A DNA stretch of 61,472 nucleotides. Source: Nemertoderma westbladi. Taxonomy: Eukaryota; Animalia; Xenacoelomorpha. The notes beneath the pieces are model-generated. The model was not told where the DNA came from and made no database searches. It worked only from the letters and a program-made list of their open reading frames with translations. Positions 1-61,472 of the stretch are shown one piece after another. Within the stretch, counting starts at the first letter, position 1. Every line of letters starts with the position of its first letter. Position numbers and translations under genes: made by a program. The stretch is from positions 1 through 61,472 of the forward strand of contig JAUCBJ010002569.1 of the NCBI GenBank assembly GCA_032718475.1. Reading direction: 5' to 3'.

Positions 1-2121
1 TATAAAGCGGATTCAATCCCACTAAAAGATAAATATTCCGCCTTTTATGATGACTTTAGTAAGATATGCAACAACAATTTAACGACTAAGGTCATATCTC
101 ATAAAAAAATTCCTCGAAAACCTTGGTTGTCGCATAACCTCATTCAGTCATCAATAAATAAAAATAAACTTTATCGAAAATATCTACTGCACCCAACAAA
201 TAGTAACTTCAAAAAATACAAAGATTATAGGAATACGTTTGTAAGCGCTATTCGTACTGCACAAAAAAATTATTATCACCAACAATTTCAAAACCACGGT
301 CAAAATATGAAAAAAACCTGGTCTACAATAAATTCTGTACTGCACAGAGCTGATAGAGCAAGCTGCCCCAAGAAAATTATTATTAAGGTAGATGGCCAAG
401 CAGATATAGAAGTGAAGGAACTGGATCAGATTGCTGAAGAGTTCAATAAACACTTTTCATCTATTGGCCCAAAACTAACAACTCAAATACAACCTGCTAG
501 CAATTCTCGTCCACTACGTTATATCAAAAACTTAAGCGCTAAGTCGTTTGTTTTACTAGAGACTTCTCCTGTTGAGGTTGAATATAATCTGCTTCACCTA
601 ACTGATTCCTTGGCGACTAATGATAAGGGGGTTCCAATAAAATTAATAAAAATTGCAGCAAATCCAATCTCAATCCATTTAAGTTACCTTATAAACATAT
701 CCATAACAAAAGGCTTTTTTCCGGACCAATTAAAACACGCGAAAGTTATTCCAGTATTCAAAAATGAAGATCCATTCAATGTTAATAATTATCGTCCAAT
801 CTCGCTTCTACCTATTTTTAGTAAAATTTATGAACGTATAATCAATGATCAGTTATTATCATACTTTGAGCAGCTTTCGTTATTAACTCCGAACCAATAC
901 GGATTTAGGAAAAAATCAACTACAACCCTGGGTATATTAAGTATAGTGGAGAAACTACGCTCAGCATTAGACTCCGGAGACACTGCATGTGTAGTTTACC
1001 TAGACCTCCAGAAGGCCTTTGATACGTTAGACCATCCAATTCTCTTAAAAAAGCTAGAGGCTTACGGCGTCCGTGGCACTCCATTTAATTTAATTAAAGA
1101 TTATTTAGCTAATCGAACTCAAGTAGTTTCGATTAATAATATTCTTTCATCATCTCAACCACTAGTTTGTGGGGTGCCCCAGGGGTCGATTCTGGGTCCT
1201 CTACTTTTTCTAATTTTTATTAATGATCTTCCTAATGTATCTGATTTATTAACGACTATGTTTGCTGATGACACAAGTCTCCTCCACGTAGGTAATGAAC
1301 CTTTAGCTGTGATCAATAGTGTAAACATCGAGTTCGATAAAATTGTAGATTGGCTCCATGATAATAAATTATCCCCAAATGTAAAAAAAACTGAATATTC
1401 TATATTTACTAATAAACGAGTTGACCTTAATTCCCTCCCTAAAGTGAAGCTAAAATGTGCGAGTTTGCTGAGATCTAATATTTCAAAATACTTAGGAATA
1501 AAAATAGATAGCAAATTATCTTGGAAATCCCACGTAACCTTTATACTAAAAAAAATTAGTAAAACATGTGGTATTTTTTATAAATTACGCCACATATTCC
1601 CCCTCCATATTCTTAGAACTTTATACTTCTCTTTAATTCACCCATATATCCAATACGGAATTACAGTTTGGGGAAGTACATATGAATCCGTAATAAAACC
1701 GCTCCGTACTAAAATTAATAAAATATTACGCACTATCACTTTTAGCGCACCAGATCCAACATCGTTTCGTCAAGCGTCCTCACTCCCCATTTACCAGTCA
1801 CTTGATATTTTACCTGTTGACCAATTATATAAACATGAAGTAATCAAATTTATGTACGACATACATCATAAAAAGTGTTTCAATTCTCCGGAAATATATA
1901 ATTTATTTACTAAAACATCTAAAGTCCACCATTATGGCACACGTTCAGTTACCAGCGATTCATTTTATGTACCTCCAATCAAACTAGTAGTAGCCATGCA
2001 ATCAATACGTTACCAGGGACCTATACTCTGGAACTCAATAGGAACCGATTATCGAAATTCTAAAACAAAAAGGTCTTTTTCGTTAAAAGTAAAACGTAAA
2101 TTACTTAATAATAATACTTAA
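1..2121 (+). CDS. Non-LTR retrotransposon (CR1/L2/Crack group) ORF2, reverse transcriptase and C-terminal region; 5' part lies outside the window
   Basis: Frame is open from base 1 (YKADSIP...KPWLSHNL). RT motifs NYRPISLL, QYGFR, LDLQKAFDT, GVPQGSILGPLLF, FADDT and KYLGI are present, plus the C-terminal HHYGTR motif. Confidence 0.95.
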   Translation, partial: YKADSIPLKDKYSAFYDDFSKICNNNLTTKVISHKKIPRKPWLSHNLIQSSINKNKLYRKYLLHPTNSNFKKYKDYRNTFVSAIRTAQKNYYHQQFQNHGQNMKKTWSTINSVLHRADRASCPKKIIIKVDGQADIEVKELDQIAEEFNKHFSSIGPKLTTQIQPASNSRPLRYIKNLSAKSFVLLETSPVEVEYNLLHLTDSLATNDKGVPIKLIKIAANPISIHLSYLINISITKGFFPDQLKHAKVIPVFKNEDPFNVNNYRPISLLPIFSKIYERIINDQLLSYFEQLSLLTPNQYGFRKKSTTTLGILSIVEKLRSALDSGDTACVVYLDLQKAFDTLDHPILLKKLEAYGVRGTPFNLIKDYLANRTQVVSINNILSSSQPLVCGVPQGSILGPLLFLIFINDLPNVSDLLTTMFADDTSLLHVGNEPLAVINSVNIEFDKIVDWLHDNKLSPNVKKTEYSIFTNKRVDLNSLPKVKLKCASLLRSNISKYLGIKIDSKLSWKSHVTFILKKISKTCGIFYKLRHIFPLHILRTLYFSLIHPYIQYGITVWGSTYESVIKPLRTKINKILRTITFSAPDPTSFRQASSLPIYQSLDILPVDQLYKHEVIKFMYDIHHKKCFNSPEIYNLFTKTSKVHHYGTRSVTSDSFYVPPIKLVVAMQSIRYQGPILWNSIGTDYRNSKTKRSFSLKVKRKLLNNNT

Positions 2122-2497
2122 ATGATATATTTATTAGTAATTATTAACACAATGGTCTGTCTGGTGCTTTCTACTAAATTTAATTTGTCTAATTTATTCC
2201 ATTATTGTTTTAGATTCATTGGCATCAATTATATATGTGTTGTGTTGATATGTTGCAGCTACGACTGAGTATACTAACAATTAATACCATTGTATAATAA
2301 TGAAGTAATGACATGTAAATGACAAGACTAATCAGCCCCAACCCCCCCCCCCCCCCCCCCCCCTCCCCACCAAACCCCCCCCCCCCTAGGCTCCAACATT
2401 TACTAGCGTTGCTACTCGTTGGTGCCTCCCAGTTATATATCTATTGTGATTAGTGCAATTTAAATATTCTTTATTATTGGGAAATACATATATTTGA
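2122..2497 (+). mobile_element. 3' UTR and tail of the + strand LINE
   Basis: C-tract at about 2341-2386. Stem-loop AGGCTCCAAC...TAGC-GTT-GCTA...GTTGGTGCCT at 2388-2427, like L2/Crack 3' recognition stems. Ends GAAATACATATATTTGA immediately before the satellite. Confidence 0.75.
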
Positions 2498-5400
2498 TAT
2501 AACATTACTCTATGTTATAACATTACTATATGTTATAACATTACTCTATGTTGTAACATTACTCTATGTTGTAACATTACTCTGTTATAACATTACTCTA
2601 TGTTATAACATTACTCTATGTTATAACATTACTCTATGTTATAACATTACTATATGTTATAACATTACTCTATGTTGTAACATTACTCTATGTTGTAACA
2701 TTACTCTGTTATAACATTACTCTATGTTATAACATTACTCTATGTTATAACATTACTATATGTTATAACATTACTCTATGTTATAACATTACTCTATGTT
2801 ATAACATTACTATATGTTATAACATTACTCTATGTTGTAACATTACTCTATGTTGTAACATTACTCTGTTATAACATTACTCTATGTTGTAACATTACTC
2901 TATGTTGTAACATTACTCTGTTATAACATTACTCTATGTTATAACATTACTATATGTTATAACATTACTCTATGTTATAACATTACTCTATGTTATAACA
3001 TTACTCTATGTTGTAACATTACTCTATGTTGTAACATTACTCTGTTATAACATTACTCTATGTTATAACATTACTATATGTTATAACATTACTCTATGTT
3101 ATAACATTACTCTATGTTATAACATTACTATATGTTATAACATTACTCTATGTTATAACATTACTCTATGTTATAACATTACTCTATGTTGTAACATTAC
3201 TCTATGTTGTAACATTACTCTGTTATAACATTACTCTATGTTATAACATTACTATATGTTATAACATTACTCTATGTTATAACATTACTCTATGTTATAA
3301 CATTACTATATGTTATAACATTACTCTATGTTATAACATTACTCTATGTTATAACATTACTATATGTTATAACATTACTCTATGTTATAACATTACTATA
3401 TGTTATAACATTACTATATGTTATAACATTACTCTATGTTATAACATTACTCTATGTTGTAACATTACTCTATGTTGTAACATTACTCTGTTATAACATT
3501 ACTCTATGTTATAACATCACTATATGTTATAACATTACTCTATGTTATAACATTACTCTATGTTATAACATTACTATATGTTATAACATTACTCTATGTT
3601 ATAACATTACTCTATGTTATAACATTACTCTATGTTGTAACATTACTCTATGTTGTAACATTACTCTGTTATAACATTACTCTATGTTATAACATTACTA
3701 TATGTTATAACATTACTCTATGTTATAACATTACTATATGTTATAACATTACTCTATGTTATAACATTACTCTATGTTATAACATTACTATATGTTATAA
3801 CATTACTCTATGTTGTAACATTACTCTATGTTGTAACATTACTCTGTTATAACATTACTCTATGTTGTAACATTACTCTATGTTATAACATTACTCTATG
3901 TTATAACATTACTCTATGTTATAACATTACTATATGTTATAACATTACTCTATGTTATAACATTACTCTATGTTATAACATTACTCTATGTTATAACATT
4001 ACTCTATGTTATAACATTACTCTATGTTATTACTCTATGTTATAACATTACTCAATGTTATAACATTACTCATGTTATAACATTACTCTAGTTATAACAT
4101 TACTCTATGTTATAACATTACTCTATGTTATAACATTACTCTATGTTATAACATTACTCTATGTTATAACATTACTCTATGTTATAACATTACTCTATGT
4201 TATAACATTACTCTATGTTATAACATTACTCTATGTTATAACATTACTCTATGTTATAACATTACTCTATGTTATAACATTACTCTATGTTATAACATTA
4301 CTCTATGTTATAACATTACTCTATGTTATTACTCTATGTTATAACATTACTCAATGTTATAACATTACTCAATGTTATAACATTACTCTATGTTATAACA
4401 TTACTCTATGTTATAACATTACTCTATGTTATAACATTACTCTATGTTATAACATTACTCTATGTTATAACATTACTCTATGTTATTACTCTATGTTATA
4501 ACATTACTCAATGTTATAACATTACTCAATGTTATAACATTACTCTATGTTATAACATTACTCTATGTTATAACATTACTCTATGTTGTAACATTACTCT
4601 ATGTTATAACATTACTCTATGTTATAACATTACTCTATGTTATAACATTACTCTATGTTATAACATTACTATATGTTATAACATTACTCTATGTTATAAC
4701 ATTACTCTATGTTATAACATTACTCTATGTTATAACATTACTCTATGTTATAACATTACTCTATGTTATTACTCTATGTTATAACATTACTCAATGTTAT
4801 AACATTACTCAATGTTATAACATTACTCTATGTTATAACATTACTCTATGTTATAACATTACTCTATGTTATAACATTACTCTATGTTATAACATTACTC
4901 TATGTTATAACATTACTCTATGTTATAACATTACTCTATGTTATAACATTACTCTATGTTATAACATTACTATATGTTATAACATTACTCTATGTTATAA
5001 CATTACTCTATGTTATAACATTACTCTATGTTATAACATTACTCTATGTTATAACATTACTCTATGTTATTACTCTATGTTATAACATTACTCAATGTTA
5101 TAACATTACTCAATGTTATAACATTACTCTATGTTATAACATTACTCTATGTTATAACATTACTCTATGTTATAACATTACTCTATGTTATAACATTACT
5201 CTATGTTATAACATTACTCTATGTTGTAACATTACTCTATGTTATAACATTACTCTATGTTATAACATTACTCTATGTTATAACATTACTCTATGTTATA
5301 ACATTACTATATGTTATAACATTACTCTATGTTATAACATTACTCTATGTTATAACATTACTCTATGTTATAACATTACTCTATGTTATAACATTACTCT

Positions 5401-8400
5401 ATGTTATTACTCTATGTTATAACATTACTCAATGTTATAACATTACTCAATGTTATAACATTACTCTATGTTATAACATTACTCTATGTTATAACATTAC
5501 TCTATGTTATAACATTACTCTATGTTATAACATTACTCTATGTTATAACATTACTCTATGTTATAACATTACTCTATGTTATAACATTACTCTATGTTAT
5601 AACATTACTATATGTTATAACATTACTATATGTTATAACATTACTCTATGTTGTAACATTACTCTATGTTATAACATTACTCTATGTTATAACATTACTC
5701 TATGTTATAACATTACTCTATGTTATAACATTACTATATGTTATAACATTACTCTATGTTATAACATTACTCTATGTTATAACATTACTCTATGTTATAA
5801 CATTACTCTATGTTATAACATTACTCTATGTTATTACTCTATGTTATAACATTACTCAATGTTATAACATTACTCAATGTTATAACATTACTCTATGTTA
5901 TAACATTACTCTATGTTATAACATTACTCTATGTTATAACATTACTCTATGTTATAACATTACTCTATGTTATAACATTACTCTATGTTATAACATTACT
6001 CTATGTTATAACATTACTCTATGTTATAACATTACTCTATGTTATACTGTAACATTACTCTATGTTACAACATTACTCTATGTTATAACATTACTCTATG
6101 TTATACTGTAACATTACTCTATGTTACAACATTACTCTATGTTACAACATTACTCTATGTTATAACATTACTCTATGTTATAACATTACTCTATGTTATA
6201 ACATTACTCTATGTTATAACATTACTCTATGTTATAACATTACTCTATGTTATAACATTACTCTATGTTGTAACATTTTTTCTATGTTATAACATTACTC
6301 TATGTTATACTGTAACATTACTCTATGTTATAACATTACTCTATGTTATAACATTACTCTATGTTGTAACATTACTATATGTTATAACATTACTCTATGT
6401 TATAACATTACTCTATGTTATAACATTACTCTATGTTATACTGTAACATTACTCTATGTTACAACATTACTCTATGTTATAACATTACTCTATGTTATAC
6501 TGTAACATTACTCTATGTTACAACATTACTCTATGTTACAACATTACTCTATGTTATAACATTACTCTATGTTATAACATTACTCTATGTTATAACATTA
6601 CTCTATGTTATAACATTACTCTATGTTATAACATTACTCTATGTTATAACATTACTCTATGTTATAACATTACTCTATGTTATAACATTACTCTATGTTA
6701 TAACATTACTCTATGTTATAACATTACTCTATGTTATAACATTACTCTATGTTATAACATTACTCTATGTTATAACATTACTCTATGTTATAACATTACT
6801 CTATGTTATACTGTAACATTACTCTATGTTTACTGTAACATTACTCTATGTTATAACATTACTCTATGTTATACTGTAACATTACTCTATGTTATAACAT
6901 TACTCTATGTTATACTGTAACATTACTCTATGTTATAACATTACTCTATGTTATAACATTACTCTATGTTTACTGTAACATTACTCTATGTTGTAACATT
7001 ACTCTATGTTATACTGTAACATTACTCTATGTTATAACATTACTCTATGTTATAACATTACTCTATGTTATAACATTACTCTATGTTAGTAACATTACTC
7101 TATGTTATACTGTAACATTACTCTATGTTATACTGTAACATTACTCTATGTTATAACATTACTCTATGTTATAACATTACTCTATGTTATAACATTACTC
7201 TATGTTGTAACATTACTCTATGTTATACTGTAACATTACTCTATGTTACAACATTACTCTATGTTACAACATTACTCTATGTTATAACATTACTCTATGT
7301 TGTAACATTACTCTATGTTATAACATTACTCTATGTTATAACATTACTCTATGTTATAACATTACTCTATGTTATAACATTACTCTATGTTATACTGTAA
7401 CATTACTCTATGTTGTAACATTACTCTATGTTATACTGTAACATTACTCTATGTTATAACATTACTCTATGTTATAACATTACTCTATGTTATAACATTA
7501 CTCTATGTTGTAACATTACTCTATGTTATACTGTAACATTACTCTATGTTACAACATTACTCTATGTTACAACATTACTCTATGTTATAACATTACTCTA
7601 TGTTGTAACATTACTCTATGTTATAACATTACTCTATGTTATAACATTACTCTATGTTATAACATTACTCTATGTTATAACATTACTCTATGTTATAACA
7701 TTACTCTATGTTATAACATTACTCTATGTTATAACATTACTCTATGTTATACTGTAACATTACTCTATGTTGTAACATTACTCTATGTTATACTGTAACA
7801 TTACTCTATGTTATAACATTACTCTATGTTATAACATTACTCTATGTTATAACATTACTCTATGTTATAACATTACTCTATGTTATACTGTAACATTACT
7901 CTATGTTGTAACATTACTCTATGTTATACTGTAACATTACTCTATGTTATAACATTACTCTATGTTATAACATTACTCTATGTTATAACATTACTCTATG
8001 TTGTAACATTACTCTATGTTATACTGTAACATTACTCTATGTTACAACATTACTCTATGTTACAACATTACTCTATGTTATAACATTACTCTATGTTATA
8101 ACATTACTCTATGTTATAACATTACTCTATGTTATAACATTACTCTATGTTATAACATTACTCTATGTTATAACATTACTCTATGTTATAACATTACTCT
8201 ATGTTATAACATTACTCTATGTTATACTGTAACATTACTCTATGTTGTAACATTACTCTATGTTATACTGTAACATTACTCTATGTTATAACATTACTCT
8301 ATGTTATAACATTACTCTATGTTATAACATTACTCTATGTTATAACATTACTCTATGTTATAACATTACTCTATGTTATAACATTACTCTATGTTATAAC

Positions 8401-11400
8401 ATTACTCTATGTTATAACATTACTCTATGTTATAACATTACTCTATGTTATAACATTACTCTATGTTATAACATTACTCTATGTTATAACATTACTCTAT
8501 GTTATACTGTAACATTACTCTATGTTACAACATTACTCTATGTTATAACATTACTCTATGTTATACTGTAACATTACTCTATGTTACAACATTACTCTAT
8601 GTTACAACATTACTCTATGTTATAACATTACTCTATGTTATAACATTACTCTATGTTATAACATTACTCTATGTTATAACATTACTCTATGTTATAACAT
8701 TACTCTATGTTATAACATTACTCTATGTTGTAACATTTTTTCTATGTTATAACATTACTCTATGTTATACTGTAACATTACTCTATGTTATAACATTACT
8801 CTATGTTATAACATTACTCTATGTTGTAACATTACTATATGTTATAACATTACTCTATGTTATAACATTACTCTATGTTATAACATTACTCTATGTTATA
8901 ACATTACTCTATGTTATACTGTAACATTACTCTATGTTACAACATTACTCTATGTTACAACATTACTCTATGTTATAACATTACTCTATGTTATAACATT
9001 ACTCTATGTTATAACATTACTCTATGTTATAACATTACTCTATGTTATAACATTACTCTATGTTATAACATTACTCTATGTTATAACATTACTCTATGTT
9101 ATAACATTACTCTATGTTGTAACATTTTTCTATGTTATAACATTACTCTATGTTATACTGTAACATTACTCTATGTTATAACATTACTCTATGTTATAAC
9201 ATTACTCTATGTTGTAACATTACTCTATGTTATAACATTACTCTATGTTATAACATTACTCTATGTTATAACATTACTCTATGTTATAACATTACTATAT
9301 GTTATAACATTACTATATGTTATAACATTACTCTATGTTATAACATTACTCTATGTTATAACATTACTCTATGTTATAACATTACTCTATGTTATACTGT
9401 AACATTACTCTATGTTACAACATTACTCTATGTTACAACATTACTCTATGTTATAACATTACTCTATGTTATAACATTACTCTATGTTATAACATTACTC
9501 TATGTTATAACATTACTCTATGTTATAACATTACTCTATGTTATAACATTACTCTATGTTACAACATTACTCTATGTTATAACATTACTCTATGTTATAA
9601 CATTACTATATGTTATAACATTACTCTATGTTATAACATTACTCTATGTTATACTGTAACATTACTCTATGTTATAACATTACTCTATGTTATAACATTA
9701 CTCTATGTTGTAACATTACTATATGTTATAACATTACTCTATGTTATAACATTACTCTATGTTATAACATTACTCTATGTTATACTGTAACATTACTCTA
9801 TGTTACAACATTACTCTATGTTATAACATTACTCTATGTTATACTGTAACATTACTCTATGTTACAACATTACTCTATGTTACAACATTACTCTATGTTA
9901 TAACATTACTCTATGTTATAACATTACTCTATGTTATAACATTACTCTATGTTATAACATTACTCTATGTTATAACATTACTCTATGTTATAACATTACT
10001 CTATGTTATAACATTACTCTATGTTATAACATTACTCTATGTTATAACATTACTCTATGTTATAACATTACTCTATGTTATAACATTACTCTATGTTATA
10101 ACATTACTCTATGTTATAACATTACTCTATGTTATAACATTACTCTATGTTGTAACATTTTTTCTATGTTATAACATTACTCTATGTTATACTGTAACAT
10201 TACTCTATGTTATACTGTAACATTACTCTATGTTATAACATTACTCTATGTTATACTGTAACATTACTCTATGTTATAACATTACTCTATGTTATACTGT
10301 AACATTACTCTATGTTATAACATTACTCTATGTTATAACATTACTCTATGTTATACTGTAACATTACTCTATGTTGTAACATTACTCTATGTTATACTGT
10401 AACATTACTCTATGTTATAACATTACTCTATGTTATAACATTACTCTATGTTATACTGTAACATTACTCTATGTTATACTGTAACATTACTCTATGTTAT
10501 AACATTACTCTATGTTATAACATTACTCTATGTTATAACATTACTCTATGTTGTAACATTACTCTATGTTATACTGTAACATTACTCTATGTTACAACAT
10601 TACTCTATGTTACAACATTACTCTATGTTATAACATTACTCTATGTTGTAACATTACTCTATGTTATAACATTACTCTATGTTATAACATTACTCTATGT
10701 TATAACATTACTCTATGTTATAACATTACTCTATGTTATACTGTAACATTACTCTATGTTGTAACATTACTCTATGTTATACTGTAACATTACTCTATGT
10801 TATAACATTACTCTATGTTATAACATTACTCTATGTTACAACATTACTCTATGTTATAACATTACTCTATGTTGTAACATTACTCTATGTTATAACATTA
10901 CTCTATGTTATAACATTACTCTATGTTATAACATTACTCTATGTTATAACATTACTCTATGTTATACTGTAACATTACTCTATGTTGTAACATTACTCTA
11001 TGTTATACTGTAACATTACTCTATGTTATAACATTACTCTATGTTATAACATTACTCTATGTTATAACATTACTCTATGTTGTAACATTACTCTATGTTA
11101 TACTGTAACATTACTCTATGTTACAACATTACTCTATGTTACAACATTACTCTATGTTATAACATTACTCTATGTTGTAACATTACTCTATGTTATAACA
11201 TTACTCTATGTTATAACATTACTCTATGTTATAACATTACTCTATGTTATAACATTACTCTATGTTATAACATTACTCTATGTTATAACATTACTCTATG
11301 TTATAACATTACTCTATGTTATACTGTAACATTACTCTATGTTGTAACATTACTCTATGTTATACTGTAACATTACTCTATGTTATAACATTACTCTATG

Positions 11401-12869
11401 TTATAACATTACTCTATGTTATAACATTACTCTATGTTATAACATTACTCTATGTTATACTGTAACATTACTCTATGTTGTAACATTACTCTATGTTATA
11501 CTGTAACATTACTCTATGTTATAACATTACTCTATGTTATAACATTACTCTATGTTATAACATTACTCTATGTTGTAACATTACTCTATGTTATACTGTA
11601 ACATTACTCTATGTTACAACATTACTCTATGTTACAACATTACTCTATGTTATAACATTACTCTATGTTATAACATTACTCTATGTTATAACATTACTCT
11701 ATGTTATAACATTACTCTATGTTATAACATTACTCTATGTTATAACATTACTCTATGTTATAACATTACTCTATGTTATAACATTACTCTATGTTATACT
11801 GTAACATTACTCTATGTTGTAACATTACTCTATGTTATACTGTAACATTACTCTATGTTATAACATTACTCTATGTTATAACATTACTCTATGTTATAAC
11901 ATTACTCTATGTTATAACATTACTCTATGTTATAACATTACTCTATGTTATAACATTACTCTATGTTATAACATTACTCTATGTTATAACATTACTCTAT
12001 GTTATAACATTACTCTATGTTATAACATTACTCTATGTTATAACATTACTCTATGTTATAACATTACTCTATGTTATAACATTACTCTATGTTATACTGT
12101 AACATTACTCTATGTTACAACATTACTCTATGTTATAACATTACTCTATGTTATACTGTAACATTACTCTATGTTACAACATTACTCTATGTTACAACAT
12201 TACTCTATGTTATAACATTACTCTATGTTATAACATTACTCTATGTTATAACATTACTCTATGTTATAACATTACTCTATGTTATAACATTACTCTATGT
12301 TATAACATTACTCTATGTTGTAACATTTTTTCTATGTTATAACATTACTCTATGTTATACTGTAACATTACTCTATGTTATAACATTACTCTATGTTATA
12401 ACATTACTCTATGTTGTAACATTACTATATGTTATAACATTACTCTATGTTATAACATTACTCTATGTTATAACATTACTCTATGTTATAACATTACTCT
12501 ATGTTATACTGTAACATTACTCTATGTTACAACATTACTCTATGTTACAACATTACTCTATGTTATAACATTACTCTATGTTATAACATTACTCTATGTT
12601 ATAACATTACTCTATGTTATAACATTACTCTATGTTATAACATTACTCTATGTTATAACATTACTCTATGTTATAACATTACTCTATGTTATAACATTAC
12701 TCTATGTTGTAACATTTTTTCTATGTTATAACATTACTCTATGTTATACTGTAACATTACTCTATGTTATAACATTACTCTATGTTATAACATTACTCTA
12801 TGTTGTAACATTACTCTATGTTATAACATTACTCTATGTTATAACATTACTCTATGTTATAACATTACT
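2498..12869. repeat. 18-bp satellite (TATAACATTACTCTATGT)n, about 560-575 monomers, with 13-, 16-, 22- and 23-bp variants
   Basis: Directly visible tandem array. Each repeat carries the 12-bp palindrome ATGTTATAACAT plus a 6-bp spacer TACTCT. Confidence 0.99.
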
Positions 12870-14150
12870 AGTTTTTGTTTTTAAATGTTTGTTGCAAACG
12901 GCTTCAAAATTTTCGTAGTATTGATCAAACTTTTTTTTGTTTGGAATGGTTGGATTTTTATAAGACCAAGTGTTGTGATTATTTAAATCACGGAGAAACA
13001 TTTGTTCATTAAAGTTTGTGTAGTCGAAGACTGTGTACCTGTTTTGGGGCGCAAAATAATTGGAAAAATTTTCGACGGTTACAAATGTAGACAGATGGTC
13101 TGTTGTGCCTATCTGAGACGAAAAAACTCCGGAATTAGTAATTCTATCGGTAACATTTGTAAAAATATGGTCCAATAGTGTTTTAGTTCCATTGGGTGAT
13201 ATACGAGTAGCAACTTTGATTAATTGGTCAAAACCGCATGAGCTAAATAGATCAATATACTTATTCTGTAATGGTTTATTTTTTAAAAGGTCCACATTAA
13301 AATCCCCTGTAATAATACAGCGCACTTTCGACTTGCCTAGCAAAGTTAGACTCATTTCGATTTTCATTTGAAAATCGTCAAGAGTGACGGTGTCAGGTCT
13401 ATAGATACAACTAACAACCATTGGCCATGATCCTGGAACATGTAACTGCAACCAAATATTTTCAATACCTGTTAACTTTAGGTCAACACGGTCCTGTACT
13501 TCAATTCCATCCTTTACAAAAATGGCTACACCACCGCGATGTTTGCAACCGATAGACCGATTATCAGTGAACGGTCCTTGGTATCCTTCTAATTTTAAAA
13601 AATCTAGGTTGTCGACATCACTTATGAAAGTTTCAGAAAATGTGAGAACATCAAAGTCCTTATTTAACATATCTAAGAAGTACGTGGTTTCTAATTGGTT
13701 TGTTATTAAACTTCTTATATTTAAATGAAAAACAGAGAATAATTTGGTTTTATTAAATTTAGAATTAAAACTGTCATGGTCGTAGTAACCGCCGGGTATA
13801 TTATAGTTGGCGCAATTTGTAACAGGATCAATCGAATCAAAAAGTGGGTTTGTAATGCTGGAGTCAATATCCACATCGGAATCGCAAATGGGTTCTGAAA
13901 ATATGTCTGAGTCATCATTGTCTATAAATGCAAATGGAAACATAGAATTATAACAATAAATACACGTTAATCCAAGGTTGTTCGGTGAGACCCGTACATT
14001 GTGTACTTCTGCAGAATTAAGAAACGTGCCGCAGGGTAAATGATATATTGATCTACAGACATCACAAAAAAATGACTCTTCGGACGGCTTTACTTTACAA
14101 AAACAGAAATTACAATCGGGCCCACATGTTGACGAATCGACACTTGACAT
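12870..14150 (-). pseudogene. LINE ORF2 N-terminal half (PHD finger + APE endonuclease), truncated before the RT by the satellite
   Basis: Likely ATG at 14150 (MSSVDS). PHD pattern CNFC..CDVC..YHLPC..CIYC. APE motifs HLNIRSL, FSETF, GGVAIFVK, CIYRP, GDFNVD, LDHIF, TDH. The frame runs into satellite sequence at LKTKT|SNVIT. Confidence 0.92.
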
Positions 14151-14476
14151 ATATTTCAATACAAAAAAATAAAATAAAAATAAAATACAAAAAAATAGGA
14201 AATATTTGGCATACAATGGGGAAAGATTCAATGAAGAAGTATAAAGCAAACAATAGTAATGTTAAGATTAGCTCCGGCACCGGCGGCTACTTAGGTTAAA
14301 CATTATTTGTACTTGTCCAACTGGCACCTATAACTCATTTTATATTGAAAATATATATTGGCAATATTATTAGGATAAGAAAATACCAGAAACATCAGAA
14401 TATTTTTGTATATCGAAGTAATTAATTATAATTCAATCGAAGTCTTATATTACAGCATTACTTAATATTTTAATCA

Positions 14477-14618
14477 ATAATGATACATTAATACTTAATT
14501 CAATAGCTTACATAATGATACATTAATACTTAATTCAATATCTTACATAATGATACATTAATACAATAGCTTACATAATGATACATTAATACTTAATTCA
14601 ATAGCTTACATAATGATA
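14477..14618. repeat. 35-bp minisatellite (ATAATGATACATTAATACTTAATTCAATAGCTTAC), about 4 copies, in the LINE inter-ORF spacer
   Basis: Copies start at 14477, 14512, 14547 (28-bp shortened copy) and 14575. Confidence 0.9.
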
Positions 14619-14716
14619 GTCTAACTTCCATTATAAATCTTAATTCATGTTGTTATATTAAAAGAGAAAAAGAAAATCATAGAACATATGAAACATTACG
14701 GTTCAGAGAGCTTAAA

Positions 14717-15529
14717 TTACTCAGCATTAGTCGACGAGAGGACATTGAAACTGTTGTTCAGGGTGATATTAGATGAAACACCATCATCCAGGGCAATTGT
14801 TTCGTTCGGTAGATGCGGGGATCCGCTATCGCCCGACCGCCGAGAGGTACTTCTAACCATTGGTTTGTCGGATAGGTGATCAATGTCAGCCATTGAATGG
14901 ACTCTTGAAGGTTTACTCGTCTCGGAAAACTTCATCATTATTTCACCGTTGAAGCTGTAAGCTGCACTGATTCCTCCAGCACTGCGTATGCGCTGGAGTT
15001 CACGCAAAAGTATGGAACGATGCGGAGTTAGATGTTCCGTTACGCGTAGAGGAGATATTCCTTTCCGATTACGCAAAGCAACGATTCGTGATTGGTGACC
15101 AACAAATCGAATAATCATAGGTCGATTTCGTTGTCCTTTTCCCCCAGTACGTAACGTGACGGGATCATTCGGCCTAGTCTCCAGCCTTCCTAGACGGTGG
15201 AAGACATCGACCAGACTCCAAGGAATCTGTAATTTTTCCATTGTCTCCATCACGGCATTTTCTTCTTCCTGCTGGTTCAGCGATTCAGAAACTCCATGTA
15301 TAAGTATGTTATGTTTTCTAGAGTATTGTTCAAGGGCGTCATTGTTTAGGCGCAAGTCTTCGTTTTGACGTCTAAGATTTACAATTTCCTTCTGCAATGC
15401 CGGAATTTTCTGCACGGATTCGGATAGAGATTTTATTTCAAGAGTTAGGGTCTGGAGAGCTACTTTAATTTCACCTTGACTTTCTATGAGTGATTTACCA
15501 AAGTCTTTCCATGACGGTTGAGAACCCAT
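14717..15529 (-). CDS. LINE ORF1 (coiled coil + L1-ORF1/RRM-like domain)
   Basis: Heptad-rich N-terminus followed by LEQYSRKHNILIHGVSE, HRLG, RPMIIRF and VTEHLTP, typical of L2/CR1-group ORF1. Lies upstream of the PHD-APE ORF on the same strand. Confidence 0.85.
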   Translation of the reverse strand: MGSQPSWKDFGKSLIESQGEIKVALQTLTLEIKSLSESVQKIPALQKEIVNLRRQNEDLRLNNDALEQYSRKHNILIHGVSESLNQQEEENAVMETMEKLQIPWSLVDVFHRLGRLETRPNDPVTLRTGGKGQRNRPMIIRFVGHQSRIVALRNRKGISPLRVTEHLTPHRSILLRELQRIRSAGGISAAYSFNGEIMMKFSETSKPSRVHSMADIDHLSDKPMVRSTSRRSGDSGSPHLPNETIALDDGVSSNITLNNSFNVLSSTNAE

Positions 15530-15720
15530 CGCTTGCGGTACCGGCTAGCGGTACCGACCCGTTGCCGTTAGATTGTATTATGTAGCAGTGTAGGGTCTAC
15601 TGCCTGACTACAGTATAGAACGATGTCCCGAACGCTGGAATCAGGGAATGAGGCAACTACCTCGTCGTTATACTGTTACTACTCTATCGTGCTATCAGTA
15701 GTCAGGTTTACAGGTCAGAC
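15530..15720 (-). promoter_or_regulatory. Probable structured 5' UTR of the minus-strand LINE
   Basis: Nested stems: CCTGACTAC 15603-15611 with GTAGTCAGG 15698-15706, and AGTATAGAACGA with TCGTTATACT, enclosing two short hairpins. The 5' boundary is uncertain. Confidence 0.5.
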
Positions 15721-15980
15721 ATTTCATTAAGCAGCACAGTCAAGCCACCGGTACCGGTAGGCTAATTCAGTAATTAGCACATTGATGTACAGTACAGCAG
15801 TACAGAGTCTCCAAAATCCTGCACAGTAGGGAGTGCAGGTATAGTATCAAAAACAAAGACCCAAGACCCATCAACTCACCTCCTACTGTAAGAAAGATCA
15901 TCCCTCCAATAGTAATATCAGACCCTAAGCTAGTCCAACATCGTAGGTCTATCATAGGCACTCGAGCTCAGGTCAAGCGG

Positions 15981-16469
15981 GACCAAGAAGCAGCAGAACA
16001 GCAACTACCCGCGAGCCGAGAACTTATTTCTCAGCGGTATTCTGTGACAAACCTAGTCTGTAATAATACTTATATATACTATAAGCATACCGGTATTCTA
16101 ATATATTATATATATATCACGCTACACTGAGTAGCAGTATCGGTAATTAATTACTAGGCTAACGGTGATACTGAATTACTAGACTTGCTTAAACTGTAAT
16201 ATAGCAGTAGGCATTCAACTGTACAAACCAACATGTCTGACACAAAGCAAAACCTGTCAGACAGTCTCCTAGATACAACCATATGTGACCCAGACAGGAG
16301 TGTGGAACGTGTGGGACCGAAGTTCAACAGTTTCAGTTTATTTATTTATTTCACTAATATATATATAAAAGTACATACAATATATATAACAAAAAAAAAT
16401 TTCAATCAAAACGACCAAGAAGCAGCAGAACAGCAACTACCCGCGAGCCGAGAACTTATTTCTCAGCGG
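15981..16469 (+). repeat. 57-bp direct repeat (15981-16037 and 16413-16469) flanking a 375-bp AT-rich insert in the gag 5' region
   Basis: Identical GACCAAGAAGCAGCAGAACAGCAACTACCCGCGAGCCGAGAACTTATTTCTCAGCGG occurs twice in the same reading frame. Confidence 0.95.
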
Positions 16470-19400
16470 CCCGACAGCTCCAGTAGTGCGGATACTGTAG
16501 AGCTGACACCCGAGCACGGAGCAAAGATGACAGATGGGGTTTATTCGGACCCCCTTCTCATCCTTCCTGCAGCCGTACTCACGAGGTTATTGATTGCGGT
16601 GGAGGAACACCAGATTGATTGGGCGAGAAATAAGCGATCGACTAAGGATAGTTATGCGGGATACACAAGGGAAGAACTGAAGCCTATGGTCGAGTCGCAA
16701 TGGAACTTCCCCGGACCCGGACTCCCGTTTGATTTATCGGAAGCTGCCTGGGAAGACATACACAGGATGGGAGTAACCAAGGAAACCATCGATCCAGCTG
16801 TGTGGAAGAGGTCAGCAGCAGGATACGTACAGGGATTCTTCAGCTCTATGGAGCGATTAAAAGAACAACTGTTTCAACAACCCCAAGGACCTCAAGAGCA
16901 GGGACAGCTGCTTTATCAAGTTAGAGAAATAATTCTACGAATCAGGCTAATCTTATCGGCCTTTGAGGAGGCTTCTAAAAGAAGACAAGACACGTCGTTG
17001 CAAGTTGCCGTAAAGACTTGGTTTCAACGGGTGAGTCTCCAGGTTCAAGGAACGGCTCAGTGGAAAGCTCAGCTGGATGAGCGCTCAACCCATGGAGAAT
17101 CAACAGACGCTACATTTTCCCAAGTGGAAAGTGAAGTGACGGCAGAGAAACCGCATAAGAGGGATGCCATTGACATCTATCTGTCGGACTATCAACGTTT
17201 TGTAGGAGATGAAGAGTTGAGGAGAAGGCTAGATGGACTTAGCCCTAATAGTGAAGGAGCCAAGCTTGTGTTGGACGCAATAGATGCGGATAGGATAGCT
17301 GCGAACCAAGCTACATTTGATGAATGCCTCCGCATCACTAGGGTCCAAGAAGAACAAGTAAAGAAAAAACGTATAGCAGACAGAAAGACAGCGGCAGTGG
17401 CAGCAGCAGTGGCAGCGGCAGAAGCGGAAAGAAAAGCGGCAGCGGCAGCGGCAGCGGCAGAAGTAGAAGCGGAAAGAAAGGCGGTAGAAGTGGAAAGAAA
17501 GGCGGTAGAAATGGAAAGAAAGGCAGTAGAAGTGGAAAGAAAGGCGGCAGTGGCAGCGGCCGAAGCGGAAAGAAAGGCGGCAGTGGCAGCGGCAGAGGCA
17601 GTGGCAGAAGCAGAACGGAGAGCTTCTGAAGAAACCACCCAACTAGAATTGGAAAACATTCAGGAGAATCAAGACTGCATAAATAAACAGTTAACAGCTA
17701 GTCAAATGCAGATGATGGGTCGATCAACTCCCAAAAGACAGGGATATACATCATCTGAGGAAGGCGATACCACCGATCCTGAAGGCGGAGGAAATAGATC
17801 TCGTCTAAGCAGACGTAGAAGAATGTCCCACCGTCAGAAATTGCCTGATTTGCCCCCAGCTGTTAGAAGGCAACTAAATAACACAAACTTAGGTAGTATA
17901 GAACCCACAGACCAAATAATTAACATAGAAAGACTCCCTACTATAGTAGATGAGCCTGAAATAATTAGGCCTGTTCTCGAAGCCACCCCTTCGGTGATAG
18001 AGACACATGTACTCCCTGAACCTACCTCTAAATTCCCTCTGCACAGCACGAAGCTACCTGTGCCCCACAGAACCACCCCTGAAATTGTTCATGTCCTGGA
18101 CTCCGAGCGAAATATTCCTGACTTGTCGCCCGTTGTCCCTCGTCCGCCCGCTACAACATTGGCGCCTCCCGCTTCGGCGGTCGAGTGGGTAGATGAGGGA
18201 CGACGGGAGATGGGTCTCCTGCTCGGACAGCTGAGGGAACAACATTCTCGCTCCTCTCAGCAGGCCCAGGAGATGGAGGGAACTGTGCAGCAGTTAAAGG
18301 GAACAATTAGAGAGAGTAGGTTAGAGTTGCAAGAAGTGCAGCAAAGTATCGCATTAGAACGCGATAAATTAGTAAATACACAAAAGGGTATACCACCACC
18401 CCCTGTAACAATGTGTCAACCTGTTAGGTCTGAAGTATTTCATGCGCAAGGTGTGGAGCCTACACGCATCTATACTGCTAGCGAAGTGGAAACTCCTATA
18501 GTAAACCCTATTAAGGGTAATTATAAACCCGTTGACAATGATATCCCATATAGACTTGATAATAATCCGAGAAATTTATATACCGATAACTCGATATTAA
18601 ATAACACGATGGCCCAAGAAAGTTTTATGCGTCAAATGGCTAGAACCGAAGCCTGTCAAGCGGTAAAGGTGGGAGAGATCGTCAAGTTCAATGGAGATGA
18701 GATGAAATGGTTACCTTTTAATGAATATTACAAAGATAACATACAGAACTCTGTGCTATCTAACGGAGAGAAACTTAGATTCCTCATCGAGTGCTTGGAA
18801 GGATCTCCCAAGTTAATGGCGTTAAAGTTTATTGGACATCCAGATGGATTAAGACAAGTTTGGGATACACTAAACATCAGGTATGGTAATAGGAATAACA
18901 TAGCTAAATATTTGTATGCTAAATTAGTAGCGACACGAAAGTTCATTAGCAGCGGGATAATAGAGTTTTCCGATGAGATTCAAGAGATCTGTAGACAATT
19001 AGATTGGTTAGGTAAGTCTCATGAATATCAGAGTTCTATGGTTATTGGAGCCGTGGCTTCTACTTTACCGAAGGGTGGAGTAGGTACACGCTGGGATAAG
19101 AAAGTGTTATATATGATGGAACAACAACGACGAGACCCTACCATGGCTGATCTCATGTCATTCTTAGATGGAGAAGTGAAATTACAGCTCCTAAAACAGT
19201 CCAGAGAGAAGACACCGGAAAACAAGGTAAGTGAGAAACCCGTTTCTAGGAGAAAGGTAACACCAGTGTGTTATACCGACGACGGCGAAAGCCAGATTTC
19301 TCAAGGGGAGGATAGCGGGAAAGACACTGAAAGATCTTATTATGTCAATAAAACGCCTAAAGAACAGGTAAGTAAATTCAAGTCTCGAACCAATGACAGG

Positions 19401-22400
19401 AGAGAACAGATAAGAAAAACTCCTCCTACGTCTCCCAAGAGAATTCAGGTGAGAAAGCCCGAAGAAAGAACGAGTGTGCACAATGTTATTCAAAATAAAG
19501 TAAGCAACATCAAACCGACATGTGCGTTATGTGACGGGACCCACCGTTTGAATATGTGTGATGAATTCCTGAAGAAATCATTAACGGAGAGACGAGAAGT
19601 CATGTGGGATAAGCGGTTGTGTTATAATTGCCTCAGACAAGGACACCAACGGCGAACCTGTTACTCCGACACAAGGTGTGCAAAGTGCGGTGCGAAACAT
19701 CATATCTTGTTGCACACTGAATTCGAACGAAACAGTCCGAGTCAGGTAAGTGATTCCGAACTACATGTCCAATTCAGTGATGTGAACGACACTGACCAAA
19801 GTTCTGAGATGGAAGGATTCTATACGGATGAATTCTCCGACGAAGATGAATCCTGTTACATGATAAATACCGCAGTGTATCGAGCACTTACGTATGAAAA
19901 AGACACAGACAGCGACCTCACCCTAACTACTTCTGATCGACAACCATCTTGGAAAGCGCCACCTTCCAATGTAGGAATCCGAGAATTTCCTGTAGTACAG
20001 TTAAGGGTCCACGGACCTAAAAGGAGTTATGTAGTGAACGCCCTCCTTGACTCCGGTAGTACAGGAACATTCATCGACAAAGAACTAGCCGAAGACATCT
20101 TTGCTGGACAACCCAAGTTCCGAACTAAGCTAAACATGTCAGGAATTATGCAGGTTTGGAAATCTACAGTAATAGCGGATTATTATGTAGGTGAGTTGTC
20201 CACCCCCCAGGATGAACTAGGAGAACATAGTATAAGGTCAGTAAAAATGGTGGCGATAAAGAACTTCGCTACCACCCAAGTGGAACCTTATAACTGGGAT
20301 GAGGACGATTTCACCCAGCAGCTGGAAATACCTAGATTCAACACCGATTACCCTGGAGTGCAAATACTCATCGGTCAAAATGCGCATGAAGCGCTCGAGA
20401 CATTGGAGAAACGGCCCGCTCAACCGCAACCACTACAAGCTTATGCGGGAAGAACTAGAGTGGGTTGGTACTTTACTGGCCCTTCCCGTAGAACTCTCAT
20501 GGAAAGATTACCGAAAGACCAGGTATGTCAAGTGAGAGAATGGGAAGTCGAGGGCAGTGAGTTAGACGATCCAACTGAGGGAACACCATACTCCTCAGAT
20601 AATGACGATGTCCACCAACTTTTCGATGAGGAGAATACCATTGATCTCCTTAAGGAAAACGAGACTTGGCAAAACCAAGTGAACTTATGTCAGCTCCTTC
20701 TTCCATCAGAACGAGACGACTATAACGACGAACTTAATGACGTCATTGAACGTTATAATGCCAAGACTCGGGATGAACACGCCGTACGATTCTTTACTCA
20801 AGAGGCTGTAGAGCCCAATTCCTACGATAAGGCCCTATCGGTAGAGGAAGAAAGAGCCAAGCAGATCCAAGAGACAACTACACGTTTTCTTAAAGATCAA
20901 GGTAGATATGAGATCGGTCTACCTTTCCGAAAGCGAGAACCAAAGTTCGTAAACAACAGACCCTTGGCGGAGAAAAGAATTGCTCAACTACATCGACGCC
21001 TTACGGCAAATTCTTCAGCTAAAGAAATGTATCAAACGCAGTTGAAGAAATTTATTAGCAAGGGATATGCGGAGCTAGTACCGGAAGAAACACCTATAAC
21101 TGAGAGAACGTATTATTTAACTCACCATTACGTTCCCAAACCCGGTAAACCCCATGAGGTACGAGTGGTGTTTGACGGCTCCGCCCTCTATATGGGCCAA
21201 TCCCTTAATTCCGAATTGTTACCCGGACCCAACTTACTCCAATCCTTGTTGGGAATACTCTTAAGATTAAGACAATATTCAATTGCTTTCGCCTCAGATA
21301 TAGAAGGCATGTTCTTACAAGTCAAGGCGCTGGATAGGGATCGAGATAGCCTACGATTTCTGTGGTGGCCTGAAGGAGACCTCAACCAGAAACCGGTGGA
21401 GTACTGGATGACCATCCAGGCTTTTGGGATAATCTCAAGCCCTTCAAACGCCTGTTCAGTGGTGCGCACCACTGCGGATGACAACCGAGAAGCCTTCTCT
21501 AAAGAGGTGATTGACAACATCAAGCGGGATATATACATGGACGATAATCTAAAGTCCCTTCCATCAGTCGAAGAAGCCATTGACGTCGCTAAAGGAACGG
21601 TAGAGTGCTTAAAAAGAGGTGGATTTCGATTAACTAAATTCACCAGCAACTCCCGTGAGTTTCTGGAGTCGATCCCGGTAGAAGATCGAGGAGCGAAAGA
21701 CCTAGATCTAATAAAAGATGATCTCCCAGAAACTAAGACCCTTGGTTTGAAATGGGACACAGAAAGAGATATCCTGTTTTTCCAACTAAAACAGCGAGAT
21801 AATCCAGTTCGGACTAAACGGATTTGTTTAAGTATCCTGAGCACTTATTTCGATCCATTGGGATTTATTAGCCCAGTTATATTGATTGCTCGGAGTTTAG
21901 TACAACAAATGTGGCTTGAAAACCACTCATGGGACGATCCACTTAAGGGAGAATTATTAAAGAAGTGGATGAAATGGGAAGATTCTCTACCAGCCATCGA
22001 GAACTTTATAATTTCCCGTTCATATTTTGGTCATGTTCTCCCTACGTATTCCTATCAACTCCATGTGTTTGGAGACGCCAGCGATATGGGAATAGGTATA
22101 GTAGCCTACCTAAGGGTGGAAACTCCGGACGGAATCAAAGTCGCCTTGGTTACCTCTAAGGCATTGATAAACAACAAGTTGAAAGTTCCTCGAGCGGAGT
22201 TAAAAGCGGCTCTATACGCTACAGCCATCGGCCGGAATGTAACAGAACAGATCGACTATCCACTGGAGAAAACTGTCTATTGGACCGACGCTTTACTCGT
22301 GTTGGAGTATATAACCAATGAAGTCTGTCAGTTCAGCGTCTTCGTTACCAACAGAGTAGCCATTATACTCAGTCGCACAACGATGGATCAATGGAGACAT

Positions 22401-24419
22401 TGCCCCGGAACGATTAATCCAGCAGACATCGCCTCCAGGGGAGCAACTCCACAAGAACTGGTAGATACTCCAGACTGGTTAGGTGGACCCGACTTCCTCT
22501 ACAAAGAAGAAGAAGAATGGCCTCCTCATCTTACTACAGCAGAGATTAGACAGGCCAAGGGAGCGGAGAAAGTCAAACCTAAAACTCGGGCGAGTAAATC
22601 GAAGTTATTTAAACCTATGGTAGATCTGTCTGTACTACATACTTCCGGAGACGACGCTTTGGATCAGAAACCCACAGCCACAAATAAGTCTGTAGTGGAA
22701 ATCCGTGAGAAGGATTGGAAATCTGGAATACCAGACGTCTCGCAAGGACTCTCACCTCTTCTGCAGAGAGCGATACATCACTACAGTTCCTGGAATCGGC
22801 TCTGTAAGGCCATTACATATTTAAAGAGATGTTTTCACCATCACTACTCCGGGATGAAGACCAAAAGTGATACCGCTCCAATAACATCGGTGCAGGTCCA
22901 TGTTATTAAAGATCTTCCCAAATATAAGATATCCGACAGGTTTCTGAAGGAGAAGATCAGTTATCAGGAGCATGAAGAAACCAACAAGCAGATGCTGAGA
23001 CTCCTGCAATGCTATGAGGATTCCGATAAGTATTTCCTGTTGTTGAGAAATCCGCAGATGCGCTTAAGGGATCGTTTCTCTAGCACAATGATAGATGGGT
23101 TGATACGTGTTGGAGGAAGATTAACGAATGCTCCATTATCCTTTGACACTAAGTTTCCCATACTCATTAGAAATCTTGAGATACAAGTCAAGATGATTGT
23201 AGATGTTCACAGCAAACTTTATCATGCTGGTAGAGAACGAGTTCTTAGCGAAATTCGAACTCGCTATTATTTTTATAAACCCCATAGAGCTCTGAACCAA
23301 GTTCTTAGGAACTGCATACCCTGTAGGAAAGCATTCAGTAGGCCTTTAACACAGCGAGAGGCAGAATTACCTAGGGAACGAGTAAGCTTCTATGAACCAC
23401 CCTTTACTAATACCGGTGTAGATTTATTTGGCCCTATTGAAGTATATCGTGCTAGGACTATAGTCAAGAGATGGTGTGTCATCTTTGTTTGTATGACTTG
23501 TAGAGCTATCCATCTCGATATGGTGAACGATTTATCTACCAACAGCTTTCTATTAAGCTTACGACGACAGATCGCTCGCTTTGGCACTAGTAACACGATG
23601 AGATCTGATAAGGGAACAAACTTCATTGGTGCCAACAATGAAATCAAAGCTTACGTCAAAGATTGGAACCAAAGACAGGTGGACGATCAGCTACGAGTAA
23701 CAGCGTCTAGCTGGACCTTCAACGCCGCCGACGCCCCTTGGTGGGGAGGAAGTTGGGAGAGATTAATAAGAAGTGTGAAGACCGCATTTCACTTTATAGT
23801 GCCATGCCGCGCGTATCTCACCGACGAACTTTTGCGGACGTTAATGGAGGAAATCGCCGCCTATCTCAACGAGAGACCGCTTATGCCAGTCTCATCGAGT
23901 CCCGATTCCCTGGAAGCGCTAACACCCGCGCATTTCCTACTGAAGAAGCCTGTAGCCATGCTCCCACAATCGGAAATCACAGACGGAGACGAATACTGCC
24001 GGCAAACTTGGCAACTCATGCAGTTGTTATCCCGTCATTTCGCTGACCATTTCGAAAAACATTATCTGCCCACGCTACAACTTCGAACTAAGTGGTTTGC
24101 GCAGCAAGAAAACGTCAGCGCTGGGGACATGGTTCTTATTGTGGATGTAGATCTTCCACGTAAGCGGTGGCAGACAGGTCGTATCATCGAGACTCACATC
24201 TCGGATGACGGTTTAGTGCGATCGGTAGAACTCGTCGTCATGCGACGTAACTTCAAGAAACCGGGAATTGTCTTTGAGACACAGCAGCTCAATCGCCCAG
24301 TTGGTCGTTTATGTTTACTGGAAAGGGACAGAGAACTCTCCGGAAACTATGGAAGGCAAGATACTCTTCCCACGACCACCTCCCTAATCCAACAAACATC
24401 TACGGACTCCCCAACGTAA
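16233..24419 (+). CDS. Bel/Pao LTR retrotransposon gag-pol polyprotein (true start uncertain)
   Basis: Gag KFNGDEMKW; three Zn knuckles (CALC..H..C, CYNC..H..C, CAKC..HH..H); protease ALLDSGS; RT VVFDGSA, SDIEGMFLQV, YMDD; RNase H QLHVFGDAS, PRAEL, WTDA; integrase H..HAG..CIPC, GVDLFGP, SDKGTNF, WGGSWERL. Domain order PR-RT-RH-IN in one ORF with no stops. Confidence 0.97.
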   Translation: MSDTKQNLSDSLLDTTICDPDRSVERVGPKFNSFSLFIYFTNIYIKVHTIYITKKNFNQNDQEAAEQQLPASRELISQRPDSSSSADTVELTPEHGAKMTDGVYSDPLLILPAAVLTRLLIAVEEHQIDWARNKRSTKDSYAGYTREELKPMVESQWNFPGPGLPFDLSEAAWEDIHRMGVTKETIDPAVWKRSAAGYVQGFFSSMERLKEQLFQQPQGPQEQGQLLYQVREIILRIRLILSAFEEASKRRQDTSLQVAVKTWFQRVSLQVQGTAQWKAQLDERSTHGESTDATFSQVESEVTAEKPHKRDAIDIYLSDYQRFVGDEELRRRLDGLSPNSEGAKLVLDAIDADRIAANQATFDECLRITRVQEEQVKKKRIADRKTAAVAAAVAAAEAERKAAAAAAAAEVEAERKAVEVERKAVEMERKAVEVERKAAVAAAEAERKAAVAAAEAVAEAERRASEETTQLELENIQENQDCINKQLTASQMQMMGRSTPKRQGYTSSEEGDTTDPEGGGNRSRLSRRRRMSHRQKLPDLPPAVRRQLNNTNLGSIEPTDQIINIERLPTIVDEPEIIRPVLEATPSVIETHVLPEPTSKFPLHSTKLPVPHRTTPEIVHVLDSERNIPDLSPVVPRPPATTLAPPASAVEWVDEGRREMGLLLGQLREQHSRSSQQAQEMEGTVQQLKGTIRESRLELQEVQQSIALERDKLVNTQKGIPPPPVTMCQPVRSEVFHAQGVEPTRIYTASEVETPIVNPIKGNYKPVDNDIPYRLDNNPRNLYTDNSILNNTMAQESFMRQMARTEACQAVKVGEIVKFNGDEMKWLPFNEYYKDNIQNSVLSNGEKLRFLIECLEGSPKLMALKFIGHPDGLRQVWDTLNIRYGNRNNIAKYLYAKLVATRKFISSGIIEFSDEIQEICRQLDWLGKSHEYQSSMVIGAVASTLPKGGVGTRWDKKVLYMMEQQRRDPTMADLMSFLDGEVKLQLLKQSREKTPENKVSEKPVSRRKVTPVCYTDDGESQISQGEDSGKDTERSYYVNKTPKEQVSKFKSRTNDRREQIRKTPPTSPKRIQVRKPEERTSVHNVIQNKVSNIKPTCALCDGTHRLNMCDEFLKKSLTERREVMWDKRLCYNCLRQGHQRRTCYSDTRCAKCGAKHHILLHTEFERNSPSQVSDSELHVQFSDVNDTDQSSEMEGFYTDEFSDEDESCYMINTAVYRALTYEKDTDSDLTLTTSDRQPSWKAPPSNVGIREFPVVQLRVHGPKRSYVVNALLDSGSTGTFIDKELAEDIFAGQPKFRTKLNMSGIMQVWKSTVIADYYVGELSTPQDELGEHSIRSVKMVAIKNFATTQVEPYNWDEDDFTQQLEIPRFNTDYPGVQILIGQNAHEALETLEKRPAQPQPLQAYAGRTRVGWYFTGPSRRTLMERLPKDQVCQVREWEVEGSELDDPTEGTPYSSDNDDVHQLFDEENTIDLLKENETWQNQVNLCQLLLPSERDDYNDELNDVIERYNAKTRDEHAVRFFTQEAVEPNSYDKALSVEEERAKQIQETTTRFLKDQGRYEIGLPFRKREPKFVNNRPLAEKRIAQLHRRLTANSSAKEMYQTQLKKFISKGYAELVPEETPITERTYYLTHHYVPKPGKPHEVRVVFDGSALYMGQSLNSELLPGPNLLQSLLGILLRLRQYSIAFASDIEGMFLQVKALDRDRDSLRFLWWPEGDLNQKPVEYWMTIQAFGIISSPSNACSVVRTTADDNREAFSKEVIDNIKRDIYMDDNLKSLPSVEEAIDVAKGTVECLKRGGFRLTKFTSNSREFLESIPVEDRGAKDLDLIKDDLPETKTLGLKWDTERDILFFQLKQRDNPVRTKRICLSILSTYFDPLGFISPVILIARSLVQQMWLENHSWDDPLKGELLKKWMKWEDSLPAIENFIISRSYFGHVLPTYSYQLHVFGDASDMGIGIVAYLRVETPDGIKVALVTSKALINNKLKVPRAELKAALYATAIGRNVTEQIDYPLEKTVYWTDALLVLEYITNEVCQFSVFVTNRVAIILSRTTMDQWRHCPGTINPADIASRGATPQELVDTPDWLGGPDFLYKEEEEWPPHLTTAEIRQAKGAEKVKPKTRASKSKLFKPMVDLSVLHTSGDDALDQKPTATNKSVVEIREKDWKSGIPDVSQGLSPLLQRAIHHYSSWNRLCKAITYLKRCFHHHYSGMKTKSDTAPITSVQVHVIKDLPKYKISDRFLKEKISYQEHEETNKQMLRLLQCYEDSDKYFLLLRNPQMRLRDRFSSTMIDGLIRVGGRLTNAPLSFDTKFPILIRNLEIQVKMIVDVHSKLYHAGRERVLSEIRTRYYFYKPHRALNQVLRNCIPCRKAFSRPLTQREAELPRERVSFYEPPFTNTGVDLFGPIEVYRARTIVKRWCVIFVCMTCRAIHLDMVNDLSTNSFLLSLRRQIARFGTSNTMRSDKGTNFIGANNEIKAYVKDWNQRQVDDQLRVTASSWTFNAADAPWWGGSWERLIRSVKTAFHFIVPCRAYLTDELLRTLMEEIAAYLNERPLMPVSSSPDSLEALTPAHFLLKKPVAMLPQSEITDGDEYCRQTWQLMQLLSRHFADHFEKHYLPTLQLRTKWFAQQENVSAGDMVLIVDVDLPRKRWQTGRIIETHISDDGLVRSVELVVMRRNFKKPGIVFETQQLNRPVGRLCLLERDRELSGNYGRQDTLPTTTSLIQQTSTDSPT
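17389..17612 (+). repeat. Purine-rich coding repeat (AAVAAAEAERK / AVEVERK) in gag
   Basis: GCGGCAG and GGAAAGAAAG tandem variants encoding an Ala/Glu/Arg/Lys-rich helical segment. Confidence 0.85.
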
Positions 24420-24937
24420 CAGCGTTTGGAGTGGGTGTGTGACCATATTATTTTATATTCTTATTATTTTATATTTATGTATGTATTATTATGTAATTTT
24501 ATTATAATCGTTTTCTTTAATTTTATTTAGTAGAATGTTATTTTAGCGATTATTTAGTAGATTAGTGCAATATATATTAGCGTTTATTACTTAATTACTT
24601 ATATATTATAGATTTAGTGCGACGGCGAGAAATAATTCTTTTCTCTTTCCTTACTGTCCGTATTACATTATAAATACGTAACTACAGTAAGATGAAATGT
24701 CCGTACTTATTAAAGTACAATAAAGCTCCTACTATATTCAAGTATTATTGGTAAGTAGAGTATTAGGAATGCAAAGTTCAGATCCTCGTGTCTCGGCTAA
24801 ACCAAGCTCTGGGTAGACCTTGGAAACGACTTGCCTCTTCTCACTGACATTGCTTCGTGCGATATTGCTCTCATACCGTATATTAAATAATACATATAGT
24901 AGCGTGATGTCCCTTTAACAGTAGCGTATAACGCAAA

Positions 24938-25232
24938 ATAAATCTGTTAAACCCTTTGACCATCTGCAATTCTAGTCGATTAAGATATCGCGGCACCCAC
25001 CGATATACTTGAAAGACAAAATTCTAGAATCAGTGGTTAACGTCCCCAGACTTGTTCTGGAATAAACCGGTGCCCATCCTAAATATTAACTATTAATATT
25101 TATAAAATCTGTCAAATTTCAGATCCTTTAACATTCTAGTCGATTAAGATATCGTAGCACTTACCGATACTCTTAAAAAGACAAAATTCCTAGAATCAAG
25201 GATCCCAGTCCCCAGACTTGTTCTGGAATAAA
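24938..25232 (+). repeat. Two diverged ~165-bp tandem copies with conserved predicted hairpins, 3' of pol
   Basis: Shared core TTCTAGTCGATTAAGATATCG...CGATA...GACAAAATT(C)CTAGAATCA...GTCCCCAGACTTGTTCTGGAATAAA at about 24970-25066 and 25134-25232. Confidence 0.85.
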
Positions 25233-26199
25233 ATTGTGTCTATTTTAATATTAAATAATAAAATTACGGGAATAAATTTAAATTCATCTTTTAATGAATT
25301 TGATAAATTGTTATTTTATACAATTTATAATATTCCCAAAATTCCATTAATTAATAGATCATGGGAGCGGAGATTCACCTATTAAGTGTATTAGTGTGCG
25401 AGAATCTCCAATATAGAGTCAATAGCCGATAAAATTCATAAAATCATATATAAAGATGATATTGACCATTAAAGACTTACTATTAAATAGCATCCCAGAT
25501 CTGTATGCATGGGAATTACCCTAATTCTACCGCTAGCTTTCCATAATGTCACCATAGCAACAACCACGCTAGAATTAGAAGCGAGTTAACAGAACAATAA
25601 AAAGCTTGCTCATTGAATAGCATACGGAATAAATAGCACACCGCTAGTATCCAAGGATACATAATAACAACGTGACATTCTGGAAGGCACTTGACTAACG
25701 GACAAATGACCCGAATGTGTGATAGAATGTGTACCATTTGTGACAGTTACGTGGAATTTGTGCGTTTGTAGGTGAATGTTACTACTAAGGTGTGTTTACA
25801 GTAGCGAGTCGCAATTGTGAAAGTAGCCCTAACTCTCCAGTAAGAACCTGAAGTATATCTAAGCCTTTGGGACGGACGGTGGAGTGACTCGTGCTGGTTG
25901 TTGTAGTCGTTGTGCAGCTACGACGTTGGCGATAGGCACATCGGCGAAAGTACACCAGCGCTGAGGATCTCGCACTGTCCGGGGGCAGAGAGGGGTAGGC
26001 AGCGACGCCCGCTCGCCTAAATATAAACTCATTATAATATGGATAAACTTATATAGCAGATATGATTGAGTTGATAGAAGATGATCTTGGTATCAGGGAG
26101 CGATATACTCTACCTTTACAAGCGTTTGTTGATAGCTTGATACGCGGCGACGCTGGTCCAACTACTACGGAGGACGATGGTCGTTATATCTAACCGCCA

Positions 26200-26883
26200 A
26201 TGTCCCGGGAGCAACTTGCGCGTGGGTTGGACTGTAGAAAATTCACCGCTCGCTATACGCATCGTAATGGTACGTATATGGACTTCTTAACTACTGGTCA
26301 TCCTATCGACCTACACGATACGAACGATATAGACACCAAAAGGGAAATGGTTTTATTTAAATATCATACCCAGCGGAAGCGGAACGATAAACTGAGACTC
26401 GAACACGAAAATTCTATTCGAAACCGACTCGAAAGTGCAGATGTTGAAGAGCCGGATAAACGCAGCGACTTCACCAAATACCTGGAATTCTTGAGAGAAA
26501 CCTATCTCGATATTACCAGTCAACAGAATCTAGAAACTCGATATCCTCAAGGTATACATCATGACCGCATGGTAGAACTCAAACGGCTCTATTCCACTAT
26601 GATGTATCTTACCGCCGATCGACCGCTACCTGTTGTACCGGATAGCTTCGAACAGATGGAGGAATATTGTAAGCTGGAGAAAGATCACTCGCGTTTCCCC
26701 TACAAGACGTGCGTCTTTGGTATTATTGCGATGAATGCCCTAGACCCAACCAACAAACGGAAAGACCTAAACATCCGCGGAGACGTTGCACTAAACACGG
26801 TTTTACTCGCTATACTTGCGGGAGTTTCGAGCGAAATTTGTTTGACGTATCACCTACGCTCGTTCGACTCAGACGATCCTTAA
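26200..26883 (+). CDS. Hypothetical 227-aa protein, candidate accessory ORF of the Bel/Pao element
   Basis: ATG-to-TAA ORF with globular amino-acid composition, between pol and a candidate 3' LTR. No family recognised. Confidence 0.5.
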   Translation: MSREQLARGLDCRKFTARYTHRNGTYMDFLTTGHPIDLHDTNDIDTKREMVLFKYHTQRKRNDKLRLEHENSIRNRLESADVEEPDKRSDFTKYLEFLRETYLDITSQQNLETRYPQGIHHDRMVELKRLYSTMMYLTADRPLPVVPDSFEQMEEYCKLEKDHSRFPYKTCVFGIIAMNALDPTNKRKDLNIRGDVALNTVLLAILAGVSSEICLTYHLRSFDSDDP

Positions 26884-26891
26884 ATAAACCA

Positions 26892-27191
26892 ATGATCAGA
26901 GTTTCGGAATACTCGATCAGACCTCCTCATTCCCTAGTGAGACCTCAGACTCTTGATCCTATTAGTATGACGGATCCTCCCGAGCTGTACTCACTGTTCA
27001 AAGATCTAGTGTTACCTGAACAATTAGTCGGTGGCACCCCGGTTGTGGGCTTCCTAGATATTAGCCCATCCTACCTAGCCGGATTGGGACGCGGACATTT
27101 AATATCGCCGTTTAACCCTTACCATCGTCCCGGCTTAACACGATATAACCTGTCACCAAAGTGGCGGAGAGCGTTGTACCAAATGAGTTAG
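26892..27191 (+). CDS. Hypothetical 99-aa Pro-rich protein
   Basis: ATG lies 8 nt after the stop of the previous ORF, in the same CCA-ATG context. Confidence 0.3.
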   Translation: MIRVSEYSIRPPHSLVRPQTLDPISMTDPPELYSLFKDLVLPEQLVGGTPVVGFLDISPSYLAGLGRGHLISPFNPYHRPGLTRYNLSPKWRRALYQMS

Positions 27192-27662
27192 ACGCTATTC
27201 TACAAAGATCAGAAAAGGAACTTACGCTTGTTCAGATAAACGTAAATTGCACTAGCAAGTCCAAGCGGTAAACAAAGTAACTTTATCTCAGTTCGATCGG
27301 GAAATCCAGAATCTCTAAGAAGTTATCGAACTTGGACGACCCTATTCTCTGCGAGAGTTTTTGGATGAACGTATCCAGCTACGAGCGGAGGAAAATCAGC
27401 TCGAGGAGAAGCATATCGAAACGGCGGATACCCCGACCATAATCCTACACCTTCTGATGCAATCATATTGCACCCTTCACCCAGGAGTTATGGCCCTCCT
27501 AGTAAAGTGGCTCCCCCCAAAGAGAAAAGGACTCTTGCTAGCTTTAAAAAACTGCGTAAACGCCGTCCACGCAAGACAGACTAACTGTTTAGAGTATTTT
27601 TATATTTTAGAAACTGTGATTTTTTATATTTTATAGAATTAAATCCCATTTTCTGGGAGCGG

Positions 27663-28091
27663 TGTAAAAGCTTTTGTGGGATATAACTGGCCCTTTTGCT
27701 TCGCAATCCAGTTTCCCTCAATGCGCTCAAATACTCTAAAGAAAAACTCCCTAACTCAAATGATGCAAGCTACCGGCTGATTGGCTGATTTGCTGTACGT
27801 ATGGCCTCTTTGTTCTGTTCGATCAACCAACCAGAGCAAGGTCAACCAAGCAGAGTGATTCATCCTGTGTGTTGGCTAAGGGCTGCAAAAACCCGAATAG
27901 TTCGGCATTTAGACATTCGTGGAATCTGTGGAATATGGAGCTCTGCCAATGAGAGCTTTTCCTCTTTGTGTTGAAAGCTACCTGCAACAGCTCACAGGGT
28001 TCAGTGTGTTGGTTTTTCCAGAGCCTAGAACATCGGCTATGGAATTATTCTGAATTATTCCAACATTAGAACGACTTTAATTATAAGAACA
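27663..28091 (+). mobile_element. Candidate 3' LTR of the Bel/Pao element
   Basis: Purine run GGGAGCGG followed by TGT..., ending ...AACA at 28091. No matching 5' copy in the window. An alternative candidate starts at 24438 after GGAGTGGGTG. Confidence 0.3.
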
Positions 28092-29113
28092 CATAACTGT
28101 TACCGCAGTGGACCGGGACGGTACGGTATGGTACGGTACCTACTGCTGTATTGCACATTATTTACTGCTATTTACTGTTTGTTATTAATTGTATCAGTTG
28201 TTTACATATTGTTATTTGGAGAATAACGATAAACGATCAGAAACCCCGATCTTCTTGATACACTAAGGTTAGAGAGACCGGTTACATATAGCAATTGCGA
28301 CTTATATTATCGTGGTTTGTAGTGAATTGAATGCTATTTTATAGGCCCTACAAATGTCGGTTGCTATTCTCTTTATATATGATTAAAATCAGTGACTATC
28401 GGCAATTCAGTGTGCAGCGGTGTGCAATAGTCTGTATGTGCTTGTCCGCGTAACAAAGCATCTCCTAAAGAATGCGCCTTATGTGTAACTTATAATCCAT
28501 TCCGTTGTGTTTAGTGTAAGCCATAGCTCTGTTTATATAGATAGAGCGCCACGTCCTAAAGGAACTGCTAATATTTCCCGAAAGTGAATGATATTTGTCA
28601 GAGATTATATATTAACGATCAATCGAATAGTACGGTAGGCCTGCACCGCAATCAAATTAAAGCATCCGAATCCAGTCTCCCGGGTATATCCAGCGGGTGA
28701 ATGGTCGCGCATAGACTGGCTTCGGCTAATGTTGGATTTATTTGTGTCAAATACTTGTCATAGGCTAAAGTCGATTTATAACCTAGAAGACATATAGATT
28801 TGGTGGGTTAAACTGCCAAAGCTCTTAAAAGCGCGAACAATGGGCCTCATATCTGACTCCATTGCGACACCCACCCTGTGGAATGGCAAACCAGGGTGTG
28901 GTATTTGCCCCGAGAGCTGACTCGGCAAAAAAGCACCCCCCAACCCCCACTATGGATTACATTATTAATGCGGAGGTCCAGCCACTAGAGGCCAGTGGAA
29001 TTACCGGACTCAATCAGCCTCACAGGCGTCAGTTAACTCCTGACCGGCTGCCTGTCTCACACCCTACTGGAGAGAGAGCAGCCAACAATCTAACAAAGCT
29101 AGCAGCCAACAAA

Positions 29114-30495
29114 GCTAACACTCTATGGTTCTTTTCGGGGAATCTCATTGATCTCGATTGCTGCAAAGCTATACAATAGGATTCTATTAAATCGCATCAG
29201 GGATCCCATTGAGAGACTGCTCCGTGGAAATCAGAATGGGTTCCGTAAAGGTCGTGGGACCATGGAGCCCATTTTGGCACTTAGAAGGATAATTGAAGAA
29301 TTATCAAAAAAGAAAGACAGGCATCTGGCTGTTATCTTTGTTGACTTCTTCAAGGCCTTTGATTCAGTCTCTCGCTCACGTATGTTCAGCATACTTTCAT
29401 TATATGGGATTCCTGATGAAATTATTGCAGCAATCAGATCAGTATACGATGGTTCGACAACATTTGTGTCTACTGTTGATGGTGACACAGAACCATTTGA
29501 AGTGTTATGGGGCGTCCTCCAAGGAGACACACTTGCACCATTCTTGTTCATTATTGTGGTTGACTATGTTCTACGCATGTCCTTAGATCATCATAATGAT
29601 GATGGGGTGATGATAACTCCACCTACTGGCTCCAGAAGTCGAGGAAATCCTGCCAAGTACCTAACTGATCTAGACTTTGCTGATGACTTAGGAGTACTCT
29701 CAGAATCATTAGAGGGAGCCCAACGGCTCCTCAGCTCATTAGAACATGCTGCTTCTAGTGTTGGTCTTTTTATTAACTCCAGAAAGACCAAAATTTTGAC
29801 ATTTAACTTTGAAAGTCCTCAGCAAGTCTCTGATCGGATGAGCATAAGCTCAAAGGATGGTATGCTTGAGCATGTGGACGACTTCTGTTACCTGGGATCA
29901 TGGATCCGGAAGTCAGGTGAGGACCTTCGAATACGTAAGGGAAAGGCATGGGCAGCCTTGAATAGGCTTTCAAGGATTTGGAAGTCACCGAGAATTAATC
30001 GGAAACTTAAGGTCTGATTATTTAGAGCAGCAGTAGTTCCAGTACTCCTCTACGGGAGTCCATGCTGGGCTCTAACTGCTGAGGACACCAAATCTCTGGA
30101 TGGCACATTCACAAGAATGCTACGCCGGGTTCATTGTGTCAAGTACAATGCACACATCTCCAACCAGACACGATATAACATTGGAGGTGTCTCATTGGTT
30201 CCCCCAAGCTTGACACTAGAACAAAATCGCCTCCGCTTTGCAGGACATTGCTTTCGCCGTGAGGACCAGCCAGTGCATAATCTTGTACTTTGGCAGCCTC
30301 ATGGAGTGAATAAGCATGGTGGACAGCCCATGACTTTCTTGAGACGCATCTTAAAGGACACTGGCCTTGAAGATGCGGATGATCTAGCAAATGTCATGGG
30401 TGATAGGGAGTTGTGGCGGTGCAATTTTGTTGACAAGCCGGCACAGCATTCTTAAAAATGCAGCTGCAATGCAGCATGCCGATCCTAGTAGTAGT
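29114..30495 (+). pseudogene. RTE-group non-LTR retrotransposon, RT and C-terminus, with one in-frame stop and a (TAG)n tail
   Basis: FRGISL, QNGFR, FVDFFKAFDSV, GVLQGDTLAPFLF, DFADDL, FCYLGS. TGA at 30015-30017 is followed by in-frame LLYGS..W and RLRFAGHCFR. Ends GATCCTAGTAGTAGT. Confidence 0.9.
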
Positions 30496-30594
30496 TATAG
30501 ATGATCTCTTCAGTGTCCTTTATGGGCGTCTCAAAAAAAGTCATGTTTGTTTATATTGCTTATCAATTATATATCATTCATATGAAAGACACAG

Positions 30595-31172
30595 GCATAG
30601 CCGTGGTGTTGCATAGACTCCCGCCTTGCCACCAGTACTTCTGTGAGGTGTGTGATAAGGATTTTGGCCTCGGCACACCAGACACCACCTGTGGTTCCTA
30701 CCAGTGGTGTGAAGGCCATCCATCAATCTTCACACACTGGCTGGTAGTGTGCCTTCAATTTGGCGCACCCACTGCTCAAGGAGGGATTCTGTCAACTGGT
30801 TGGTTTGAATGTAGGAGGTAGCATCAGGGTTAATAACCGCAATGTAGAACAATGCTATCCGCTGATTGGACAACCCCCCCCCCCCCGGCCGACCAGGTCT
30901 GCGCAGACCCCACCCACCACTCGACCCTCAGCATCCAGATGACCACGAGAGTAACCTTACGCTCTACACTGGATGCACCAAAGGCTGAAGCCAGTAGTCA
31001 CCGTAGACCTCCTTCAACTCGTCATGGCGGTTGATGATGAGGCCTCCTGATTTGCAGCTGAGGGCGCGCATGCATAGTGGTGAAGTGGCCGCTGCAGCCC
31101 TCGCATTTGGTGGGGAGACCCAGTGGAACCAAACCATAGCGAAGGACGAGACTGTCTCGGAACTCAACGGGG
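30595..31172 (-). pseudogene. Decayed CRE-like non-LTR fragment (Zn knuckle + restriction-like endonuclease)
   Basis: Minus-strand translation with frameshifts gives EFRDSLVLRYG..LPTKCEGC..H / ALSCKSGG..RHDE and INPDATSY ... FTPLVGTTGG. Confidence 0.7.
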
Positions 31173-31349
31173 TTTAAATCAGATAATCTGATCAATCAGA
31201 TAAACCGATTATATTGCTTATTCGTTCCATGAAGCTGCCAGAGGACAAAATCATGCACGGAAACAAAGACCTACCTATAAAGTTAAAGCAGCTCTGAACA
31301 AATATCAAGCCACCAATAACCGATAAAGGACCAATGAGATATACCCAAA

Positions 31350-32130
31350 TCCAATGAAGTGTATTTGACACAATGTAATATGTATGTGCTATCAGGAGAT
31401 TTGCTATCCTTAGTAGTTAGAACCTAGCATGGACTCCCGTATACAGTAGGTGAACAGGTTCTACTCTAAGTAGAAGTAGAACCTGTATATTACTTCCAAA
31501 TCCCTCACCATGCCTTCCACTTATGTATTATTCGAATTACCTGACTTCTGAATCCATGATCCCGGGTAGCAGAAGTCATCCACATTATCTGGCACACCAT
31601 TCTTAGAGCTTATACGTTCAGACTTTTCATGCGGACTGCTGAAGTTAACTGGCAAAATTGTAGTATCAGAGGAATACTCTTATTTTGAGAGTGTAGTATC
31701 AGAGGAATACTCTTATTTTGAGAGTATTCCTAAGTCATCAGCAATGTCTAGATCACTTAGGTGCTTGGCTGGATTTCCACTTCTTCTTTATGGGAGGGGG
31801 GGGGGGGGGGGGGGGTGTTACCATCACTCCATATCATTGTGGTGGTCTAAGGACATGCATAGGCATTGTCAACCACAATTATGGATAAGAATAGTGCAAG
31901 TGAGTGTGTCACCCTGGAGGACTCCCTTCCCCATAATACTTAGAATGTCATATAATGCAAATAGAGAGAAGTCAACAAAGATAACAGGCCAATATCCTTC
32001 TTTCTTTTTTGACAACTCTTTAATTAAGGTAAATATACTTTTAAGCGCCAGAATGGACTCAATGGCCCCACGACCTTTATGGAGCCCAATCTGAATACCA
32101 TGTAGCAGTCTCTCAATGGGGCATAATAGT
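31350..32130 (-). pseudogene. Degenerate RTE-group fragment
   Basis: PIERLL..QIGLHKGRG, VIFVDF and GVLQGDTL are recognisable; homologous to 29114-30495. Confidence 0.75.
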
Positions 32131-32410
32131 CTCACATAATAGTAGTTGGTATGGTACAGGTGATATCATACTATAAAGATGGGCGTTTGTCATGCGTTTT
32201 TCCAGCTGATTTAAGTGGAATAAAGTGGTCCAAACAGAAAAATGGCAGAGTGGAGACCTGTAATTGGTTACTTTGAGTAGAAATGTGTATTAAATTTGAG
32301 ACACATCTTATATTTTTTAACAAATGAGTTAAGATATATGTCTTACTAGTGGAGCTCAATTTTGACATATGGACTCAGACAAAATGTGAAATGACTTTAT
32401 GACTTACCAC

Positions 32411-32485
32411 TACTAGGACTACTACTACTAGGATCGACACGCTGCATTGGTGCTGCATTTTTAAGAATGCTGTACTGTACCAGCT
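32411..32485 (-). mobile_element. RTE-family 3' end with (TAG)n tail
   Basis: Reverse complement matches ACAGCATTCTTAAAAATGCAGC...GATCCTAGTAGTAG of the copy ending at 30495. Confidence 0.75.
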
Positions 32486-32679
32486 TACCAGTGGAGCAAA
32501 GGCCTAAAAATACTATTTAAGGAGTTAATTAAAATAAATATTTTGTCATTCTTTCAAAAATGTATAAAATATTATTTTTTTTTACAAATCAGTAATCAAT
32601 TACAAATAATATCCATAAAACCAAAATTAAATATAAAACTGCACCAGCATCCCACCACCAATCAGAACAAAACAATTAA

Positions 32680-34035
32680 GGGGACATGGTACCCTGCAAA
32701 AATTTTTTTTTTATTGAATCAAGGTCAAAATTTTTCGTAGATTACACAAATTGAAACCTTAAAGTCACAGTACGAGACGTAGTTGTCTGTATGTCAGTGT
32801 GTCCGTCTGTCGGTTTTTCTGTCCGTCGGAAAAATAAGGAAGGACAGTACGTAATTATAATTTTCGGTATGGGGGTTTTCTTAGTCAAGGATATCATTTC
32901 TGATGTCCATTTTAACTTTAAATCTGATTTAGATTGTATGTCCGTCCGTCTGTCTGTCTGTCTTTCTGTCTGTCTGTCTGTCAGTAGAACAAAGACAGTC
33001 TAGATTTCATCAACCGTGAATATTAACATCAGAAATGAAATCACAGACCATAAAAACCCATATATCGATAATTTTACATTTGTGGTATGCTTCCTTATTT
33101 TTCGACAGACATACGGACAGAAAGACCGACAGACATACAGACAGATTTAAAGTCGGTCTAGATTCCTCCAAATCTGAAAATTTACATCTGAAATGGAGTC
33201 ACCGACCAAAAAAACCCATATTGCGAGAATTTTACATTTGTGGAATGATTCCTTATTTTTTGACAGACAGACGGACAAAAAGACCGACAGATATACAGAC
33301 ACATTTAAAGGTAGTCTAGAATCCTCCAAACCTGGAAATTTACATCTGAAATAAAATCACCAACCATGAAACCCCATTTAAAGAAAACCTCAGTTTAGTG
33401 GTCTGATTTCTTATTTTTTGACTGACAGTCCGACAGACAGACAAATATACACCACACATTATACAGCAGCTCGAGATTGACTCGAATGTGAAAACTGACA
33501 TCGGAAATGAAATTACCGACAATGAAAACCCCTACAGCAAAATTGTTGGTAAGGTGGTGTGCTTTCATTCCACATTTTTGGCACATTTGAAAAATTGTAA
33601 ACAGAAAAATTTGGCGGGAAGGTTTGAAATCTTTGAATGGCTTTTTCTCTAAAAGTTATTTTTCGTGTTTTTTTTTTTACACAAAGGTACATTTTTTCAG
33701 GAACTACCAGATGAAATTTTATGAAATTTTCAATGCTTCTCAGCATCAATGATATCTACCCGTGGAACCTCTAACATTTCAGATTTTTTGTCAGCTTCAT
33801 GTTTTTTTTTATGATTTATGTCATTTTTTTTTTAAAATACCAGTAATTTTCAAAAAATTGTCTTATTTTTCACGGAAATTAATTTTTTCCGAATTTTTTG
33901 AGGTTCCACACTTGTCCGGATAGGTGGTCTATCAGAGTTCCAAATTTCATAAAATTTCATTGAGCAGTTCATTCAAAAAGTGTACCTTTGTTTGACTTAC
34001 GTTTGTTAAGGAAATGGGCAGGGTACCATGTCCCC
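32680..34035. mobile_element. Non-autonomous DNA transposon, Kolobok-like
   Basis: Perfect 18-bp TIR GGGGACATGGTACCCTGC (32680-32697 and 34018-34035) flanked by TTAA on both sides. Purine-purine termini. Internal ACAG-rich subrepeats occur in both orientations. Confidence 0.8.
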
Positions 34036-34366
34036 TTAAGACAATAAAATTTAACATACAAATAAAAATGGTGCACCGTGAATTAATAATGGTCTGCGAG
34101 GTCATTCCCCCGCAGACCCGCACCATCCCCAAAGCCCAGCGCCCTCCAGGGACGCCGGCCACCACGCAGACAAAGGGAGTTGGAGCGGAGGAGCGCGAAC
34201 TGAAGCCACCTCCGAACTCCCCCGAGAATGCAGGAATCAGAAATATCAGAAATGATAAAATATTATCATTTATCTTTAACTGTAAATACAGTATGTTACA
34301 ATATTATATTCATATTAATCATTTAATCTTACAATAATATGTATCTTTAACTTAACATATAATTAC

Positions 34367-37300
34367 CTAGGTATTTGTTGATTGTTTCAACAAAGCAGAA
34401 AAATATCCCATTTCATTAGCCAGTAATTCATCAGGGGTGCCAAATTCAACAACCCTTCCACCATCCATTACTAAGATCTTATCTGAGTCCATGACAGTAT
34501 TAAGTCTGTGGGCGATAGTAAGAACAGTACAGTCAGAAAACTTACTTCTTATTGTCTCTTGAATAACCAAATCAGTTTTATTATCAACATTGGCTGTAGC
34601 TTCATCCACAACAATTATCTTATTCTTCCTCAGCATAGCTCTAGCAAGACAGATTAGTTGTCTTTCACCAACACTAAAATTAGTTCCATACTCGAATACT
34701 TTTGAATTTAAACCAATATTATCAATATTTATTGATAAAGATGATTTTCTTGATATTTTATTTTCTTTATTTGATACTTCATTGGACATATTATTATGTT
34801 TAAAAAAAACACCATGTTCTTCAAGAATACTTGATGTCCTTTCCCTAACAGCTTTATCAAGCTTTACATCACCCAATGTCATCCAAATATCTGCATCGGA
34901 GAATTCTTTAAAAGGGTCAAGATTATATCGCAGAGTTCCAGAGAATAATACAGGATCTTGAGGAATAATTGAAATACATTTTCTGAGATCATTGAGATTC
35001 ACTTTGGTCACATCAGTACCACCAATCATCAAAGAACCAGTTGTTTCAGTTAGTTGGAACAATGCAGCTGTTAACGAACTCTTTCCTGCACCAGTACGTC
35101 CAACAATTCCTATTTTTTCTCTGGCATTGACATTAAAAGAAACATTTATTAAAACTTGTGGCAGCGATTCATGGTATGATAAACAGAGTTCTTGAAAGCA
35201 GATTGATGGATTATTGATAAATACATTTGGAAGATTTGGTTCCCCACTTTTGACAATCATATTTTTCTCTTGATCCAATTTTGTATAATTATAAACTCTT
35301 CCAACTGATGTCATGAGTTCTTCAACTTCTGAAATTGTTCTCACCAAATACTGGAATGCCATCATGGTTGTGAAAGCATAAGTAAGTGATAAACCAACTG
35401 ATCCGACATCTAAACTATCGGAGTTGAGCACAGCTGTAAGTGCTGTAAATGTTATAAATATGTTACAAAATGCATCAATGGAGAAGCCAAACCATCTACT
35501 AACAAGTAGATAAACAATCCAAACACGAGAATGAGCATCTAAATGACCATATAATTCATATTCAAATCGCTTTCTTGCATCTAGTGCTCGAATGACACTC
35601 AGTCCCTCCAATGAAACGGATATGTGGTGGAATATTGGAGTGCGAAGTGATCCCTCAATTTTTTTAACTTGTTTTGATGTCTGTACATAAAAGTGTCTCT
35701 GAGTTATTAAGATAATAGCCAAAGGAAATACAGGAATCAACATATATGGGTTCATGATAATCACAAATACAACAATGCAAAAAAATTTGATGCCAATGCG
35801 AATGACATCAGTCAATTTTTGCAAGAGTAAATTATCTATTATACCAATATCCTTCGAAAATTTATTCAAAATATCACCAACACTGTTTGTGTCAAAGAAA
35901 TAACACGTGGCATACATTATCTTCTGAAACATGTCATTATGCAATCGAATGGCAGCCCGTAACAATGTTTTAATTGTGACAATCGTAGATGATCCAGTGA
36001 GAATTAAAGAGATAAAGATTAAGCAGCCATAAACAGCAATGATATAATCTCTTGTAAATGGCAGCATTAACATACTAGTTACCAAATAGTAAAAAAATGA
36101 TATATTAACATAAGATGGAATAATATCTAATATGATATTGTTATTAATAAGGGAACCATTGGCAAAATAAAGTGTATTTGAATTATTATTGTATGGAAAG
36201 TCGATGCCAGCCCTATTTCCATAAACTGACCATTGTGCTAACCACCAATCACACATCATTTTACTTATTTGCACTAAAAGTGCAAAGAACAGCATAGTAA
36301 ATAATAAAGTGAAACCTGTTGCTTTTATATAGTAAATATAATAACCCATATTTATATTTGGATTACTTGTTGTAGATGAACCTTTCAATGTACTAATCCT
36401 TTCAGTACTCATAACTTTATACTGAGGAGTTACATTATCTGCCATATCTTTCTGTATTTTATTTTCATTAATGTGAAATATATGGTGTTGATTCAGATAA
36501 TTGTAAACATCTATATATTTTCCATATATCACAGACTTTCCTTTATCAAGTGCAAGAACTCTAGTAGATTGTTGCAAATATTGAATTTGGTGTGTTGCCA
36601 AGATCACTGTTTTTTCTTTCAAATATCCCCTAATGCACTTTTCAAACAAACAAGCGCCAACATTCGTATCAACAGCTGAAAGTGGATCATCAAGAAGATA
36701 AATATCTGCATCAGCATAAACAGCTCTAGCTAATGATATTCTAGCCCGTTGACCCCCTGATAATGCTAATCCACGTTCACCAACCAAGGAATTGTGTCCC
36801 TCTGGAAAACTACCAATATCATCTTCAAGTTCACAAACTTTTATGACTTTATAATATTTATCCTCAATAAACTCTTCTCCAAATACAACATTCTCCATCA
36901 CTGTACCCGAAAATACCCAACCACTTTGTGGACTATAGCTAAGTTTACCACCAACTTGGATTCTCCCAGATACTAAATGTAATTCTCCAAGGATTGTATT
37001 CAACAAAGATGACTTCCCAGACCCAACAGGGCCAACAATGCAAATAAGTTCTGATGAATTTGCCATTAGATTCATATTCTCAATGGCATAGGAACTCAAA
37101 TTCTTTACACTATAACGAGAGCATACGGAATCCAATATTAAAGTTCCTCTGTTTGTTATACATGATATACTATTGCTTATATTTTCCTGAATTTCATTCG
37201 AAGGTGAATGGGAGAGTAAGATTTCATTTTCATCCATAACTCTGTAGCCATCAGTTGTTGGTTCTTTTAAATCTATAAGAAGAAAATTCTCAATTCGCTG

Positions 37301-37422
37301 TATTGAAACTCGAACTCTTATAAAATGCATAACCCCTTTCAAGCCCAGTAGAATCACAAAATGATTAAAAACAAATAAGAGACTCATAACTGGAAAAACT
37401 GTTGTTGGATTTAGTTCATTTC
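34367..37422 (-). CDS. ABCC4-like: ABC transporter subfamily C (MRP4-like), exon 3: end of TMD1, NBD1, TMD2, NBD2
   Basis: Walker A GPVGSGKS and GRTGAGKS; signatures LSGGQRAR and FSVGERQL; LLDDPLSAVD; DEATANVD; IAHRL. Acceptor TTCTTTAG|GA, phase 1. Confidence 0.93.
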
Positions 37423-39108
37423 CTAAAGAATAAGCAATGAAGAGGTCACATGCATGCATCCAGCCATCCCCATAAATGTCAGCAATCTCCATGAATGTAA
37501 GTTCATAATTGTTTATAAGGTCCTAACCAATCATGAAAAACATTTAAGGAAAGTTATTATAAATATATGATATATGATATGATTAATTTCGTTATTTTTA
37601 TTTAGTAGGTCATATTAATTGATACAATCATTAGTAATATGTGAGGGAGTAAGGGTCTAAGCCTCGATACCAAAAATATAAATATTAAAAATTTAATTCT
37701 TATTTCCAATACACAAAACCAAAATCTGTGTTCTAGAACACTAATATATATTTTTTTTAATGTATCTGATCCATCCCGTTACACTCCACCTACCTGGAGA
37801 ATGGGGAGGTGGACTGATTTACGAATCAGTTCAGGTATGTAGCCAATATTCCATACCAGATAATGTAGGAAGCAATGTTAGCCATGAGATGATTTAATAA
37901 CTCATCCCAGGGGAAAGGGGCTAATACAGGGTAAAGGGGGCATGAGAATATAGGAGTGGAATAAGCCAAACAATGGGAGGACCACAGCTGGTTGTAACAA
38001 GGTGTATCGATTGGTTGGCAGGTTTACTTGTTAGGGCTGTGTAATACATTCCCCCTAATTTTCCTCATATATAAACATACTAGTAAAGAATACTCAATTC
38101 AAAATAACTATTCACATACTTGTATGTGAAGTAGCACTTTACAGTGTGATGATCTGAGTGCTTTGTTACACGAACAAACATAGTGAGTGAGTGAAAATAA
38201 AGCCACGAGGATCAGAACACTGTAAAATACTTTGCAACAAGTATGTATGTAGTTTTATTCCAAAATTGTAGCATTACGAAATGATTGTATATATATTTAT
38301 AAGTGATAGAAACTGCACAAAATAAATTAGTTGCTGTATAAATAAATGTAAAAATGACATAAATTTTGTTATGAAAAAGTTAGCTTATATTTATGGTGGC
38401 ATTTGGAGCCATGTTAATAGTTTATAGCTACTGGATATTAATAGCAACTGGTAGGTAATGCCTTTCTGGTTGTCAGGCAATTAATTATAAATTCCAACTA
38501 TTGACTATGTGGTAACCATGACGACATGACTTTACGGTCACACCGTCGGGGCATTACATAAATAATAATACACCAATACAATACTAAATGTACAGGCCAA
38601 TAAAATAATGTAATCTCCTCTAAAGTTGTAAGGGGCTAAATAACAATTCGCTGTTAATACTAGTGGCATTGAGTAATCCTACAATTTTGGAAAAATATAC
38701 TATGCAACTATAAAATTACATAGCACATGTGTCTAGAATGAAGAATATCCATGGAAACAGCAATCTTTTGTGGAATAATAAAACAATATAATGTTAAATA
38801 AAATTATTATTTATAATTATAATTATTTTTAAATTATTTGGGTCGGAATTATCCTATGCTGGATCTGGACAATGAACATTTTCCATGAAAATTTCATTCG
38901 ATCTCTGAGTGGGTCGGAAATGTCCCTGTCGCAATTGCCCGGGTCGGAATTGTCGGATCATGCCACTGTAAACTGATCATATCCCTTAAGCTTCCTTCAT
39001 CCCATTCAGACCTTATCTCATTCAGAGCATCATAATAATCGCATTTTACATATAAAATATGATGAAAGCTTTAAAGGACATTCAAGATCTGGCTGGATGC
39101 TTACGGAC

Positions 39109-39925
39109 CTGTTTCTCCTCCTAAGAAATGATGGGACACAAAGATGATGAATGTGACAATTAAAATGAAACTTTCTGGCATTCGAGTTAATAATCCTTCA
39201 CAGAAATATGTCTTTTGTGTCTCCTTTATTTCTGAACTACGTGATTTATTAATTCTTCTACAGAAAGCCTTCTCCCAAGCATATAATTTGATGATTCGCA
39301 TACCCATAATAACTTCATTCATTAGTTTTATTCTTGAATCTGTCAATTCACAAGCTTTCTTTTTATAGTGGGCTATCCATTTACCAATAAATATTTGAGA
39401 GGGAAAATATATACAGAAAAAAATAAATCCAAAAACAGAAGCCAGACCAATGAGTCTATAGATTAGTCCAAATATCACAAAAATAACCAAAGGCATAATA
39501 ATGGAATATGACATTAGAGGTAGAGCTGTTGTAAAAATATCACTATCAGTTGATATTAAATTGTTGACCTTCCCAATTGTAACTTTATTTAACGTTCTTC
39601 GATTCATATTTAGGAGTTTTCTGTAAATCATGGTTTGCAGTCCAATCCGTATCCTGACTTCTATGATATAGAAATGGTGAAACATTCTATGGCCTCCCAC
39701 AGAACTGAATACAGAACACAGAGTCAATGTAAAAGTATATAGTAATGCTTCAGTTGAACCCATGGTGCTATTGGGAACAAACTTCTGCAATAATTTCCCT
39801 AATACAAGGCTCTGTGCTATATTGCAAGATACTACAAATATAGGTAAAGGCAATAAAACCAGAATATCTCGCCATAATGTTAGGAAGAGAGCGCGATGTA
39901 GGAGTGGATTCTTCTTCTTGCATTC
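39109..39925 (-). CDS. ABCC4-like: ABCC4-like exon 2 (TMD1)
   Basis: Acceptor TTTTCTTCTAG|GAA (phase 0). MIYRKLL, GKVNNLISTD and MNEVIMGMRIIKLYAWEKAF are present. Donor ACAG|GTCCGT (phase 1) is compatible with exon 3. Confidence 0.88.
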
Positions 39926-40029
39926 CTAGAAGAAAATACATAAAATAAAATTAGATCATCAAGTTATCAATAAAATTCCCAGGCCACTTAGACTGTTTTT
40001 CATGAAGATATTACTAAATAATCTGCGTC

Positions 40030-40310
40030 ACTTCTAGGCTATTTGGATGATGAGACTCTCCGCGGAAGCTCTGAGAACCTGGAAAGGGCTCTTGACATTC
40101 TGCAGCAGTGAGGCTCCCAACGTCCACAGTCAGGCTTGCACGTGAACTGCATCAAATTGCAGGTCTTTCTCCCTGACAACACATGTCTCTCTGTATATGT
40201 TTTCTGCCATTTTAAATTGATGTTATTATTATGTTATTTATGTTCTGTTGGCCTCACCCTGCTTGGTGCACCCATTGGTCCTGCATCATTCTGTGAAGAG
40301 GTCGTCATCA
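40030..40310 (+). pseudogene. CRE-like RT remnant inside ABCC intron 1
   Basis: YLDDETL and GLTLLGAPIG motifs occur in a broken frame. Confidence 0.55.
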
Positions 40311-41721
40311 TAACGGTTTTTGACATTAATGAGTACTTTTGGAGCAGCGTTTGTGGCTCAAGGGTGGGACAGAAATGAAGTCTCAAGGCAATTTGCCTCA
40401 GTCAACATACAAAAAAGCTACTATGATTATAACTTAGGAGTAACTCAACGACGGGCAAAGATTTTACACAACATACTAGCGCTTTCAAAATATAAAGAGA
40501 ATCGTAACAATGAACTATACACAACAGGGGAAGCAAACAAACTATAAAAGATCTACATGTGTACCATGTAAGGAGATGCTACCTATGAAGAAATTTCACT
40601 CCAATACTAGTGATATTTTAATCTGTATACTATTAGATGTAACAAGACATGTAACAGCAACAATCTTGTGTATATAGTAACATGCCTTAAATACAATAAA
40701 CAAGGGGTGGGCTCAACCATTAAATTCCTGTATTTAGTAACATGCCTTAAATACAATAAACAAGGAGTGGGCTCAACCATGAAATTCCAAGCTATGACAG
40801 GAAACTATAAATCTCTAACAGAAAGACACTGAGTTGTACAATTGATGCACATTTCACCAAATTAGAAGACCATGCGTTTGCAGATGTTAGGATCACACCC
40901 ATTGAAACAGTAACAGCGAGTACAAAGAACTTAAAGACAAAACTAAGAAAAATGGAGGGATACTGGCAATGCCAACTGAATCTACAAGCCTTTGATCCAT
41001 CTTAGAGACTCATACTGTAAAACACTTTAAATAATAGTATAATTTTAATATGTGTAGTTTCTTAGAAACTAACATTTACTATTATTTAGCTACTGTGAAA
41101 GCATGATTAATGCCCCTGATTTAGACATAATGCCTAAAGCGTATTTATTGGGATGACATATGTAATTATTGGGGTGCATTGGGGTGATTAGCATAATCAT
41201 TGGGTGCATTGAGGTGATTATTGGGGTGAATTGCGGTGCATTGGGGTGTATTTGGGTGCATTTGCATTGGGGCGTTTAGACGGACCCCAAAAAGTTGGTG
41301 TGTGTGAGGGGGTCCAGCAACAAGTTTCAGAAACAGGTTGCAGAAACAAGTTGCTCCATGTGATTCCATTACAGCTATAGGCCCTATAGTTTACAATGCA
41401 TAGTTAAGGTTTGCTTAGAGTCTGAGAGATGGCGAAAGAGCAAGCACAGCCTTACTTAAATTTGGCAGGCAAAGCACTTCTTGGTTGCTAGGCCCTCTCT
41501 ATTACTACCACAGAGTCATTCATCTGGAGTCAAGTTCTATAGTCAAAGTCAACTGTACACTTTAACTAAGAAGCATTCACCTGGACTGCTGCATTCATTG
41601 TAACCCCTTCACAATATTAAATGTTGCAAAGATTTTTTAATTAATCTATATACTGCTTATCATACACTCTACTATCATCATTAAATTATTCATTTTTGCA
41701 TTACCAATAGGGCGCGAGGTA

Positions 41722-41940
41722 GGGTCAGAGTAAAACGCGGATCCGGATCCGGATTCTACATTTAACATTGTCCCTACGGAAGTCAATTTTTTTTACATTT
41801 TTATAACTCCCAAAAATAAAACTATAACCTGTTCTATTGACTTTAGTTTATTGTTTTGGTTAAAACAACGTGCCACTGTAACCGGCTCCTTTCCCTTAAT
41901 TGATAATTTTGGAATCTGGATCCACGTTTTACACCTACCC
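41722..41940. mobile_element. MITE with 9-bp TSD (Mutator-like)
   Basis: Imperfect TIR GGGTCAGAGTAAAACGCGGATCC / GGATCCACGTTTTACACCTACCC. Direct repeat CGCGAGGTA at 41713-41721 and 41941-41949. Confidence 0.8.
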
Positions 41941-42284
41941 CGCGAGGTAGGCCTAGGCCTAGCAGTTCAGTCTGTCACTCTGCAAGTTGGGTCTTGGGCA
42001 TCTACGTGATGCAGGCCGTCCCGAGCACGTGAACGTGAAATGCCGTTATCTTGAGGATAATTATTTTATTTGTGAATGCATAATAATTGAGGTCAAATTG
42101 GGCTATTCTGTAGAGATTTTTGCCAAAATTGCTGCTCAGCAGGCAGGAAACTGTGTATAACAGTTGTCTATGGAGCATATTTTCAAATTATTTTCGCCAT
42201 TTGATGGAAGAAGATTAAGAGATTGGGCGTCTTTGATTGCAGTATTCTCCATTTCCAATTTATCACAAATTTCGACAATATTAT

Positions 42285-42912
42285 GATTGTAAGCAGATCC
42301 AATCCGCTACACACCACCAATATTGGGATTGTAAGTGGATCCATCCCGCTACACGCCACCAATATTTGGATTGTAAGCGGATCCATCCTGTTAGCTACAC
42401 GCCACCAATATTTGGATTGTAAGCAGATCCATCCCGCTACACGCAACCAATATTTGGATTGTAAGTGGATCCATCTCGCTACACACCACCAATATTTGGA
42501 TTGTAAGCGGATCCATCCCGCTACACGCCACCAATATTTCGATTGTAAGCGGATCAATCCCACTACATGCCACCAATATTTGGATTGTAAGCGGATCCAT
42601 CCCGCTACACGCCACAAATATTTGGATTGTAAGCGGATCCATCCCGCTACACGCCAACAAATATTTGGATTGTAAGCGGATCCATCCCGCTACACACCAC
42701 CAATATTTGGATTGTAAGCGGACCCATCTCGCTACACGCCACCAATATTTGGATTGTAAGCGGATCCATCCCGCTACACGCCACCAATATTTCGATTGTA
42801 AGCGGATCCATGCCACCAATATTTGGATTGTAAACGGATCCATCACGCTACACGCCACAAATATTTGGATTGTAAGCGGATCCATCCCGCTACACGCAAC
42901 AAATATTTGGAT
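42285..42912. repeat. 42-bp minisatellite (TTTGGATTGTAAGCGGATCCATCCCGCTACACGCCACCAATA), about 15 copies
   Basis: Visible tandem array, intronic. Confidence 0.95.
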
Positions 42913-43420
42913 CATGCACTTCTGGGAGCATATGATCATGTCTTTTAGCCATCAAAAATTTCATTTTTTTTTATAAATCTCAGAAAATATCATAAATGTA
43001 CAACTGGTATAAACAAGTTAAACTGATTAACTATTCTAGAACAATTTTAATTTTATGGAAACAAAGACAACATGAAAAAATTAAATAAAGGAACAAATTA
43101 GCTTGTTGTTTTTTTGTACTAGAACAAAAAATATTTGTTCTAGAACAAAATTTGAATATTAAATTAATAGCATTACTAGCTAGTATAGAAAATTGGGGGG
43201 GGGGGGGGGGGGGGGGTGCACAAAACACACTAGTACCTTCCTTGTTTTCTCCCATAAGTAGCTATTTATAGCTAATGTTATAGAATCCTATGCTTTTTTT
43301 ATACAAACCAGGCTTTTATCTAAAAAATGTCTAGAACAAAAAATATTTGTTCTAGAACATTAATTTAGCGTAAAATACATTATTTCATATTTTAATATAA
43401 AAAAATGGATCTAGGTCAAT

Positions 43421-43498
43421 CCGGACAATTCGGTCCCGAACAATTCGGCCCTAGGACAATTCGGTCCCGGACAATTCGGTCCCGGACAATTCGGTCCC
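43421..43498. repeat. 15-bp tandem repeat (GGACAATTCGGTCCC), about 5 copies; probable subterminal repeat of a non-autonomous element
   Basis: Visible. A related motif (GGGTCGGAATTGTC) occurs in the opposite orientation at about 38839-38958. Confidence 0.7.
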
Positions 43499-44463
43499 TG
43501 TCCGTTTGCTGATAGCAACTTTTTAGTGCTTTTTTGATATTGGTGAATGTTCTAGTACATTAGTATTTTTTTATGGTAGCTAGTGTTTTTTTACTAGCTA
43601 GAATTTTTTGAAATTTAAAAAATACGGCATTTTTTTTTATTTTTGTTATTGGTAAGTGTTCGAGAACATTATTATATATTATTTATTAAGGTGTAGCTAG
43701 TGTTTTGTTTTACTAGCTAGCATTTTCTTGAAATTATAAAAAAATTTGTGAAAACATTGATATTTCAGAATTAGGCCTAAATAAACTGTTGCAAAATATA
43801 TTAATTACCAAAAATATTGATGATATTATAACAGTTTAAGCTGAACAGAACATCGTGGTACGTTTTACCACTTTCACCACAATTTATACAGTATATTATT
43901 ATGTTGCCGTGGAAACTGTCATAGTAAATACTCCACAATTTTACGATTGTGAACAGCTCACGGACACACAAAACAAATGGCTATAAAAAACTTAGGCCCA
44001 GGGAGCAGAAAGTCTACCCAAGTTTTTTTTCACTCATGTCCAACTAGGATTCGGTGACAAAACCCCGTCCACCCCAAAATTCATACAGGGTCTAAGGCCA
44101 GGGACTGGAGTAATATACAAAATCTATGATTTTGATAATTAATTTTTCTATAATAGAAAAATTGCTACGAATGAAAAATATCAATGTCAGCGAATATATC
44201 TTAATAAAATATGCTTAGTTTTTAAAATTAGAATTGGAGGAATTCTATTTTTTAAGTGGAATTATTTTGGGAACAGGGGTTGTGGGGATCGTCTAATCTT
44301 ATGATCATACCGATTTGCATCCCAATCCGCAGGTCGACATCCCACTGTACCAGAAAAAAAGAATGATGATAGAAAACATTTATTAGATTGCCTGTTGAAC
44401 CCAATGATAAAAGCAGCTATTTATATGTACCGGTATAAAAGTTTAAATAACTACTTAACTTAC

Positions 44464-44679
44464 CTGGTCCCAGATTGTTTGGAATGCTTTGTGAATATTT
44501 TCTGCTTTCTCTTTCGGTAAATTATCATAGAAATCCTCTTTAACTAATTTTCGTTTTCTAGCAATAGATACGAAGGGAAGTAGAAAGCAATATGTGAGTC
44601 TGAGGAATAAGTTTGTGGTATAATATGGATTAGGTGGTGGTTTGGATGGAGTAGTAGTAGGGTTGGTGGTGTCTTTCAT
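44464..44679 (-). CDS. ABCC4-like: ABCC4-like exon 1 (L0/lasso region)
   Basis: ATG at 44679. NPYYTTNLFLRLTYCFLLP..RKL..EDFY matches the short-ABCC N-terminus. Donor CAG|GTAAGT, phase 0. Spliced CDS 216+817+3056 nt = 1362 aa. Confidence 0.85.
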
Positions 44680-45004
44680 TGTACAGCGATTAACTAATAA
44701 CAATTCGAACCGAAATTATATAAATGTTTGGCAACACTAATTAATACAGGCAAATATAGCAGCTATAAGTGAATAATGAATTTCAATGTTGAAGGTAACT
44801 AAGAATTGAACTTAGTAGTTTCCTATGAGTTAAATTATAATCTCAATCTTATTATTATATACTGGATTGCATTAGAAAGATAGTAATATTATTGGTTGTT
44901 GCCAGGCTTAAAGTTCCATCTTACATCATTCAAGCGAGTTATTGACCAATGAGCCTGTGGTACACTTTGAATGTAAATTTACCTCTGCAAAATTAGCAGA
45001 ATCA

Positions 45005-45700
45005 TTACTACTTGTACTAGTACTACTACTACTGCTACTACTACAGTATAATCGACCTGCTGCATTGCAGCTGCACATTGAGATGATATGCTGGTTTAAC
45101 AAAAATATTTTGCTACCACCACAATTAACATACTCCAATGTAGTGTGCATTAAAAATACTATGCTGGCTTATCGACGAAATTGCGCTGCCACAACTCCTT
45201 ATCCCACATGACTCTCGCGAGACCATCTGTTTCTTCATGTCCATGGTCCTTTAATAGGCGTCACAAGATCCTCTGCAGTTAGGGCCCAACATGGACTCCC
45301 ATATAAGAGTACTGGTACTGCTGCTGCCCTAATAATCGAACCTTTGAGATTCCATTGTACACTATGGGACTTTCAAATCTTGGATACACTATTTAATTCT
45401 GGCCATGCCTTCCCCTTACATATCCGAAAGTCTTCACCTGACTTCCAGATCCATGATTCGAAGTAGCAGAAGTCCTCCTCGTGCTCAAGCAAGCCATCCA
45501 TGGAGCTTACAATCAGACATTTCCTGAGGGCTGTCAAGGTTCACTGTCATAATTTTGGTCTTTTTGGAGTTTACAAAAATACCAACACTAGAAGCACCCT
45601 GCTCCAATGAGCAGAGGAGCCTTTGGGCTCCAGCTAGTGATTCTGAAGGTATGCCTAAGTCATCAGCAAAGTTTAGATCAGTAAGGTACTGCATGGGAGA
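45005..45700 (-). pseudogene. Degenerate RTE-group fragment with (TAG)n tail
   Basis: YLTDLNFADDLG..SESL.GAQRLL; CTACTACTA tail at about 45005-45045. Confidence 0.75.
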
Positions 45701-47082
45701 GCCATGAAAGTAGGCGATGCCCCTGACAATGTTTGTTAGAGGGTGGGTCGATAATGTCAAAAACTGTCGTTATCAGATTTTGATTCTCTAATAACTTTGT
45801 GAGATTTAAAGCTGTCACGTTGAAAATTTCGAGATATCAATACTATCAGGAGGTAAATGCTATTCCTACACCTACATGTACGTGTACCGTAAGTATACAG
45901 GTTGGGTTTTCTACAATATTCATAATTTTCGTTAATAACTTTAAACCCACCTCTGAAACCTGCTTCTTTACGATTTTGCCCAGAAGGTGTAGCTGTGTAG
46001 GCTATGTAGGTGTGAAACAATGTTTTTCATTGTTTAACATTATCTGAATTTTGTAAAGTTTTTATTATCTATGTAAATAAATGAAACTTATGAGACAGAA
46101 AAAAAAGCTGTATAAGCATAGGCGTAGCATTTACCCCCATACTATCAAAATTTGAGATTAATGCCAGACATTCCATTCAACTGACTGCTATAGTTGGTAA
46201 AATATGTAAACATTATAAACAGCCTCCCATTTCTGACAATCCATTCAAGCTATGCTCCAGTGGATGAATATATTACAAATATATTGCATTATTTGTTTAT
46301 TTACATTCGTGCTTGTTATACAAGATATATACATATATATATAGATGGAAAAGACAGTAACCACTTCCTTTTATATCATCGCTTTGCCTTTAGTACCTTA
46401 ACAATATAAATCATAACAAAAAAAAAACCCTCAAAATAAATTTAAATTTATCTCTGCAGTGGCCTTGAAGGTCACTGCAATGGCGTTGGCTCTCATAGGA
46501 CAAGAAGTGGAACTTTTATATAAGTATAATTTTATTCACTGCGAGGCCATTTGAATTTAAGCACATATCACACAACTTAATTTTTATTTTATTTAATTTA
46601 GTACTTACTTGATAGACAACCACCATGCAACATTCATCTATCTTATCATTCATCTATAATATGGTTCTCAATCTCTACTTTCATCCCGCTATTTGAATTA
46701 TTATTTTGTGATGCGAGGGGTGTCTAGGCAAACCCGAGGATGATAAATGGTCGACCATTAATTAATAAATGGTCACCATAAATTATAAGATGGTCGACTA
46801 TAAATTAAAAGAAACAAATGCATATGATTGGTGGTTTAGAAGTGAGGTAATTTTACCATAAATTCAAGGAAACAAGCGCATGTGGTTGGTGGTTTCAAAA
46901 ACAAGAGAATTTTGAATGTCACAATTGTCCTTTAATTACAGTGGTTGAATTCGCACACATAATTGTCAGAGCGATTTACTTTTATCGAAATTGACACAAA
47001 TTGACAAAAAAATTATATTTTAAAAGGATAAAATGACATCAAAATGTAATTTAAATGTACAAAATTTTGTACAAATACTTAG

Positions 47083-48455
47083 CTACAACTAGGACCGGCA
47101 TGCTGGAGTGTAGCTGTATTTTTAAGAGTGCTGTGCCAGCTTGTCAACAAAATTGCGCCGCCACTTAAAGGCCAGTGTCCTTTAAGTTGCATCTCAAGAA
47201 AGTCATGAGCTGTCCACCATGCTTATTCACTCCATGAGGGCGCCAAAACACAAGATTATGCACTGGCTGGTCCTCACGGCGAAAGCAATGTCCTGCAAAG
47301 CGGAGGTGGCTTTGTTCTAGTGTCAAGCTTGGGGGAACCAATGAGACACCTCCAATGTTATATAGTGTCTGGTTGCAGATGTGTGCATTGTACTTGACAC
47401 AGTGAATCCCGGCATAGCATTCTTGTGAATGTGCCATCCAGAGATTTGGTGTCCTCAGCAGTTAGAGCCCAGCATGGACTCCCATAGAGGAGTACTGGAA
47501 CTGCTGCTGCTCTACATACTCTTAAGTATGCGCTGAATTCTATGTGACTTCCAAATCCTGCAAAGCCTATTCAAGGCTGCCTATGCCTTTCCTTTGCGTA
47601 TTCGAAGGTCCTCGCCTGACTTCCGGATCCATGATCCAAGGTTACAGAGCTAAGAGAGGTGTCATGCTCAAGCATACCATCCTATGAGCTTATGCTCATG
47701 CGGTCAGACACTTGCTGAGGACTTTCAAAGTTAACTGTCAAAATGTTGGTCTTTTTGGAGTTAATAAAAATACCAACACTAGAAGCAGTCTGTTCTAATG
47801 AGCTGAGGAGCCGTTGGACTCCCTCTAGTGATTCTGAAAGTACTCCTAAGTCATCAGCAAAGTCTAGATCAGTTAGATACTTAGCAGGATTTCCTTAACT
47901 TCTGGAGCCAGTAGGTGGAGTTGCCATCACCCCATCATCATTATGATGATCTAAGGACATGCGCATTATGATGATCTAAGGACATGCGTAGAACATAGTC
48001 AACCACAATTATGAACAAGAATGGTGCAAGTGTGTCTCCCTGGAGGACTCCCCATAACACTTCAAATGGTTCTGTGTCACCGCCAACAGTAGACACAAAT
48101 GTTGTCGAACCATCATATACTGATCTGATTGCTGCAATAATTTCATAAGGAATCCAATATAATGAACGTATGCTGAACATACATGAGTGAGAGACTGAAT
48201 CAAAGGCCTTGAAGAAGTCAACATAGATAACAGCCAGATGCCTGCCTTTCTTTTTTGATAACTCTTCAATTATCCTTCTAAGTGCCAAAATGGGCTCCAT
48301 GGTCCCATGACCTTTACAGAACCCATTCTGATTTCCACGGAGCAGACTCTCAATGGGATCCCTGATGCGGTTTAATAAAATACTATTGTATCAATGAGAT
48401 TCCCCGAAAAGAACCATAGAGTGTTAGGTTGCCCTTCTTAGGAACTGGCACCAAC
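47083..48455 (-). pseudogene. Second copy of the RTE family (5'-truncated, frameshifted)
   Basis: High similarity to 29114-30495. Begins LVPVPKKGNLTLYGSFRG. Small internal duplication near 47940-47990. Confidence 0.9.
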
Positions 48456-49017
48456 TTATTTGTTTTCATTTCTAGTGTTGTTCTGTACATGTCTACTATG
48501 ATGGGATAGATGAGCTTTAAACACTCAGGTATTTTAAAGGGGGGACACCATCTTCTCCACTGGCAAATACTTAGTAAGAACTAATCTATCTGTGCAACTA
48601 ACAAGGAATTTGCTAAATATTATCAGTTTTTTCAACTGGGTATTCAGCCTAATTTGATCGCCGACCAGGTTCGGCGATGACTCAATACAACACGGCACGG
48701 TCTGAACATTTTCCATATTTCCATGATTACATTATTAACAACACTAGATTTATATAAATCAATATATAATGTTTATTGATAGTAACAATGTGTAGGCAAG
48801 CTGTATTTTTCGAGGTGTTTGTTATTATACATTTATTATAGGAAGGGATCTAGGGGTCTTAGCCTCGAATGATAAGTTTATTTTACCGAAAATAACTTAT
48901 CTTTTATTGGCGCAATTGTAGGACTAATCCCATCACATCCGTACTTTTTAACTGGGTAGTGTACAAATTTAGGAATCGCGTAATTTTTCTTGAAATTAAT
49001 ATCTCATATCTCTCCAA

Positions 49018-49060
49018 ACCACGTACGCGTTTCGACCTTACTGGGTCTCATCAGCGTGGT
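49018..49060 (-). ncRNA. Minimal type I hammerhead ribozyme (intact copy)
   Basis: ACCACG-CTGATGA-GACC(CAGTAA)GGTC-GAAA-CGCGTA-CGTGGT: 6-bp stem I, 4-bp stem II, palindromic stem III ACGCGT, GUA cleavage triplet. Confidence 0.93.
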
Positions 49061-49203
49061 GTCGGATTCGAACCTGGGACCTAATAATAATAACAAACAC
49101 CTCGAAAAATACAGCTTGCCTACACATTGTTACTATCAATAATCAAAAATCAGGGGCTAATAAAATGGCAGCTGGCTTTGAAATTAATACTCCATATCTC
49201 AAG

Positions 49204-49262
49204 AACCTGTGGCCTAGTGGTTGTAGTCTCGGCTTCCACCTCGAGGTGCCAGGTTTGAATCC
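49204..49262 (+). promoter_or_regulatory. tRNA-derived Pol III head (A and B boxes), copy 1
   Basis: A box TGGCCTAGTGG at 49210-49220. B box is mutated (GGTTTGAATCC). Loop CTTCCAC resembles tRNA-Gly(TCC). Confidence 0.7.
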
Positions 49263-49265
49263 GAC

Positions 49266-49308
49266 ACCATGCTGATGAGACCCAGTAAGGTCGAAACGCG
49301 TATGTGGT
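49266..49308 (+). ncRNA. Minimal type I hammerhead ribozyme
   Basis: CTGATGA at 49272-49278, GAAA at 49293-49296, cleavage predicted after 49302. Stem I has two G-U pairs. Confidence 0.88.
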
Positions 49309-49611
49309 TTGGAGAGATATGAGATATTAATTTCAAGAAAAATTACGCGATTCCTAAATTTGTACACTACCCGGTTAAAAAGTACGCATGTGATGGGATT
49401 AGTCCTACAATTGCGCCAATATAAGATAAGTTATTTTCGGTAAAATAAACTTATCATTCGAGGTTACCCCTAGATCCCTTCCTATAATAAATGTATAATA
49501 ACAAACACCTCGAAAAATACAGCTTGCCTACACATTGTTACTATCAATAATCAAAAATCAGGGGCTAATAAAATGGCAGCTGGCTTTGAAATTAATACTC
49601 CATATCTCAAG

Positions 49612-49670
49612 AACCTGTGGCCTAGTGGTTGTAGTCTCGGCTTCCACCTCGAGGTCCCAGGTTCGAATCC
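49612..49670 (+). promoter_or_regulatory. tRNA-derived Pol III head (A and B boxes), copy 2
   Basis: A box TGGCCTAGTGG and consensus B box GGTTCGAATCC at 49660-49670. No acceptor stem, so this is not a tRNA gene. Confidence 0.78.
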
Positions 49671-49673
49671 GAC

Positions 49674-49716
49674 ACAACGCTGATGAGACCCAGTAAAGTC
49701 GAAACGCGTACGTGGT
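49674..49716 (+). ncRNA. Minimal type I hammerhead ribozyme with one mismatch each in stems I and II
   Basis: ACAACG-CTGATGA-GACC(CAGTAA)AGTC-GAAACGCGTA-CGTGGT. Confidence 0.8.
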
Positions 49717-50429
49717 TTGGAGAGATATGAGATATTAATTTCAAGAAAAATTACGCGATTCCTAAATTTGTACACTACCCGGTTAAAAAGTACGCATGTG
49801 ATGGGATTAGTCCTACAATTGCGCCAATAAAAGATAAGTTATTTTCGGTAAAATAAACTTATCATTTGAGGTTAAGACCCCTAGATTCCTTCCTATAATA
49901 AATGTATAATATATAATGTAGTATATTATGTATCGCATGTCCGAGTTCTCTCGACCTAGTAGTAGTAGTATATTATGTAGGCCTAGAACAACTGTGCTGT
50001 TGACAACAACATACAATAATGTTCTTAATCCAATCGAAAGTAAAAAACGTGTAGGCCTATAACAAATACGGATAAAAATTAACCAATCACATTCAGATTC
50101 AATACATCTGTAATTGATACAAAAGGGTTACTACGTTTCCCATTCTACTGTTCAGAAGCAGCTGTTGAAAGAGGCTAACCCAAAGGTGACAAAATTGCAG
50201 CGAAAAATAAACTCCGTCATAGAGAATACCGCAATTGTGGACCAAATGATTGCAGTCACACTGAAAGATACAATAAAATAATACCCTTTGGATTCCTAAT
50301 CCATGCCTGTATAGATGGTTGGTCCAGAATGGTACTTTAGGCAACAGTAACCAATAACAACCCAAATGTAATAGCTAACTTTCTCCTTGAAGCTCTCAAG
50401 ATCTACGATTGCCGTGGCTTTTAGAAACA

Positions 50430-50531
50430 GATTGTGGTACTGAAAATGGTGCTACGGCTGACACTCAGTGCTACGGCTGACACTCAGGATTGTGGTACTG
50501 AAAATGGTGCTACGGCTGACACTCAGTGCTA
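50430..50531. repeat. Nested short duplications at the left edge of the 682-bp array
   Basis: GATTGTGGTACTGAAAATG occurs at 50430 and 50488; GTGCTACGGCTGACACTCA occurs three times. Confidence 0.9.
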
Positions 50532-53500
50532 CATAAGATGATAATTGATGTTAACGACATACTGACTAACAGGGGGTTGGTATGTATATATTAAATTAAA
50601 TTAAAGGAAGAACAGGAGTCTTACACCCCCAATAAAAAATATAGAATCAGGACATTTAGCCCAAAATATTTCTCGACCCCTAGGGTCATCGAAAGAACAA
50701 CAAACACACAAACACAAACAAATATAAATACATGCTAAACATACAGGTATGTGTCGCAACCCTAACCCTAAGCCTACCCGCCATACACTAAATGATACCG
50801 TTAATAAACTGCACAATAGCTAAGCCTATATTCTATAAGAAAATATATGACAATTTTGTCGCCGTGAAAGGGGTATGACTGAGGCAAAAATAATTAATTT
50901 GTGAAAAATATGGTTGCGTTTCGGTGTCTTGGACCAGTACGCGCTAATCCTCGACACCTCGTCAGCTGGACAGGGAATTAGCCAAGCCTATCTATAATGC
51001 ACCAATGACCTAAAATAATCGCACCATCAACTCTGTTACCACCTAGCCCAAAACAGAAGTCAGACCACAGAACACAGGAACCCTACCCTATAGGCCTATG
51101 GTAAGTAAATATGTTACCAATGGGAAACTGGTGGAATGCTAGGGCACACACACAGTACAAAATTTAAATAAGATTTTATGATTTGCAGTAATGTTGGAAT
51201 TCTGCTCCACTTTCATAAGATGATAATTGATGTTAACGACATACTGACTAACAGGGGGTTGGTATGTATATATTAAATTAAATTAAAGGAAGAACAGGAG
51301 TCTTACACCCCCAATAAAAAATATAGAATCAGGACATTTAGCCCAAAATATTTCTCGACCCCTAGGGTCATCGAAAGAACAACAAACACACAAACACAAA
51401 CAAATATAAATACATGCTAAACATACAGGTATGTGTCGCAACCCTAACCCTAAGCCTACCCGCCATACACTAAATGATACCGTTAATAAACTGCACAATA
51501 GCTAAGCCTATATTCTATAAGAAAATATATGACAATTTTGTCGCCGTGAAAGGGGTATGACTGAGGCAAAAATAATTAATTTGTGAAAAATATGGTTGCG
51601 TTTCGGTGTCTTGGACCAGTACGCGCTAATCCTCGACACCTCGTCAGCTGGACAGGGAATTAGCCAAGCCTATCTATAATGCACCAATGACCTAAAATAA
51701 TCGCACCATCAACTCTGTTACCACCTAGCCCAAAACAGAAGTCAGACCACAGAACACAGGAACCCTACCCTATAGGCCTATGGTAAGTAAATATGTTACC
51801 AATGGGAAACTGGTGGAATGCTAGGGCACACACACAGTACAAAATTTAAATAAGATTTTATGATTTGCAGTAATGTCGGAATTCTGCTCCACTTTCATAA
51901 GATGATAATTGATGTTAACGACATACTGACTAACAGGGGGTTGGTATGTATATATTAAATTAAATTAAAGGAAGAACAGGAGTCTTACACCCCCAATAAA
52001 AAATATAGAATCAGGACATTTAGCCCAAAATATTTCTCGACCCCTAGGGTCATCGAAAGAACAACAAACACACAAACACAAACAAATATAAATACATGCT
52101 AAACATACAGGTATGTGTCGCAACCCTAACCCTAAGCCTACCCGCCATACACTAAATGATACCGTTAATAAACTGCACAATAGCTAAGCCTATATTCTAT
52201 AAGAAAATATATGACAATTTTGTCGCCGTGAAAGGGGTATGACTGAGGCAAAAATAATTAATTTGTGAAAAATATGGTTGCGTTTCGGTGTCTTGGACCA
52301 GTACGCGCTAATCCTCGACACCTCGTCAGCTGGACAGGGAATTAGCCAAGCCTATCTATAATGCACCAATGACCTAAAATAATCGCACCATCAACTCTGT
52401 TACCACCTAGCCCAAAACAGAAGTCAGACCACAGAACACAGGAACCCTACCCTATAGGCCTATGGTAAGTAAATATGTTACCAATGGGGAACTGGTGGAA
52501 TGCTTGGGCACACACACAGTACAAAATTTAAATAAGATTTTATGATTTGCAGTAATGTCGGAATTCTGCTCCACTTTCATAAGATGATAATTGATGTTAA
52601 CGACATACTGACTAACAGGGGGTTGGTATGTATATATTAAATTAAATTAAAGGAAGAACAGGAGTCTTACACCCCCAATAAAAAATATAGAATCAGGACA
52701 TTTAGCCCAAAATATTTCTCGACCCCTAGGGTCATCGAAAGAACAACAAACACACAAACACAAACAAATATAAATACATGCTAAACATACAGGTATGTGT
52801 CGCAACCCTAACCCTAAGCCTACCCGCCATACACTAAATGATACCATTAATAAACTGCACAATAGCTAAGCCTATATTCTATAAGAAAATATATGACAAT
52901 TTTGTCGCCGTGAAAGGGGTATGACTGAGGCAAAAATAATTAATTTGTGAAAAATATGGTTGCATTTCGGTGTCTTGGACCAGTACGCGCTAATCCTCGA
53001 CACCTCGTCAGCTGGACAGGGAATTAGCCAAGCCTATCTATAATGCACCAATGACCTAAAATAATCGCACCATCAACTCTGTTACCACCTAGCCCAAAAC
53101 AGAAGTCAGACCACAGAACACAGGAACCCTACCCTATAGGCCTATGGTAAGTAAATATGTTACCAATGGGAAACTGGTGGAATGCTAGGGCACACACACA
53201 GTACAAAATTTAAATAAGATTTTATGATTTGCAGTAATGTCGGAATTCTGCTCCACTTTCATAAGATGATAATTGATGTTAACGACATACTGACTAACAG
53301 GGGGTTGGTATGTATATATTAAATTAAATTAAAGGAAGAACAGGAGTCTTACACCCCCAATAAAAAATATAGAATCAGGACATTTAGCCCAAAATATTTC
53401 TCGACCCCTAGGGTCATCGAAAGAACAACAAACACACAAACACAAACAAATATAAATACATGCTAAACATACAGGTATGTGTCGCAACCCTAACCCTAAG

Positions 53501-56500
53501 CCTACCCGCCATACACTAAATGATACCGTTAATAAACTGCACAATAGCTAAGCCTATATTCTATAAGAAAATATATGACAATTTTGTCGCCGTGAAAGGG
53601 GTATGACTGAGGCAAAAATAATTAATTTGTGAAAAATATGGTTGCGTTTCGGTGTCTTGGACCAGTACGCGCTAATCCTCGACACCTCGTCAGCTGGACA
53701 GGGAATTAGCCAAGCCTATCTATAATGCACCAATGACCTAAAATAATCGCACCATCAACTCTGTTACCACCTAGCCCAAAACAGAAGTCAGACCACAGAA
53801 CACAGGAACCCTACCCTATAGGCCTATGGTAAGTAAATATGTTACCAATGGGAAACTGGTGGAATGCTAGGGCACACACACAGTACAAAATTTAAATAAG
53901 ATTTTATGATTTGCAGTAATGTCGGAATTCTGCTCCACTTTCATAAGATGATAATTGATGTTAACGACATACTGACTAACAGGGGGTTGGTATGTATATA
54001 TTAAATTAAATTAAAGGAAGAACAGGAGTCTTACACCCCCAATAAAAAATATAGAATCAGGACATTTAGCCCAAAATATTTCTCGACCCCTAGGGTCATC
54101 GAAAGAACAACAAACACACAAACACAAACAAATATAAATACATGCTAAACATACAGGTATGTGTCGCAACCCTAACCCTAAGCCTACCCGCCATACACTA
54201 AATGATACCGTTAATAAACTGCACAATAGCTAAGCCTATATTCTATAAGAAAATATATGACAATTTTGTCGCCGTGAAAGGGGTATGACTGAGGCAAAAA
54301 TAATTAATTTGTGAAAAATATGGTTGCGTTTCGGTGTCTTGGACCAGTACGCGCTAATCCTCGACACCTCGTCAGCTGGACAGGGAATTAGCCAAGCCTA
54401 TCTATAATGCACCAATGACCTAAAATAATCGCACCATCAACTCTGTTACCACCTAGCCCAAAACAGAAGTCAGACCACAGAACACAGGAACCCTACCCTA
54501 TAGGCCTATGGTAAGTAAATATGTTACCAATGGGAAACTGGTGGAATGCTAGGGCACACACACAGTACAAAATTTAAATAAGATTTTATGATTTGCAGTA
54601 ATGTCGGAATTCTGCTCCACTTTCATAAGATGATAATTGATGTTAACGACATACTGACTAACAGGGGGTTGGTATGTATATATTAAATTAAATTAAAGGA
54701 AGAACAGGAGTCTTACACCCCCAATAAAAAATATAGAATCAGGACATTTAGCCCAAAATATTTCTCGACCCCTAGGGTCATCGAAAGAACAACAAACACA
54801 CAAACACAAACAAATATAAATACATGCTAAACATACAGGTATGTGTCGCAACCCTAACCCTAAGCCTACCCGCCATACACTAAATGATACCGTTAATAAA
54901 CTGCACAATAGCTAAGCCTATATTCTATAAGAAAATATATGACAATTTTGTCGCCGTGAAAGGGGTATGACTGAGGCAAAAATAATTAATTTGTGAAAAA
55001 TATGGTTGCGTTTCGGTGTCTTGGACCAGTACGCGCTAATCCTCGACACCTCGTCAGCTGGACAGGGAATTAGCCAAGCCTATCTATAATGCACCAATGA
55101 CCTAAAATAATCGCACCATCAACTCTGTTACCACCTAGCCCAAAACAGAAGTCAGACCACAGAACACAGGAACCCTACCCTATAGGCCTATGGTAAGTAA
55201 ATATGTTACCAATGGGAAACTGGTGGAATGCTAGGGCACACACACAGTACAAAATTTAAATAAGATTTTATGATTTGCAGTAATGTCGGAATTCTGCTCC
55301 ACTTTCATAAGATGATAATTGATGTTAACGACATACTGACTAACAGGGGGTTGGTATGTATATATTAAATTAAATTAAAGGAAGAACAGGAGTCTTACAC
55401 CCCCAATAAAAAATATAGAATCAGGACATTTAGCCCAAAATATTTCTCGACCCCTAGGGTCATCGAAAGAACAACAAACACACAAACACAAACAAATATA
55501 AATACATGCTAAACATACAGGTATGTGTCGCAACCCTAACCCTAAGCCTACCCGCCATACACTAAATGATACCGTTAATAAACTGCACAATAGCTAAGCA
55601 TATATTCTATAAGAAAATATATGACAATTTTGTCACCGTGAAAGGGGTATGACTGAGGCAAAAATAATTAATTTGTGAAAAATATGGTTGCGTTTCGGTG
55701 TCTTGGACCAGTACGCGCTAATCCTCGACACCTCGTCAGCTGGACAGGGAATTAGCCAAGCCTATCTATAATGCACCAATGACCTAAAATAATCGCACCA
55801 TCAACTCTGTTAGCACCAATCCCAAAACAGAAGTCAGACCACAGAACACAGGAACCCTACCCTATAGGCCTATGGTAAGTAAATATGTTACCAATGGGAA
55901 ACTGGTGGAATGCTAGGGCACACACACAGTACAAAATTTAAATAAGATTTTATGATTTGCAGTAATGTCGGAATTCTGCTCCACTTTCATAAGATGATAA
56001 TTGATGTTAACGACATACTGACTAACAGGGGGTTGGTATGTATATATTAAATTAAATTAAAGGAAGAACAGGAGTCTTACACCCCCAATAAAAAATATAG
56101 AATCAGGACATTTAGCCCAAAATATTTCTCGACCCCTAGGGTCATCGAAAGAACAACAAACACACAAACACAAACAAATATAAATACATGCTAAACATAC
56201 AGGTATGTGTCGCAACCCTAACCCTAAGCCTACCCGCCATACACTAAATGATACCGTTAATAAACTGCACAATAGCTAAGCCTATATTCTATAAGAAAAT
56301 ATATGACAATTTTGTCGCCGTGAAAGGGGTATGACTGAGGCAAAAATAATTAATTTGTGAAAAATATGGTTGCGTTTCGGTGTCTTGGACCAGTACGCGC
56401 TAATCCTCGACACCTCGTCAGCTGGACAGGGAATTAGCCAAGCCTATCTATAATGCACCAATGACCTAAAATAATCGCACCATCAACTCTGTTACCACCT

Positions 56501-59500
56501 AGCCCAAAACAGAAGTCAGACCACAGAACACAGGAACCCTACCCTATAGGCCTATGGTAAGTAAATATGTTACCAATGGGAAACTGGTGGAATGCTAGGG
56601 CACACACACAGTACAAAATTTAAATAAGATTTTATGATTTGCAGTAATGTCGGAATTCTGCTCCACTTTCATAAGATGATAATTGATGTTAACGACATAC
56701 TGACTAACAGGGGGTTGGTATGTATATATTAAATTAAATTAAAGGAAGAACAGGAGTCTTACACCCCCAATAAAAAATATAGAATCAGGACATTTAGCCC
56801 AAAATATTTCTCGACCCCTAGGGTCATCGAAAGAACAACAAACACACAAACACAAACAAATATAAATACATGCTAAACATACAGGTATGTGTCGCAACCC
56901 TAACCCTAAGCCTACCCGCCATACACTAAATGATACCGTTAATAAACTGCACAATAGCTAAGCCTATATTCTATAAGAAAATATATGACAATTTTGTCGC
57001 CGTGAAAGGGGTATGACTGAGGCAAAAATAATTAATTTGTGAAAAATATGGTTGCGTTTCGGTGTCTTGGACCAGTACGCGCTAATCCTCGACACCTCGT
57101 CAGCTGGACAGGGAATTAGCCAAGCCTATCTATAATGCACCAATGACCTAAAATAATCGCACCATCAAGTCTGTTACCACCTAGCCCAAAACAGAAGTCA
57201 GACCACAGAACACAGGAACCCTACCCTATAGGCCTATGGTAAGTAAATATGTTACCAATGGGAAACTGGTGGAATGCTAGGGCACACACACAGTACAAAA
57301 TTTAAATAAGATTTTATGATTTGCAGTAATGTCGGAATTCTGCTCCACTTTCATAAGATGATAATTGATGTTAACGACATACTGACTAACAGGGGGTTGG
57401 TATGTATATATTAAATTAAATTAAAGGAAGAACAGGAGTCTTACACCCCCAATAAAAAATATAGAATCAGGACATTTAGCCCAAAATATTTCTCGACCCC
57501 TAGGGTCATCGAAAGAACAACAAACACACAAACACAAACAAATATAAATACATGCTAAACATACAGGTATGTGTCGCAACCCTAACCCTAAGCCTACCCG
57601 CCATACACTAAATGATACCGTTAATAAACTGCACAATAGCTAAGCCTATATTCTATAAGAAAATATATGACAATTTTGTCGCCGTGAAAGGGGTATGACT
57701 GAGGCAAAAATAATTAATTTGTGAAAAATATGGTTGCGTTTCGGTGTCTTGGACCAGTACGCGCTAATCCTCGACACCTCGTCAGCTGGACAGGGAATTA
57801 GCCAAGCCTATCTATAATGCACCAATGACCTAAAATAATCGCACCATCAACTCTGTTACCACCTAGCCCAAAACAGAAGTCAGACCACAGAACACAGGAA
57901 CCCTACCCTATAGGCCTATGGTAAGTAAATATGTTACCAATGGGAAACTGGTGGAATGCTAGGGCACACACACAGTACAAAATTTAAATAAGATTTTATG
58001 ATTTGCAGTAATGTCGGAATTCTGCTCCACTTTCATAAGATGATAATTGATGTTAACGACATACTGACTAACAGGGGGTTGGTATGTATGTATTAAATTA
58101 AATTAAAGGAAGAACAGGAGTCTTACACCCCCAATAAAAAATATAGAATCAGGACATTTAGCCCAAAATATTTCTCGACCCCTAGGGTCATCGAAAGAAC
58201 AACAAACACACAAACACAAACAAATATAAATACATGCTAAACATACAGGTATGTGTCGCAACCCTAACCCTAAGCCTACCCGCCATACACTAAATGATAC
58301 CGTTAATAAACTGCACAATAGCTAAGCCTATATTCTATAAGAAAATATATGACAATTTTGTCGCCGTGAAAGGGGTATGACTGAGGCAAAAATAATTAAT
58401 TTGTGAAAAATATGGTTGCGTTTCGGTGTCTTGGACCAGTACGCGCTAATCCTCGACACCTCGTCAGCTGGACAGGGAATTAGCCAAGCCTATCTCTAAT
58501 GCACCAATGACCTAAAATAATCGCACCATCAACTCTGTTACCACCTAGCCCAAAACAGAAGTCAGACCACAGAACACAGGAACCCTACCCTATAGGCCTA
58601 TGGTAAGTAAATATGTTACCAATGGGAAACTGGTGGAATGCTAGGGCACACACACAGTACAAAATTTAAATAAGATTTTATGATTTGCAGTAATGTCGGA
58701 ATTCTGCTCCACTTTCATAAGATGATAATTGATGTTAACGACATACTGACTAACAGGGGGTTGGTATGTATATATTAAATTAAATTAAAGGAAGAACAGG
58801 AGTCTTACACCCCCAATAAAAAATATAGAATCAGGACATTTAGCCCAAAATATTTCTCGACCCCTAGGGTCATCGAAAGAACAACAAACACACAAACACA
58901 AACAAATATAAATACATGCTAAACATACAGGTATGTGTCGCAACCCTAACCCTAAGCCTACCCGCCATACACTAAATGATACCGTTAATAAACTGCACAA
59001 TAGCTAAGCCTATATTCTATAAGAAAATATATGACAATTTTGTCGCCGTGAAAGGGGTATGACTGAGGCAAAAATAATTAATTTGTGAAAAATATGGTTG
59101 CGTTTCGGTGTCTTGGACCAGTACGCGCTAATCCTCGACACCTCGTCAGCTGGACAGGGAATTAGCCAAGCCTATCTATAATGCACCAATGACCTAAAAT
59201 AATCGCACCATCAACTCTGTTACCACCTAGCCCAAAACAGAAGTCAGACCACAGAACACAGGAACCCTACCCTATAGGCCTATGGTAAGTAAATATGTTA
59301 CCAATGGGAAACTGGTGGAATGCTAGGGCACACACACAGTACAAAATTTAAATAAGATTTTATGATTTGCAGTAATGTCGGAATTCTGCTCCACTTTCAT
59401 AAGATGATAATTGATGTTAACGACATACTGACTAACAGGGGGTTGGTATGTATATATTAAATTAAATTAAAGGAAGAACAGGAGTCTTACACCCCCAATA

Positions 59501-61472
59501 AAAAATATAGATTCAGGACATTTAGCCCAAAATATTTCTCGACCCCTAGGGTCATCGAAAGAACAACAAACACACAAACACAAACAAATATAAATACATG
59601 CTAAACATACAGGTATGTGTCGCAACCCTAACCCTAAGCCTACCCGCCATACACTAAATGATACCGTTAATAAACTGCACAATAGCTAAGCCTATATTCT
59701 ATAAGAAAATATATGACAATTTTGTCGCCGTGAAAGGGGTATGACTGAGGCAAAAATAATTAATTTGTGAAAAATATGGTTGCGTTTCGGTGTCTTGGAC
59801 CAGTACGCGCTAATCCTCGACACCTCGTCAGCTGGACAGGGAATTAGCCAAGCCTATCTATAATGCACCAATGACCTAAAATAATCGCACCATCAACTCT
59901 GTTACCACCTAGCCCAAAACAGAAGTCAGACCACAGAACACAGGAACCCTACCCTATAGGCCTATGGTAAGTAAATATGTTACCAATGGGACACTGGTGG
60001 AATGCTAGGGCACACACACAGTACAAAATTTAAATAAGATTTTATGATTTGCAGTAATGTCAGAATTCTGCTCCACTTTCATAAGATGATAATTGATGTT
60101 AACGACATACTGACTAACAGGGGGTTGGTATGTATATATTAAATTAAATTAAAGGAAGAACAGGAGTCTTACACCCCCAATAAAAAATATAGAATCAGGA
60201 CATTTAGCCCAAAATATTTCTCGACCCCTAGGGTCATCGAAAGAACAACAAACACACAAACACAAACAAATATAAATACATGCTAAACATACAGGTATGT
60301 GTCGCAACCCTAACCCTAAGCCTACCCGCCATACACTAAATGATACCGTTAATAAACTGCACAATAGCTAAGCCTATATTCTATAAGAAAATATATGACA
60401 ATTTTGTCGCCGTGAAAGGGGTATGACTGAGGCAAAAATAATTAATTTGTGAAAAATACGGTTGCGTTTCGGTGTCTTGGACCAGTACGCGCTAATCCTG
60501 GACACCTCGTCAGCTGGACAGGGAATTAGCCAAGCCTATCTATAATGCACCAATGACCTAAAATAATCGCACCATCAACTCTGTTACCACCTAGCCCAAA
60601 ACAGAAGTCAGACCACAGAACACAGGAACCCTACCCTATAGGCCTATGGTAAGTAAATATGTTACCAATGGGAAACTGGTGGAATGCTAGGGCACACACA
60701 CAGTACAAAATTTAAATAAGATTTTATGATTTGCAGTAATGTCGGAATTCTGCTCCACTTTCATAAGATGATAATTGATGTTAACGACATACTGACTAAC
60801 AGGGGGTTGGTATGTATATATTAAATTAAATTAAAGGAAGAACAGGAGTCTTACACCCCCAATAAAAAATATAGAATCAGGACATTTAGCCCAAAATATT
60901 TCTCGACCCCTAGGGTCATCGAAAGAACAACAAACACACAAACACAAACAAATATAAATACATGCTAAACATACAGGTATGTGTCGCAACCCTAACCCTA
61001 AGCCTACCCGCCATACACTAAATGATACCGTTAATAAACTGCACAATAGCTAAGCCTATATTCTATAAGAAAATATATGACAATTTTGTCGCCGTGAAAG
61101 GGGTATGACTGAGGCAAAAATAATTAATTTGTGAAAAATATGGTTGCGTTTCGGTGTCTTGGACCAGTACGCGCTAATCCTCGACACCTCGTCAGCTGGA
61201 CAGGGAATTAGCCAAGCCTATCTATAATGCACCAATGACCTAAAATAATCGCACCATCAACTCTGTTACCACCTAGCCCAAAACAGAAGTCAGACCACAG
61301 AACACAGGAACCCTACCCTATAGGCCTATGGTAAGTAAATATGTTACCAATGGGACACTGGTGGAATGCTAGGGCACACACACAGTACAAAATTTAAATA
61401 AGATTTTATGATTTGCAGTAATGTCGGAATTCTGCTCCACTTTCATAAGATGATAATTGATGTTAACGACAT
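50532..61472. repeat. 682-bp tandem array, 16 full near-identical units, continuing past the window end
   Basis: CATAAGATGATAATTG recurs at 50532+682k (51214 ... 61444). Only scattered substitutions between units. Confidence 0.99.
50916..50982 (-). ncRNA. Non-circularly permuted hammerhead ribozyme candidate, first of 16 copies at +682k (last 61146-61212)
   Basis: Minus strand reads GCTAATTC-CCTGT-CCAG-CTGACGA-GGTGTC-GAGGATTAGC-GCGT-A-CTGG-TCCAA-GACACC-GAAACGC. All core nucleotides and stems I, II and III are present. Confidence 0.8.

What the first reader, a model, noticed from the sequence alone, without database searches (positions are those of the whole stretch)
49178..49336. tRNA-derived Pol III promoter fused to a hammerhead and clamped by a 23-bp stem
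Seen: the A box, a Gly(TCC)-like loop and the B box run directly into hammerhead stem I. The whole cassette is enclosed by TTGAAATTAATA-CTC-CATATCTC (49178-49200) pairing with GAGATATG-AGA-TATTAATTTCAA (49314-49336). A further hairpin GATAAGTTATTTT-CGGT-AAAATAAACTTATC follows. Established: minimal type I hammerheads with a palindromic stem III are typical of Penelope-like elements and metazoan non-LTR retrozymes and can cleave as dimers; Schistosoma SMalpha is a SINE-like precedent. Inference: a SINE-retrozyme hybrid whose tandem transcript is cut into ~408-nt monomers that may circularise.
Basis: partly seen in the sequence, partly recalled or inferred. Interest (0 to 1): 0.8.

Follow-up and report, generated by a model that had tools for sequence, protein, structure and literature searches.

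The report
tRNA-promoter hammerhead jumping repeat
This is one slightly decayed copy of an abundant, non-coding jumping repeat of an animal, in which a tRNA-like promoter sequence runs straight into a predicted self-cutting hammerhead RNA (a design already known from blood flukes); its insertion pattern suggests it likely borrows a Penelope-type retrotransposon to move, while cutting and RNA circles remain untested.

Summary
In detail: A box, TCC loop, B box, hammerhead, 23-bp stem and hairpin are at the stated places and exceed chance. Contigs from three studies show a young, high-copy family whose majority alleles keep both boxes and the core. Corrections: the hammerhead is canonical type I, not minimal; the family unit is 411 nt; the tRNA isotype is unsettled; the clamp's 5' arm lies upstream of the predicted Pol III start, so it can only form in read-through, cut or circular RNA; a TTTT lies between the ribozymes; both direct copies here are damaged. 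Best reading: a Schistosoma SMalpha-type retrozyme (Pol III promoter, then hammerhead, in tandem), likely moved by a Penelope enzyme. Transcription, cleavage, circles and the partner element are not shown. The scan has noted tRNA-headed retrozymes and Penelope repeats before on other genomes. New member of a known kind; interest 0.38.

The parts
48761..48772 (+). Left copy of 12-bp AT-rich target-site duplication AATATATAATGT
   Evidence: a shared run this long in 3 of 2000 shuffles of the two 31-nt flanks; empty site not seen
48773..49082 (-). Inverted, 5'-truncated copy: starts just before the B box (no A box), carries the least damaged hammerhead (core from 49054, predicted cut after 49024) and ends in the tail
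48773..48828 (-). 56-nt A/C-rich tail, present at the end of the inverted arm, absent from the right end of the direct array
   Evidence: loose ends behind the equivalent place 49551 in 14 (X1) and 16 (X2) contigs with low agreement
49087..49494 (+). Direct unit 1 (408 bp; 3-nt deletion relative to the 411-bp family unit)
49178..49200 (+). 5' arm of the 23-bp stem; lies upstream of the predicted Pol III start (about 49203)
49203..49262 (+). tRNA-derived head: A box 49210-49220, CU-UCC-AC loop 49233-49239, B box 49252-49262 (CpG C>T change in this copy); predicted to refold as one hairpin rather than a cloverleaf
49260..49313 (+). Canonical type I hammerhead: distal stem I 49260-64/49309-13 (starts inside the B box), stem I 49266-71/49303-08, core 49272-78, stem II 49279-92, stem III one A-U pair plus CGCG (palindrome ACGCGU), predicted cut after 49302
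49314..49336 (+). 3' arm of the 23-bp stem; pairs equally with the 5' arm of the next unit (49586-49608)
49425..49455 (+). AT-rich hairpin holding the unit's only sense-strand TTTT (49434-49437), a possible leaky Pol III stop
49495..49907 (+). Direct unit 2 (411 bp plus 2): intact A box 49618 and B box 49660; hammerhead (core 49680, cut after 49710) has one mismatch in stem I (49676) and one in stem II (49697), both private relative to the family majority
49908..49919 (+). Right copy of the target-site duplication

Best explanation
This is a non-coding, high-copy tandem retroelement with a tRNA-derived A/B box directly upstream of a canonical type I hammerhead, inserted with the inverted-arm, tandem, tail and target-duplication layout of Penelope-like elements; Pol III likely transcribes it through a leaky TTTT into the next unit, paired hammerheads are predicted to cut out 411-nt monomers that may be circularised, and a Penelope reverse transcriptase/endonuclease likely copies the RNA into AT-rich DNA. 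Shown: the motifs, the insertion anatomy, the tandem junction, the high copy number and the intact majority alleles. Predicted by folding: two hammerheads join through ACGCGU into the double-hammerhead fold; the 23-bp stem pairs the 3' arm of one unit with the 5' arm of the next and so brings the ends of the cut monomer together. Inferred from related systems: Pol III use (SMalpha), ligation by a host tRNA ligase (animal retrozymes), two reverse-transcription start sites 56 nt apart making the tail (anole Penelope). This particular locus is probably a decayed daughter copy: unit 1 has the B-box change and unit 2 the ribozyme mismatches.
For: Insertion: inverted arm 48773-49082, two direct units, 12-bp duplication, 56-nt tail on the inverted arm only; the same layout is described for Adineta Pen2a (two direct pLTRs, adjacent inverted pLTR, 9-bp TSD, optional tail; PMC3846280) and as the PLE pattern (PMC8557442; PMC11167929). 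Family: 4210, 1808 and 98 contigs laid in X1, X2 and X5 (three studies), the largest identity class 95-99%; summed depth 5,900-29,000 times the unique flank in X1 and X2 (not a copy number; dividing by 31 gives a rough floor of about 190-940 copies); tandem joint 49905 to 49495 in X1, X2 and X4; no listed variant reaches 4% of depth in the A box, B box or core in X1 or X2, and the majority letters at 49676 and 49697 restore stems I and II. Folding: the unconstrained dimer of the inverted-arm copy folds into the double hammerhead; the 408-nt circle folds at z -3.4, 0 of 100 shuffles as good, clamp pair probability 1.0 in linear and circular monomer. No coding evidence: 4 frames gave no Pfam match above cut-off and the 69-codon frame hit only 4 unrelated repeat-rich proteins. 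Precedent: promoter followed by hammerhead, Pol III, tandem, in SMalpha (PMC6765202).
Against: No transcription, cleavage or circle was observed. A sense TTTT lies between successive hammerheads, and the strand bias against T-runs is not significant (P about 0.47-0.49). The family is young, so intact boxes do not prove selection. In the short Pol III transcript 49203-49437 the hammerhead stems of unit 1 are predicted not to form (stem I 0.0, stem II 0.12), and even with the clamp unit 1's stem I is only 0.01-0.33. The natural unit 1/unit 2 pair does not give a clean double hammerhead. The tail is 56 nt against 30-40 reported for PLEs. No autonomous Penelope was found in the window and no genome was available. 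Only 1 of 9 Xenopus retrozyme dimers cleaved in vitro (preprint), and hammerhead mutants did not stop insertion by anole Penelope in vitro.
Confidence: 0.65

Rival explanations
1. The unit is simply the terminal repeat (pLTR) of an autonomous Penelope element that begins with a tRNA-type promoter; these copies are ORF-less truncations, not a separate SINE-like family.
For: PLE layout of the insertion; one X5 contig of 1831 nt at depth 401 carries the B box-hammerhead region at about 90% identity with about 1.7 kb of other sequence (record 21); the 2026 preprint derives animal retrozymes from pLTRs; an earlier scan note reports such a case in another genome (e1-8669850, unchecked).
Against: The unit joins head to tail with itself and holds no frame with a credible homologue; the X5 contig has changed core letters (49682, 49702, 49709) and its other 1.7 kb could not be read.
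Confidence: 0.2
2. The tRNA head is a relic or a structural part of the RNA; Pol III either does not use it or stops at TTTT after about 235 nt, and multimers come from Pol II or read-through transcription.
For: TTTT at 49434 in every unit with a small hairpin predicted just upstream; the head is predicted to refold as a hairpin (pair probability 1.0 in unit 2); a review states that retrozymes seem to lack promoters and rely on read-through (PMC7761336); AATAAA lies at the unit end.
Against: Both boxes match consensus at tRNA-like spacing (52 nt against 50-72 in 21 viral hits) while the stems between them have decayed; U4 alone terminated poorly in a human-cell assay (preprint).
Confidence: 0.2
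3. The element moves by Penelope machinery without needing the ribozyme; the hammerhead is a passenger or only limits RNA levels.
For: This insertion spans three uncut hammerhead sites; a joint 49675 to 49818 that removes the whole hammerhead stands at 38 and 72 times flank depth in X1 and X2; anole Penelope inserted unprocessed RNA in vitro.
Against: The deletion form is only 0.2-0.8% of depth and rests on 18-20 letters on the short side of the joint; copying round a circle also gives uncut sites; majority alleles keep every stem paired.
Confidence: 0.2
4. An ordinary LINE-mobilised tRNA SINE with a twin-priming inversion.
For: tRNA head, target duplication, 5' inversion; RTE-like LINE fragments lie nearby.
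Against: The head lies mid-unit, there is no poly(A) end, units are tandem, the inverted arm runs 56 nt past the direct end to a point shared by other copies, and a BLAST of the element against the window finds no match to the LINE fragments.
Confidence: 0.05

Closest known systems
SMalpha / Sjalpha SINE-like hammerhead retroposons of Schistosoma (PMC6765202 passages; PMC8490949 passages and supplement part 6)
   Same: Pol III-type A and B boxes followed by a type I hammerhead with a short palindromic stem III, in tandem units of 300-400 bp; the promoter ends up at the 3' end of the cut monomer. By eye the A box differs by one letter.
   Different: B box to core is 9 nt here against about 38 nt in W36.2 (counted by eye), so the B box itself starts distal stem I; 23-bp clamp; one sense TTTT; no likeness seen by eye outside the boxes and core; host is not a schistosome (neighbouring ABC protein 34-41% to all listed hits); a Penelope-type insertion layout, which the passages I read do not report for SMalpha.
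Animal non-LTR retrozymes (PMC7229834; bioRxiv 10.64898/2026.07.22.740005)
   Same: Tandem non-coding units of 150-450 bp with a type I hammerhead each, GC under 50%, long target duplication, self-paired predicted circle; stem III of one pair plus a palindromic tetraloop as in axolotl HHR_Amex1, which needs dimers.
   Different: Carries an internal tRNA-type promoter, which a review says retrozymes seem to lack; cleavage and circles are shown there and not here.
Penelope-like element insertions, e.g. Adineta Pen2a and anole Poseidon (PMC3846280; PMC11167929; PMC8557442)
   Same: Two direct repeats plus an adjacent head-to-head inverted truncated copy, tail at one end only, 8-12-bp duplication, AT-rich target.
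   Different: No RT/GIY-YIG ORF; canonical instead of minimal hammerhead; tail 56 nt instead of 30-40.

Membership tests
Animal non-LTR retrozyme | Tandem 150-450-bp units, each with a type I hammerhead | tested here: met
   408/411-bp units; core in 2 of 2 direct units and in the inverted arm; unit 2 has two stem mismatches
Animal non-LTR retrozyme | Non-coding, GC under 50%, target duplication longer than 4 bp | tested here: met
   GC 158 of 411; 12-bp duplication; no credible protein match for the 4 frames tested
Animal non-LTR retrozyme | Highly self-paired predicted circle | tested here: met
   -97.5 kcal/mol, z -3.4, 0 of 100 shuffles
Animal non-LTR retrozyme | Self-cleavage of the RNA | not testable with these tools
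   Only folding predictions
Animal non-LTR retrozyme | Monomeric circular RNA in cells | not testable with these tools
   All runs laid were contigs, which cannot tell a circle from a tandem
SMalpha-type SINE-like retroposon | Pol III A and B boxes upstream of the hammerhead in a tandem unit | tested here: met
   majority alleles intact in X1 and X2
SMalpha-type SINE-like retroposon | Transcription by Pol III | not testable with these tools
   No raw RNA reads; T-run bias not significant
SMalpha-type SINE-like retroposon | Sequence homology to SMalpha beyond boxes and core (membership by descent) | tested here: inconclusive
   By-eye comparison with W36.2 and W27.2 only; none seen; no alignment run
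Penelope-mobilised (PLE-type) insertion | Partial tandem plus adjacent inverted 5'-truncated copy | tested here: met
Penelope-mobilised (PLE-type) insertion | Optional tail at one end; two recurring 3' ends | tested here: met
   56-nt tail on the inverted arm only; other copies end at 49551; longer than the 30-40 nt reported
Penelope-mobilised (PLE-type) insertion | Shared terminal sequence with an autonomous RT + GIY-YIG element in the same genome | not testable with these tools
   No genome held; none among the 12 frames of the window scanned
Minimal PLE hammerhead | Reduced helices I and II | tested here: not met
   6-bp stem I plus 5-bp distal stem, 4-bp stem II with 6-nt loop: canonical by PMC4209133
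Classical LINE-mobilised tRNA SINE | tRNA head at the 5' end and an A-rich or LINE-derived 3' end | tested here: not met
   Head at unit position 117-176; ends fixed at the tail; no match to LINE fragments in the window
tRNA gene | Cloverleaf recognised by tRNA models | tested here: not met
   ARAGORN 0; Rfam 0 at E up to 10 on the head

The most novel reading that the evidence does not exclude
A Penelope-dependent class of SINE: Pol III-driven, ribozyme-processed circular RNA elements that evolved repeatedly in animals, in which the B box does double duty as DNA promoter and as part of the hammerhead's stem I, and in which a clamp whose 5' arm lies upstream of the start site licenses cutting only in read-through multimers, so that only tandem copies propagate.
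Probability: 0.35. Interest if true: 0.6.

Novelty: new member of a known kind. Interest (0 to 1): 0.38.

Why it matters
A review leaves open which polymerase makes animal retrozyme RNA and which retrotransposon moves them (PMC7761336). This family carries a candidate answer to both in one young, high-copy element: a tRNA-type promoter and a Penelope-type insertion footprint. It is a convenient test case, but each half has a precedent (SMalpha for the promoter; the 2026 preprint for the Penelope link), so the gain is confirmation and extension to another animal lineage.

Tried and rejected
No genome was held, so copies and an autonomous partner could not be searched directly. No RNA holder listed; this says nothing on expression. 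X4 (organism B, RNA only by guess) holds one 441-nt contig at depth 13.8 that closes on the unit junction; a tandem in DNA gives the same, so it was not counted as a circle or as expression; X4's lack of cover on the neighbouring repeat at 49943-49974 and the zero shares of X7 and X9 prove nothing. A control stretch to tell whether X4 is RNA or DNA was not obtained, so that stays open. The metagenome scan for B box plus hammerhead core (120 loci from 40 of 64 parts) gave 46 loci rows with a stem II of 3 or more pairs, which by inspection are prokaryote- or phage-type tRNA genes followed by hammerhead-like cores or chance; none had the short palindromic stem III of this element. The stricter pattern found 0 in viral contigs. 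Selection against sense T-runs: not significant. Isotype of the head: 20 of 21 viral A+B hits are tRNA genes, of 11 named isotypes (3 unnamed), best alignment to a Met tRNA, so no assignment. Host lineage: the ABCC4-like neighbour is 34-41% identical to insects, fish, corals, lancelets and molluscs alike: animal, unresolved. Open frames in the unit: one Pfam hit below cut-off, 4 spurious repeat proteins; a 19-codon ATG frame ending at the tail end was too short to test. The 'head' pair probabilities printed used wrong indices and were discarded (redone for unit 2). Lunse et al. (PMC5785218) was not held; Ferbeyre 1998 was seen only through reviews. No look-alike of this stretch in the scan's earlier notes.

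Full report
Observation. The A box stands at 49210 and 49618, the B box at 49252 and 49660, the hammerhead core at 49272 and 49680, with predicted cuts after 49302 and 49710. An A box plus B box at tRNA spacing arose in 1 of 20000 dinucleotide shuffles of the unit, a B box alone in 53 of 20000; its span is 52 nt against 50-72 in 21 viral hits, 20 of which ARAGORN calls tRNA genes. The 23-nt arms are 87% complementary and the cassette folds at z -3.93. The head is not a tRNA gene. Rfam HH9 matches the three hammerheads only weakly (16-27 bits, gathering score 52), so the ribozyme call rests on the intact core and stems, not on a curated hit.

The real unit of the finding is larger. From 48773 to 49907 lies one insertion: an inverted copy on the minus strand that starts just before the B box and runs through the unit end into a 56-nt tail, then two direct units of 408 and 411 bp at 97% identity, the second ending without the tail, all between two copies of AATATATAATGT. 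A match this long between the flanks arose in 3 of 2000 shuffles; I did not see an empty site. This is the layout reported for Penelope-like elements: two direct repeats, an adjacent inverted one, a 9-bp duplication and an optional tail in Adineta Pen2a (PMC3846280, passages), the general pattern in PMC8557442 (passages) and PMC8969392 (passages), with the tail explained by two reverse-transcription start sites and AT-rich targets (PMC11167929, parts 1-2 of 4). The tail here is longer than the 30-40 nt reported.

Family. Of 11 runs listed, 6 hold the stretch (4 studies); I laid 4 of them on unit 2 plus its right flank. X1, X2 and X5 gave 4210, 1808 and 98 contigs, the largest class 95-99% alike; X1 or X2 may be the window's own source. 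Summed depth over the unit is 14,800-29,100 (X1) and 5,900-18,300 (X2) times the unique flank; the tool warns this is no copy number, and dividing by the 31 overlapping words gives a rough floor of 476-938 and 189-589 copies (my inference). Contigs bridge the unit end back to its start (411 nt) in X1, X2 and X4. Loose ends with low agreement follow position 49551 in 14 and 16 contigs, so other copies end at the same tail point in different flanks. In X1 and X2 no listed variant reaches 4% of depth in the A box, B box or core, and the majority letters at 49676 and 49697 restore stems I and II. One X5 contig carries changed core letters. Because the family is young this shows that the source copies were intact, not that they are under selection.

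Ribozyme. Stem I has 6 pairs plus a 5-pair distal stem that begins inside the B box, stem II has 4 pairs and a 6-nt loop, stem III is one A-U pair capped by CGCG. PMC4209133 (passages) calls this canonical, not minimal; the axolotl hammerhead with the same stem III cleaves well only as a dimer (PMC7229834, passages and parts 2-3 of 6). Two copies of the inverted-arm hammerhead fold without constraints into the double hammerhead through ACGCGU; the natural unit 1/unit 2 pair does not. Unit 1 carries three CpG C-to-T changes, one in the B box and two in stem I; unit 2 has a mismatch in each of stems I and II. So this locus is probably a decayed daughter.

The clamp. By tRNA numbering the Pol III start would be near 49203 (inference), downstream of the 5' arm. 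The stem therefore cannot enclose the first cassette of a primary transcript; it forms between the 3' arm of one unit and the 5' arm of the next, with probability 1.0 in the cut monomer, linear or circular, and the circle folds at z -3.4. In the short transcript 49203-49437 the hammerhead stems of unit 1 are predicted not to form, while with the clamp stem II reaches 1.0 and stem I 0.01-0.33. This suggests, as prediction on a damaged copy only, that the clamp favours cutting in read-through RNA. One TTTT per unit lies on the sense strand, inside the hairpin. U4 without structure terminated poorly in human cells but nearby structure helped (bioRxiv 10.1101/2020.09.11.294140, abstract and section 5), so read-through is plausible and unproven; the strand bias in T-runs is not significant.

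Comparison. Schistosoma SMalpha consists of a promoter followed by a hammerhead, appears to be Pol III-transcribed and occurs in tandem (PMC6765202, passages; PMC8490949, passages). In the latter's supplement (part 6 of 400 read) W36.2 and W27.2 show, by eye, tRNA-like boxes ahead of a hammerhead, with about 38 nt from B box to core in W36.2 against 9 here, and no other likeness. Animal retrozymes are proposed to be non-autonomous Penelope derivatives (bioRxiv 10.64898/2026.07.22.740005, parts 1-3 of 5; its supplements were not seen; only 1 of 9 dimers cleaved). A review says retrozymes seem to lack promoters and give no clue to their partner (PMC7761336, passages). tRNA-derived promoters in other non-autonomous retroelements are known (PMC10886601, search listing and passages). 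Seven searches listed no paper that reports a tRNA-headed hammerhead element with the Penelope inverted-and-tail footprint; the library lacks most subscription papers, Repbase reports were not searchable, and I read only some of the listed papers. The scan's own notes describe similar designs in other genomes, unchecked.

Host and context. The neighbouring ABCC4-like protein is 34-41% identical to the 120 best hits listed, animal wherever named, with no close relative: an animal of unresolved lineage, not a schistosome. The window holds BEL/Pao and LINE frames but no GIY-YIG among 12 frames scanned. The metagenome and viral scans found no eukaryotic relative.

Verdict. It works most likely like SMalpha and the animal retrozymes, and it meets every sequence-level test for them; cleavage, Pol III use, circles and the autonomous partner were not testable. 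Against the simple model stand the TTTT, a hammerhead-less deletion form at 0.2-0.8% of depth (short-sided joint) and the finding that anole Penelope inserts uncut RNA. New member of a known kind, with a useful Penelope footprint and an unusually compact promoter-ribozyme overlap. Interest 0.38; 0.6 if the double-duty B box and clamp-gated cleavage prove true.

Noticed in passing
window 50532-61472 (minus strand; core from 50965 and every 682 bp): A 682-bp satellite (16 full units, 0-6 differences from the first) carries a second, unrelated hammerhead-like motif: CUGACGA, a 6-bp stem II and GAAAC (0 of 10000 shuffles). The only all-Watson-Crick completing strand, GCGUA|CUGG, lies inside loop II (24 of 10000, chosen after the fact), an order that is not a circular permutation of the hammerhead; it would have to act as a pseudoknot or between neighbouring units. 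A stable hairpin is predicted to hide that strand.
   Followed up: partly
window 49675-49818 (joint in runs X1, X2): A deletion form joins the B box region directly to the sequence past the hammerhead, at 38 and 72 times flank depth; only 18-20 letters on the short side.
   Followed up: partly
run X5, record 21, matching window 49635-49743: An 1831-nt contig at depth 401 holds a 90%-alike B box and hammerhead region with changed core letters and 1.7 kb of other sequence; possibly a related longer element.
   Followed up: no
window 49491-49550 and 48773-48832: A 19-codon ATG frame runs through the tail and stops exactly at its end; could be the remnant of a Penelope ORF start or chance.
   Followed up: partly
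L005, L007, L021, L024, L046, L092, L094, L098, L105: Prokaryote- or phage-type tRNA genes followed within a few bases by complete type I hammerheads in metagenome contigs; recalled as known from phage tRNA clusters, not checked.
   Followed up: no
window 34367-37522 and 39101-39925 (minus): Intron-poor ABCC4/MRP4-like transporter gene, 34-41% identical to its best relatives.
   Followed up: partly
window 16200-24419 (+); 29112-30497 and 47080-48430; 1-2121; 12852-15544: A 2739-codon BEL/Pao frame, two 87%-alike LINE reverse-transcriptase fragments (RTE-like by my recall) and further LINE frames.
   Followed up: no
window 49938-49970: A 33-bp end of another very high-copy repeat with a (TAG)n tail just right of the insertion.
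   Followed up: no
window 2498-12869 and 42276-42912: An 18-bp satellite of about 563 copies and a 42-bp array of 15 copies.
   Followed up: no

Follow-up and report, generated by a model that had tools for sequence, protein, structure and literature searches.

A predicted type-CSG hammerhead ribozyme in each unit of a retrozyme-like tandem array in an animal genome

Published rearranged hammerheads and the motif of the array

Eckert, Friedrich, Weinberg and Weinberg (2023, PMC10085705) split the hammerhead ribozyme into blocks C, G and S and named the C-S-G order type CSG. In their description, the type comprises two unique sequences, five in all, from soil metagenome DNA, and CSG-1 and CSG-2 cut at the predicted site at 0.004 and 0.026 per min, respectively. 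The passages on these types give no CSG or SGC example from a known organism and assign type CSG no host, context or role; the authors graded the evidence for its biological relevance as weaker. Type-SGC hammerheads (HRIMA-1), reported in the same paper, are likewise non-circular with four helices and were validated by compensatory mutants, but their block order differs from that described below and they come from metatranscriptome RNA near hairpin ribozymes. The pseudoknot hammerhead of Zhan et al. (2024, PMC11300833) also adds a pseudoknot and a further helix to the hammerhead core; according to its description, a loop pseudoknot replaces helix II and a stem-loop IV is present, whereas the motif studied here has a two-strand stem II and reordered blocks. 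In a literature search for later reports, which covered few subscription journals, the term 'type-CSG' appeared only in Eckert et al. (2023), and a non-circular hammerhead in an animal genome was not found. One 2026 paper refers, in its accessible text, to alternative hammerhead permutations by citation alone.

The window, i.e. the whole stretch of 61,472 nucleotides analyzed here (contig JAUCBJ010002569.1, Nemertoderma westbladi), had been described in a first-pass annotation as containing a hammerhead of non-circularly permuted topology with a fourth helix. All coordinates and pairings of this proposal were confirmed on the minus strand, and the order proved to be that of the published type CSG with the fourth helix in the same place. 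The accompanying caution about novelty was justified, since the architecture has been published and cleaves in vitro (Eckert et al., 2023). While the hammerhead reading stood, the competing hairpin and the tandem-array context described below were absent from the annotation.

The hammerhead core is complete on the minus strand (50982-50916, a span of 67 nt), with 4, 6 and 4 bp in stems I, II and III plus an 8-bp fourth helix, and its CUGA-block, cleavage-site block and GAAA-block follow each other in the order C-S-G. Read 5' to 3', the motif begins with the 8-nt 5' strand of the fourth helix (stem I/II interaction helix), GCUAAUUC (50975..50982), which rests on a pairing check and on a compensatory pair in a subfamily contig, and with a 5-nt linker to stem I (50970..50974). 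Block C (50953..50969) consists of the stem I 5' strand CCAG, the core CUGACGA (50965-50959) and the stem II 5' strand GGUGUC. After a 2-nt GA linker, the 3' strand of the fourth helix, GGAUUAGC (50943..50950), leads into block S (50934..50942), in which the stem III 5' strand GCGU is followed by the cleavage-site A17 and the stem I 3' strand CUGG. A second 5-nt linker (50929..50933), with a common variant at 50930, separates the 3' strands of stems I and II, and block G (50916..50928) ends the motif with the stem II 3' strand GACACC, GAAA (50922-50919) and the stem III 3' strand.

Stem I (50969-50966 with 50937-50934) has 4 Watson-Crick pairs, stem II (50958-50953 with 50928-50923) has 6 including G10.1-C11.1, and stem III (50942-50939 with 50919-50916) has 4 pairs, A15.1-U16.1 among them; the fourth helix (50982-50975 with 50950-50943) is made of 7 Watson-Crick pairs and one U-G. 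CUGANGA, GAAA, UH, G10.1-C11.1 and A15.1-U16.1 are thus all present. Stems I-III flank the core blocks and are entirely Watson-Crick in 15 of the 16 copies, with one G-U in the remaining copy. There, as the first-pass annotation had noted, the variant at 52964 keeps stem III paired, the core-adjacent G-C becoming G-U. The triplet GUA occupies 50940-50938, and from the hammerhead consensus the cut is predicted between 50938 and 50937.

Judged by eye from the published figure and alignment, the motif resembles CSG-1/2 in the C-S-G order, all core letters, the 6-bp stem II, the length of ~66-67 nt and the very short link between fourth helix and stem III. The 8-bp fourth helix matches as well (compared with Supplementary Fig. 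10 of Eckert et al., 2023), with stem I downstream of its 5' strand and stems II and III on either side of its 3' strand. In contrast, the stem sequences are unrelated, N7 is C and the triplet is GUA, which is known in natural hammerheads (PMC1636495). Stems I/III measure 4/4 bp as opposed to 6/5 bp in CSG-1/2, and the linkers of 5 nt (fourth helix to stem I) and 2 nt have a length of 0 nt there. Whereas CSG-1/2 come from soil DNA, this motif is found in each unit of a high-copy animal array. The topology itself was already known; new are its occurrence in an animal, the retrozyme-like array and a sequence unrelated to the published ones.

A descriptor scan of the whole window in all six block orders returned 16 matches, all of them C-S-G and one per unit. 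The cyclic order C-G-S of types I, II and III was absent within 100 nt, C-S-G being the only order found. No match in any block order was obtained in 60 dinucleotide shuffles of 38.4 kb on both strands. Likewise, first-order Markov models trained on the unit or the flank produced no motif match in 60 Mb, although stems I, II and III of ≥4 bp each and a span of ≤70 were demanded but not the fourth helix. The claim that standard searches overlook the motif was borne out: Rfam gave 0 matches in the window at gathering scores and, at E ≤ 5 over 48500-52000, nothing over the C-S-G motif, its matches there being the type I element close to the array and one sRNA match due to chance. Other ribozymes were also absent from the 682-bp unit in this E-value scan. 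The published RNAmotif descriptor for CSG demands CUGAUGAG and 4 pairs before UH, and this motif fails it.

To look for homologues, four pattern scans were followed by a pairing filter on the 397 loci returned (37 + 120 viral, 120 metagenome and 120 prokaryote genome); three of the scans spanned 9, 40 and 52 of 64 parts, and the published CSG contigs were not among the returns. The filter left 15 loose rows at 13 loci, 8 of them in CSG order; stems I and III reached ≥4 together in none. BLAST of the scan loci gave no match to the 682-bp unit, and a family-specific pattern had 0 matches in viral contigs. No homologue outside this organism was found in these prokaryotic, viral and metagenome scans, which are unlikely places for an animal repeat. 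A Cytophagales genome contains a loose C-S-G match (L324:498-554) with stems of 4, 9 and 3 bp and without a fourth helix, which appears to lie in coding-like sequence and is probably due to chance, and the pairing filter also returned a conventional type II hammerhead match in a viral contig (L064:100-157).

The 682-bp unit and its family

The motif occurs once in each of 16 full 682-bp units which, together with a further 29 bp, form a tandem array on the minus strand (50532..61472) that runs off the window end. The array measures at least 10.9 kb, its right end lying outside the window. Identity between the units is 99.4-100%, and 19 letters in total deviate from the majority. The predicted cut-to-cut monomer (50938..51619, minus strand) is 682 nt long, non-coding and U/G-rich, with 38-39% G+C (~38.7% for the unit). 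There are no ORFs above 72 codons in the unit, and nothing similar to the unit was found elsewhere in the window, the 408-bp element described in the last section included.

At the left junction (50430..50532), a 45-nt direct duplication with a spacing of 58 is accompanied by three 20-nt flank repeats, and the array begins where the second copy of the duplication ends. The duplication and the 20-nt repeats may be an insertion scar, or older. The junction is located 406 nt downstream of the cut site. That the array does not start at the cut site agrees with a template that was circular or multimeric, and also with DNA recombination. One variant is common to units 13 and 15, which are not adjacent, suggesting DNA-level copying. 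A TTAGGG-like run near 50760-50775 was considered as a telomere primer and rejected, as it lies on the RNA-sense strand, the wrong one with respect to the available description of EN-minus Penelope elements.

Public runs of one organism (organism A) from three studies contain the unit in highly repeated form. In run X2, single contigs within the unit reach a depth of ~8,300 as compared to ~112 on the flank; contig depth does not equal copy number, and summed depth was not used as such. Diverged pieces of the unit are present in many low-depth contigs. The unit thus belongs to a large family that is both dispersed and arrayed. Organisms C and D belong to the study that also gave run X3; their runs had 0 contigs with the unit, which is no proof of absence. 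Contigs of run X5 (depth 3-6) were set aside as expression evidence, since X5 was merely guessed to be RNA. In X1, X2 and X3, contigs end their match at 50942 and equivalent positions, five bases from the predicted cut, and one such X3 contig (depth 124) continues into other sequence. Such ends could mean that some copies begin close to the cut site, or that a shorter subfamily exists.

The unit resembles animal non-LTR retrozymes in its non-coding tandem copies, each with one hammerhead, in its low G+C content (below the 45-50% of that family) and in its dispersed and arrayed occurrence. Its 682 bp fall in the range of 51-972 bp given by Li, Clavereau and Pollet (2026, bioRxiv 10.64898/2026.07.22.740005) but exceed the 150-450 bp given by Cervera and de la Pena (2020, PMC7229834). 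Animal retrozymes are described in these accounts as having type I hammerheads and highly self-paired circles, whereas this unit has a type-CSG hammerhead and ordinary structure: the whole monomer is no more structured than shuffled sequence (z = -0.12, 20 shuffles), with 29 pairs above a probability of 0.9. The unit would behave like a non-LTR retrozyme yet lacks the type I hammerhead that defines that family.

Competing folds, sequence variation and a proposed route of propagation

Nested folding favours a hairpin in which a 7-bp helix (50950-50944 with 50937-50931) continues stem II and a 6-nt loop contains the cut site. The segment 50950-50944 is both part of a fourth-helix strand and the 5' arm of this competing hairpin, which cannot coexist with stem I or the fourth helix. 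The hairpin at 50960-50920 is unusually stable (z = -4.9; 0 of 500 shuffles). In the lowest-energy nested fold, stem II is intact and CUGACGA and GAAACGC are unpaired. The folding program cannot represent pseudoknots, and nested probabilities leave the winner between the two folds undecided. When transcripts growing from three 5' starts were folded, the fourth helix had a probability of 0.66-0.78 until stem I was complete, and the hairpin reached 0.78-1.0 once stem II was made. This modelled series fits a co-transcriptional cleavage window, and co-transcriptional cleavage has been proposed for natural hammerheads in the literature available. Stem II and the 7-bp helix also join the 5' and 3' ends of the monomer with a probability >0.9, in both linear and circular form. 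Pairing of 50918-50912 with 50761-50755, which might lock the stem III 3' strand from downstream, had a probability of 0.06 and was dropped.

The sequence variation of the family was then compared with both folds. In the array, 2 of the 19 variants lie inside the 67-nt motif, which is the expected share; one makes the G-U in stem III, the other sits in the GA linker, and both are tolerated. Two motif positions vary at ≥1% depth in run X1, and again both changes, a stem II U-A to U-G and a linker change, are tolerated. All four single-site variants hence preserve the core and the pairs. Since 62 of the 201 possible substitutions would be tolerated, the p value of four out of four is 0.009; weighting transitions fourfold raises it to 0.028. 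This evidence for selection is modest because the variant table omits changes near contig ends and below 1%.

A contig of a diverged subfamily (X3 record 14; 420 nt, depth 123) carries changes at both 50981 and its partner 50944, turning C-G into G-C in the fourth helix, as judged by eye in this one contig, where the 50944 change lies in a 33-letter loose end before 50950 of which 30 letters are visible. The contig retains block S, the 3' strands of stems I and II and GAA, and its visible core letters are intact, the stem III 3' strand lying outside them. The linker joining stems I and II is longer and rewritten, and one G is missing, so that one distal fourth-helix pair is lost and 7 are left. 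The covariation observed amounts to this one double change (fourth helix, one contig) and two wobble changes, with 0 double changes in stems I-III. There are hints, on thin evidence, that the hairpin is also maintained: the linker variant seen most often gives the hairpin another pair (-20.9 vs -19.8 kcal/mol), and the X3 subfamily retains, judged by eye, a 6-bp version built from partly different bases. We regard it as highly probable that the motif is a selected ribozyme fold, and we expect that it probably cleaves.

The explanation that we favour, with reasonable though far from full confidence and by analogy with non-LTR retrozymes, is that the intact type-CSG motifs of the units would cut minus-strand read-through RNA into 682-nt monomers, which would become circles and then DNA. 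It is less likely that the motif stems from a once functional ribozyme, now mostly trapped in the hairpin or untranscribed, and that the array is an ordinary satellite growing by DNA recombination. The dominance of the hairpin in nested folds, the length of the array (≥10.9 kb) with one variant common to two units, and several contigs of low depth, which differ at 9-14 places and have as many as 12 gaps across the motif and which we take as decayed copies, agree with such a satellite. However, the common variants and the diverged subfamily preserve the core and the helices, and the double change in the fourth helix would matter only to the active fold, this helix being incompatible with the hairpin.

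A further explanation accepts the ribozyme as real but takes the unit for the pseudo-LTR or 3' tail that forms the terminal repeat in a larger, autonomous retroelement with its gene beyond the window, so that cutting trims the element RNA and circles are incidental. Retrozymes are related to Penelope pseudo-LTRs, and Naiad elements lack canonical hammerheads, some having split core halves, according to the descriptions available; moreover, the right end of the array lies outside the window and some contigs match mainly the ribozyme region and then diverge. We nevertheless consider this improbable, as at least 16 near-identical units, ORFs of ≤72 codons and contigs at a depth of ~8,300 argue that the unit multiplies on its own.

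Alternatively, block S of one unit might be cut by blocks C and G of another, in which the hairpin serves as a long stem II; these blocks would then act as a type I hammerhead in trans or across ~650 nt. In the lowest-energy nested fold the hairpin does preserve stem II, and CUGACGA and GAAACGC stay single-stranded; dimeric hammerheads are described from amphibian retrozymes. Such cutting has little probability in our view: the substrate would be bound by just 4+4 bp while a hairpin of its own occupies its stem I strand, a compensatory double change is seen in one contig in the fourth helix, whose formation rules out the hairpin, and CSG-1/2 are reported to cleave as single 77-78-nt transcripts. 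A chance likeness within a satellite unit is hardly credible, for although only one independent sequence family is available and homologues in other organisms were not found, 60 Mb of Markov sequence and 60 shuffles gave 0 matches with the 8-bp fourth helix at the published CSG position not yet counted.

Propagation of the unit as a retrozyme would start with minus-strand transcription across the array. During transcription, the fourth helix is predicted to form first and to sequester the hairpin strand, and stems I, II and III would then close around it as pseudoknots. Judging from hammerhead chemistry and from CSG-1/2, cis cleavage after GUA would leave a 2',3'-cyclic phosphate and a 5'-OH and release 682-nt monomers. 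The 5' end of a monomer is predicted to pair with its 3' end via stem II and the 7-bp competing helix, with a 6-nt 3' overhang; the paired ends would be offered to an RtcB-type ligase, and the ribozyme of the circle would be left off. Self-ligation is also possible, because all three core stems span two cleavage products in the C-S-G order. In the published experiments described to date for mussel and axolotl retrozymes, RtcB circularised 30-80% in vitro and self-ligation yielded 1-3%. A retrotransposon reverse transcriptase acting in trans, most likely Penelope-like by analogy with retrozymes, would turn the RNA into tandem DNA, and the array may grow longer by duplication at the DNA level. 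A Penelope-like gene was not found in the window. The repeat transcripts are likely to be cut into units that would circularise and spread as a parasitic element. Points against this explanation are the Xenopus non-cleavers (8 of 9 predicted Xenopus retrozyme dimers reportedly failed to cleave in vitro), the short stems I and III, the hairpin, the variant of units 13 and 15 and the ordinary structure of the monomer.

More tentatively, and with the chances rather against it, we propose that an animal retrozyme family uses an active type-CSG hammerhead as a two-state switch, in which a multi-pseudoknot cuts only during transcription, after which the hairpin clamps the ends for ligation and silences the circle. 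The motif may have arisen within a tandem array, one type I hammerhead contributing blocks C and S and the next copy of the pair block G, an origin that is speculation. If the retrozyme explanation is true, type CSG gains a third sequence family, a host for in vivo tests and a likely job. Surveys of retrozymes and Penelope elements with type I descriptors would then leave a class of elements undetected, a point of relevance to the reported lack of canonical hammerheads in Naiad elements. The predicted cut-then-clamp switch could help to make circular RNA, and the array origin, if true, would supply the duplication route to a non-circular permutation that Eckert et al. (2023) thought lacking.

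Neighbouring features of the window

A 408-bp element ends 620 bp from the array. It is present as two tandem copies on the plus strand (49087-49911) and as a head-to-head inverted partial copy on the minus strand (48770-49082), the copies being 96-97% alike. Each copy contains a minimal type I hammerhead with a palindromic stem III and the triplet GUA (cores at 49272 and 49680 on the plus strand and 49054 on the minus strand), to which Rfam HH9 assigns E-values of 0.0012-2.6. Words that we take to be A- and B-box-like stand just before these hammerheads, and ARAGORN found no tRNA in the element. The element looks like a conventional Penelope-type retrozyme or SINE. Its hammerhead and the CSG motif have the stem III letters and the triplet in common and nothing else. 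The presence of this type I hammerhead element nearby suggests that Penelope-type machinery acted in the vicinity. A tandem and head-to-head arrangement is described for Penelope-like elements in the literature available.

The window also contains BEL/Pao, LINE-type endonuclease and reverse transcriptase remnants, which, together with the protein matches of the transporter gene below, place it in an animal genome. A LINE-like remnant with an ORF1-like frame and an endonuclease frame occupies 12852-15544 on the minus strand, and a BEL/Pao retrotransposon ORF at 16200-24419 extends over 2739 uninterrupted codons with an alanine-rich coiled N-terminal part. An array of an 18-bp unit spans 10.4 kb (2498-12869; ~563 copies, 91% matches). 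At 26194-27191, two overlapping plus-strand ORFs of 229 and 172 codons are without a Pfam match. An ABCC4/MRP4-like transporter gene is found on the minus strand at 34367-39925, with an unusually long uninterrupted frame of 1051 codons; among the 120 matches listed for it, only animal-named or unnamed proteins appear, at 34-41% identity.
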